Positions 1 through 39,686 of a DNA stretch of 39,686 nucleotides are shown here, piece by piece. The stretch spans positions 21,343 through 61,028 of the forward strand of contig CAZSPX010000001.1 of the NCBI GenBank assembly GCA_964608885.1. The letters are read 5' to 3'. Made by a program: the position numbers and the translations under genes. How positions within the stretch are numbered: the first letter of the stretch is position 1; each line of letters starts with the position of its first letter. The notes beneath the pieces were generated by a model. The model saw nothing but the letters and a program-made list of their open reading frames with translations, did no database searches and was not told the origin of the DNA. The DNA comes from an uncultured Anaerolineaceae bacterium (GTDB lineage Bacteria > Chloroflexota > Anaerolineae > Anaerolineales > Villigracilaceae).

Positions 1-672
1 CAGGTCAGCGTTTTTGATGCCAGCCAGGGACCATGCTATCGCTGCCTGTTCCCGGAACCGCCGCCGCCCGGGCTGGTCCCTTCCTGCGCAGAAGGGGGAG
101 TCCTGGGGGTCCTGCCTGGAACAATCGGAACCCTTCAAGCGACGGAGGCCCTGAAGGTGCTGTTGGGGATCGGCCAGCCGCTCGTTGGGAAGCTGCTCAT
201 CTACAACGCCCTCGACATGAGCTTTGACTTCGTCAAGCTGAAGAAAAATCCGCACTGCCGCGTCTGCGGTCCGGAGGCGGACATCCACGAGCTGATCGAT
301 TATGAGGAGTTCTGCGGCGTGCCGGGTCATGACCATGACGAAGGCTCGGCAGGAGCAGCATGGGATATCACGGCCCCGGAGCTGGCAGAGCGTGTCAAGA
401 CCAACCACCTCAAATTGGTGGATGTGCGCGAGCCCCACGAGCTGCAGATCTCTTCCCTGCCAGGGGCGGTCAACATCCCCCTGGGACAGCTGGCGGGACG
501 GCTGCCGGAACTGGATTCCGCGCAGGAGATGGTGATCTTCTGCAAATCAGGCACGCGTTCGGCGCGGGCGCTGGAGCTGCTGGTCAGTGCGGGGTTCAAG
601 AAGGTGAAGAACCTCAGAGGCGGCATCAATGCCTGGGCGCAGGAGATCGATCCAAGCCTGCCGCTGTACTGA
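1..672 (+). CDS. ThiF/MoeB-family adenylyltransferase with C-terminal rhodanese domain (MoeZ-like), 5'-truncated by the window edge
   Basis: Frame 1 is open from nt 1 (QVSVFDASQGPCYRCLFPEPPPPGLVPSCAEGGVLGVLPGTIGTLQATEALKVLLGIGQPL...). It has two CxxC zinc motifs (CYRC, CRVC) typical of MoeB/ThiF. The C-terminal rhodanese has the active-site loop FCKSGTRS (Cys codon 541-543). The ATG at 157 in the ORF track is internal. Confidence 0.9.
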   Translation, partial: QVSVFDASQGPCYRCLFPEPPPPGLVPSCAEGGVLGVLPGTIGTLQATEALKVLLGIGQPLVGKLLIYNALDMSFDFVKLKKNPHCRVCGPEADIHELIDYEEFCGVPGHDHDEGSAGAAWDITAPELAERVKTNHLKLVDVREPHELQISSLPGAVNIPLGQLAGRLPELDSAQEMVIFCKSGTRSARALELLVSAGFKKVKNLRGGINAWAQEIDPSLPLY

Positions 673-705
673 AACCTTTGTTCCTTGTCTGCCCCAATAA
701 ATCTA

Positions 706-749
706 CCAAAAGGACTGGCCGGTAGCTTTCCTGCCAGTCCTTTTGGTTT
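706..749 (+). terminator. Rho-independent terminator candidate downstream of the MoeB-like gene
   Basis: CCAAAAGGACTGGC (706-719) is perfectly complementary to GCCAGTCCTTTTGG (733-746), with a 13-nt loop. The GC core GGACTGGC/GCCAGTCC is followed by TTTTGGTTT. Confidence 0.6.
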
Positions 750-843
750 CCAGCGGCGGATAGGCATCTGCATCCAGTGACCAAATGGCGATGGAGAGAA
801 TCGGAGGGTTTGGTAAAATTGCGCCACCACCAAAGGAGCAGGA

Positions 844-2256
844 ATGACCGGTTTAGAGGAATCAGACGCGAGAAGGGTCTATAACAGCATTCTGGGAGCA
901 ATGGGGAATACCCCGCTGGTACGGCTGGCGCACATTGCGCGTGATCTGCCTGTCCCGCTTTATGCAAAATTGGAATACATGAATCCGGGCGGCTCGATCA
1001 AGGATCGGGTCGGTGCATACATCATCGAGCAGGCTGAGCGGCGAGGAGAGCTGAAAGCGGGCGGGACCGTTGTGGAGGCCACCTCGGGAAATACAGGGGT
1101 CGGCCTGGCGATCGCGGCGGCATTAAAGGGGTATAAGACGATCTTTGTGATGCCCGATAAGATGAGCAGGGAAAAGATCCTCCTGCTCCGGGCTTACGGC
1201 GCAAAAGTGGTGATCACCCCCACAGCCGTCCCTCCAGAAGACCCGCGTTCCTATTACGAGGTGGCAAAACGGTTCGCACGCGAGACGCCCAATGCCATCC
1301 TTGCGAACCAGTACCATAATCCCGACAACCCACGTACACATGAGATCTCGACGGGCCCGGAGATCTGGGACCAGACCGAGGGGAAGGTGACGGATGTCAT
1401 CATGGGGATGGGAACCGGAGGCACGATCAGCGGCGTGGGGCGTTACCTCAAATCGAAGAATCCCGCCATCCGGATCGTTGGCGTTGATATCGAAGGTTCC
1501 ATCCTGACCGAAATCTGGCAAAGCGGCGGGAAGATCCCCGAAGGGGCGTACCCGAAAACCTACAAGGTGGAAGGGATCGGGGAGGATTTCCTGCCTTCCA
1601 CTACTGATTTGAGCGTGGTGGATGAGATCGAGCGGGCGGGAGACCGGGAATCGTTCCTGTGGGCGCGCCAGCTTGTTCGGCAGGAAGGCATTTTTGCCGG
1701 TGGATCCTCCGGCTCTGCGTTGGCGGGGGCAATGAAATACTGCCGCAAGCTGTCTGCTGACCGCCTGCCGGTGGTACTTTTTCCGGACGCCGGTGGCCGA
1801 TACCTCTCCAAGTTCTACGACGACAAGTGGATGCGGGAGTTTGGCTTCCTTTCGATGGAGTTCGGTGAGATGACTCTCTCGGACCTGCTGCTGGCAAAGC
1901 CCAACCGGACGCTTTACACCGCCCGCCTGGGGGATACGATGCGGAATGTGGTCACGGTCATGCACCAGTACGCGGTCTCGCAGATGCCTGTGGTGGGAGA
2001 GGATGGCTCACTGGTGGGGCTGATCGAAGAGGTGGATCTCCTAAATCACATGGTGGAAAAGCATGACCACTCCCAGGAGGAGACGATCGATTCGCTGGTG
2101 CAAAATGCGGATGCGGTCTTTCCGGGCGAAGAAACCCTGGAGAATGCCATGCCCTATCTGCGCGATGGATTGGCGCTGATCGTCATGGATGGCGGCCGGC
2201 CGATCGGTATCCTGACCAAGATAGACGTGCTGGATTATGTAGCAGGGAAGATCTGA
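844..2256 (+). CDS. Cystathionine beta-synthase-type PLP enzyme (cysteine synthase fold plus C-terminal tandem CBS/Bateman domains)
   Basis: 470 aa. PLP-lysine motif NPGGSIKDR, ATSGNTG loop and GGSSGSA. The C-terminal ~130 aa has two CBS-like repeats (VSQMPVV...GLIEEVDLL; LALIVMD...GILTKIDVL). An AAGGAG RBS lies upstream of the ATG. Confidence 0.88.
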   Translation: MTGLEESDARRVYNSILGAMGNTPLVRLAHIARDLPVPLYAKLEYMNPGGSIKDRVGAYIIEQAERRGELKAGGTVVEATSGNTGVGLAIAAALKGYKTIFVMPDKMSREKILLLRAYGAKVVITPTAVPPEDPRSYYEVAKRFARETPNAILANQYHNPDNPRTHEISTGPEIWDQTEGKVTDVIMGMGTGGTISGVGRYLKSKNPAIRIVGVDIEGSILTEIWQSGGKIPEGAYPKTYKVEGIGEDFLPSTTDLSVVDEIERAGDRESFLWARQLVRQEGIFAGGSSGSALAGAMKYCRKLSADRLPVVLFPDAGGRYLSKFYDDKWMREFGFLSMEFGEMTLSDLLLAKPNRTLYTARLGDTMRNVVTVMHQYAVSQMPVVGEDGSLVGLIEEVDLLNHMVEKHDHSQEETIDSLVQNADAVFPGEETLENAMPYLRDGLALIVMDGGRPIGILTKIDVLDYVAGKI

Positions 2257-2302
2257 GAAATGCCGGGCCTCCCGGGAGAGCCCGCCGGGTTTACAGGCGG
2301 AG

Positions 2303-3927
<1,625 letters not shown>

Positions 3928-3928
<1 letters not shown>

Positions 3929-5703
3929 CAGGCAGCCTCCCCGGGGTTCGCCTCACGGCTGGCCTGGAGGGCAAGGTCAATAAAGAGGGCCGCGGTCCAG
4001 CCGAAGGCCGGCGCTGAGCGAGCCGGGGGGACGCCCGTCTCTGCACCGTAGTATTCGTAGGTGGAAGGCTGGGACATGATCATGTTGAGGGTAGCGGCGC
4101 GAAGCTCACGGGCGAGTTCCTTTTTGCGGACGACGTTCAGGGCCTCGATAAAGAAGTAATTGATATTTGCCCAAACCGGACCGCGCCACATAGTTTCCGG
4201 GTCGAAGGCGCGATCATCGCGCGCCACAGTGGGCAGCATGGGACTGCCCCAGAATTTCCGTTTGTTCGTGAGCTGGGCGAGCAGACGCTTTGTTATGCGC
4301 GCAGGAAGCCTGCCTGTCCAGAGAGGCAGCAAGTTCATCGGTGTGATGACAGGGATGGGCTCGCCGTTATGCATGGCTCGAAACACGCCTGCGCCCTCAT
4401 CCCAGAGGCGTTCCAACATGCGCTGGACAAGCATCTCCGCGCCCTGTTTCCAGAGGCCGGCTTCAGACCTGAGGCGCAGAGTTCGGGCGATGCGTTCCAG
4501 GGAGCGCATCGAAAGATACAAATAGGTGTTCAGGTCCGGCGCCTCAGCTGGCAGCCCGTGATCCCATAAAGGACTGTCATCCAGGCCGGAGGAGTAGGGG
4601 TGGAAGTATTGTGCCAGACCATTGTGGTCCGGATCATTTTGTTGAAGCCACCAGGTATTCAACCTGGCGAGGGCCGGATAGATTTCCCTCAGAAAGCCGT
4701 TATCCGGGGCTACCTCGTGGATCTTCAGGGCAGCCCAGGCCAGGATCGGCGGCTTGGTCACCTTGCCAGGGATTGGATGATTCAACTCGAAGAGGGCGGC
4801 TTCATCGAAGATGGCGTCCGGGAGCATCCCATCGGGCTGCTGCAGCATGAGAAAGGCGCGGATCTGGTCACGCGCCAGTTGGGGATCCACGTGCCGGAGT
4901 GCAATGGCATGCAGGGCATTATCCCAGAGCCACAACCCGATATAGGAGGCCTTGGAGGGAGCCAGGGATTCAAATTGTATGCAGCCTCGCGGGCTGACCA
5001 TATTATTGCCCATGACCCACCATGCGTAGGCGTACTTTTCCGCATATTCCTCCGAGACGGGTGGAACCGGTGAAAACCACGCCTTCCAGCGCTCCAGGGC
5101 CTGCTTTTGCATTTCAGAGAAAGCCGGGATGATCTCCGGAAGCCCCGGCGCCTCGCCGATCTTGAGCAGGATGCTCCTGTCCAAACCCGGCTCGAGGAGG
5201 AGCTCAATGACTGCGCCGCTCGCATCCGGGGTGATCTCGGTCCGAAGGGTGCCCGCATTGGAGCCGTAGACCACGCTGCGGACCGGGTCGCAATCCTGGC
5301 CGGGGCGAAAATGCTGGTGATTCACATGGAAGCGTATGCCGGCCGAGCCACGGGGCGGAAGACCGATGGCGAGGGTGTCCTCGCCGGCAAAGACCAGCTT
5401 GAACTTTCCGAGCCGGGTCTGAAAAATCAAGATCTCCGGTGAAGCATCGGACTCGAAAGGGAGCGGCTGGCCGCTCTGGTCTATGAACTGAAGAGACTGG
5501 ATGAAAGGCGGCCGGTTCAGGTAGGCCTCGGGATGCGGGTCCAGAGCCGTCAACCGTTCTCCCAGGCGGATCTGCAGGCTGCTGCGGCCAGGGGCCTGTT
5601 GCAGAACCAGCCGCGAACCGCGATCACTGTATGGAACGCGCGTAAGGTCGATCTGGCCGCGCAGCAGATCCAGATAATCAGGGCTATTCCGGGTATCCTG
5701 CAT
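3928..5703 (-). CDS. GH63-like / trehalase-like (alpha/alpha)6-barrel glycoside hydrolase (possible glucosyl- or mannosylglycerate-type hydrolase)
   Basis: Motifs include [27 protein letters not shown] and [17 protein letters not shown], preceded by an N-terminal beta-sandwich-like region. I chose the ATG at 5703 ([11 protein letters not shown]). The track start at 5769 is a TTG that overlaps the upstream permease by 56 nt. Confidence 0.7.
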
Positions 5704-5713
5704 TATCGAGCTA

Positions 5714-6898
5714 TCAACCTTTGACCGCACCTGCCAGCATACCGCGGACAAAGTAACGCTGGAAGCCAAAGAAGACCAGCATGGGCAGGATCATGGAGAG
5801 GAACGCTGCGGCAGTCAAAAGCTGCCAGCCAGCCCCGTGCGAAGTGACCATGTTGCTGATCTGGTAGGTCATTACCGGGTTGTTGCCTCCCAGGAAGACC
5901 AGGGCGACCAGCAGGTCGTTCCATACCCACAGGAACTGGAAGATTCCCAGGGAGGCGATGGCCGGCATCGCGAGAGGGATGACCAGGTTGCGGAAGATGG
6001 TCCAGTGTGAAGCGCCGTCTATATAGGCGGCCTCGAACAGGTCGCTGGGCAGGGAGCCCAGGAAATTCCGCATCAGATAGATGGCATAGGGCAGGCCGAA
6101 GCCGGTGTGGAACAGCCAGACGCCCAGGAAGGTTCCGTTCAGCCCCACGGCGGCATAGAAGCGGGAGATCGGGACCAGGGTCATCTGGAGGGGCACAACC
6201 TGGAGCCCAACGAGGATCGCGAAGAGCAAATAGCGTCCTTTAAAATGGAGCCAGGAGAAGGCATATCCCGCGAAGGCCGCGAACAGGATCGGGAGGATGG
6301 TGGCAGGGATGGTGACCAGCAGGCTGTTGATGAAGGCGCGGCCCATTCCGCGCGGATTCAGAAAATCTCGTGCAGTGCAGCTCAAGTCCAGGGATTGGGT
6401 GCCATCTGCACAGTCCTGGGCGTAGGTGCGGGTGCCGCGGTAGCCCACCAGCGCGTCCACATAATTACTCACGGTGAAGCGGGCGCCTCCCTGCGCCGAA
6501 GCGGGATCTTTCAGGTAGGCGGCAATGTCTGCGGCTTCCTGCGGGCTGGGGAGCGGGATATCGCCCATGTGAGGCTGGCCATTGATGGGTTTCTTAAGCA
6601 TGGCCAGTAACTGCAGAGAGCGTGGGTATTTTCCGGAAATCTCAGGATTGCTGAGGTCCGCGTTGGGAAGGGCACGCCCGTCATCGCCATGGCAGGAAGA
6701 GCAGAAAGTTGCGTAGGGGGAGGTGGCCTTTGCCGGGGCGAAAACAGTCCACCATCCGGTGGCGTTGATATCCTGGATGGGCCGGAGGGAGGTCACCAGA
6801 AGACCCACCGTCGGGATCACCCAGACCAGGAGGGTGAAGATGATGATGACGTGGACAGGGAGCTGGCTAAAGAACTTGTTGATGCGATCGCGGTTCAT
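5714..6898 (-). CDS. Carbohydrate ABC transporter permease (MalG-type) with an inserted cytochrome c-like CxxCH domain in its first extracytoplasmic loop
   Basis: 394 aa from the ATG at 6898 (MNRDRINKFF...), which forms an ATGA overlap with the stop of the upstream permease. EAA-type loop FEAAYIDGASHWTIFRNLVIPLAMP. Insert: ATFCSSCHGDDG ... GQPHMGD ... SPQEAADIAAYLK. The upstream 93 codons of the track ORF (His/Arg/Gly-rich) overlap the preceding gene and were discarded. Confidence 0.85.
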   Translation of the reverse strand: MNRDRINKFFSQLPVHVIIIFTLLVWVIPTVGLLVTSLRPIQDINATGWWTVFAPAKATSPYATFCSSCHGDDGRALPNADLSNPEISGKYPRSLQLLAMLKKPINGQPHMGDIPLPSPQEAADIAAYLKDPASAQGGARFTVSNYVDALVGYRGTRTYAQDCADGTQSLDLSCTARDFLNPRGMGRAFINSLLVTIPATILPILFAAFAGYAFSWLHFKGRYLLFAILVGLQVVPLQMTLVPISRFYAAVGLNGTFLGVWLFHTGFGLPYAIYLMRNFLGSLPSDLFEAAYIDGASHWTIFRNLVIPLAMPAIASLGIFQFLWVWNDLLVALVFLGGNNPVMTYQISNMVTSHGAGWQLLTAAAFLSMILPMLVFFGFQRYFVRGMLAGAVKG

Positions 6899-7857
6899 CG
6901 GGTCTCCTCCTGCGCGATGAAGCGCTTGATGTTTAAGTAGACGAAGGGGATGATGACAACCACCAGGATGACGGCCACGGCGGTGCCCCGGCCCACGTTG
7001 AAGTTCTTGTACATCTCGGTGTACATACGGTTGGCGATCACATCGGTACCGTAGTTTCCACCGGTCATCACATACACAATATCGAAGAGTTTTAGCACAT
7101 TGATGACCATGGTGGTGATCACGACGAGGATGGTGGGCATGATGATCGGCACCATGATCTTCCAGAAGGTGGTCCACTCTGTGGCGCCATCCACACGGGC
7201 GGCTTCCAGGATCTCATCGGGGACCGCTTTCAAGGCCGCCGAGAGGATAGTCATGCAGAAACCGGTCCACATCCAGACGCCCACCACAATGAGAGCAAAG
7301 GTGTTCACCACGGGCGTGGACATCCATGAGACGGGCTTTCCGCCGAGGGCTGTGATCATGGAGTTCAGCAGACCGATTTGGACCTGGGAGGTACCGTAGT
7401 CGTAGACGAATTTCCAGATGATGCCGGCGCCGACAAAGGAGATGGCCATGGGCATGAAGATGATCGCCTTGGCCAAAGCCTCATATTTGACCCGGTCCGC
7501 CAACACGGCAAAGGCCAGGCCAATCGAGACGGTGCCCGCGGTCATGAAGATGATCCATTTCAGATTGTTGCCGAAGGAGGAGCTCCAGAACGAGCTCCAG
7601 AGGGTCCCTATGTTTCGGGCGTCGATCTCATCTGTCAGTGCATGGCGGTAGTTCTCGAAGGCTCCCCAGCAGGGCTGCCCCGTTGTACAAGTGGAAGCCG
7701 CCGGGGCTGTACCGTTCTTGTTGCTGAAGCTCAAACCTATGGTGTTGATCATGGGATAAACGATGAAGAAAGACATCACCACCAGGGCAGGAAGGAGATA
7801 CAGCCAGGGCGCCAGCCGCCCCTGTTTCATGATCTTGGGAACATTCGTCGCGGCCAT
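6895..7857 (-). CDS. Carbohydrate ABC transporter permease (MalF-type)
   Basis: 320 aa from the ATG at 7857 (MAATNVPKIMKQGRLAPWLYLLPALVVMSFFIVYP), preceded by a GAGGAG RBS. EAA loop LEAARVDGATEWTTFWKIMVPIIMP. There are multiple TM segments. Confidence 0.88.
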   Translation of the reverse strand: MAATNVPKIMKQGRLAPWLYLLPALVVMSFFIVYPMINTIGLSFSNKNGTAPAASTCTTGQPCWGAFENYRHALTDEIDARNIGTLWSSFWSSSFGNNLKWIIFMTAGTVSIGLAFAVLADRVKYEALAKAIIFMPMAISFVGAGIIWKFVYDYGTSQVQIGLLNSMITALGGKPVSWMSTPVVNTFALIVVGVWMWTGFCMTILSAALKAVPDEILEAARVDGATEWTTFWKIMVPIIMPTILVVITTMVINVLKLFDIVYVMTGGNYGTDVIANRMYTEMYKNFNVGRGTAVAVILVVVIIPFVYLNIKRFIAQEETR

Positions 7858-7870
7858 GTGCTTCTCCTCA

Positions 7871-7912
7871 TAAGCAAGACCGGGGACGCCTTGTTCGGGC
7901 GTCCCCGGCAAA
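7871..7912 (-). terminator. Strong intra-operon stem-loop between the binding-protein gene and the first permease gene (partial terminator / mRNA stabiliser candidate)
   Basis: A perfect 11-bp GC-rich stem, CCGGGGACGCC (7880-7890) / GGCGTCCCCGG (7898-7908), with a 7-nt loop. On the minus-strand transcript it is followed by UCUUGCUUAU. Confidence 0.5.
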
Positions 7913-7922
7913 ACGAGACAGG

Positions 7923-9287
7923 TTATTTCGCGAGGGCTTCCTTCTGGGCAGCTGCCACAGGTGCAAGTGCAGCAGCAAGATCGCCGCCATTGAGATAGTC
8001 CACAATGGCTTTCCATTCGGCAGAGCCGAAGCCGCCGGGGATCGTATCACCGAGGTCGGGAGTGAAACCCTGGGTGGCGTAGAAGGCTTCGGCAGTCTTC
8101 ATCAAGGCAGGATCGGTGAAGTTACCCTCAGCGCCCTTGTTGGGGGAGAGGCCGAAATTGGCCTTGGCCCAGTTGGCACCGCCTTCAGACGATGCCAGGT
8201 AGGTAACAAGCGCCTTGACGGCGGGCTTGTCGCTGAAGGCCATCATCCAATCGGAACCGCCCTGCAGGCCCTTGGCGCCCGGGACGACGAAGAAGTCATA
8301 ATCGGTGCCGTATTTGAGATCCGGGAACTGTTTGGCGATCTCAGCGCCTGCAAAACCGGATTGCTTGACCATCATGGCTTCCGGTGGGTCGGCAAAAGGT
8401 TTGTAGATGGCTTGCAGGAAGGCAGTGGAGAGTGTGCCTTCTGCGCCGCCTACCGTGTACTTCGGATCCTTCGCCCATTTTCCATAGGTCTCGTAGGCCT
8501 GCTGGACGCCGGCATCATCATAGGCGATGCTTCCATCGATCAGGCCTTTGACATAATCCGGTCCCTGCTGGACAAGGAGAATGTCCTGTATGAAGTCCGA
8601 ACCGGTCCAGCCTGTGGCATCACCGGATTCAAGACCCATGGACCAGGGAACATTCCCATCAGCGACCATTTTCTCGACCAGGGCATCCAGCTCATCCCAG
8701 GTAGTGGGGACGGTGTAGCCGAGAGCCTCGAAGTTGACCGGGCTGTACCAGATGATGGTTTTGACATCGGACTTGACAGGCAGGCCGAGCCATTTTCCAT
8801 CCACCATGCCGGGGTCAATGGCTCCGGGGATATAGGCATCCTTGCTGGCGCCAAGCTCGTCCATCGCGAACAGTTTGTCCTTGTACTGGTTGAGCTGGGT
8901 CACATTCCAGAAGGCAAGATCCGGGGGAGTGCCAGCCTGGACCCGGGTATCCAGCAGAGCCTGGTCGCGGGTGGACTCAGGTTTTAGCACGATACCGCAG
9001 GCATCCACGAGGGGCTGAAGGATCTTGTTGAGGCTTTCCTCTTCCACGCCTGACCACTGGTAGATCATGCTGATTTCATCACCTGAGGCAGCGCCCATAC
9101 AATCGATGGCGGCAGCAGGCGGTTCGGTGGCGGCCTCGGTGGGAGCCTCAGTGGGCGCCATGGTGGGCGCTTCTGTGGCGGCCGGGGGTTCGGTCATCAC
9201 CGGGGTCGGCGTGGCCTGAGTGCCGCAGGCTGCAAGCAGGATGGCAAACAGCGAAACCAGTGTCAGCAACTTGCTAATTCTTGACAT
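7923..9287 (-). CDS. Sugar ABC transporter substrate-binding lipoprotein
   Basis: Start is the ATG at 9287 (MSRISKLLTLVSLFAILLAAC, lipobox LAAC) with a GGAGG RBS. A Pro/Thr/Ala/Glu-rich tether follows, then a family-1 extracellular solute-binding fold (IYQWSG..., WYSPVNF, GGSDWMMAF). Confidence 0.88.
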   Translation of the reverse strand: MSRISKLLTLVSLFAILLAACGTQATPTPVMTEPPAATEAPTMAPTEAPTEAATEPPAAAIDCMGAASGDEISMIYQWSGVEEESLNKILQPLVDACGIVLKPESTRDQALLDTRVQAGTPPDLAFWNVTQLNQYKDKLFAMDELGASKDAYIPGAIDPGMVDGKWLGLPVKSDVKTIIWYSPVNFEALGYTVPTTWDELDALVEKMVADGNVPWSMGLESGDATGWTGSDFIQDILLVQQGPDYVKGLIDGSIAYDDAGVQQAYETYGKWAKDPKYTVGGAEGTLSTAFLQAIYKPFADPPEAMMVKQSGFAGAEIAKQFPDLKYGTDYDFFVVPGAKGLQGGSDWMMAFSDKPAVKALVTYLASSEGGANWAKANFGLSPNKGAEGNFTDPALMKTAEAFYATQGFTPDLGDTIPGGFGSAEWKAIVDYLNGGDLAAALAPVAAAQKEALAK

Positions 9288-9390
9288 TTTCTCGTCCTCC
9301 GAAGAATTGGTTGGAAACAACACGGTCGAACCTGGACAAGTCAGGGTTGAAAGCGATCACCTCCTTTCAGGCCGATAAAGAAGTCTCCAA

Positions 9391-10431
9391 TCAGGACGGA
9401 ACAGCGGATAGGCCGCTGGAGACTCTCACGATCAATTCCGATTCGACCAGCACATCATGCTCGTCCAAGCCCTCTCCGCGGATCAGACGGATCAGGCGCT
9501 CGCTGGCGGCCCAGCCAAGACCGAAAGCAGGCAGGCGGATGGTGGTCAGCGGGGGGTCAAGGTATTCCGCCAGGGGGATATCGTCGAACCCAACCACAGC
9601 GATATCCTGCGGTATGCCCAAACCGGCTTTCTTGATCGCCAGCAAGGCGCCCACGGCGACCACATCACTGGCGACGAAGACCGCGTCTGGACGGGGATTG
9701 CCATCCAGCAGTTCCTGCATGGCATGAAAGCCGCTGGCAGGGGTAAAGGATCCTTCCTGGATGAGGGCAGGCTCCATTTGGATGCAGGCCTTTTCCAGGG
9801 CGGCGATGTACCCGCTGCGGCGCTGCTGGGCCGAGGTATAAGAAAGGGGAGCATTGGTGATCAGGGCGATCCGCCGTTTTCCGCCCTCGATGAGATGGTT
9901 GACGGCCGCCTCGGCGCCGGCTTTGGCATCGACATCCACAAAAGGGATATCCGTACCCGGGAGCTGGCCCATGAGCATGACGGGAACCCCCTCCTGGTGA
10001 AGGCGCAAAATTTCCCGATCGCTCTGCCGCGGACCGGAGAGAAGGATCCCATCCACATGGTTCTCTTTGATAAGCCGTGTGTATCCAGTGGAGTCATCCG
10101 GCGAGACGGGATTCAACAACACGTGAAACCCCTGCTTCATGGCAGCCTGCTCCACCCCCAGGATCACCCGGGGAAGGAAGGCATCCACAAAAACCTGTTC
10201 GCGGGACTGGCTGAGGATGAGACCGAGAGTATTCGACTTCCCGCTCACAAGCCTGCGGGCGGCGGAATTGGGGAAATAGTTGAGGGATTGTGCGGCCTCA
10301 CGCACACGCTGGCGGGTGGCCTCGCTGATGCTGATCCCTGGGACCTCGTTCAGGACAAACGAGACCGTCGAGCGGGAGACCCCGGCCTCTTTCGCGACAT
10401 CCAGACTGGTGGCACGCTTGGTGGGTGGCAT
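9391..10431 (-). CDS. LacI-family transcriptional regulator
   Basis: 346 aa. The N-terminal HTH is TSLDVAKEAGVSRSTVSFVLN, followed by a periplasmic-binding-protein-like sugar-binding core (VDGILL, VVGFDDIPLAEY). Confidence 0.92.
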   Translation of the reverse strand: MPPTKRATSLDVAKEAGVSRSTVSFVLNEVPGISISEATRQRVREAAQSLNYFPNSAARRLVSGKSNTLGLILSQSREQVFVDAFLPRVILGVEQAAMKQGFHVLLNPVSPDDSTGYTRLIKENHVDGILLSGPRQSDREILRLHQEGVPVMLMGQLPGTDIPFVDVDAKAGAEAAVNHLIEGGKRRIALITNAPLSYTSAQQRRSGYIAALEKACIQMEPALIQEGSFTPASGFHAMQELLDGNPRPDAVFVASDVVAVGALLAIKKAGLGIPQDIAVVGFDDIPLAEYLDPPLTTIRLPAFGLGWAASERLIRLIRGEGLDEHDVLVESELIVRVSSGLSAVPS

Positions 10432-10445
10432 CTTTATAGATAGGG

Positions 10446-10461
10446 ACTAACACGTGTTAGT
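10446..10461. promoter_or_regulatory. Perfect 16-bp palindrome (candidate operator) just upstream of the LacI-family gene
   Basis: ACTAACAC|GTGTTAGT is centred on CG, 15-30 nt upstream of the lacI-family ATG (10431). It is flanked by direct ATAGGGA repeats at 10440-10446 and 10471-10477, and minus-strand TATACT / TATAAA boxes lie nearby. Confidence 0.4.
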
Positions 10462-10610
10462 AAAATCAGTATAGGGAATCCACACCCCCTTGTCAAGTAC
10501 CAATTTTTATCTTTTCCTGATCCGGGCCGCCCGTAACTCAGAACAAATATTCGGGTTATGTAGACTAATTGATCGGTATGCACCGAGCGCGATTGGAACA
10601 GGAGGCTCTT

Positions 10611-11024
10611 ATGGATATGGCATCGGTCAACTGGATGGCGGTTCTGGCGTGTGTTATTTTTGCAATGGTAAGTGGTTCAGTCTGGTATCACCCCAAGGTC
10701 TTCTTCCCGGCCTGGTGGAAGGGGATCGGGAAAACGGAAGCTGACCGTGCGGCGATGAGCCCGGGACCGATGATCTGGGTACTCACAATCATCGCGGCAC
10801 TGGTGGAGGCGGCGGGCGTTTCATTCCTGATCAAAGCCATGGGGGCGGATTCGCTGGCGTCGGGCGCGGCGGCGGGCTTTATGCTCTGGCTGGGATTGAT
10901 CGCGCCGACGTACCTGCTGAACAACCTTTTCGCGGGGCACGGGTGGAAGGTGTGGGCGATCGAGACAGGGAACCACCTCTTGAGTTTGATGGTGTTCGGG
11001 GCGATCCTGGCTGCCTGGAAGTAA
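10611..11024 (+). CDS. DUF1761-family small membrane protein
   Basis: MDMASVNWMAVLACVIFAMVSGSVWYHPKVFFPAWWKGIG... has four hydrophobic segments. GGAGG lies 5 nt upstream of the ATG at 10611. The track start at 10569 is probably too long. Confidence 0.7.
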   Translation: MDMASVNWMAVLACVIFAMVSGSVWYHPKVFFPAWWKGIGKTEADRAAMSPGPMIWVLTIIAALVEAAGVSFLIKAMGADSLASGAAAGFMLWLGLIAPTYLLNNLFAGHGWKVWAIETGNHLLSLMVFGAILAAWK

Positions 11025-11053
11025 CCTTCGTTTTGAGCGCAAGCGAGCATTTC

Positions 11054-11413
11054 ATGGAATATGATGACGCACAGGCCTGGCGCGATGCTGGCGAGTTCGG
11101 CATGGCGGTCTATTACATCTACCTGCTGAAAAAAGGTCCCAGCTGGACCCCGGATTCGACGCCGGAAATCAAAGCCTTACAGGATGCGCACCTGGCAAAC
11201 CTGGACCGGCTGGGGCAGGAGGGAAAACTGGTCCTGAATGGTCCGCTCCTGGATTCCTTCCAGTTGAGCGGAGAGATCCGTGGAATTGGCGTATTGAAAG
11301 CGGGCTCCCAGACAGAGGCCCGTGAATGGATCAGTACCGATCCCATGGTCAAGATCGGCCGCCTGGTCTTTGAGCTGCATACCTGGATGGTGGGCAAGGG
11401 AATCTTGCCATGA
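11054..11413 (+). CDS. YciI-like protein
   Basis: AVYYIYLLKKGPSWTP...LANLDRLGQEGKLVLNGPLLD...GIGVLKAGSQTEAREWISTDPMVKIGRLVFELHTWM. An alternative start is the ATG at 11102 (MAVYYIY). The upstream part of the track ORF overlaps the preceding gene. Confidence 0.65.
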   Translation: MEYDDAQAWRDAGEFGMAVYYIYLLKKGPSWTPDSTPEIKALQDAHLANLDRLGQEGKLVLNGPLLDSFQLSGEIRGIGVLKAGSQTEAREWISTDPMVKIGRLVFELHTWMVGKGILP

Positions 11414-11883
11414 AGATACGTCCGTATGAGGCCATAGATTTCGACGCGGTTACCATTCTCTGGCGGATCTCGCGGGAGCGTTCCCTTCCGGATTTCCAAC
11501 GCCGCAAAGGACATTTCTTTTACGAAGACAGGGATTATTTCCGGGATCACATCGCTGCGGAGGATCAGGTCTGGGTGATGGAGGATGGATCCCCGGCGGC
11601 TTTCATGGCCATACGCGGGGATTTCATCGACCATCTTTACGTCCATCCGGCTCACTGGCGCAGGTCCCTGGGAAGGCAATTTTTGGATTTTGCACGCGGT
11701 CTCTCGCCTGACCACCTATGGCTGTACACCCTGCAGGTGAACCAGCCCGCGCGTTCCTTCTATGAAAAGCATGGATTTGTTGCGGAGCGGTTCGGGACCA
11801 GCCCACCGCCCGAAAGTGAGCCGGATGTGGAGTATCACTGGCGCCCCGTTGAAGCTCCAATCCGCGAATCGCCCATGCCGTAG
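11410..11883 (+). CDS. GNAT-family N-acetyltransferase
   Basis: 157 aa. IDHLYVHPAHWRRSLGRQFLDFA...SFYEKHGF matches the acetyl-CoA-binding motif A pattern. ATGA overlap with the preceding gene. Confidence 0.8.
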   Translation: MKIRPYEAIDFDAVTILWRISRERSLPDFQRRKGHFFYEDRDYFRDHIAAEDQVWVMEDGSPAAFMAIRGDFIDHLYVHPAHWRRSLGRQFLDFARGLSPDHLWLYTLQVNQPARSFYEKHGFVAERFGTSPPPESEPDVEYHWRPVEAPIRESPMP

Positions 11884-11924
11884 CAACCTTTGCCATAGAG
11901 GGCCTTTGCCCGTAAAATAGCAGG

Positions 11925-13022
11925 ATGCGTCCAACTTACGTTGAAGTGAACCTGTCCCGACTCCGGCAAAACCTGGAAGCCATCCGTAAATGGGTGACGC
12001 CGGCGGCCGTGCTTGCAGTTGTCAAGGCGAATGCTTACGGTCACGGCGTGGATGGTGTGGCGCCCTTTCTTGAGCCATTTGTCGATTATCTGGGAGTAGC
12101 TTTGTTGGAGGAGGGGATCCACCTTCGAGGGCTGGGCATCAAAAAGCCCATCCTCGTCATGGGTGGGGTGCTGCCGGTTCAGATCCCGGAGTACCTGGAA
12201 CATGATCTGACGCTGACGGCATCCTCTGCGACGCTTCTGCTCGCTGCGGAGGCGGCTGCAAAAGAGAGCCGAAAACCCCTGCGCGTCCACCTGAAAATCG
12301 ACACAGGCATGGAGCGGGTGGGAGTGCGCGATACGGAAGCGCGCCCCTTTCTTGAAACCTCGCTTGCGTGCGATCACCTGGATATCGAGGGCATCTACTC
12401 CCATCTCGCCAACTCCGAGCGGGGGGATCGTTCCTTTTCACGGCTGCAGCTGGAGAGGTTTCAGAAGGTGCTTTCCATGTATGATGAGCTGGGAGCTGCC
12501 CAGCCGCGCATACGTCACCTGTGCAATTCAGGCGGGATCTTGCAGCTTCCGGAAGGTCACCTGGATATGGTACGGCCCGGGATCATGCTGTATGGGGTCT
12601 ATCCGGGATCCGAAGTGGACCGCCCAGTGAAGGTCGAGCCGGCTCTGATCTGGCGATCCCAGGTTGTTTACTCGAAGATCACCCCGCCCGGACGGCCGGT
12701 CGGATATGGCTCGCTGTGGGAGCCCAGGTCCCCGACGCGCATCGTTACCATCCCCTGCGGGTATGCGGATGGTTATTTTCGCCGAATGACGGGGCTGCCG
12801 CATGTGCTGATCAATGGGAAACGATATCCGCAGGTGGGGCGCATCTGCATGGACCAGTTCATGGTGGACGTAGGGAAGGACGATGTAAAGGTCGGTGATC
12901 CGGTGATCTTGCTGGGAGATGGGATCACCGCGGACGATCTGGGAGAATGGGCGGGAACGAACAATTACGAGCCCCTGACCAATATCAATGAGCGGGTGCC
13001 GCGTGTACACGTCACCGGGTAG
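11925..13022 (+). CDS. alr: Alanine racemase
   Basis: 365 aa. AVVKANAYGHG (PLP-lysine motif), HLKIDTGMERVG, and a C-terminal beta domain with GYADGY and ICMDQFMVD. Confidence 0.93.
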   Translation: MRPTYVEVNLSRLRQNLEAIRKWVTPAAVLAVVKANAYGHGVDGVAPFLEPFVDYLGVALLEEGIHLRGLGIKKPILVMGGVLPVQIPEYLEHDLTLTASSATLLLAAEAAAKESRKPLRVHLKIDTGMERVGVRDTEARPFLETSLACDHLDIEGIYSHLANSERGDRSFSRLQLERFQKVLSMYDELGAAQPRIRHLCNSGGILQLPEGHLDMVRPGIMLYGVYPGSEVDRPVKVEPALIWRSQVVYSKITPPGRPVGYGSLWEPRSPTRIVTIPCGYADGYFRRMTGLPHVLINGKRYPQVGRICMDQFMVDVGKDDVKVGDPVILLGDGITADDLGEWAGTNNYEPLTNINERVPRVHVTG

Positions 13023-13057
13023 GGTACAATAGGCGGGCATTATCAACCCTGAGGTGA

Positions 13058-13585
13058 TTGTTGAAACGAAAATTGCAGGATTACCTGACCTTATTTGTCC
13101 TTGGCGGTGGGATCGTTCTCCTGGATCAGTGGACCAAATGGCTTGTGAGGACCCGCATTCCTTTCCAGAGCTCATGGCTGCCGGATGGCTGGGAAGGGCT
13201 GGCTCCCTACGCACGCGTTGTCCACTGGAATAACAGTGGGGCAGCCTTTGGGATGTTCCAGAGTGGAAGCCTGGTCTTCACCATCCTTGCCTTCCTGGTG
13301 ATCGGCGCCATTCTTTATTATTATCCGCGCGTGGAAGCCGGGGATTGGCCGCTGCGGATTGCGATGGGCATGCAGTTGGCGGGGGCACTGGGGAACCTCA
13401 TCGACCGTCTGACGCAGGGCGGCCAGGTGACAGATTTCATCTCTGTGGGCAATTTCCCGGTCTTCAATATTGCGGACGCAAGCATCTCTGTGGGGGTGGT
13501 GGTGCTGATCCTGGGCGTCTGGTGGAAGGAAAACCAGGAGAAGAAACATCTTCAGGCACAAGCCGGGGAGCACAGCCCTGACTGA
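13058..13585 (+). CDS. lspA: Lipoprotein signal peptidase (signal peptidase II)
   Basis: 175 aa. NSGAAFG, GALGNLIDR and VTDFISVGNFPVFNIADASISVG. The start is a TTG (13058 or 13061) directly after an in-frame TGA and a GAGGTGA RBS. Confidence 0.9.
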   Translation: MLKRKLQDYLTLFVLGGGIVLLDQWTKWLVRTRIPFQSSWLPDGWEGLAPYARVVHWNNSGAAFGMFQSGSLVFTILAFLVIGAILYYYPRVEAGDWPLRIAMGMQLAGALGNLIDRLTQGGQVTDFISVGNFPVFNIADASISVGVVVLILGVWWKENQEKKHLQAQAGEHSPD

Positions 13586-13598
13586 GCAGGGGCAGCCA

Positions 13599-14525
13599 AT
13601 GGAAGAAAGCCGCATCGAATTCCTTTTCGATAAAAAAATCGGCGAGCGCCTGGATAAATACCTGGTGGAGAAGCTGCCGGAGTATTCACGGTCAAGAATC
13701 CAGGAGTTGATCACCGACCAGTATGTACTGGTGGAAGGTGCGGCAGCGCGCAAGGCGGGCCAAATGCTGGAGCCGGGACAGAGGGTCTCTGTGCATATCC
13801 CGCCTGTGGCTCCCGCGGTGATCAGCCCCGAGAAAATCCCGCTTGAGGTCGTATTTGAAAACCAGGACCTGATGGTGGTTAACAAACCGGCAGGCATGGT
13901 GGTGCATCCCGCAGCAGGGCATCACTCGGGCACCCTGGTCAATGCCGCGCTGGGGTATGACCCCGGCTTCGGAGAGATCGGTGGAGAAACGCGGCCCGGA
14001 ATCGTTCACAGGCTGGATAAAGAGACCTCCGGGCTGATCATCCTGGCAAGGAACGATGCGGCGCACCGCTGGCTCCAGGATCAATTCCGCGCACGAAAAG
14101 TGGAAAAGACCTATCTGGCGCTTGTCGAAGGCCGGCCTCCCACCCCCGTCGGACGCGTGGAAGCCCCCATTGGTCGAGATCCCGCGCACCGCAAGCAAAT
14201 GGCGATCCTTCCGCCCGGGAAGGGGCGCGAGGCGGTGAGCGAATACAAGACCCTGGAATCCTTTTCTGAGCACACGCTCCTGGAGTTCCATCCACTCACC
14301 GGGCGGACGCACCAGATCCGGCTGCACTGCGCATTTATCGGCTGCCCGATCGTGGGGGACAAAGTATATGGACAAAGGAAACAATCCATAGACCTGGAGC
14401 GCCATTTCCTGCATGCTGCCCGCCTTCGGATCGTCCTGCCCCAGGAATCAAAGCCGCACGAATTCAACGCTCCCCTTCCACAGGAACTTCAGACCGTTTT
14501 GGATCAGCTACGTATCCGGGAGTAA
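13599..14525 (+). CDS. rluD: RluA/RluD-family 23S rRNA pseudouridine synthase
   Basis: 308 aa. N-terminal S4-like domain (RLDKYL...SRSRIQELI), catalytic [14 protein letters not shown], and GRTHQIRLH. Confidence 0.9.
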
Positions 14526-14529
14526 AAAA

Positions 14530-15570
14530 ATGGATATCGTTGACCTCCGCTCCGATACAGTGACCCATCCTACACCCGAGATGCGTGCCGCAATGGCAGA
14601 AGCAATCGTGGGCGATGATGTTTACGGGGATGACCCCACCGTTAACCGTCTCCAGGAAATGGCCGCCCAGATGCTGGGAAAGGAGGCTGCTCTTTTTGTC
14701 CCCTCGGGGACGATGGGCAACCTTCTTGCCTTGCTGGTCCACTGCCAGCGAGGGGATGAGGTCATTGTAGGGGGCAGCTCCCATATTTATTTGAATGAGG
14801 CGGGTGGTATGGCAGCGCTGGGAGGCATCCAGGCGTGCCCGGTGAGAAACCAGGCAGATGGCACCCTCAGCCCGGAGGATATCCGGGCCTCGATCCGCAC
14901 GGAGGATGTCCACCACCCGATCACACGCCTGATCTGTCTTGAAAATACCCAGAATATCTGCGGGGGCGTTCCGCTGACAGCCGTGTACACCCGTGAGGTT
15001 GGCGAGCTGGCGCGCGCAAATGGGCTCCATCTCCACATCGATGGGGCGCGCATCTTCAATTCTGCCGTGGCACAGGGTGTGCCGGTCGTGAGCCTGGTCG
15101 AGCCAGCCGATTCCGTGATGTTCTGTCTCAGCAAAGGGCTGGCCGCGCCGGTCGGTTCCATGTTGGTGGGCGGGAGAGCCTTTATCCAGCGAGCGCGGCA
15201 TTTGCGAAAGATGCTGGGGGGTGGGATGCGCCAGGCGGGCGTGCTTGCAGCGGCCGGGATCGTTGCCCTTCAATCCATGATCGAGCGGCTGGAGGATGAC
15301 CATTCACGTGCACGGCGGCTGGCCGAGAGGCTGGGGGACATTCCGGGGATCGAACTGGATTCAGGCACCCCACATACCAATATGGTCTATTTCTCCCTGG
15401 GAGAAGAGGCAAAATTTGATGCGGCCGAGGTCACTCTGCGGATTCGTCCCCTGGGTGTCCTGCTGGATCCGGATGGGCCGCGCCGCTTCCGCCTGGTAAC
15501 GCACTGCTGGATCGATGATGCGGCGGTGGACAAGGCAATCGAGGCGTTCCAGACCGTACTGGCAGGCTGA
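14530..15570 (+). CDS. ltaE: Low-specificity L-threonine aldolase
   Basis: Start is the ATG at 14530 ([37 protein letters not shown]). GTMGNLLAL, and [11 protein letters not shown] containing the PLP lysine. The upstream part of the track ORF overlaps rluD. Confidence 0.88.
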
Positions 15571-15590
15571 TCTCTGCCGGGGAAGGCGTG

Positions 15591-15615
15591 AAGCCACATT
15601 TTGAGCCTGTGGCTT
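15591..15615 (+). terminator. Hairpin downstream of ltaE (weak terminator or processing-site candidate)
   Basis: AAGCCACA (15591-15598) pairs with TGTGGCTT (15608-15615) across a 9-nt loop. No U-tract follows. Confidence 0.25.
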
Positions 15616-15647
15616 GGCGGATGCAGGATCGTTCAGATTCCCCTTTC

Positions 15648-15656
15648 TGATATAAT
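15648..15656 (+). promoter_or_regulatory. Extended -10 promoter element (TGaTATAAT) upstream of the nucleoside phosphorylase gene
   Basis: TGATATAAT at 15648-15656, about 50 nt upstream of the ATG at 15708, in the only sizeable gap of the gene train. No convincing -35 element. Confidence 0.4.
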
Positions 15657-15707
15657 CCTTTTGCAATCCAGTGGGACTGAGGTCCTAATTCTGAGAATTG
15701 GAAAACA

Positions 15708-16544
15708 ATGCAACCCAACCTGACGCTTGAACAGATCGATGAAACCGTGCGAGCCATCCGGTCGCGCTCCTCAGCCGAACCGCGCATAGGCATGATCCTG
15801 GGATCCGGTTTAAACGCGCTGGCCGAGTCGGTGCAGGATGCGGATATCATTCCATTTGGTGATCTCCCGCATTTTCCGGTTTCAACCGTCCAGGGACATG
15901 CCGGGCGCCTGGTCATTGGAGATCTTGAGAACGTCCCGGTGTTCGTCATGCAAGGGCGGGTGCATTTTTACGAAGGCTACGGCATCAATCGCACCACGCT
16001 GCCGGTGAGGGTCATGAAACGCCTCGGGATCGAGATCTTGATCGTAACGAATGCGGCCGGCTGCGTGAACCCGGAATTTGAGCCCGGCCAGGTCATGTTG
16101 ATCACCGACCATCTGAATATCATGGGAATGACAGGGAACAATCCCTTGATGGGACCCAACCTGGATGAATTTGGGCCTCGTTTCCCGGATATGAGCCGGG
16201 CGTACGACCGCGAATTGGCAGAGCTCGCGCGCCGGGTGGCGGCTGAAAATCACCTTGTCCTACAAGAAGGCGTCTATGCTGGACTGAGCGGCCCGTCCTT
16301 TGAATCGCCGGCGGAGCTGCGTTTTCTGCGTGTGGCAGGCGCGGACGCGGTGGGTATGTCCACTGTGCCGGAGGTGATCGTGGCCCGGCATGCCGGTATG
16401 CGGGTGCTGGGGCTTTCCGGCATCAGCAACAAAGCCAACCTGGATGGCTCGACCACCACCACGCATGAAGAGGTTTTCGAAGCTGGAAAGATCCTCACAC
16501 CTCAATTGGAAACCATCATCCGCGGGGTTTTGCGCGGGTTATGA
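15708..16544 (+). CDS. Purine nucleoside phosphorylase (trimeric PNP/PunA type)
   Basis: 278 aa. IGMILGSGLN, GHAGRLVIG, VMQGRVHFYEGY, GMSTVPEV and HEEV. Confidence 0.88.
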   Translation: MQPNLTLEQIDETVRAIRSRSSAEPRIGMILGSGLNALAESVQDADIIPFGDLPHFPVSTVQGHAGRLVIGDLENVPVFVMQGRVHFYEGYGINRTTLPVRVMKRLGIEILIVTNAAGCVNPEFEPGQVMLITDHLNIMGMTGNNPLMGPNLDEFGPRFPDMSRAYDRELAELARRVAAENHLVLQEGVYAGLSGPSFESPAELRFLRVAGADAVGMSTVPEVIVARHAGMRVLGLSGISNKANLDGSTTTTHEEVFEAGKILTPQLETIIRGVLRGL

Positions 16545-16559
16545 CCGCAAAGCAGTGGC

Positions 16560-17237
16560 ATGACCGGCCTGTTTCGTTTTCTCGCTTCGTATGAAGCGCT
16601 AATCTACATTGTCCTTGCGATCGGGGGCCTGTTTGCGTTTCGATGGCTTTTCACTTCCTGGCAGGAATGGCAGCAGTCGGTCTTCAGACTGGAGCGCGAG
16701 TTTTCCCTGCGCAGGCTCAGCCAGGCGCTGGCGGTCAGCCTGGTGGTGGTAGCGCTGCTTTGTACGGAGTTTGTGGTGGCTTCCTTTATCATTCCCTCCC
16801 TTCCCGCACAGGTGTTTATCCCTTCGCCTACCCTGGACCTGCTGGCCCTGCCTCCGGGCACCCTCTCCCCTGAGCTGATGACGCGCGTCGCCCAGGCCAC
16901 CCAGCCGGCCGTCTCGGCGAACATGCAGGGATGCATTCCCGGCGAGCTGATGATCACCTCCCCGATCCCCGGCGCGGAGGTGAAAGGCAAGATCGATATA
17001 GCCGGGACGGTCAATATTCCGGATTTTGGTTTTTATAAATATGAGGTTGCGCTGCGCGGCAGCGAAACCTGGGCAACGATCGCGGCCGACACCTCGGTTG
17101 TCAAGGACGGCACCCTGGGAAGTTGGGATACATCGGCTCTGACGCCGGGAGATTACCAACTGCGGATCGTTGCCACCGACAATCAGGGAGAATCCCTGCC
17201 TCCCTGCATCATCCCCATTCGAGTACTGGCTCCCTGA
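16560..17237 (+). CDS. Hypothetical membrane protein with a C-terminal beta-sandwich (Ig-like) domain
   Basis: 225 aa. Two hydrophobic segments (LIYIVLAIGGLFAF; ALAVSLVVVALLCTEFVVASFII), a Pro-rich linker and a C-terminal ~100 aa (ITSPIPGAEVKGKIDIAGTV...GDYQLRIVATDNQG). No family recognised. Confidence 0.6.
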   Translation: MTGLFRFLASYEALIYIVLAIGGLFAFRWLFTSWQEWQQSVFRLEREFSLRRLSQALAVSLVVVALLCTEFVVASFIIPSLPAQVFIPSPTLDLLALPPGTLSPELMTRVAQATQPAVSANMQGCIPGELMITSPIPGAEVKGKIDIAGTVNIPDFGFYKYEVALRGSETWATIAADTSVVKDGTLGSWDTSALTPGDYQLRIVATDNQGESLPPCIIPIRVLAP

Positions 17238-17239
17238 CC

Positions 17240-17779
17240 ATGATAGATTTCAAGATCCGACCCGCCCTTGCCTCCGACCTGTCCCGCCTAATGGCGCTCG
17301 ACCACAGCATTCGCAGCGACCACGTCTGGCAGCTTGAGCTGCGCACGGACGCAAGCCAGGTGCTGGCGACCTTCCGGGAGGTGCGTCTGCCACGCCCGAT
17401 CACCCTGGAATACCCGCATGATCCCTTTGCCCTGGCGGACGAATGGAAGCGGATGTCCATGATGTACACAGCCATCAGCGGACCGGATGCGGTGGGATAC
17501 ATCCTGCTGACGGAACAGCCGGAGTTATCGCTGGTCCGTGTCGCTGACCTGGTGGTCGCGCCGCAGGTCCGCCGGCAGGGGGTGGGAAGCGCTCTTCTGG
17601 CGGCTGCCCAGGATTGGGGGCAGGGACATAACAGCCGGAGAATGATGCTGGAAATGCAGGCCAAGAACCTGCCCGCCATCCGCCTGGCGCAGAAACATGG
17701 TTACGAATTCTGCGGGTATAATGACCATTACTATCTCAGTCAGGACGTTGCCCTTTTCTTTGCGAGGGCCTTGAAATAA
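17240..17779 (+). CDS. GNAT-family N-acetyltransferase
   Basis: Start is the ATG at 17240 (MIDFKIRPALASDLSRL). VADLVVAPQVRRQGVGSALLAAA...AIRLAQKHGYEFCG. Confidence 0.8.
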   Translation: MIDFKIRPALASDLSRLMALDHSIRSDHVWQLELRTDASQVLATFREVRLPRPITLEYPHDPFALADEWKRMSMMYTAISGPDAVGYILLTEQPELSLVRVADLVVAPQVRRQGVGSALLAAAQDWGQGHNSRRMMLEMQAKNLPAIRLAQKHGYEFCGYNDHYYLSQDVALFFARALK

Positions 17780-17800
17780 CTTAACGTACTGGAAGGCTGC

Positions 17801-19717
17801 ATGGTTACCGGTTGGTCAGACAACTTACTCGGGGGGATCCGAACACTCAACCAGATCCTGACGGCAGGAATCGCCATCACGGCTTTTTCACTATTCCTGT
17901 ACGCGCTTTCATTCAATTTACGAGACCGGGTGGCCCGGTCTTTTGCCATCATCCTTCTGTGCGTGGTGGTTGTGTTCACCACGGAAGCCCTGCAGGATGA
18001 TTCGATCCCGGCGCGGGGGCTGGATATACTTCTGCGCCTGCAGTGGCTGGGGATCATCTACCTGCCGGCCGCCTATCTGCATCTCTCGGATGCGGTCCTT
18101 GTCACTGCCGGGCGTCCCTCGCGCGGCCGTCGCCGGCTGGCTGTTCGGGGTATCTACCTTATCTCGACCCTTTTCCTGGTCCTGATGGCCTCAGGGTACC
18201 TTCTGGGACCGCTGGTCCCAAATGGCGTGCCCGCGCCCCATCTCCAGCGCACCCTGTGGACAGAAATATTCACGCTATTTTACGTATTCACGATCGCCTG
18301 GGCCGGGGTGAATTTCCTGCGAGCATACCGGCGGATGCTGACGCGTTCCGGTCAGCGGCGAATGCTGTACCTGATGGCGGGAGCGACTGCTCCGGCCCTG
18401 GGTTCCTACCCGTACCTGATGTTCGGCTCGAGCCTTGCGGCCCAGTTTCCCCATCTTTTCTGGGGAGTTGCCCTGGTCATCAATATTCTGGTGGCGGGGC
18501 TTGTGGTCATCATGGCGTATGCCGTAGCCTTTTTCGGGGTTTCATGGCCGGACCGGGTCGTCAAAAGCCGACTGTTCAAATGGATCATGCGCGGGCCCGT
18601 CACGGCCTCGGCCGCTCTGGGTATGATGACGATTGTACGGCGCGCGGGGGAGGTCTTTGGGGGCATTCCATATAATGCCTTTGTGCCCCTGGTCGTGGTG
18701 GCGACCGTGCTGCTCCTGGAGCACTTGATCACCCTGGTTGCTCCGATCTGGGAGCGCTGGCTTTTTTATGGCCGGGACAGGACAGAACTGCGATTCCTGC
18801 AAAATGTGGAGGAGCGCCTCCTCACGGGAAGCGACCTGAACCAATTCCTGGAGGCTGTCCTGGCAGCGGTCCGTGACCACCTCCAGTCTCCCTCGGCCTT
18901 TGTGGCTGCCCTGGACGAAGATGAGCTATCAATGATCGTGCTTGCCGGAAAGCGCAGCATGATCAGCCAACCGGACCTGCCGCAGGTAATGGAGCGCGTG
19001 AACGGCAATGGGCCGCGCCATGAATTTATATGGGGAGATTTCTGGGTGCTCCCGCTCTATCAGCGCAGGCGACTGGAGATGGACCGCGATGAACAGCCAC
19101 CCCTGCTTGGCCTGCTGGGCGTGGCACGCCGGGGAGGAGAAGACCTGGAACATGACCAGCGGGAGGCGTTATGGCTCCTGGCGGACCGGGCTGCCCTGGC
19201 GCTTGAAGACCGGCAGTTACAGCAGCGGGTCTTCCGCTCCCTGGAAGACCTTCAACCCCAGGTGGAGATGATCCAGAGGCTGCGAGCGGCAGGCCGCTAC
19301 GATGTAAGCGCCAACCTGCTATCTGAGCCGCTGCCCCAGGAGAGTGATCTTGCCAACTGGGTGAAGGATGCTCTTACCCACTACTGGGGCGGCCCCAAGC
19401 TCACGGCCAGTCCCTTGATGCGCCTTCAGGTGGTGCAGGAACTGACCGATGATCATGAAGGCAATACGGCCAACGCGCTGCGTGCACTCCTGCGCAAGGC
19501 AGTAGATCAAGTCAAGCCGGAGGGGGACCGGCGCTTCACCACGGAATGGATTCTCTACAATATACTTGAAATGAAATTCATCGAAGGGCGCAAGGTGCGC
19601 GAAGTGGCTTCACGCCTCGCTATGTCTGAGGCCGACCTGTACCGCAAGCAGCGAGTGGCGGTGGAGGCAGTGGCACACGCGATCCTGGAGATGGAATCTG
19701 AGATACAGGAACGATAG
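17801..19717 (+). CDS. Polytopic membrane protein fused to a GAF-like domain and a C-terminal sigma-70-region-4-like HTH (putative membrane-embedded one-component regulator)
   Basis: 638 aa. About 7-8 hydrophobic helices in aa 15-320. A GAF-like region at aa ~335-480 (LLGLLGVARRGG...LADRAALALEDRQL). The C-terminus is ILYNILEMKFIEGRKVREVASRLAMSEADLYRKQRVAVEAVAHAIL. GGAAGG RBS. Confidence 0.7.
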   Translation: MVTGWSDNLLGGIRTLNQILTAGIAITAFSLFLYALSFNLRDRVARSFAIILLCVVVVFTTEALQDDSIPARGLDILLRLQWLGIIYLPAAYLHLSDAVLVTAGRPSRGRRRLAVRGIYLISTLFLVLMASGYLLGPLVPNGVPAPHLQRTLWTEIFTLFYVFTIAWAGVNFLRAYRRMLTRSGQRRMLYLMAGATAPALGSYPYLMFGSSLAAQFPHLFWGVALVINILVAGLVVIMAYAVAFFGVSWPDRVVKSRLFKWIMRGPVTASAALGMMTIVRRAGEVFGGIPYNAFVPLVVVATVLLLEHLITLVAPIWERWLFYGRDRTELRFLQNVEERLLTGSDLNQFLEAVLAAVRDHLQSPSAFVAALDEDELSMIVLAGKRSMISQPDLPQVMERVNGNGPRHEFIWGDFWVLPLYQRRRLEMDRDEQPPLLGLLGVARRGGEDLEHDQREALWLLADRAALALEDRQLQQRVFRSLEDLQPQVEMIQRLRAAGRYDVSANLLSEPLPQESDLANWVKDALTHYWGGPKLTASPLMRLQVVQELTDDHEGNTANALRALLRKAVDQVKPEGDRRFTTEWILYNILEMKFIEGRKVREVASRLAMSEADLYRKQRVAVEAVAHAILEMESEIQER

Positions 19718-19730
19718 GGAAGGAGCAAAT

Positions 19731-20678
19731 ATGGCTGGTCAACGCAACAAGAATCAAGAAAATCCCATGCCTCTCCCGGATGAAGGATGGTGGGCGTCAG
19801 TGTTGGCGGAAGAAGGGCGCAATCTTCCACCGCCGCCCGCGCGCGTCCAAAAGCAGGAGCTGAAGGCCGAGGAAGCTCCCCGGCCATCCGCAGATTGGGC
19901 GCAGGTGAAGGACCTGTATTCACGCGACCAGATCGTGAACCTGCGCGTTACAGGGCATAACCGCGGCGGCCTGCTGGTGGAAGGCGAGGGCATGTTCGGC
20001 TTTGTGCCTTTTTCACACCTGATCGACCTGGCGGGGAAACCGGAAGTGGTAGACCGCGACAGCTCGCTGGAAACTTACCTGGGGCGCAACCTGAACCTTA
20101 AGGTGATAGAGTGCGTTCCGGAGGATGGCCGGATCGTTTTCTCGGAGCGTGCCGCCCTGGCCGAACCCGGGCAGCGGGCCCTGCTCTTCAATGCCATCCA
20201 GCCCGGGCAATGCATCACCGGGCAGGTGACCAATATCACCGATTTCGGCGTCTTCGTTGACCTGGGCGGTGTGGAAGGGTTGATCCACATCTCAGAACTC
20301 TCGTGGGGCCGGGTGATCCATCCCAACCAGATCGTTAAGCTGAACCAGAAGGTGGAGGTCATGGTGTTGGAGCTGGCACCCGAGCGCTGCCGGGTAGCTC
20401 TCAGCTTGAAGCGCCTGGCGCCCAACCCGTGGGAAAAAGCGGATACCCTTTTCGGGGTGGGTTCCGTCCTGCCTGCCGTAGTCACCAGCGTTGTCTCTTA
20501 TGGCGCATTTGCCCGCCTGGAGGCCGGTGTTGAAGGGTTGATCCATGCATCGGAGATCCCCCTGGAGCCTGGCCAGCCGGTCAAGGAAGCGCTGAGGGAA
20601 GGGCAGGCCGTGACCGTTCGCGTCCTGCACGTCGACGCACCCCAGCAGCGCATGGGCCTGAGCATGAAGATCGATTGA
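19731..20678 (+). CDS. S1 RNA-binding domain protein (three S1 repeats; ribosomal protein S1-like)
   Basis: 315 aa. Repeats: VTGHNRGGLLVEGEGMFGFVPFSHL; GQVTNITDFGVFVDLGGVEGLIHISELS; VVTSVVSYGAFARLEAGVEGLIHASEI. GGAAGGAG RBS. Confidence 0.85.
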   Translation: MAGQRNKNQENPMPLPDEGWWASVLAEEGRNLPPPPARVQKQELKAEEAPRPSADWAQVKDLYSRDQIVNLRVTGHNRGGLLVEGEGMFGFVPFSHLIDLAGKPEVVDRDSSLETYLGRNLNLKVIECVPEDGRIVFSERAALAEPGQRALLFNAIQPGQCITGQVTNITDFGVFVDLGGVEGLIHISELSWGRVIHPNQIVKLNQKVEVMVLELAPERCRVALSLKRLAPNPWEKADTLFGVGSVLPAVVTSVVSYGAFARLEAGVEGLIHASEIPLEPGQPVKEALREGQAVTVRVLHVDAPQQRMGLSMKID

Positions 20679-20681
20679 TCC

Positions 20682-22883
20682 ATGCCTGATCGCCAGCAGC
20701 AAACACCCCCCACGGTTCCGGGCGGATCAGCAGATCCAGATCTGTTGGACCGGCTGGTGCAGTTCAACCTTCATTTCGGACGGTTTGTCCGGGATGCGGT
20801 GGGGTTGTTTTTGCTGGTCCTTGCCCTGACATCCCTTTTGGCCATATGGAAGCTGACCGAAGGGGTATTCATTTCCATGTGGGCGCGCTTCCTATCCACT
20901 TCCTTTGGGTGGGGGAGCTACCTGATCATCGCGGCCGTAGCCTTCTTCGGGTTCGGCCTGCTCAAACGAAATCTTGGCTCCTGGAATATCGGCCGCCTGG
21001 TCTGGCTGGAAATCGCTGCCCTTTTGAGCCTTGGGCTGCTTTCCATTTTTGGTGGAAATTCGATCCAGCGCGCGGAGGCCGGAATGGACGGGGGCCAGAT
21101 CGGTTGGGGCCTGGCCCGGCTGGCCTGGCTGGCGGCCACGCCAACCGGAGGGACACTGATCCTGCTGGCCGGCTGGCTTTTGAGCATCATGGCAGGGCTC
21201 AACCTGTGGGCGCTCCTGGAAAAGGGCTTGTTAAGGCTATCAGGTGAAGCGCTCCCCCCGCCGATCATCGAACCGGCTGCCCCAAGTCAGCCCGAAGAAC
21301 CCGGGAAAAAAGCGGAAAAATCCCCACGTAAAAAGACAGCACCTCTGCCGCCTGAATTTCGGACCACCCTCCGGGCGCCCGAAAAAAAGCCGGAGAAACC
21401 GGCACAGGCTCCACCGCGCGATGAGATCCTGCCGCCCCTTCAGATCCTCATGGCTGAAAGCTCGGTACGCGCCGATGAGCGGACCATCAACCAGACCGCC
21501 GGCCTGATCATGAAGACACTATCCGAGTTCGGCATCCCGGCCACGGTCATTGGCTACCGGGTGGGACCGGCGGTGACGCAGTTTGCCATCCAACCGGGAT
21601 TTATCAAGAAGGGCTCGGACGAGGAAGACGCCCAGCAAATGAAGGTGCGCGTTGCGCAGATCGCTGCGCTGGAAAAGGATCTTGCCCTGGCGCTCTCTGC
21701 GGAACGCCTCCGCATCGAGACCCCTGTGCCAGGCAAGCCTTATGTAGGGATCGAAGTTCCCAATGCCCGTTCCTCTGTGGTACGGCTCCGCCCGCTCCTG
21801 GAAAGCGAGGCCTTCCATAAGATCAGCGGTCCGCTGGCGATCGCCCTGGGAAGGGATGTCTCGGGACAGCCCGTGGTCGCAGACCTGGCGCGCATGCCGC
21901 ACCTGTTGATCGCCGGAGCAACGGGATCGGGAAAATCGGTATGCATCACAGCCCTGGCAGCCTGCCTGGCCATGAACAATTCCCCTCAAGAACTGCGCAT
22001 GGTCATGATCGACTCGAAAATGGTCGAGCTGCTGCGTTTTAATGGGTTGGCGCACCTGTACGGGAAGGTGGAGACGAATGTTGAGCGCATCCTTGGTGTG
22101 CTGAGGTGGGTGGTGCGTGAAATGGAGCACCGTTATCGCCTGCTTGAGGCCAGCCACTCGCGCGATCTTGATTCGTACAATAAAAAACAGGCGCGCAAGG
22201 AGGCAGGCCAGGAGCTCCCCCGCATCGTGGTTCTGGTCGATGAACTGGCCGATCTCATGATGTCCGCCCCGGACCAGACCGAGCATAATCTGGTGCGCCT
22301 GGCACAGATGGCACGCGCTACGGGAATCCACCTGGTGGTTGCAACCCAGCGTCCCAGCACCGATGTAGTGACCGGGTTGATCAAGGCCAACTTCCCGGCC
22401 CGGCTGGCGTTCGCGGTCGCCTCCGGGATCGACAGCCGTGTCATCCTCGACGCGACCGGGGCAGAAAGCCTTCTAGGGCGCGGCGACCTGCTCTTCCTGA
22501 ACCCCGAGGTGGGGAACCCGGTACGCGCACAGGGCGCCTTGATCACAGATATGGAGATCGAGCGCATCATCGCACACTGGCAGAAATCCGAGCTGAAACC
22601 CTCCGAGGCGGATCCGCCCTGGGAAAAACTGCTGACCGAGCCGGAAGAAGATGAGGATGAGGGGCTGGTGGAGCAGGCTGTTTCGCTTGTCAAACAAACG
22701 CAGCGCGCCTCCGCTTCCCTGCTCCAGCGGCGGCTGCGCATAGGCTATCCGCGCGCTGCCCGTCTGTTGGATCAATTGGAGGAAATGGGGGTTGTAGGCT
22801 CCTCCCAGGGCGGCGGGCGTGAGCGGGATGTACTTGTAACCGAAGAGGACGAGGAGCCGGGCGAGGGGAACGGCTCGCGCTGA
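20682..22883 (+). CDS. ftsK: DNA translocase FtsK/SpoIIIE
   Basis: 733 aa. N-terminal TM helices, a Pro/Lys-rich linker, Walker A GATGSGKS, VVLVDELADLMM, and a gamma winged-helix (SASLLQRRLRIGYPRAARLLDQLEEMGVVG). Confidence 0.93.
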   Translation: MPDRQQQTPPTVPGGSADPDLLDRLVQFNLHFGRFVRDAVGLFLLVLALTSLLAIWKLTEGVFISMWARFLSTSFGWGSYLIIAAVAFFGFGLLKRNLGSWNIGRLVWLEIAALLSLGLLSIFGGNSIQRAEAGMDGGQIGWGLARLAWLAATPTGGTLILLAGWLLSIMAGLNLWALLEKGLLRLSGEALPPPIIEPAAPSQPEEPGKKAEKSPRKKTAPLPPEFRTTLRAPEKKPEKPAQAPPRDEILPPLQILMAESSVRADERTINQTAGLIMKTLSEFGIPATVIGYRVGPAVTQFAIQPGFIKKGSDEEDAQQMKVRVAQIAALEKDLALALSAERLRIETPVPGKPYVGIEVPNARSSVVRLRPLLESEAFHKISGPLAIALGRDVSGQPVVADLARMPHLLIAGATGSGKSVCITALAACLAMNNSPQELRMVMIDSKMVELLRFNGLAHLYGKVETNVERILGVLRWVVREMEHRYRLLEASHSRDLDSYNKKQARKEAGQELPRIVVLVDELADLMMSAPDQTEHNLVRLAQMARATGIHLVVATQRPSTDVVTGLIKANFPARLAFAVASGIDSRVILDATGAESLLGRGDLLFLNPEVGNPVRAQGALITDMEIERIIAHWQKSELKPSEADPPWEKLLTEPEEDEDEGLVEQAVSLVKQTQRASASLLQRRLRIGYPRAARLLDQLEEMGVVGSSQGGGRERDVLVTEEDEEPGEGNGSR

Positions 22884-22941
22884 GTCTCAGGCCCTTTTTC
22901 GGGTATCATTGGCGAATCTTGTGTGAAAGGATTCAGCTTCG

Positions 22942-23568
22942 GTGAAAAAAACCTTCACTGATTTTTTGCGCGTCACATTCAAATGGTTTCTTGATCCTGT
23001 CGGCGGCTTTTTAAACCGGATCGGCTTGACCCCCAATACAGTCACCTTGCTGGGCGTATTAGGCAACGTTATTGCAGCCTACTTTATTGCCACGGGGAGG
23101 ATCACGCTGGGCGGTTTGATCATGTTGATCGTCTGGCCGGTGGATGCACTGGATGGAACCATGGCGCGGCTGCGCGGCGAAGCCAGTGATTGGGGTGCTT
23201 TTGTGGACGCTGTAAGCGATCGTTATTCGGAGCTCATCCTGCTGGGAGGCCTGCTTTATTATTTCAGCCAGACCAACCAGCACCTGGCCGAGATCGCGAC
23301 ATTCGCTGCTGCCGCGGGATCGATTCTGGTCTCCTATGTCAAGGCGCGGGCAGAGGCCCAGAGCTTCAGCGCAAAGGAGGGGCTGCTGACGAGGGCAGAG
23401 CGATACCTGGTCCTAGGACCATCCCTGTTGTTCAATATTCCAGCGGTGGGTGTGTGGATCATCGCCATCCTGGCCAATATCACGGCCCTCCAACGGATCG
23501 CGGTGGTTCGCGCGCAGGCACACGGCGGCCGCGTAAAAACCTCAATAGTCGAGGAGAGCAAGCCATGA
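22942..23568 (+). CDS. CDP-alcohol phosphatidyltransferase family protein (possibly phosphatidylinositol-phosphate synthase-like)
   Basis: 208 aa with a GTG start. Signature DALDGTMARLRGEASDWGAFVDAVSDRYSE (D-x2-DG-x2-AR...G-x3-D-x3-D). Multi-TM. Confidence 0.85.
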   Translation: MKKTFTDFLRVTFKWFLDPVGGFLNRIGLTPNTVTLLGVLGNVIAAYFIATGRITLGGLIMLIVWPVDALDGTMARLRGEASDWGAFVDAVSDRYSELILLGGLLYYFSQTNQHLAEIATFAAAAGSILVSYVKARAEAQSFSAKEGLLTRAERYLVLGPSLLFNIPAVGVWIIAILANITALQRIAVVRAQAHGGRVKTSIVEESKP

Positions 23569-24455
23569 TTGACGGATTTCAGATCGGGCCCCTGTATGTG
23601 CGGTTTTACGGAATCATCCTCATGCTGGGCGCCCTGGCGGGCGGGTGGCTCGCAGCCCAGGAGGCCAAACGGCGAGACATGGATCCTGAGATCGTTTGGG
23701 ATCTGCTGATCTGGTTGATCGTGGGCGGTGTGATTGGGGCGCGCCTCTGGCATGTATTCACTCCCTCCCCCAGCGCGCTGGTGGTGGATCCCAATACCGG
23801 ACAGATGGTCAATCCGTATTTTGCCGGGGGAACCGTGCGTTTTCTTGATATCCTGTCCATTTGGAAGGGGGGATTGGGCATACCGGGCGCTGTGATCGGT
23901 GGGGTGGTGGCGCTCTATTTCTATGCCCGCAGGCACGGTCTGGATTTCCAGCAGTGGCTGGACATCGGCGCTCCCAGTGTGGCCCTTGGCCAGGCTATTG
24001 GCCGCTTCGGCAATCTTTTCAATCAGGAGCTGTACGGTGCGCCGACCACCTTGCCCTGGAAGCTCTATATCGATCCCGCCCATCGCTTGCCCGGCTTTGA
24101 GAACGTCGATTACTACCATCCCTTGTTCGCTTACGAGTCGATACTTAACTTTGCCAACATGCTTCTGCTCATATGGGTGACGCGAAATTATGAGATCAGC
24201 CGCAAAAAGGGCGATGTATTTTTGGTCTATCTGATCGCTTATCCCATGATTCGCTTTGGGCTGGAATTCCTTCGGCTGGACTCCTCCATGATCAGCGGTA
24301 TCAATATCAACCAGTATTTTATGGCGGTCATCGCTGTGCTTGCTGCGGCTGTGCTGATCTGGCGTCACCGCCCCGGACAAAGCCAGCCTCTCAGTGAGAT
24401 CGAGGATAACGAGGATATGGCGGATGATGCTGCCGGAGTTCCTCCGGCTGCCTGA
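23565..24455 (+). CDS. lgt: Prolipoprotein diacylglyceryl transferase
   Basis: Start is the ATG at 23565 (ATGA overlap with the preceding gene). MIDGFQIGPLYVRFYGIILMLGALAGGWL, IGARLWHV, GGLGIPGAVIGG, GRFGNLFNQELYG and HPLFAYES. Confidence 0.9.
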   Translation: MIDGFQIGPLYVRFYGIILMLGALAGGWLAAQEAKRRDMDPEIVWDLLIWLIVGGVIGARLWHVFTPSPSALVVDPNTGQMVNPYFAGGTVRFLDILSIWKGGLGIPGAVIGGVVALYFYARRHGLDFQQWLDIGAPSVALGQAIGRFGNLFNQELYGAPTTLPWKLYIDPAHRLPGFENVDYYHPLFAYESILNFANMLLLIWVTRNYEISRKKGDVFLVYLIAYPMIRFGLEFLRLDSSMISGININQYFMAVIAVLAAAVLIWRHRPGQSQPLSEIEDNEDMADDAAGVPPAA

Positions 24456-24472
24456 TCCCCGGGCTCGTCAAT

Positions 24473-25408
24473 ATGATCGAAACGTGTGAACTGGGAAAGC
24501 AATTCAATGATTTCTGGGCTGTGCAGGACCTGAGCCTGGAGGTCAAGCCCGGCCAGATCCTTGCGCTATTGGGACAGAACGGCGCTGGCAAGACCACCAC
24601 GGTCCGCATGCTGACCGCGCTCCTACGGCCTACGCGCGGCTGGGCCAGAGTGGCAGGCCATGATGTCGCCAGCCACGGGAATGCAGTCCGTGCCTCTGTG
24701 GGTGTGCTGACCGAGCAGCAGGGACTCTATGTGCGGATGAACGCCCGGGAATATCTCGAGTTTTTCGCACAGACCTATTCGATGAGCCTCCAGGCGCAGA
24801 AAAACCGGAGCAATTACCTGCTTCAATACTTTGGTTTATCCGAGGTGGCGGACCGGCGCATCGGCGAATACTCCAAGGGAATGAAACAGAAGCTGGCCCT
24901 GGCGCGGGCATTAATGCACGAGCCGCCGGTCCTGCTCCTGGATGAGCCGACCTCTGCCATGGACCCGGAATCGGCACGATTGGTACGGGACGAGATCGCA
25001 AATCTCCGCTCCTCGCGGCGCGCGATCATCATCTGCACGCACAATCTGGCTGAGGCGGAAGCACTTGCAGATATAGTGGTGATCATCTACCGGGGGCGCA
25101 TTTTGCTTCAGGGTTCGCTTCGAGAGCTTAAAGACCGGGTGCTGGGGCCTGTGGAGTATGCGGCCCAACTTTCGAGGCACTGGGATGCCGGCGGGCTTTT
25201 CGTCCCGCCCGGTGTGGTCCTGGAGCAGATTGAACCGGACAGCCTCCGTTTTCGGATTGATGAGCCGAGCCTATCGAATCCACTCGTATTGGAAGCGCTT
25301 TCCAATGCCCATGCGCCGCTCCTGACCTTTCAAGAGATCCCGCGCAGCCTTGAGCAGGTGTATCTGAAGGTAATGGCCGAAGTCCAGGGAGGCGGGTATG
25401 CAATCTAG
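24473..25408 (+). CDS. ABC transporter ATP-binding protein (NatA/ABC-2 type)
   Basis: 311 aa. Walker A GQNGAGKTT, signature YSKGMKQKLALA, Walker B LLLDEPTSAMD. Confidence 0.92.
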   Translation: MIETCELGKQFNDFWAVQDLSLEVKPGQILALLGQNGAGKTTTVRMLTALLRPTRGWARVAGHDVASHGNAVRASVGVLTEQQGLYVRMNAREYLEFFAQTYSMSLQAQKNRSNYLLQYFGLSEVADRRIGEYSKGMKQKLALARALMHEPPVLLLDEPTSAMDPESARLVRDEIANLRSSRRAIIICTHNLAEAEALADIVVIIYRGRILLQGSLRELKDRVLGPVEYAAQLSRHWDAGGLFVPPGVVLEQIEPDSLRFRIDEPSLSNPLVLEALSNAHAPLLTFQEIPRSLEQVYLKVMAEVQGGGYAI

Positions 25409-26828
25409 CCTTTATCCCGTCTGGCTGGTGGCCCGTCGTGAGCTGCGTGATCAGTTCCGGGATTGGCGGGTCCTGTTCCCACTGGCGGTCCTGACCTTGG
25501 GTTTTCCCTTCCTGATGAATGCGGTCGCCCATGAGACCGTGTCCTTTGTCCAGCGCTATGGAGCGGACCTGGTGATCGACAGCCTGGTTCCGTTCAGTAT
25601 TTTGATCATCGGATTCTTCCCCAATACGATCTCCCTGGTGGTTGCACTGGAGTCATTTGTGGGCGAGAAGGAGCGGGGCACAATCGAGCCGCTCCTCAGC
25701 CTGCCTCTCGCGGATTCGCAGATCTACCTGGGTAAATTCCTGGTAGGGATGCTGACACCTCTTTCTGCAAGCTACATTGCCATCACTCTTTACCTTCTCA
25801 TGGTACGGAGGCTGGATATCACCCTCCCGCAGAGCTCGATCATAGTCCAGCTTTTCGTCTTGACGGCTGCGCATACGGTCTTGATGGTCAGCGGAGCCAT
25901 CATTATTTCGGTCCAATCCACCTCTGTGAAGGCCGCCAACCTGCTTGCCTCCTTTGTGATTCTGCCTGTGGCCTTCCTGCTGCAGGGGGAAAGCGTCCTT
26001 TTATTCTGGGGGAACGGGAAAGTGCTCTGGCTGGCTGTGATAGGCGTTGTCATCCTGGCGGCCCTTCTCATCCGTGTGGGCATCGCTCACTTCCAGCGTG
26101 AGTATCTGCTCGGGCGTGAAATCGATGTGCTCAACCTGCGATGGATGTGGAAGCGTTTTTGGGCCGCTTTCCTCGAGCAGTCGAAGTCGCCGCTGGACTG
26201 GTATCGCCGAGCTGTCATCCCTGCCTTCTGGCGTCTCAGGCAGCCATTGCTCATCATTTTCTTGATCGGGATCCTGGGGGCCTGGTTGGGTTATTCGCAG
26301 ATGGCCCAGAACGCTCCGCAGTGGTTCGCCAGCGATTCTTCGAACCGGTTGTCACAGATAGCCAACCGGATTGGAGATATCCCCCGGCTTGCCCAGATGG
26401 GGACAAACCTGACCGTGCCCTTGCTATTATTTAATAACCTGCGGGCCACCTCCCTCATGTACGTTGTGGGATTGGTCTCCTTCGGAGTATTGGGCCTCGT
26501 ATTCTATTTGATCAATGTGGGCCTGATAGGCGCGGTGGTCAGCCTGTTTGCTTTTGTGGGGATGTCGCCGGTTCTTGTGTTCACGGCCGGACTTCTTCCG
26601 CATGGTCTGTTTGAAATTCCGGCGCTGATGTTGAGCGCGGCAGCGGTACTGCGCATGAGCGGTGCGCTTGTCACGCCGCAAGCGGGGCGATCGCTGGGGG
26701 AAGTAGTGATCGACCTGATCGCCGATTGGGCGCGGATCTTCGTGGGCCTGGTTGTCCCGCTCCTGTGCGTGGCGGCGGTTGTCGAAACTTATCTTACTCC
26801 GCTCATCATTTTGGCTGTTTTAAAGTAG
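25398..26828 (+). CDS. ABC-2 (NatB-like) permease fused to a SpoIIM/DUF95-like membrane domain
   Basis: 476 aa. The N-terminal half has GEKERGTIEPLLSLPL and 6 hydrophobic helices. The C-terminal half has LLFNNLRATSL...INVGLIGAVV...LLPHGLFEIPALMLSAAAVL, the SpoIIM-family PHG-x-x-E pattern. It overlaps the ATPase gene by 11 nt and has a GGGAGG RBS. Confidence 0.75.
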   Translation: MQSSLYPVWLVARRELRDQFRDWRVLFPLAVLTLGFPFLMNAVAHETVSFVQRYGADLVIDSLVPFSILIIGFFPNTISLVVALESFVGEKERGTIEPLLSLPLADSQIYLGKFLVGMLTPLSASYIAITLYLLMVRRLDITLPQSSIIVQLFVLTAAHTVLMVSGAIIISVQSTSVKAANLLASFVILPVAFLLQGESVLLFWGNGKVLWLAVIGVVILAALLIRVGIAHFQREYLLGREIDVLNLRWMWKRFWAAFLEQSKSPLDWYRRAVIPAFWRLRQPLLIIFLIGILGAWLGYSQMAQNAPQWFASDSSNRLSQIANRIGDIPRLAQMGTNLTVPLLLFNNLRATSLMYVVGLVSFGVLGLVFYLINVGLIGAVVSLFAFVGMSPVLVFTAGLLPHGLFEIPALMLSAAAVLRMSGALVTPQAGRSLGEVVIDLIADWARIFVGLVVPLLCVAAVVETYLTPLIILAVLK

Positions 26829-26834
26829 GTCATC

Positions 26835-27590
26835 ATGTCCAGAATTGTCATCCTTGGATCCTCCAATGCAACGTCCACACCGAACCATGAAAATACACAC
26901 ATGGTGATCGTCGGATCGCAGAGGACCGCACTGGTGGACTGCGTTGGAAACCCCCTTCTGCGTTTGGAGCAGGCAGGCGTTGACTTCCGACAGCTTACCG
27001 ATGTCATCATTACACACTTCCACCCCGACCACGTCTCAGGGCTGCCGCTGCTGCTGATGGATATGTGGCTGCAGGGGCGGACCACTGCATTGAACGTGTA
27101 CGGCCTGCACTACACCCTCGACCGGGTGGAACAAATGATGGGTCTATATTCCTGGTCGGAGTGGCCGGATTTCTACCCGGTTGCGTTTCACCGGATCCCG
27201 CTGGTGGAAAAAGCTTTTGTCCTGGATTGTCCGGATTTCAGGGCGCTGGCTTCACCGGTACGGCATTTCATCCCCAATATCGGCGTGCGCTTTGATTTTC
27301 ATAACACAGGAAAGTCACTGGCCTACTCGTGCGATACCGAGCCTTGTGAAGAGGTGGTACGGTTGGCCCAGGGCGCCAGTGTTCTTATCCATGAGGCCAC
27401 AGGCGAGCAAATGGGCCATTCCTCGGCTGCCCAGGCCGCAGAGGTTGCGTCCCAGGCGAAGGCGGAGACGCTCTGCCTGATCCATTATCCAACCGGGCGC
27501 TTTGCCAAAGGGGAGCCTGTCGCCGAGGCCGCGGAGCGGTTTCAGGGAAAGATCACCCTGGCGAAGGATTTCATGGAGCTTGAGCTCTGA
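26835..27590 (+). CDS. MBL-fold metallo-hydrolase (RNase Z/ElaC-like)
   Basis: 251 aa. ITHFHPDHVSGL (HxHxDH), a downstream LIHEATG, and CLIHY. Confidence 0.85.
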   Translation: MSRIVILGSSNATSTPNHENTHMVIVGSQRTALVDCVGNPLLRLEQAGVDFRQLTDVIITHFHPDHVSGLPLLLMDMWLQGRTTALNVYGLHYTLDRVEQMMGLYSWSEWPDFYPVAFHRIPLVEKAFVLDCPDFRALASPVRHFIPNIGVRFDFHNTGKSLAYSCDTEPCEEVVRLAQGASVLIHEATGEQMGHSSAAQAAEVASQAKAETLCLIHYPTGRFAKGEPVAEAAERFQGKITLAKDFMELEL

Positions 27591-27615
27591 GCCTATCCCG
27601 GGCTCCGACCAGATA

Positions 27616-27646
27616 AGAAAACTCCCTCAGGAACAGGGAGATTCTT
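27616..27646. terminator. Bidirectional terminator candidate between the convergent MBL and HNH genes
   Basis: CTCCCT (27622-27627) pairs with AGGGAG (27635-27640) across a 7-nt loop. On the minus strand it is followed by TTTTCTTATC, on the plus strand by ATTCTTC. Confidence 0.4.
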
Positions 27647-28150
27647 CTACCAGCCCGTGATATAGGGCTCCCATTCGTTGTATTCGATCAGATGTCTTCC
27701 ATACAGGTAGACTGCGCTGGCAGGCGGCTCCTTCGGCAGGCGCAGCAGGTTCATATGGATCTCATCCAGGTTGCGGCTGCCTTTCCGGTGATTACAGGAA
27801 GGACAGGCGGCAACAACATTTGTCCAGACATGCTCCCCACCCTGATGGCGGGGTTTGACATGATCGACCGTCAGGCTGCCATCCTTCCGCCCACAATACT
27901 GGCAGGTATAATTGTCACGCCGGAAGACCTCCCGACGGGTCAGCTTGACCCGTGGACGGGGACGGTGGATCTGCTCCTCCAGCCGGATGATCGAGGGACG
28001 AGGCAAAAGCTCGGAAACGGTGTGGATGTGGCCGCGTCCATTCACGACCATGTCAGCCTTGCCTGAAAGAAGCAGACTGATGGCCCGCCGTGTAGAACAG
28101 ACATTGATCGGCTCAAAATTGGCGTTGAGCACTAAAACTGGCTCATTCAT
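27647..28150 (-). CDS. HNH endonuclease (small, stand-alone)
   Basis: 167 aa from the ATG at 28150 (MNEPVLVLNANFEPINV...). YTCQYCGRKDGSLTVDHVKPRHQGGEHVWTNVVAACPSCNHRKG has CxxC...H...N...CxxC...H. The 196-codon upstream extension in the track ORF is antisense to the epimerase gene and was discarded. Confidence 0.88.
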   Translation of the reverse strand: MNEPVLVLNANFEPINVCSTRRAISLLLSGKADMVVNGRGHIHTVSELLPRPSIIRLEEQIHRPRPRVKLTRREVFRRDNYTCQYCGRKDGSLTVDHVKPRHQGGEHVWTNVVAACPSCNHRKGSRNLDEIHMNLLRLPKEPPASAVYLYGRHLIEYNEWEPYITGW

Positions 28151-28225
28151 GGAGCCTCTATAATAGGCACGATTATACTGCTTTTCAGCAGCCTGCATGA
28201 CGACACCACACTGGAGAAAATTGGT

Positions 28226-29128
28226 ATGAATGTACTCATTTCGGGGGGGACCGGCTTCATCGGCCGGTGGTTGGCCGCCTCTCTCCTTGGCGATGGGCAC
28301 AAGGTCTGGGCCCTGAGCCGGGATGCGGAGCAGAAGAGCGCCGTGGAAGGATTCGAAGTCGTCCAGTGGGATGGGAGCACACCTGCGGGCTGGGGCCACC
28401 TGATGAACGAGATGGACGCGGTGGTCAATCTGGCGGGGCGCTCGCTCGATTCCTGGCCCTGGACAAAGGCGATGAAGCGGGAATTCCTCGAATCGCGTGT
28501 AAACGCCGGGCGGGCCCTCACGGAAGCGATCCGGATCGCCGATAAAAAGCCGGCTGTTCTCCTGCAGGCTTCCGGTATCAATCATTATGGGCTTCAGGGC
28601 GAGCTGGCCGATGAATCCACCCCTCCCGGCGAGGATTTCCCGGCCCGCCTCACGGTCGATTGGGAGGATTCCACACGGGGGGTCAAAGCCATGGGAGTCC
28701 GGCGGGTCGTGACGCGTTCGGCGGTTGTTCTTGCACAAGGGGAAGGGTTGCTGCCTCTCATGAGCCTGCCTGTCAAATTATTCATCGGCGGGCGGCTGGG
28801 GGAAGGCACACAGGCCATGCCGTGGATCCATATCGCGGATGAGATCGGGGCCATGCGGTTCCTTCTGGAACATGAGGAGGCGCGCAGCGTTTTCAACCTG
28901 ATCGCTCCCCAGCCGACCTCGAACGAGCTCTTCATGCGCGGATTGACCCGGGCGCTCAAGAGACCCTATTGGTTTCCCACTCCGGCCTTCCTGCTGCGTT
29001 TTGTCCTGGGCGAGATGAGCGTGATGGTCACCCGGGGACGGTACAGCCAGCCCAAGCGGCTGTTGGAAATGGGGTATGATTTCAAATTCCCAACGCTTGA
29101 GCTTGCGCTGGCCGATCTATTTTCCTGA
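28226..29128 (+). CDS. TIGR01777/YfcH-like NAD-dependent epimerase family protein (with C-terminal DUF1731-like region)
   Basis: 300 aa. MNVLISGGTGFIGRWL Rossmann motif, VVNLAG, and a C-terminal GRYSQPKRLLEMGYDFKFP. GGAG RBS. Confidence 0.85.
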   Translation: MNVLISGGTGFIGRWLAASLLGDGHKVWALSRDAEQKSAVEGFEVVQWDGSTPAGWGHLMNEMDAVVNLAGRSLDSWPWTKAMKREFLESRVNAGRALTEAIRIADKKPAVLLQASGINHYGLQGELADESTPPGEDFPARLTVDWEDSTRGVKAMGVRRVVTRSAVVLAQGEGLLPLMSLPVKLFIGGRLGEGTQAMPWIHIADEIGAMRFLLEHEEARSVFNLIAPQPTSNELFMRGLTRALKRPYWFPTPAFLLRFVLGEMSVMVTRGRYSQPKRLLEMGYDFKFPTLELALADLFS

Positions 29129-29182
29129 CGGGTAATTCAGCATTCCCGGGCCACCCGTCAGATCCTTCAAAGGAGTCTACCC

Positions 29183-29863
29183 ATGAAACGTGTCTTGATC
29201 TTGCTGGCAGTGATGGTGTTGACCGGATGCGCGTCTCGCATCCCCCAGATCCCAACACTCCCATCCGAGTATCTGAACGCTCCCACGCCCTATATAGCCC
29301 CCTCCTATCCCACTGCCGAAGCCCAGGTGCTGTCCTCAAACCAGCTCATGAGCGGCGTGGATGTGCGTATTGACCGCGCCTGGCAGGACGGGAAACAGCT
29401 GAATGCCGATGTCTGTTTTACCCTACCGGACGACTCCGACTGGTCCATCTGGAAGGCCAGCCTGCAGTTCGCAGGAACGACCGTGACCGATTTTGGCACC
29501 ACGCTTCAAAGCCTTCAGGCGCCTGCCGATGGACAAACCGGGCAGCGCTGCGATACGATCAACTTCTATGTGCCTCCGGACGCTGACCTGACCAACACCA
29601 CCATCACGATCGAAGCCATCGCTGCACCTCCACGTGAGGGCGAGTACTGCGATCTATACCTGCCCAAGATCCAGACCGCGCTTCAATCGCGGGGCGTGGC
29701 CATCGCGATCGGGTGCACGCCTGACGCGAACGGAGTTCAGAACCTGCAGATCACCAGTTTCCCTCCCGAAATGACGCAGGAACAGGCGGAGGCGATCGTA
29801 TTCAGCGACGAGTTCTATTCCATCCCTGGCCCCTGGGTCTTCACCTTCAACCTGGCGCAATAA
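29183..29863 (+). CDS. Hypothetical lipoprotein
   Basis: 226 aa. Signal peptide with lipobox MKRVLILLAVMVLTGC. AAGGAG RBS. No recognisable family. Confidence 0.65.
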   Translation: MKRVLILLAVMVLTGCASRIPQIPTLPSEYLNAPTPYIAPSYPTAEAQVLSSNQLMSGVDVRIDRAWQDGKQLNADVCFTLPDDSDWSIWKASLQFAGTTVTDFGTTLQSLQAPADGQTGQRCDTINFYVPPDADLTNTTITIEAIAAPPREGEYCDLYLPKIQTALQSRGVAIAIGCTPDANGVQNLQITSFPPEMTQEQAEAIVFSDEFYSIPGPWVFTFNLAQ

Positions 29864-29883
29864 GGGCAACTAGAACGGAGAAG

Positions 29884-29913
29884 CGAGCCCGGAGCCTTGC
29901 AGCCCCGGGCTCG
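29884..29913 (+). terminator. Hairpin downstream of the lipoprotein gene (terminator candidate)
   Basis: CGAGCCCGG (29884-29892) pairs with CCGGGCTCG (29905-29913): 9 bp with a 12-nt loop. Only a weak T-run (GTGTTAT) follows. Confidence 0.4.
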
Positions 29914-29945
29914 GTGTTATCCGCCTCTTCGCAGCGCCCCGGAAA

Positions 29946-29954
29946 TGTTATAAT
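29946..29954 (+). promoter_or_regulatory. Extended -10 promoter element (TGtTATAAT) for the tyrS leader
   Basis: TGTTATAAT at 29946-29954. Six nt downstream lies the ATG at 29961 of a 12-codon ORF, so the predicted transcription start coincides with that ATG. Confidence 0.45.
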
Positions 29955-29960
29955 CGGCGA

Positions 29961-29999
29961 ATGTTCAAAACCGTTTATTACTCTTATTTACGTCTCTAA
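29961..29999 (+). CDS. Candidate Tyr-rich leader peptide (MFKTVYYSYLRL) of a tyrS attenuator
   Basis: ATG TTC AAA ACC GTT TAT TAC TCT TAT TTA CGT CTC TAA: 3 Tyr codons out of 12. There is no SD, but it sits where a leaderless start is predicted. The stop lies 7 nt upstream of the antiterminator arm. Confidence 0.3.
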   Translation: MFKTVYYSYLRL

Positions 30000-30005
30000 T
30001 GGTTC

Positions 30006-30050
30006 CGATGGTGATTGAACGCGCCCACCATCGCGGGCGCGTTTTTATTT
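30006..30050 (+). promoter_or_regulatory. Transcription attenuator in the tyrS 5' leader: mutually exclusive antiterminator and intrinsic terminator
   Basis: Terminator: AACGCGCCC (30018-30026) / GGGCGCGTT (30035-30043), followed by TTTATTT. Alternative helix: CGATGGTG (30006-30013) / CACCATCG (30026-30033), which uses the last base of the terminator 5' arm and its loop. No promoter-like sequence lies between it and the tyrS RBS. Confidence 0.55.
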
Positions 30051-30099
30051 CAAATGCCGGCGGGGCATGAGTGCCTCGGAGAATCGGGTGGAGGATGAC

Positions 30100-31311
30100 A
30101 TGGAAATTGACGAGCAAGTCGAGCTTTTGATGCAGGGGACTGAATATGGCGATGAAGAGCTGAAAAAAGCCATGTCCGCCGAGCTGCGTGAGCGGCTGTT
30201 GCTGGCCAAGACAGAAAACCGCCCATTGCGGGTATATTGCGGTTACGACCCCACCTCCAAAGATCTCCACCTGGGCCACACCATTACCATGCGCAAGCTG
30301 CGGCAGTTCCAGGAACTGGGACATGAGGTCACCTTCCTGATCGGCAGCTATACCGCCCTGGTCGGAGACCCATCAGATAAGAACAAGGCGCGCCCAATCC
30401 TAAGCCAGGAACAAGTGGCCGAGAACGCCCGGACCTATTCCGAGCAGGCGTTCCGGGTGCTGGATCGCAAAAAAACTATTGTGCGGGCAAACGGTGAATG
30501 GCTGGCAGAGCTTTCCCTGCTGGACCTGATCCGCCTCGGGCAGAACTTTACGGTGCAGCAATTCCTGGCCCGCGAGAATTTCTCCAACCGGCTGGATAAA
30601 GGCGAACCGATCTATCTGCACGAGACATTCTACGCCCTCATGCAGGGATATGACGCCGTGGCCATGAAGACCGACATCCAGGTGGGCGGTACAGACCAGT
30701 TGTTCAACATCATTGTTGCGGGGCGCAAGCTTCAGGAGGCGCTAGGGCAGAAACCGCTGGTGGGCATCATCTGCGGGATCCTGCCCGGCACGGACGGAAT
30801 CCTGCGGATGTCCAAATCCACGGGCAACATTGTCCCGATCAACACCACTCCGGAGGACATGTACGGCAAGGTCATGTCCGTTCCGGATTTTGCCATGGGG
30901 AAATTCTACCGGTTGGTGACGCGGTTTTCGCCTCACGAGATCGAAGGCATCGAAAAGGCTCTCGCCGCCGGAAGCCTGCATCCCCGGGATGCCAAGATGC
31001 GGCTTGCCCACGAAATCACCAGCATTTTTTACGGCGAGTCCGCGGCCGGAGCCGCCCAGGAAGCTTTCGTCAGGACATTCCAGCAAAAAGAGACTCCGGA
31101 AGAAATGCCGGAGTATCAATTGAAGCCGGAGGAAACAGTGCTGGACGTGATCCTTTCGGCGGGCCTGGCGGAAAGCCGAAGCAAAGCGCGCGCCCTCATA
31201 GACCAAAAAGGTGTCCGGCTGGATGGTCGAACACTGGAGCGCGGGGATGTGTTATTCCCGCACCCCGGTGTCTTGCAGGTCGGGAAGCGCCGTTTCCTGC
31301 GCGTGAAGTAA
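30100..31311 (+). CDS. tyrS: Tyrosine--tRNA ligase
   Basis: YCGYDPTSKDLHLGH (HIGH motif), RMSKSTGN (KMSKS motif), and a C-terminal S4-like domain (ESRSKARALIDQKGVRLDG). I preferred the ATG at 30100 (GGTGGAGGA RBS 5 nt upstream). The track ATG at 30067 has no RBS. Confidence 0.9.
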   Translation: MEIDEQVELLMQGTEYGDEELKKAMSAELRERLLLAKTENRPLRVYCGYDPTSKDLHLGHTITMRKLRQFQELGHEVTFLIGSYTALVGDPSDKNKARPILSQEQVAENARTYSEQAFRVLDRKKTIVRANGEWLAELSLLDLIRLGQNFTVQQFLARENFSNRLDKGEPIYLHETFYALMQGYDAVAMKTDIQVGGTDQLFNIIVAGRKLQEALGQKPLVGIICGILPGTDGILRMSKSTGNIVPINTTPEDMYGKVMSVPDFAMGKFYRLVTRFSPHEIEGIEKALAAGSLHPRDAKMRLAHEITSIFYGESAAGAAQEAFVRTFQQKETPEEMPEYQLKPEETVLDVILSAGLAESRSKARALIDQKGVRLDGRTLERGDVLFPHPGVLQVGKRRFLRVK

Positions 31312-31344
31312 TCGGCTTTTCCCCATATTTCGCAATTCGAGGGC

Positions 31345-34300
31345 TCATCCCTCGGCAGTCAGGTGCTCCTCATCCACCATTTTGAGGAACTCATTTGCGA
31401 TCTCTGGATCGAATCGGGTACCAATCTCACCCCGGATATAATCGATCACCTTTTCGCGCGGCCATGCCTTCCGGTACGGGCGGTCATAGAGCAGTGCATC
31501 CCACACATCCACCAGCGCAAATATCCGTGCTGACAGCGGGATCTCCTCGCCTTTGAGCCGGTTGGGATAGCCCTCCCCATCCCAGCGTTCGTGATGTGCA
31601 TAGGGGATGTCCACCGCGGGCCGCAGGTACGAGATCGGGTGGAGGAGATCATAGGCGTATTGCGGGTGCTTGCGCATTTCCACCCATTCCTGCTCGTCCA
31701 GCGGACCGGACTTCTTGAGAATATGGTCAGGGACCGCCATCTTGCCAATATCATGCAGAAGCACACCGCGGCGCATGCTCACCAGTTCTGTTTCAGGAAC
31801 TCTTAAGCGGCGCGCAAGGCGCAGGGTCAGATCCGTAACGCGGAGAGTGTGACCCTGGGTCTCACGATCACGAAGCTCCAGGGCTTTGCCCCAGCCCTCC
31901 AGGGTGGTGTCGTAGGCCAGGGACAGCTCCTGGTTGGAACGCTGAAGATTGTCAAAAAGCTGTGAGTTGTCGATTGCAATGGCTGCCTGGCCGGCCATAG
32001 TCTGGAAGAAGTCCAACCAATCTGCCTCGGGCGGAGGCGCCTGTCGGTAATAGACCTCCAGAATACCCTTGACCTGTCCCTTGCTGATAAGCGGCGTGGC
32101 GAAATATCTGATAAACCGTTCCTGGCGGGCAAGGTCCTTGCGGTGGAATTGAGGCTCACTACCCACATCCTCCACGCGGATCATCTTCCGCTCCAGCAGG
32201 GCTTCATCCAGTATCCTGCCGGAAGCCCGTAGATTGGTCTGGATCAGCGCGGCCTGCCGGAAACCCAGGCTGGCAATATGATCCAGAGCGCGCATTTCGG
32301 GGTTGTAGGAGAAGATCGCGGCAGCGTCGGCATGTAGTTGTGAAACGGTATGGTCGAGGAGGATGTTGAGGGTAACACGCAGATCAAAGCTGGAGGCAAT
32401 GGCCGTATCCACATCCCGGAGGGCTGTCAGGCGCTTGACCTGCCCCTCGCTCTGGTCAAAAAGCTGTGCGCGATGGATGGCGTTTCCGGATATCTCGGCA
32501 AGAGTGGTGAGCAGTTGTACCTGGGCGGGCTCAATCCTGCGCGGCCTCGGAACGGCCACGAACATGACACCGATCGTCTGGGAGGATGTGCTGATGGGGA
32601 TTCCCACGCCCGCCCAGCCGGTCTCAACTCCCTCTCCCAGGTCCTTCGCTGAGAGCGCATCACTGCCAAAATCATGGATGAGGAGGACCTGGCCGTTCCG
32701 GAAGATCTGCCCGGCAATGGACTGGTTGGACTGGATCTGTTTCAATCCGGCCTGGCTCAGCCAACCACTGGAGACCTTGCGGTCGAGCTGATTTGTCACT
32801 GGGTCATGCAGCCAGATCGAAGCTGCGTCCGTATCGATGACCTTCAGCACCTCCCGGAGGAGGACTGGAGGAACCTCATCGGGCCGGCTCAGGGCCCGCA
32901 GGGCAAAGGTAACCCGGCCCACCACCTCCAATTCCTCCATGCGCTTGCGCGTCTCCTGGTACAGGCGTGCGTTATCGATGGCCGCAGCGGCCTGATAGGC
33001 AAAGGTTCGTGCCAGGGCGGCCGACTTTTCGTCGAAGGTTCCCACCTCATAGCTATCCAGCGTGATATATCCCACCACCTCGCCGCGGGTCACGAGCGAG
33101 ACGCCCATCCAGCCACGTACGCTGTCTGCCGCAGCCCAGCGCTCAAAGCGGGAGTCGACCTGGGCATCGTACAGAATCACCGGCTCGTTGTTATTGGCGT
33201 CGATGGCCAGCAAAAGCTTGTTGTCTGAGGGGAAGGTCTGGTGCATCGCCTGTGTCTGGTTCGGCAGCCCCTGTGCGGCTGTGATGCGGACTTTGTCGCC
33301 TTCAAGAAGAAGGATCGAGCCGCTGTCGAACGGAACCACCTGCCTTAAGGCGGTAAGGATGGTCTCAAGCACCTGCTGCGGGTCCAGGGAGGATGTCACC
33401 GCGGAAGCGGCCAACCGGAGATTTTCTGCCTCCTCGCGGCGCTGCTGTTCCAGCTCGAATAGACGGGCATTCCCGATGGCGTTGGCGGCATTATTTGCGA
33501 CTGCCAGGGCCAATTCCTCGTCTTCCCGGGTGAAATGTCCGGGCTCGCTGCTATCCAGGGTTGCCATGCCGATCGTAGTATTGCGGACGAGGATGGGGAT
33601 GGCAAGCGTGGAGCGCAATTCAGAGATCCCCGGGATCCAGCGATAGCGATCATCCGTGAGCGTATCTTCGATCCGGACCGGTTTTCGGGTCTCGATGACC
33701 TCACGGTTGAGGGGAAAATCTTCCAACAGCAGGTTGTTGCCCCGGTGGAGAGTATCCGGGGGGAAACCGATGGCTGCCGAGATCCGAAGCCGGTCGCCTT
33801 TCAAGAGCTGGATGGAACCGGAATCGCAGGGAATAAGCTGGATGAGATGGCCGAGAATGGTCTGATTGACCTCGTCCAGATCGAGAGAAGAGGCGGCGAG
33901 GCGCATCATTTCGAGCATGGTTGCCTCGCGCAGGCGCAGTTTGTTCTCCGCTGCAAAGGAGCGGGCGTTCTGGATCGCCACGGCTGCCTGCTGCGCAAGG
34001 CTGCTCAGAAAGTTCAGTTCCGAAGGGCGGAATTCCTTGTCGGCTCCTGTTCGCCATACCACGACCAGGCCGGTCAATTGGTCCTTGTTCAATACCGGGA
34101 CACCCATGATATGCTCAGCCGGATTGGTCTCGGTCCCCTTGATGGTGATCGCGCGCGGGTCAGCCGGTGCATAGTTGACGATCTCGCCGGTCTTGCTCAG
34201 GGCGATCTGTCCGGCGATCCCCATCCCGAGGACTACAGGATCGTTCTTGATCTCCTCGGCGTCGGCGCCGATCACTGAGATGCCATGCAGCTGCCCATCT

Positions 34301-37300
34301 TTCTCGTCCATCATGTAAACGGCGCTGGTCTCCACGTCCAGCAGGTCTTTGGCGTACCAGGCAATACGCTCCAGAACCTGGTCCAACTGCAGCGTGGAGG
34401 AGACATCCCGGCCCACCTGGGCCACGGCTGCCGACTCCTGGGCGCGCTGTACCGTTTCCTGGAACAGGCGGCTCATCCCAATGGAAATGGAGGTCTGGTG
34501 GGCAATACTGATGAGGAAATTAAGCTCGGATTCGTTGAAGAGCCCATCGGCCCGAAGCCTCCAGGCGTTGATCGCACCGATGGACTGGCCCCGCAAGATC
34601 AGGGGGGATGACATCATGGTCTCGACTTCGCCATCTTCGTTGGGAGTGCCAGGGACGGTAATGGTGCGCGGGTCGCCGCGGGTATCGTTGACGATCTCCG
34701 ACTTCCCGGCAGCGATCACATTGCCGGTGATTCCGATCCCCACCTGGATTGTGTGCGAGATCAACTGGTCGCTATAGGTGCCTTTCGCGGAAACGATCTT
34801 GACGGTCTTGTTGTCATTCTGCACCAGATAGATCGCGACATGGCTGGCTTTCAGAAGCTCAAGTGTCCTTTGAGAGACCTTGTCCAGCAGATGCCCCATT
34901 TCCTGGGTGGTGGCGAATTCGTTCGCAATATCGGCCAGGGCTTCGATGATCCTGGTTCGCCGCCGCTCCTCCTGGAAGGTCCGGGCGTTGGCGATGGCAA
35001 TGCTCGCCTGGTTGGCAAAGATCTCTGCCAGGCGGATATGCTCCTCCGTATAGAAATTGGATTGAGAGTGGTCGATCGCCAGCATGCCCAGCAGATCGTC
35101 CCCCACCAATAAAGGTACGCCCAGCCAGGAATGAATATGGCTGTGCGGGCCATCCTGGAAGGGCTGGAACAGGTCGGGGGCATTCCCGAGACGCAGCGAC
35201 CGACGTTCTCGAATCACCCGGGTATTCGGATTGTCTCCTGGTACAGGGAATCGCATGCCGAGTACCCGGGAGGGGTCTTCCCAGCCTGCGCCCCCCACGA
35301 TCTCAAGGAATCCATTGTTCAGCAACTGGACAGAGGCTGTTCGATAGGGCACAACCTTGGCCAGTTGATCCAGAATATGTTGTATGGATTGTTCCTGGTC
35401 AAGGTCGGAGGCCATGGTGGCAAGCGATTCGCGCAAGGTCTCGGCTTCGCGCCGCCGCTGTTGCTCGGCATCAAACAAGTGAGCGTTCTGAATGGCAATG
35501 GCAGCCTGATTTGCAAAGGTCTGAACGAGGGAGGCCTGCTCCTGCGTGTAAAAGCCTTCCTTTTGATTGTACAGGTTGATAAACCCGATCAGTGTGTCCT
35601 GGGCAAACAGAGGGATTCCCATCCAGCCATGGAGCTGGTCCCTGTCTTTCATATCCGCAAAGTGATCATCTGACTGGATGTCGGGGATAAGGATCGGATC
35701 GCGAGATGTGCTGAGCTTCCATTTTTCACGATCAATGGAATATTGCGTTCCGACCGTTTCGGGGGCAAGATTTCGTCCTGCAGCCGTCCTGATAATATTC
35801 CCCTCGATAAGCTCTACGGACGCGATCTCGTATGGGGCAAAGGTCACGAGCAGGTCGAGCGTCGTGTTCAACAGGGTATCAAGGTCGAGGGAGCTCGTGA
35901 GAGCTGTGGTGGCTTCTCTCAGGCGGATGGCTTCACGCGCCCGGCGTGTCTCGGCCTCGAAGAGTTGGCTCTTCATCAGGGCGGTGGACAGCCCGCCTGC
36001 AATGGTATTGATCAAACGCTCATCGGCCTCGTCGAAAGCATCAGGCTGGCAGCTTTCGATGTTAATCACACCGACGACCTTATCTTCCGAGACCAGGGGG
36101 ACACACAGCTCGGAGCGTATGCCAGGCTGGACCTCCACGTATTCGGGCATGGTTCCAACCTCACCGCTGCGGAAGGCGCGGCCGCTGGAGATCACCACAC
36201 CTGCAACACCCGTGTCGATACCTGACTTCTGCATCAATTCGGCTTTTATCCCGCCCCGGTATGATCCGTGGGGTTGAAGCGATCCGGTGGGCTCATCGAT
36301 CAACAGAATACCGCAGTTGTCAGGCTTGAGGGTGTTGTAAATAATGTCTGTGATCGTAGTGATCAGTTCGTCACTATCCGTGAGATTCGCATTTGTAACC
36401 GCAGCAGAGTGCAGCATGGTCAATTCCATCAACTGGCGCGAAGCTGCGCTCGAAGCCGCTTCACGCTGGATGGCGCTGCTCAGGATGTTCGCAGCGGTGC
36501 GAAGCGTTTCCACCTCGTTCTGTGTCCAGACGCGTTCGCGAAGACAATCATCCAGTCCGATCAGCCCCCACCACTCCTCGCCCACCATGATCGGAACGAT
36601 GATAATGGAGAGGATATTCTCGCGCAGGAATTCGGCCTGCTCCCCGGGTAACAGTTGGCGGGTGATGGAAGATATGGGCTCACCTTTCGCCAGAAGCTCC
36701 CCCCAGCGCGAGAGTCCTTCCTCGGTCAGATCGAAATCCTTCAAAACTGGATCATCGATCATGGGCTGGATCCCGGCAGCGCACCATTCGAACAGCTGGG
36801 ATATTACGGCCCGGGGCCCTTCCCCGGCGGTTCTCTTGAAAATATATACCCGGCTGGCCTCGGCTGCCAGTCCAAGTTTTTCCAGAATGGATTGGATATT
36901 GGTGGTCCAATCGGCTGATTTCAGAAATTCATCTGCTGCAAAGGCGATGGAGCCCAGAATGGCTTCCCTCCGCTCCACATTTCCCCGGGCGATTTTCTGT
37001 TCTGTAATATCGTGGAACATGGCAAGGATGCACTGCTTGCCATTCAGATTGATAATCTCATAGAACGCAGAAACATCGAGAATCTCGCCGGATTTTCGGG
37101 AGAAAATATCCTCGATATTCCGGAGGGACCGCTCGCGGTCAAGCTGTTCCAGAAACACCCGGTGTTTCTCAACACTATTGGAGCCAATCTCGAGGACCGA
37201 ACGGCCCAGAAGTTCCTCAGGCAGATATCCGCTCATGGCCCAAAAGGCCGGATTGGCTTCGATCAACCGGCCTTCTTCCCAGGTGGTAATACATGTCGGG

Positions 37301-39480
37301 ATAGGACTGGTTTGGAAGGTCTTGCTGAACCTCTCCTCGCTCTGGACGGCAGCCGCCTCGGCTTCCCGTTGGTTGGTGATCTCGACGAGGACACCCTGAT
37401 AGTACGCAGGAGTGCCATCTGACCCTTGAATCATCTGGGCATGGTCATGAACCCAGATCATGCGACCATCCCGGCAGACCATGCGATACTCCACCGTTAA
37501 AGGTTGTCCGGTGGTTTCGGACCGGCCGACCTCTGCCTGTACACGTTCAAGATCATCGGGGTGGATAACCCGGGACCACAGGCCCGTGCCGCCCAACCAT
37601 TCATAATCGGGATATCCTGTAAGCTCCCCGATCCGCGGGCTTACGTATGTTACCCGCCCGTCCTCGACATCCAGAATATATACGGTCGCGGGGACATTTT
37701 CAACGAGCGCACGGTAGCGGGCCTCTGCCGCCTTAAGGGTTTGCTCGGCCTGTTTTCGATCGGTGATATCTTCTGCGAAGGCGATCAACGCCTCCTGTCC
37801 AAAATAGGAGGTCCTGGAGACACGGACATGCTTGGGGAACACCTCTCCATTCTTGCGGCGTCCCCAAAACTCGAACTGTTGGGGGGATCCCTGCAAAGCA
37901 AGCTGCAATTGACTGGATATAACAGCAAGGTCGTTCTTTCCCGGTGCAGCTACATCCGCAGGGGATTTCCCGATCAATTCCTCCCTGGAAAAGCCGTACA
38001 TCCGGCTGGCGCCCTCGTTCACATCCAGAAATACGCCGTTCGTGTCCTGGATGTAAATGGCATCCTGAACAGAATCAAACAGGCCACGATAGGAATGTTC
38101 CGTCTCGCGCAGGGCTTCGCGTGTCCGTCGTTCCTCGGAGATATCCAACAAAAGGCCCTGCCAGTAAAGGGGATTTCCCTGCTCATCCCAGACCGGCACG
38201 GCACGGTCCCGCACCCAGATGGTCCGACCATCCTTGGCAGTCAGGCGGTACTCGATATTATAAGGAGCAAGGGTTTCGTTGGTGCGACGGTTCTCCTCAA
38301 TAGCGCGTTGCCGGTCATCCGGATGGAGGGATGCGATCCAGAGCTGTGGGTCGGCCAACCACTCCTGCGGGGTGTAGCCGGTCAGCTTCTCGATCTGAGG
38401 GCTGATATAGACCTGGTGGGTTGTCCCCTGAGGGTTGATCAATTCGGTGTAAGGCGCTGCCGGCATCTGTTCCACCAGCGCGCGATAGCGGGCCTCCGCC
38501 ATTTGCAGGCTGGCTCGGGCCATACGCCTTTCTGTAACGTCATGGCATACCACCAGGACACGGGCGGGCTGCTGCAGTCCTGTGAAGACACGGGCGTCGC
38601 CCTCCACCCACAGGGTGACAGCCTGGCGGCTGGTAATGCGGTATTCAAAGTGGTTGGTCTGCCCGGGATTGGCAATGGCTTGACGGATATGGGCAAGGAC
38701 CGGCTCACGGTCCAACTCGTTGATAAAATCCAGAAAGGGCCGGTCCACCAGGTCTGTTGCACTTGCGCCAAGAAATTCCTCCATGCTTCTGTTGACCGCC
38801 AGGATCAAGCCAGCTTCATCCAGGGTCACCAGCATCAGAGGATTGTTGTCATACAGGTCTCGGAGACCTCCCTCCAGTTCTGGAGAGGAGCGTTCGCCGC
38901 CCCTCTCGCTGCTGATCTCCTTCAAAAAGCCTTCTACATACTGGATTTCGGAGTTTTGTCCCCGGATCAGGTGGACGTTCACCCGGACCCAGAAGGTTGT
39001 GCCATCCTTGCGGCGCGCCAGGGGTTCGAACCGGTCGATCTCATCCTGTTCTTTGAGCAGTTCCAGGAGAGGTGTTCGCGTTTCCGCCTCGGCGTAGATG
39101 ATCGAGGCGATATTGGGAACCGACCGGATCATCTCCTCGGGAGAGGCATAACCGAAGGTACGCGCCAGGGCGGGATTAACCCGCACAAATTGCCCCCCGG
39201 GCAAACACTGGAAGAAGCCTTCCAGCGCGTGGTCGAAGATGCGGTGATAATCCCCCTCGATCTTGATCCATTGCCTGCTCTCCTGGCGGAGCAGGAAATA
39301 GAGCGCCGCGCCGATCACCGCCAGGGTGATCCAGCCGCCAAAGTCGGCGAGGAACTTCACAACCCCTGGGGATTGGATATGTGCCGGAAGGATGTAGTTG
39401 AATAGAGCGATACAGGCTGCTCCCAGGCAGGCGATGAGCAGCGTAATGTAGATGGCAACAGGGAGACGGGACGCTCTCAT
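31345..39480 (-). CDS. Giant multidomain signalling protein: 2 TM + ~6 PAS + 10 GAF + C-terminal HD-GYP phosphodiesterase domain
   Basis: 2711 aa uninterrupted. N-terminal hydrophobic helices are at aa 7-30 and 45-65. PAS-like units span aa ~75-828 (nt ~36997-39258). Ten GAF units (nt ~31936-36978) each end in an ...A(I/V)AI.NA(R/H)LF.(E/Q)-type helix. HD-GYP occupies nt 31348-31926 (LLHDIGKMAVPDHIL, HHERWDGEGYP). No SD precedes the ATG at 39480. Confidence 0.9.
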   Translation of the reverse strand: MRASRLPVAIYITLLIACLGAACIALFNYILPAHIQSPGVVKFLADFGGWITLAVIGAALYFLLRQESRQWIKIEGDYHRIFDHALEGFFQCLPGGQFVRVNPALARTFGYASPEEMIRSVPNIASIIYAEAETRTPLLELLKEQDEIDRFEPLARRKDGTTFWVRVNVHLIRGQNSEIQYVEGFLKEISSERGGERSSPELEGGLRDLYDNNPLMLVTLDEAGLILAVNRSMEEFLGASATDLVDRPFLDFINELDREPVLAHIRQAIANPGQTNHFEYRITSRQAVTLWVEGDARVFTGLQQPARVLVVCHDVTERRMARASLQMAEARYRALVEQMPAAPYTELINPQGTTHQVYISPQIEKLTGYTPQEWLADPQLWIASLHPDDRQRAIEENRRTNETLAPYNIEYRLTAKDGRTIWVRDRAVPVWDEQGNPLYWQGLLLDISEERRTREALRETEHSYRGLFDSVQDAIYIQDTNGVFLDVNEGASRMYGFSREELIGKSPADVAAPGKNDLAVISSQLQLALQGSPQQFEFWGRRKNGEVFPKHVRVSRTSYFGQEALIAFAEDITDRKQAEQTLKAAEARYRALVENVPATVYILDVEDGRVTYVSPRIGELTGYPDYEWLGGTGLWSRVIHPDDLERVQAEVGRSETTGQPLTVEYRMVCRDGRMIWVHDHAQMIQGSDGTPAYYQGVLVEITNQREAEAAAVQSEERFSKTFQTSPIPTCITTWEEGRLIEANPAFWAMSGYLPEELLGRSVLEIGSNSVEKHRVFLEQLDRERSLRNIEDIFSRKSGEILDVSAFYEIINLNGKQCILAMFHDITEQKIARGNVERREAILGSIAFAADEFLKSADWTTNIQSILEKLGLAAEASRVYIFKRTAGEGPRAVISQLFEWCAAGIQPMIDDPVLKDFDLTEEGLSRWGELLAKGEPISSITRQLLPGEQAEFLRENILSIIIVPIMVGEEWWGLIGLDDCLRERVWTQNEVETLRTAANILSSAIQREAASSAASRQLMELTMLHSAAVTNANLTDSDELITTITDIIYNTLKPDNCGILLIDEPTGSLQPHGSYRGGIKAELMQKSGIDTGVAGVVISSGRAFRSGEVGTMPEYVEVQPGIRSELCVPLVSEDKVVGVINIESCQPDAFDEADERLINTIAGGLSTALMKSQLFEAETRRAREAIRLREATTALTSSLDLDTLLNTTLDLLVTFAPYEIASVELIEGNIIRTAAGRNLAPETVGTQYSIDREKWKLSTSRDPILIPDIQSDDHFADMKDRDQLHGWMGIPLFAQDTLIGFINLYNQKEGFYTQEQASLVQTFANQAAIAIQNAHLFDAEQQRRREAETLRESLATMASDLDQEQSIQHILDQLAKVVPYRTASVQLLNNGFLEIVGGAGWEDPSRVLGMRFPVPGDNPNTRVIRERRSLRLGNAPDLFQPFQDGPHSHIHSWLGVPLLVGDDLLGMLAIDHSQSNFYTEEHIRLAEIFANQASIAIANARTFQEERRRTRIIEALADIANEFATTQEMGHLLDKVSQRTLELLKASHVAIYLVQNDNKTVKIVSAKGTYSDQLISHTIQVGIGITGNVIAAGKSEIVNDTRGDPRTITVPGTPNEDGEVETMMSSPLILRGQSIGAINAWRLRADGLFNESELNFLISIAHQTSISIGMSRLFQETVQRAQESAAVAQVGRDVSSTLQLDQVLERIAWYAKDLLDVETSAVYMMDEKDGQLHGISVIGADAEEIKNDPVVLGMGIAGQIALSKTGEIVNYAPADPRAITIKGTETNPAEHIMGVPVLNKDQLTGLVVVWRTGADKEFRPSELNFLSSLAQQAAVAIQNARSFAAENKLRLREATMLEMMRLAASSLDLDEVNQTILGHLIQLIPCDSGSIQLLKGDRLRISAAIGFPPDTLHRGNNLLLEDFPLNREVIETRKPVRIEDTLTDDRYRWIPGISELRSTLAIPILVRNTTIGMATLDSSEPGHFTREDEELALAVANNAANAIGNARLFELEQQRREEAENLRLAASAVTSSLDPQQVLETILTALRQVVPFDSGSILLLEGDKVRITAAQGLPNQTQAMHQTFPSDNKLLLAIDANNNEPVILYDAQVDSRFERWAAADSVRGWMGVSLVTRGEVVGYITLDSYEVGTFDEKSAALARTFAYQAAAAIDNARLYQETRKRMEELEVVGRVTFALRALSRPDEVPPVLLREVLKVIDTDAASIWLHDPVTNQLDRKVSSGWLSQAGLKQIQSNQSIAGQIFRNGQVLLIHDFGSDALSAKDLGEGVETGWAGVGIPISTSSQTIGVMFVAVPRPRRIEPAQVQLLTTLAEISGNAIHRAQLFDQSEGQVKRLTALRDVDTAIASSFDLRVTLNILLDHTVSQLHADAAAIFSYNPEMRALDHIASLGFRQAALIQTNLRASGRILDEALLERKMIRVEDVGSEPQFHRKDLARQERFIRYFATPLISKGQVKGILEVYYRQAPPPEADWLDFFQTMAGQAAIAIDNSQLFDNLQRSNQELSLAYDTTLEGWGKALELRDRETQGHTLRVTDLTLRLARRLRVPETELVSMRRGVLLHDIGKMAVPDHILKKSGPLDEQEWVEMRKHPQYAYDLLHPISYLRPAVDIPYAHHERWDGEGYPNRLKGEEIPLSARIFALVDVWDALLYDRPYRKAWPREKVIDYIRGEIGTRFDPEIANEFLKMVDEEHLTAEG

Positions 39481-39507
39481 AACAAGAGGATTCTAATCAG
39501 AAGTTGG

Positions 39508-39535
39508 GTAATAAAACCTTTGAATTACATTTCAA
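39508..39535 (-). promoter_or_regulatory. Candidate sigma-70-type promoter for the giant sensor gene
   Basis: On the minus strand: TTGAAA (39535-39530), a 16-nt spacer, then TATTAC (39513-39508), within the only AT-rich stretch upstream of the ATG at 39480. Confidence 0.3.
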
Positions 39536-39602
39536 TTCCCCCCTTTTTGGCCTCTGCATGGAAAAAAGGCCATGAATCAATGTGGAACGTTGGCCCCCCT
39601 GC

Positions 39603-39627
39603 AATCAAAAAGCGACCTGCAGGCCGC
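39603..39627 (-). terminator. Rho-independent terminator of tRNA-Cys
   Basis: The minus strand reads GCGGCCTGCAGGTCGC (a near-perfect hairpin with one A-C mismatch, 39627-39612), followed by TTTTTGATT. Confidence 0.55.
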
Positions 39628-39632
39628 TCTAG

Positions 39633-39686
39633 AGGCGTCGACGGGATTCGAACCCGTGGTGAGGGTTTTGCAGACCCTTGCCTTAC
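39633..39686 (-). tRNA. tRNA-Cys (GCA), 5' part cut off by the window edge
   Basis: The minus strand reads ...AGGGT CTGCAAA ACCCT (anticodon loop with GCA), T-arm ACGGG TTCGAAT CCCGT, acceptor 3' strand CGACGCC and discriminator U. No encoded CCA. Confidence 0.85.

Follow-up and report, generated by a model that had tools for sequence, protein, structure and literature searches.

A class-I cytochrome c domain in the first extracytoplasmic loop of a MalG-type sugar ABC permease of Anaerolineae, with a possible redox-responsive role

The window, that is, the whole 39,686-nucleotide stretch of DNA from an uncultured Anaerolineaceae bacterium that we analysed, encodes a sugar operon on its reverse strand. 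Its genes are given below, regulator first.

9391..10431 (-): LacI-family regulator at the operon head (Pfam LacI and Peripla_BP_3), syntenic in most loci
7923..9287 (-): lipoprotein substrate-binding protein with the lipobox LLAAC, its position kept in the operon
6895..7857 (-): partner permease, AglF/MalF-type (PF00528, E 3e-19), translationally coupled to the cytochrome-bearing permease
5714..6898 (-): AglG/MalG-type ABC permease with a cytochrome c module, 394 aa (PF00528, MalG alignment)
3928..5706 (-): GH63/MGH1-like glycoside hydrolase, which follows the permease (PF22422, E 2e-71)
2303..3928 (-): GH13 TreS-type maltose alpha-D-glucosyltransferase, or trehalose synthase (TIGR02456), syntenic in most loci

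The order of LacI regulator, binding protein, first permease, second permease with the module, GH63-like protein (present in about half of the loci) and TreS is conserved, and the succession of binding protein and two permeases was kept in the genome loci covering those genes. In essentially every genome, the gene for the cytochrome-bearing permease lies within such a LacI-controlled sugar operon. The TreS gene scored 841 bits against a TIGR02456 cut-off of 678, the GH63-like gene weakly matched the NCBIfam models of alpha-glucosidase and glucosylglycerate hydrolase, and in the PDB the binding protein was weakly matched by sugar-binding proteins of family 1. The adjacent TreS and GH63-like genes would fit a substrate such as trehalose, maltose or a related alpha-glucoside. 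No ATPase gene was found in the operon, and no conserved redox partner was found in it among the loci compared.

We then considered the permease itself. The start codon of this open reading frame shares bases with the stop codon of the upstream permease (ATGA), and both the length of 394 aa and the CxxCH codons at 6703..6689, as given in the preliminary description of this DNA, were confirmed on the sequence. PF00528 covered aa 204-387 (E 4e-17), aa 189-394 matched residues 85-296 of MalG in the NCBIfam model (PRK10998), and the MalG, UgpE and GlcU equivalogs covered aa 184-394 with scores below their own cut-offs. TM1 was predicted at aa 15-38 and TM2-6 at aa 185-393 in the AF2 model, and the hydropathy and charge pattern fits an inside location for both termini. 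With a six-TM BPD_transp_1 core, a coupling (EAA) region and its termini inside, the protein belongs to the MalG/AglG class of permeases, while the label AglG (K10234) is that of the JGI automatic annotation alone. The same six-helix core is found in E. coli MalG and in CUT1 permeases of the AglG/ThuG type, and AglG/ThuG-type systems likewise combine a MalF-like partner, a lipoprotein binding protein and sugar-catabolic genes. In contrast to these permeases, the first extracytoplasmic loop (P1) is larger here by about 60 residues, the net gain from the module, and forms a cytochrome. We know of no described MalG/AglG/ThuG-type permease with a cofactor-binding domain in a periplasmic loop. The features of this loop and of the partner permease are as follows.

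6347..6784 (-): first extracytoplasmic loop P1, aa 39-184, between TM1 and TM2
6506..6730 (-): class-I cytochrome c module, aa 57-131, about 75 aa (PF13442 and PF00034)
6689..6703 (-): haem attachment motif C66-S-S-C69-H70, two thioether Cys and the proximal His, translation checked
6566..6571 (-): His110-Met111, of which His110 is the probable distal ligand by conservation counts and Met111 the earlier candidate
6377..6412 (-): Cys163...Cys174 pair in the non-cytochrome part of P1 (CADGTQSLDLSC), conserved 138/140 and 76/76
7669..7689 (-): CTTGQPC (Cx5C) in the partner permease, CxxGxxC in the 76 loci covering the region

The P1 loop is predicted to lie outside the membrane, as had been proposed earlier, on the grounds of its position between TM1 and TM2, the positively charged termini (K+R density of 0.19-0.21 in the two termini versus 0.09 in the loop) and the alignment of the core to MalG. 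In MalG, P1 is periplasmic and contacts MalE, to which it cross-links throughout the transport cycle, and its accessibility shifts with ATP (PMC6906923). We equated the permease loop with P1 by homology, and where the module sits with respect to the docking site is taken from MalG alone. The full-length AF2 model built with 120 close homologues was poor (pLDDT 57) and was not used for domain placement.

The long loop carries a single CxxCH motif (CSSCH, aa 66-70) near the N-terminus of the module, and such a motif would be expected by chance 0.0007 times given the composition of the permease, the four Cys of which all lie within P1. It is followed by GQPHMGD at aa 107-113 and by SPQEAADIAAYLK at aa 118-130. 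Against a gathering score of 27, PF13442 passed narrowly, with 27.9 bits for the full permease and 30.2-31.5 bits when the loop was searched by itself, and PF00034 reached 23-25 bits on the excised loop and 20.0 bits on the full protein against a threshold of 21.3. The profile check that had been suggested for this loop thus came out positive, if narrowly for PF13442 and on the excised loop for PF00034. When 62 diverse loops of the family were searched independently, PF13442 matched 59 (E<=0.01) and PF00034 matched 43 of them, and in the PDB the family profile found CcoP (E 2e-6) and cytochrome c6 (E 2e-3). Plant LRR receptors had been the top matches in a single-sequence PDB search; these were spurious, arising from the stretch 'LSNPEISGKYP', and vanished in the profile search. 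Moreover, the AF2 model of the loop alone had a pLDDT of 83.9 overall and 87-94 in the module, with helices where expected for the three-helix class-I fold, and its Foldseek neighbours were all mono-haem class-I cytochromes c, at weak scores (E >=0.17, TM-score <=0.58). The identification as class-I cytochrome c follows from the above-threshold PF13442 match together with the matches to CcoP and cytochrome c6 and the Foldseek neighbours. The profile matches and the fold model, a CxxCH without exceptions, the predicted topology and the other c-type cytochromes encoded by carrier genomes all point the same way: the P1 module is a class-I c-type cytochrome domain, in agreement with the original proposal of such a module in the extracytoplasmic first loop of a MalG-type permease. 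By its motif, haem would be attached covalently through Cys66 and Cys69, with His70 as the proximal ligand.

The motif separates the family sharply. CxxCH was present in 271/271 full-length long-loop homologues and in 0/68 short-loop ones, with no decayed forms, and it was likewise complete in the other insert-bearing sets (120/120, 140/140 and 80/80). Cys66, Cys69, His70, the distal His and an aromatic residue at position -4 relative to the first Cys are invariant across at least 271 sequences. The insert-less members are 316-343 aa long and have a P1 loop of roughly 85 aa, so the norm of about 280 aa with a short first loop that had been assumed for MalG-type permeases does not describe this subfamily; they share the rest of P1, including its Cys pair. 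The insert-bearing sequences fell into one clade in a neighbour-joining tree of the shared parts, and the named genome matches were all from Chloroflexota, except for two odd bins from a single project, which we take to be mis-binned. A broad taxonomic spread of the insert was excluded on this distribution. Judged from these sequences, the module was apparently gained once within the Anaerolineae (Chloroflexota), in a family that counts 271 or more sequence clusters and 80 or more species-level genomes. The permease that received it in an ancestor was of the AglG type and already belonged to a LacI-controlled operon for alpha-glucosides, probably trehalose or maltose. Purifying selection has kept the module since then; its dN/dS is about 0.19. 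One insert-less system (P0407) has the same operon, and its binding protein aligns closely with that of the window over the whole length. We looked for an insert-specific feature of the binding protein, and none was obvious, the proteins with and without the insert aligning closely from end to end. Because insert-less relatives have an otherwise identical operon, sequence comparison places the module as an accessory to transport, outside the core machinery.

Two Cys pairs of the transporter had been linked with the module. However, Cys163...Cys174 of P1 also occurs in insert-less relatives, and the CxxGxxC of the partner permease also occurs in an insert-less system (L081). Their presence without the insert makes both pairs ancestral to the subfamily and led us to reject a functional tie between either of them and the haem. 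These other extracytoplasmic Cys pairs of the transporter resemble plain disulfides.

We also considered whether the module carries haem at all. It could be a cytochrome-derived relic, could stay unmatured, or could have its Cys and His residues bind a metal or form a disulfide. The marginal profile and Foldseek scores would be compatible with this, as would the disulfide-like appearance of the remaining Cys pairs. Neither cytochrome c maturation genes (Ccs/Ccm) nor the tryptophan-rich (WWD) motif of CcsA/CcmF turned up when the window and 80 genome loci were scanned. However, it is exactly the haem-binding residues that are invariant in at least 271 sequences, none of them decayed, and the carrier genomes encode other c-type cytochromes, with multi-haem and di-haem cytochromes on the fusion-gene contigs of three loci (L005, L006 and L070). 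Furthermore, genes for a bc complex and for alternative complex III are known in Aggregatilineales (PMC8067394). A module without haem is thus very improbable.

The Met of GQPHMGD had been put forward as the axial ligand and was expected to be conserved along with CxxCH among insert-bearing orthologues. The expectation held for CxxCH, as described above, but not for Met111, which was kept in 114/120 close relatives and 66/76 full-length proteins from species-representative genomes and in just 35/140 of the diverse set. Met111 was excluded on this basis as the axial ligand of the family. In contrast, the adjacent His110 was kept in 120/120, 76/76 and 138/140 of the same sets, and the axial Met of CcoP (GQMP) falls one alignment column before it. 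Given that His110 is near-invariant and Met111 variable, His/His ligation is likelier than His/Met, and from this conservation we infer His110 as the most likely distal ligand, in what would be a low-spin bis-His haem. His is known as a minority variant of the distal ligand in class-I cytochromes c, and replacing the axial Met by His usually lowers the haem potential. A bis-His class-I domain can act as an electron carrier or, like PsbV, have a purely structural part.

The module resembles most closely the PF13442-type cytochromes, that is, CcoP domains, cytochrome c6 and Geobacter OmcF, which gave its best profile and fold matches. Both have about 75 residues, an N-terminal helix with an aromatic four residues before CxxCH, a distal ligand some 40 residues further on and a C-terminal amphipathic helix ending in ...YL. 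They differ in that those cytochromes are soluble or singly anchored, whereas the module interrupts the chain of a polytopic transporter subunit, and in that the Met of the canonical G-x-M-P is replaced by a conserved His; the similarity is also borderline. Outside permeases, the module has its closest relatives in multi-domain electron-transfer cytochromes. This kinship would suit a role in which the permease anchors a small cytochrome that shuttles electrons at the surface of what are probably single-membrane filaments, passing them to a respiratory complex or an extracellular acceptor, or alternatively exchanging them with the nearby Cys pairs. As a general point, bacteria without an outer membrane must tether their cytochromes c, which would give such an anchor a use, and multi-haem cytochromes are encoded 7 kb downstream at one locus alone (L005). 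However, cytochromes are neighbours in only 3/80 loci, a LacI-controlled sugar operon is an odd setting for a respiratory carrier, and the Cys pairs are older than the insert. Moreover, the His in place of the relatives' Met would usually mean a lower potential, ill-suited to donation to an oxidase. We therefore regard electron transfer as an improbable function of the module.

Given that P1 is the binding-protein contact loop of MalG, the module may instead serve as a structural or docking domain. It would then be a rigid addition to P1 that recruits or positions the lipoprotein binding protein, with haem as a folding cofactor and no redox role. There is a precedent for an inserted docking domain in P2 of MalF, which is likewise a folded extra domain, Ig-like, in an outward loop of a type I importer at the docking face of the binding protein (PMC6906923), although it belongs to the other subunit, lies in a different loop, has a different fold and is free of cofactor. 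PsbV was found among the Foldseek neighbours of the loop model, at the weak rank of 44. PsbV (cytochrome c550 of photosystem II) is a His/His, class-I-like cytochrome on the outer face of a membrane complex, where it is apparently structural; it is a separate photosystem subunit, and the relationship to the module seen here is that of the general fold. An operon lacking a conserved redox partner and selection that acts on the whole module, beyond the motif alone, also point to a structural role. Against it, insert-less systems have a very similar binding protein in the same operon, so no docking need is apparent, and covalent haem is a costly scaffold. The joint retention of CxxCH and His110 is compatible with either view. 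A purely structural or docking domain is a possibility that we hold with some doubt.

The explanation that we tentatively prefer, short of calling it probable, is a bis-His haem domain that was inserted once and acts as a redox-responsive switch on P1. Within it, modulation of binding-protein docking in response to redox state is our best guess, with a purely structural role nearly as likely. If the haem were oxidised or reduced, or lost its distal ligand, P1 would shift its conformation, and this shift would change binding-protein docking or pore gating, so that sugar uptake would track redox conditions outside the cell or in respiration. Candidate triggers are a release of the distal His and a His/Met swap in the subclade with PHMG. 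Such regulation would be direct and post-translational, without a signalling cascade. Against the redox-responsive switch, insert-less transporters presumably work without the module, the binding protein has no obvious feature that varies with the insert, and a bis-His domain of this class may equally be structural or an electron carrier. The narrow Pfam pass, the weak Foldseek E-values and the lack of maturation genes among the window and 80 loci also count against this explanation.

Extracytoplasmic c-type haem sensor domains are known in chemoreceptors of Geobacter (PMC3460858, PMC8396549). GSU0582 and GSU0935 of this kind, as well as a haem-c Cache domain described in a 2026 preprint, carry covalent haem c in an outward domain of a membrane protein and sense redox state or small ligands (PMC3460858, PMC8396549, PMC12889525). 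They have PAS or Cache folds on signalling proteins, whereas the permease has a class-I fold and lacks a signalling output domain; by analogy only, the permease module might sense redox state or a ligand.

The literature searched yielded no published cytochrome c domain within an ABC importer permease, which agrees with the earlier statement that no such fusion had been described. The known regulation of ABC importers acts, to our knowledge, through cytoplasmic ATPase domains (MalK, MetN, ModC and OpuA) or the binding protein. A cofactor domain in an outward loop of a membrane subunit would thus introduce a principle, regulatory or structural, that is new to the ABC superfamily. The stronger form of the redox proposal, that this is an importer membrane subunit with its own redox cofactor, the bis-His haem in the docking loop switching trehalose/maltose uptake according to the redox state outside, may hold, but we consider it rather unlikely. 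If true, it would be the first ABC importer with a redox cofactor on the membrane subunit, and sugar scavenging would be tied to redox conditions in the Anaerolineae, an abundant group of sludge, sediments and groundwater. The family is large and hidden in annotation, with most members below the Pfam threshold and labelled plainly as "ABC transporter permease".

Aggregatilinea lenta is a cultured carrier of the cytochrome-bearing permease, which makes the redox hypothesis directly testable.

Translation of the permease gene recovered, at their expected positions, all the sequence elements named in the preliminary description:

5714..6898, minus strand: module-bearing sugar permease, 394 aa (ORF translation)
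6703..6689, minus strand: CSSCH, aa 66-70 of this permease
aa 107-113, same permease, minus strand: GQPHMGD
aa 118-130, same permease, minus strand: helix SPQEAADIAAYLK
aa 163-174, same permease, minus strand: CADGTQSLDLSC
7689..7669, minus strand: CTTGQPC in the partner permease

The ORF's ATG and the stop of the permease gene upstream of it overlap as ATGA, which suggests that the two permease genes are translationally coupled. All four cysteines of the permease fall within one loop, and its own composition predicts only 0.0007 CxxCH motifs by chance. Flanking this loop are TM1 (aa 15-38), which is strongly hydrophobic, and TM2, which starts at about aa 185; the density of Lys and Arg is 0.21 in the N-terminal tail and 0.19 in the C-terminal tail, against 0.09 in the loop, and the MalG equivalog aligned permease aa 189-394 with MalG 85-296. 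We therefore assign the loop, on predicted topology, to the first periplasmic loop (P1) of MalG, in keeping with its proposed extracytoplasmic location.

We then asked whether the loop is a cytochrome c domain by profile. On the whole permease, Pfam matched BPD_transp_1 at aa 204-387 (E 4e-17) and Cytochrome_CBB3 (PF13442) at aa 58-129 with 27.9 bits, narrowly above the gathering score of 27, while the excised loop scored 30.2-31.5 bits with PF13442 and 23-25 bits with PF00034 (gathering score 21.3). Family sequences added support to this narrow pass: among 62 diverse loops with 28-75% identity to that of the window, 59 matched PF13442 and 43 matched PF00034 independently. Against solved structures, the profile of the loop family matched the cbb3 oxidase protein CcoP (E 2e-6) as well as cytochromes c6 (E 2e-3). 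A loop-only AlphaFold model was confident (mean pLDDT 83.9, module 87-94), and of its 54 Foldseek neighbours the first 47 were all mono-haem class-I cytochromes or cytochrome domains, including c6, OmcF, KustC0563, the c domain of cd1 nitrite reductase, ActE and PsbV. The Foldseek scores were weak (E at least 0.17, target-normalised TM-score at most 0.58), and the modelled fold is consistent with class I, a comparison that falls short of proof.

Conservation of the motif was followed in the 120 closest homologues (76-100% identity, 392-397 aa; named members mostly Anaerolineales or Chloroflexota MAGs), each with one CxxCH, in a diverse set from a second search with the distant member P0134, reaching to about 53% full-length identity, and in full-length proteins of species genomes.

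Conservation of haem-motif residues (closest; diverse; species genomes)
Cys66, Cys69, His70, Gly71: 120/120; 140/140; 76/76
His110: 120/120; 138/140; 76/76
Met111: 114/120; 35/140 (others I, V or L); 66/76

The CxxCH motif was thus retained by all insert-bearing orthologues in these sets. In 339 full-length homologues we also counted how many residues separate the flanking motifs GWW and NYxD: CxxCH was present in 271/271 proteins with long spacing (90-109 residues) and in 0/68 with short spacing (10-39 residues), and no long loop lacking CxxCH was seen among the 339. It is quite unlikely that the module is a haem-free relic, a reading that fits the invariant-residue pattern poorly. As a rough guide, with synonymous sites close to saturation, dN/dS was about 0.19 for the module, 0.18 for TM1, 0.17 for the remaining loop and 0.04 for the TM core.

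Met111, the axial ligand suggested earlier, did not hold up for the family, in contrast to the neighbouring His110; the axial Met of CcoP (GQMP) aligned one column ahead of His110. The nearest non-permease relatives of the module carry 6-15 tandem PF13442 domains, all with the canonical G-x-M-P; these tandem Cytochrome_CBB3 proteins (P0156, P0167, P0168, P0174, P0176 and P0179) are 600-1160 aa long, with a Met in each domain. Because His110 is conserved, Met111 is variable and the relatives keep this Met, the alignments point to replacement of the usual Met by His in the permease family and to His/His ligation. Within the family, the window protein falls in a P-H-M-G subclade, and it may conceivably use Met itself or exchange His and Met.

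In a taxonomic scan with one genome per species, 122 genomes encoded a relative, and the motif was present in 80/80 of the best 80 of these 122. These 80 were Chloroflexota, mainly Anaerolineales with some Thermoflexales, Ardenticatenales and Phototrophicaceae, except for two bins of a single project (PRJNA951521) labelled Syntrophothermus and Bacteroidota (L008 and L031), which are probably mis-binned contigs since both carry a typical Anaerolineae operon at 75-76% identity. Among 1.84 billion cluster representatives searched, only 16 clusters reached E<=1e-30, most of them fragments of the same family. In a neighbour-joining tree of the shared parts, the insert-bearing proteins formed one clade (91/92 tips), the exceptional tip P0475 being a probable secondary loss, and the insert-less proteins, likewise from Anaerolineae, formed a grade outside it; this crude tree agrees with a single gain of the module. 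Two fragmentary cases were also seen. P0150, a 128-aa fragment from the representative search, has the family's TM1 and GWWT followed by a different cytochrome c domain with a canonical GNMPKF Met ligand; it could represent a second fusion that arose independently, or else an artefact of assembly. P0140 (208 aa) has a signal-peptide-like N-terminus, a module 63% identical to that of the permease and then unrelated sequence; either the module stands here as a separate copy or the assembly is chimeric.

The operon order LacI, binding protein, permease 1, permease 2 with the module, (GH63-like) and GH13 was retained in nearly all loci of sufficient length.

2303-3928, minus strand: GH13 at the operon end, NCBIfam TreS (maltose alpha-D-glucosyltransferase) equivalog, 841 bits against a cut-off of 678
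7923-9287, minus strand: binding protein, lipobox LLAAC, then a Pro-, Thr-, Ala- and Glu-rich linker of ~45 residues

Given the TreS match and the MGH1 type of the GH63-like protein, the substrates are likely trehalose, maltose or related alpha-glucosides. An ATP-binding subunit gene was absent from the operon (2303-10431, minus strand) and the window's single ABC ATPase (24473-25408) has an ABC-2 type permease as its partner, so a shared, unlinked ATPase is implied. The binding protein gave only three spurious Pfam matches at E<=1, none to a solute-binding family, and weak PDB matches (AcbH, 7e-10); its orthologues in L081 and L083 had no precomputed Pfam matches. This protein is apparently a divergent member of the family-1 sugar-binding proteins. 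Five loci (L052, L053, L064, L065 and L079) carry a tandem pair of binding-protein genes upstream of the permeases, each sharing about 71-78% identity with that of the window.

The system of the insert-less permease P0407 has the same operon (LacI, SBP, perm1, perm2, GH13), a binding protein that aligns closely with that of the window from end to end, and a permease 1 in which the Cx5C motif is retained. Both Cys pairs, which had been described together with the haem feature, are shared by this system and therefore predate the insert. The module is evidently unnecessary for basic transport function, judging from this comparison.

Identity, position and history of the domain are matters of observation; what it does we infer. 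In the maltose system, according to a review, P1 and P3 of MalG are important in MalE docking; cross-links between P1 and MalE form at all stages of the cycle, and P1 shifts in accessibility with ATP (PMC6906923). The module occupies a loop whose counterpart in this model system touches the binding protein, it appears dispensable for transport and it is strictly retained; together these features point to a modulatory role. We tentatively favour a haem module that would act as a redox-responsive switch on binding-protein docking or gating, for which extracytoplasmic haem-c sensor domains, which carry covalent haem c in an outward-facing part of a membrane protein, are a precedent (PMC3460858, PMC8396549, PMC12889525). 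Almost as likely, and possible by analogy with MalF-P2, is a purely structural docking domain in which haem would serve as a scaffold, as in PsbV. A tethered electron carrier is improbable, fitting poorly with a LacI-controlled sugar operon and with the Met-to-His change.

The permease and cytochrome c parts are each well known, but we did not find their combination in the literature: full-text searches for a fusion of this kind gave no relevant result, in line with the earlier remark that no such fusion had been described. Precomputed domain tables show the fusion in only a minority of members; since most members score below threshold for the cytochrome, they are annotated simply as "ABC transporter permease" or "alpha-glucoside transport system permease". 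It should interest both transporter and haem-protein specialists.

Evidence that the carrier organisms produce c-type cytochromes is positive but indirect. No cytochrome c maturation gene was found in the window or in the 80 genome loci scanned. Contigs with the fusion gene (L005, L070 and L006) encode cytochromes with eight and seven haems, a c7-like protein with five, and a di-haem class-I cytochrome. The cultured carrier Aggregatilinea lenta (fusion permease P0291, 405 aa) belongs to the Aggregatilineales, for which a bc complex and alternative complex III are reported (PMC8067394). In its locus (L083), neither GH63/GH13 after the permease nor LacI upstream was found, and a 394-aa membrane protein with no Pfam match (9437-10621) follows the permease. 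In L005, from a groundwater Chloroflexi MAG, an adjacent pair of multi-haem cytochrome genes (16937-20452; 8 and 7 CxxCH; Cytochrome_cB and MtrC-like matches) lies about 7 kb downstream of the fusion operon. The window also encodes a cytoplasmic, unusually large signalling protein of 2711 aa (31345-39480, minus strand), in which about 10 GAF and 6 PAS domains precede an HD_5 (HD-GYP-type) domain at the C-terminus.

Follow-up and report, generated by a model that had tools for sequence, protein, structure and literature searches.

The window analysed here (the whole stretch of 39.7 kb, in which all positions below are counted) comes from a genome of the Anaerolineales (Chloroflexota), and a metagenome search showed that activated-sludge metagenomes also contain its sequence. 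All features described lie on its forward strand. The gene of interest is tyrS (30100–31311), which encodes a tyrosyl-tRNA synthetase of 403 aa with a Pfam tRNA-synt_1b domain (4e-70) and an S4 domain. ATG 30067 was ruled out as its start, since the proteins of relatives align from residue 1 at ATG 30100, where the Shine-Dalgarno (SD) sequence is also found (GGTGGAGGA, 30087–30095). Upstream, a lipoprotein gene ends at 29863 and is followed by a hairpin (approximately 29884–29913) with a weak U-tail.

Reading the sequence from 29500 to 30400, we found an extended −10 promoter, TGtTATAAT (29946–29954, hexamer at 29949–29954), with no recognisable −35 element. The 6-nt spacer CGGCGA separates it from ATG 29961, the first codon of a 12-codon leader ORF (MFKTVYYSYLRL, 29961–29999, TAA at 29997–29999), and the transcript is predicted to start at A29961 itself. 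The hexamer TATAAT occurs nine times in the window when both strands are counted, once exactly 6 nt 5' of this ATG. Three of the 12 leader codons specify tyrosine (TAT at 29976–29978, TAC at 29979–29981 and TAT at 29985–29987) and are the candidate sensor codons.

The ORF is followed by two complementary segments, CGATGGTG (region 2, 30006–30013) and CACCATCG (region 3, 30026–30033), which were assigned from the sequence and from their covariation in relatives as the 5' and 3' arms of a putative antiterminator. Region 3 overlaps an intrinsic terminator, comprising the distal end of its 5' arm, its loop and the first base of its 3' arm. This terminator was identified by hairpin scan, helix energy and covariation; its stem, AACGCGCCC/GGGCGCGTT (30018–30026/30035–30043), can be extended to 10–11 pairs (30017–30044), and with the T-run at 30042–30050 the whole structure covers 30017–30050. 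A segment within the ORF, ACCGUU (29970–29975), can pair with 30007–30012 in the RNAfold minimum free energy (MFE) structure of 29961–30055, and we tentatively regard it as a region 1 particular to the window. Region 2 begins 6 nt after the leader stop and 18 nt after the last Tyr codon; approximately 45 nt lie between the leader stop and the end of the terminator hairpin, and a further 56 nt between the terminator and tyrS. A weak −10-like sequence, TCAAAT, is present at about 30050.

A first-pass annotation of this DNA had listed the extended −10, the ORF, the pairing arms, the terminator, the ribosome-binding site and the tyrS ATG, and had read them as a Tyr-codon leader-peptide attenuator. 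On re-reading the sequence, every one of these elements was where it had been placed and their order stood; only the 7 nt given between the leader stop and CGATGGTG had to be corrected to 6 nt (30000–30005). A generic terminator scan of 29000–31500 returned 2 sites versus 2.5 expected and is by itself not above chance, whereas the full predicted element far exceeds chance expectation.

Leader ORF, promoter and association with tyrS

We searched one-genome-per-species contigs with the TyrRS protein and retrieved 80 tyrS loci, all from Anaerolineales or Anaerolineae (Chloroflexota) and with 64–84% identity, which together with the window gave 81. An attenuator was scored when tyrS was preceded by an ORF whose last ten codons included two or more for Tyr, with a GC-rich hairpin and a T-run behind this ORF. 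This arrangement was present in 70 of the 81 loci, the window included, with the ORF stop 21–31 nt before the hairpin. In 52 loci the ORF was a short one in the layout TATAAT-N6/7-ATG (N6 in 48, N7 in 4), always with a perfect hexamer. The first-pass annotation had named conservation of the short Tyr-rich ORF in relatives as a check on its reading, and these counts bear it out.

The leader ORFs of the 52 loci have 8–17 codons and contain 2–5 Tyr, placed 4–7 codons before the stop; MFEKVTTNRYYYYTRP, MSSKVFTSRYYYYYHP and MLNIFSFVYYYSRA are typical peptides. Tyrosine accounts for 21% of the leader codons in frame, as compared to 0.8–0.9% in the other two frames and 3% in TyrRS, and both synonymous codons are used (TAT:TAC = 109:52). 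SD-like motifs no more than 20 nt away were found for 75/81 tyrS starts but for 0/52 leader ATGs. The in-frame Tyr bias, the use of synonymous codons and the missing SD together form the pattern typical of a frame that is translated from an mRNA with the start codon at its 5' end. The window shows the same features, namely a −10 hexamer 6 nt before the ATG and no SD-like motif, and we think it likely that the leader mRNA is truly leaderless.

The Tyr run was also considered as a promoter, with TATTAT serving as the −10 element of tyrS. This was ruled out, as TAC accounts for one third of the Tyr codons, no TAnnnT occurs in the run of the window (TATTACTCTTAT), and an in-frame ATG and stop flank the run at fixed distances in all cases. 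Among the leaderless short ORFs followed by a terminator in the window and approximately 320 kb of flanking sequence, none encoded a leader peptide for another amino acid.

The best-surviving rival, although an improbable one, accepts the attenuator and places the transcript start further upstream, for instance by read-through from the lipoprotein gene, so that the mRNA has a leader and the TATAAT is incidental. Some read-through is possible given the weak U-tail of the hairpin behind the lipoprotein gene, and few leaderless genes (~5%) have been predicted for Chloroflexi (PMC3160421). However, 52 loci and 69 of the 72 metagenome hits described below have a perfect TATAAT at a fixed distance (6–7 nt) from the ATG, which cannot be incidental, and as no leader ATG has an SD, ribosomes could not be loaded onto a leadered transcript. 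Moreover, a bPH-like neighbour gene in relatives has the same TATAAT-N6/7-start arrangement in 13 of 19 cases. A leaderless mRNA is thus the reading that we retain.

When metagenome contigs were searched in the reverse direction, with nothing but the RNA pattern as query, 72 were found, of which 69 carry a Tyr-rich ORF behind TATAAT-N6/7. In 66 of the 72, tyrS lies 28–158 nt downstream; 5 of the others end too early and 1 is ambiguous. Among contigs long enough to tell, the predicted element is exclusively associated with tyrS, and it is kept in more than 100 related Anaerolineales sequences.

The spacer between terminator and tyrS varies from 20 to 133 nt across loci (median 44), and in 0 of the 70 attenuator loci does it contain a perfect TATAAT. 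In the window, no sigma-70-like site was found there, in agreement with the first-pass annotation, which had seen no promoter between the terminator and tyrS. With no TATAAT past the terminator, transcription of tyrS in these loci must come through the terminator. Eleven of the 81 loci lack a recognised attenuator. Three of these (L024, L052 and L054) carry degenerate or borderline copies, and among the remaining 8, five have a perfect TATAAT 31–36 nt before the tyrS ATG. No RNA run was found to contain the window. Metatranscriptome contigs break near the leader and terminator of two related loci (L011 and L035), at low depth, from non-identical strains and with possible DNA contamination, and these breaks are not readable as RNA ends.

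These data also bear on a second rival, according to which the hairpin is a constitutive terminator (of the small ORF, of an sRNA or of the upstream gene) and tyrS is transcribed from an unregulated promoter of its own within 30051–30086. The generic terminator scan, which was not above chance, and the weak TCAAAT at about 30050 fit this view. Yet the spacer of the window has no promoter-like site, and the spacers of the relatives, even those as short as 20 nt, never contain a TATAAT; a recognisable promoter close to tyrS is instead seen in 5 of the 11 loci without a recognised attenuator. A plain terminator would, in addition, give no reason for in-frame Tyr codons or for the covariation between loop and spacer reported below. 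We therefore regard this rival as very improbable, and favour a terminator through which tyrS is read conditionally.

Pairing regions of the leader RNA

We aligned 52 elements with MAFFT (alignment A1) and counted pairs for three helices. The terminator helix was paired in 96.7% of cells, with 5 pairs changed on both sides. The antiterminator, formed by the spacer behind the ORF and the terminator loop region, was paired in 89.7% of cells and contained 20 double-change cells. Its covariation score of 0.239 was reached in 0/500 shuffles, and controls in which the partner was slid along gave much lower scores (0.02–0.07) and 24–82% pairing. The third helix joins the three codons after the Tyr run (region 1) with the antiterminator 5' arm (region 2); this 1:2 helix was paired in 79% of cells, above both controls. 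In a 32-sequence subset, RNAalifold found the 1:2 helix and the terminator unguided, with CG:11 and UA:11 at the column pair 15/32.

Since these covariation statistics are inflated by the shared ancestry of the sequences, we note that several sub-families are distinct in sequence, which argues that ancestry is not the whole explanation. They keep the same topology with differing arms, for instance GCGAGGG/CCCTCGC, TGTGGAG/CTCCACA and GUUUUACG/CGUAAAAC, or, written as RNA, GCGAUGGUG/CAYCAUCGC, GCGAGGG/CCCUCGC, UGUGGAG/CUCCACA and GUUUUACGAC/GUCGUAAAAC. Mononucleotide-shuffle z-scores were weak (mean −0.6 for the antiterminator, −0.7 for the 1:2 fold) because a spacer rich in G easily finds partners in a terminator arm rich in C. 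They are thus uninformative, and we relied instead on the covariation counts and on a comparison of own with foreign loops. In this comparison, the spacer paired with its own loop region at a mean of −11.3 kcal/mol versus −7.1 kcal/mol with unrelated loops, and did better with its own in 63/70 loci (Wilcoxon 1e-11, from samples that are non-independent).

Covariation thus supports all three predicted helices, namely terminator, antiterminator and anti-antiterminator. For the first two, it had been put forward as a check in the first-pass annotation and was found in the aligned relatives. The predicted pairing of the leader ORF end with the antiterminator 5' arm was missed there and is a family-wide feature. 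Concerning topology, a pseudoknot holding both the antiterminator and the terminator would leave 2 nt to accommodate an 8-bp stem, which argues that the two are mutually exclusive.

To place the window copy within this family, we took 32 relatives, left the window out and built a covariance model (R1) on them. It matched the window at 29979–30047 over its full length (52.5 bits, E~1e-11), and this was the sole credible match in the 39.7 kb. The copy is nevertheless atypical: its ORF of 12 codons has the Tyr pattern YYSY, so that not all Tyr codons are adjacent, and ends in LRL instead of T-H/R-P. The window also lacks a match to the consensus 1:2 helix, and its RNAfold MFE structure pairs 29970–29975 with 30007–30012 instead, unlike the relatives, in which region 1 consists of the three codons after the Tyr run. 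This substitute pairing is weak, with only 6 bp of which two are G-U. A comparison of the two conformers of the window, also suggested in the first-pass annotation, gave −17.5 kcal/mol for the terminator helix and −11.1 kcal/mol for the antiterminator. As the antiterminator is the weaker of the two, the modelled switch would have to rely on kinetics; its 3' arm is transcribed before that of the terminator.

tyrS is the founding example of control by T-boxes, RNAs of ~200 nt that bind tRNA directly and need no translation. Within 29800–30200, neither the T-box, nor curated amino-acid leaders (e.g. His_leader, RF00514), nor any other Rfam family gave a match at the gathering score or at E<=10, and the T-box model (RF00230) had no tyrS-proximal match in 15 related loci. 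The same model scored 93–98 bits upstream of ileS in two relatives (L077 and L080, Thermanaerothrix), which makes its negative result at tyrS meaningful and upholds the earlier statement that this is no T-box. The predicted element works like the Rfam leader families and is a member of none.

The least probable of the rivals invokes a factor other than a translating ribosome, be it T-box-like binding of tRNA-Tyr, a tyrosine riboswitch, or TyrRS or another protein acting on the leader; although tyrS is T-box-controlled in many Firmicutes (PMC1262725) and the ileS cases show that T-boxes exist in Anaerolineae, no Rfam family matches even at E<=10, the ~45 nt from leader stop to hairpin end are too little for a T-box, and the conserved upstream feature is a reading frame with a start codon and synonymous Tyr variation, not an RNA sequence.

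Tyrosine runs at the end of a full-length gene

In 16 loci the Tyr run was not part of a short ORF and formed the C-terminus (..AYYYARG or ..YYYSRT, directly before the stop) of a gene of ~165–174 aa. The encoded protein contains a bPH_6-like domain (1.9e-5) as well as two hydrophobic stretches predicted to span the membrane; directly behind the gene stop lies an attenuator with the topology described above, and tyrS comes next. These bPH-like genes are the neighbour genes mentioned above, 13 of 19 of which themselves have a TATAAT-N6/7-start. A MAG assigned to Anaerolinea thermophila, a cultured species, carries the embedded form (L064), and an uncultured Leptolinea MAG carries the short ORF (L079).

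Among the matches listed in a homologue search (at least 70% identity), 120 of 120 end in ..YYY[ATGV][RH]. or a close variant. This search gave only close relatives, ending in YYYAR., and the number of single-Tyr comparators accordingly stayed at 6. These comparators come from the loci that either have a separate short leader after the gene or have no Tyr-sensing attenuator directly behind it, and their tails contain a single conserved Tyr (..IYSRE, ..IYSRP, ..RYTRP, ..NYSRP and ..VVYTR). A single Tyr in these loci, versus YYY directly before an attenuator, suggests that the triple Tyr is regulatory.

The sensor may therefore not be tied to a mini-ORF. On the present sequences we give even odds to the proposal that a full-length bPH-like gene can at the same time serve as the leader peptide in a ribosome-mediated attenuator, and that mini-ORF and embedded sensor were interconverted in the evolution of the Anaerolineales. 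The gene-embedded arrangement is the more unusual lead of the two, and the literature that we searched contained no precedent for a full-length gene as attenuator leader. If true, it would mean that attenuation sensors can sit at the ends of ordinary genes, where scans restricted to uORFs miss them.

Proposed mechanism and comparison with known systems

In trp/his/pheST attenuation, a ribosome stalled at the regulatory codons leaves the antiterminator arm free, while a ribosome at the stop masks this arm and the terminator forms. From this established model and the anatomy of the leader we infer where the RNA starts, that the ORF is translated, which bases the ribosome covers, how the helices compete kinetically and that there is a response to tyrosine. 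We consider it highly likely that the element is a Tyr-sensing, ribosome-mediated (leader-peptide) transcription attenuator by which transcription of tyrS is adjusted to how much charged tRNA-Tyr is available. The comparative evidence thus strongly supports what the first-pass annotation had proposed from the window. The geometry that it had pointed out, with the stop near region 2 and the Tyr codons farther off, holds across the relatives.

Transcription would start at about A29961 from the extended −10 promoter, yielding an RNA that begins with the AUG of the 12-codon leader ORF, and a 70S ribosome would initiate on this 5' AUG while the polymerase moves on. When Tyr-tRNA is ample, the ribosome would reach UAA 29997 and occlude the first bases of region 2 (30006–30013); alternatively, it would leave and region 1 in the leader ORF would capture region 2. 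With region 2 occupied in either way, the hairpin 30018–30043 with its U-run would form and transcription would stop before tyrS. In the family consensus the stop lies 7–9 nt from region 2, so that a terminating ribosome covers only its first few bases. The third helix, which pairs the ORF end with the antiterminator 5' arm, would complete the classical trp-type logic.

When Tyr-tRNA is scarce, the ribosome would stall with a Tyr codon (29976–29987) in its A site. With footprint sizes taken from established knowledge, its downstream edge would be ~12–15 nt further on and so would not reach 30006; in the family consensus, region 1 would be covered by it too. The free region 2 could then pair with region 3 (30026–30033) as soon as the latter is made. 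Given that region 3 consists of the terminator loop and adjoining bases of both arms, the antiterminator would trap the terminator 5' arm in its own loop, the terminator could not form, and the polymerase would read into tyrS. Scarcity of charged tRNA-Tyr would thus very probably lead to more synthetase being made from tyrS. For this to work, the loading of ribosomes onto the short leader would have to be synchronised with the progress of the polymerase.

Anaerolineales are abundant in activated sludge and anammox reactors. The element offers a recognisable small ORF plus RNA structure for annotating their genomes, supports routine leaderless translation in this lineage, and might be of use as a tyrosine-responsive part.

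Leader-peptide attenuation is textbook knowledge; most documented cases are from Proteobacteria, Actinobacteria and a few Firmicutes, and the synthetase genes known to be controlled in this way are pheST, trpS, leuS and hisS. Our full-text literature searches returned no Tyr-specific leader-peptide attenuator, none on tyrS and none in Chloroflexota. As far as the literature searched goes, the element would thus be a classical ribosome-mediated attenuator that is new in its amino-acid specificity (Tyr), its target (tyrS) and its phylum.

In E. coli pheST, ribosome stalling on the pheM leader peptide raises transcription of the synthetase genes. The element resembles this system (whose attenuation is cited in PMC1262725 and PMC11802643) in that the synthetase gene or genes lie behind a short ORF of cognate codons, an intrinsic terminator and an alternative antiterminator. 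pheST differs in sensing Phe, in using an SD for its leader and in being proteobacterial, and there is no sequence relationship (no Rfam leader match). With E. coli trp (trpL) the element shares, at the level of the family consensus, three alternative helices, a region 1 that overlaps the ORF end, a stop near region 2 and a U-run. Unlike in trp, region 3 here is mainly the terminator loop plus adjoining arm bases, and the antiterminator encloses the terminator 5' arm without sharing a whole strand; moreover, a leaderless mRNA is predicted here, and a synthetase gene takes the place of the biosynthetic operon as the target.

Outside Proteobacteria, comparative genomics has predicted attenuators of trpS and leuS in Streptomyces (PMC1262725) and a His leader peptide of hisS/hisZ in bacilli (PMC2965389). 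They resemble the present case as leader-peptide attenuators on aminoacyl-tRNA synthetase genes, and differ in concerning other amino acids and phyla, none of them being on tyrS or in Chloroflexota. The only other Tyr-containing leader peptide in the literature searched was aroR of C. glutamicum (Phe-Tyr-Phe), which controls aroF and is reported to respond to Phe, not Tyr (PMC11802643); it is likewise a leader peptide with a Tyr codon on an aromatic-amino-acid gene, with aroF rather than tyrS as its target.

Leaderless genes with a TAtaaT-type signal have been predicted in Chloroflexi (PMC3160421), and leaderless short ORFs with a run of sensor codons that attenuates downstream genes are found in mycobacteria. 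These polycysteine ORFs have been described as amino-acid-responsive attenuators that unmask a sequestered RBS (bioRxiv 10.1101/834739). In contrast to this effect on translation, the present element should act on transcription, since its canonical intrinsic terminator and the tyrS SD are far apart (spacer of 56 nt in the window).

In the two comparative surveys, tyrosine genes figured as either T-box-regulated or unregulated (PMC1262725, PMC2965389). A tyrS T-box of the B. subtilis type (RF00230) has the same gene, the same tRNA-Tyr charging signal and a terminator/antiterminator switch in common with the Anaerolineales element, and differs in binding the tRNA directly and needing no translation, in line with the missing match of its model here. 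T-box and leader-peptide attenuator would thus be two unrelated RNA mechanisms that answer the same sensing problem on the same gene.

Putative gene-embedded leaders and degenerate leaders

In some relatives, tyrS is directly preceded by a conserved gene of ~170 amino acids, whose product contains a bPH_6-like domain and two predicted transmembrane segments. At 16 of the tyrS loci compared across related genomes (L004, L005, L039, L042-L045, L049, L051, L053, L055, L057, L062, L064, L075 and L078; gene at ~1350-1930 of each locus), the encoded protein ends in Tyr-Tyr-Tyr-Ala/Ser-Arg-x-stop and the gene is followed by a terminator/antiterminator with the same topology as that of the short-ORF attenuator. 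The full-length bPH_6-like gene itself appears to serve as the leader peptide of the attenuator. At L054, L059, L060, L068, L069 and L074 the tail of the bPH_6-like protein carries a single Tyr, and either a separate leader ORF follows the gene or no Tyr-sensing attenuator is found directly after it.

Degenerate copies of the short leader were also observed, one with a GTG start and a single Tyr (peptide MSGRLGSIYHGKRA, L052:1871-1930) and one encoding MFGSNYSSKRYFSTRP (L024:1816-1878). Given that the terminator is retained at both loci, these copies suggest sensor decay or re-tuning in some lineages.

Leader codon choice and the window's predicted promoter region

Among the 52 loci with a leader ORF of 8-17 codons located 6-7 nt after a perfect TATAAT, including the window (29961-29999), TAT accounted for 68% of the leader Tyr codons (109/161), compared to 45-53% across the tyrS genes and the remaining genes of the window. 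This excess may arise if the wobble-read codon, or AU-rich RNA free of structure, is preferred at the sensor. Upstream of the leader, the lipoprotein-like gene (29183-29863) is followed by a strong 9-bp GC hairpin with a weak U-tail (CGAGCCCGG...CCGGGCUCG, 29884-29913), carried on an insertion that is absent from the relatives. In the latter, a -35-like TTGnCG overlaps the 3' end of the lipoprotein-like gene; the window, by contrast, carries a TGn extended -10.

Other genes and sites in the window

Convergent with tyrS is a 2711-aa ORF (31345-39480, minus strand) with ~5 PAS, ~10 GAF and a C-terminal HD/HD_5 (HD-GYP-like) domain, whose predicted product is a multi-sensor signalling protein of unusual size. 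An HNH-endonuclease ORF (27647-28738, minus strand, 363 aa as listed) and an NAD-dependent epimerase/DUF1731 ORF (28226-29128, plus strand) overlap by ~500 nt, and the true start of one or the other probably gives a shorter gene than listed. The TATAAT-N6-start layout recurs at just one further site in the window (18671-18683). There it precedes an in-frame GTG inside a 638-aa ORF without a Pfam match (17801-19717), and may mark a leaderless start within that ORF.

Predicted T-box leaders of ileS in Thermanaerothrix

In two Thermanaerothrix genomes, tyrS is without an attenuator, and a perfect TATAAT lies 31 nt 5' of the gene. Both carry a predicted T-box leader 5' of ileS (L080:593-856 and L077:628-892, both minus strand; 93-98 bits) with AUC as the apparent specifier. 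These predicted leaders thus show T-box control alongside leader-peptide control within Anaerolineae, each on different synthetases.
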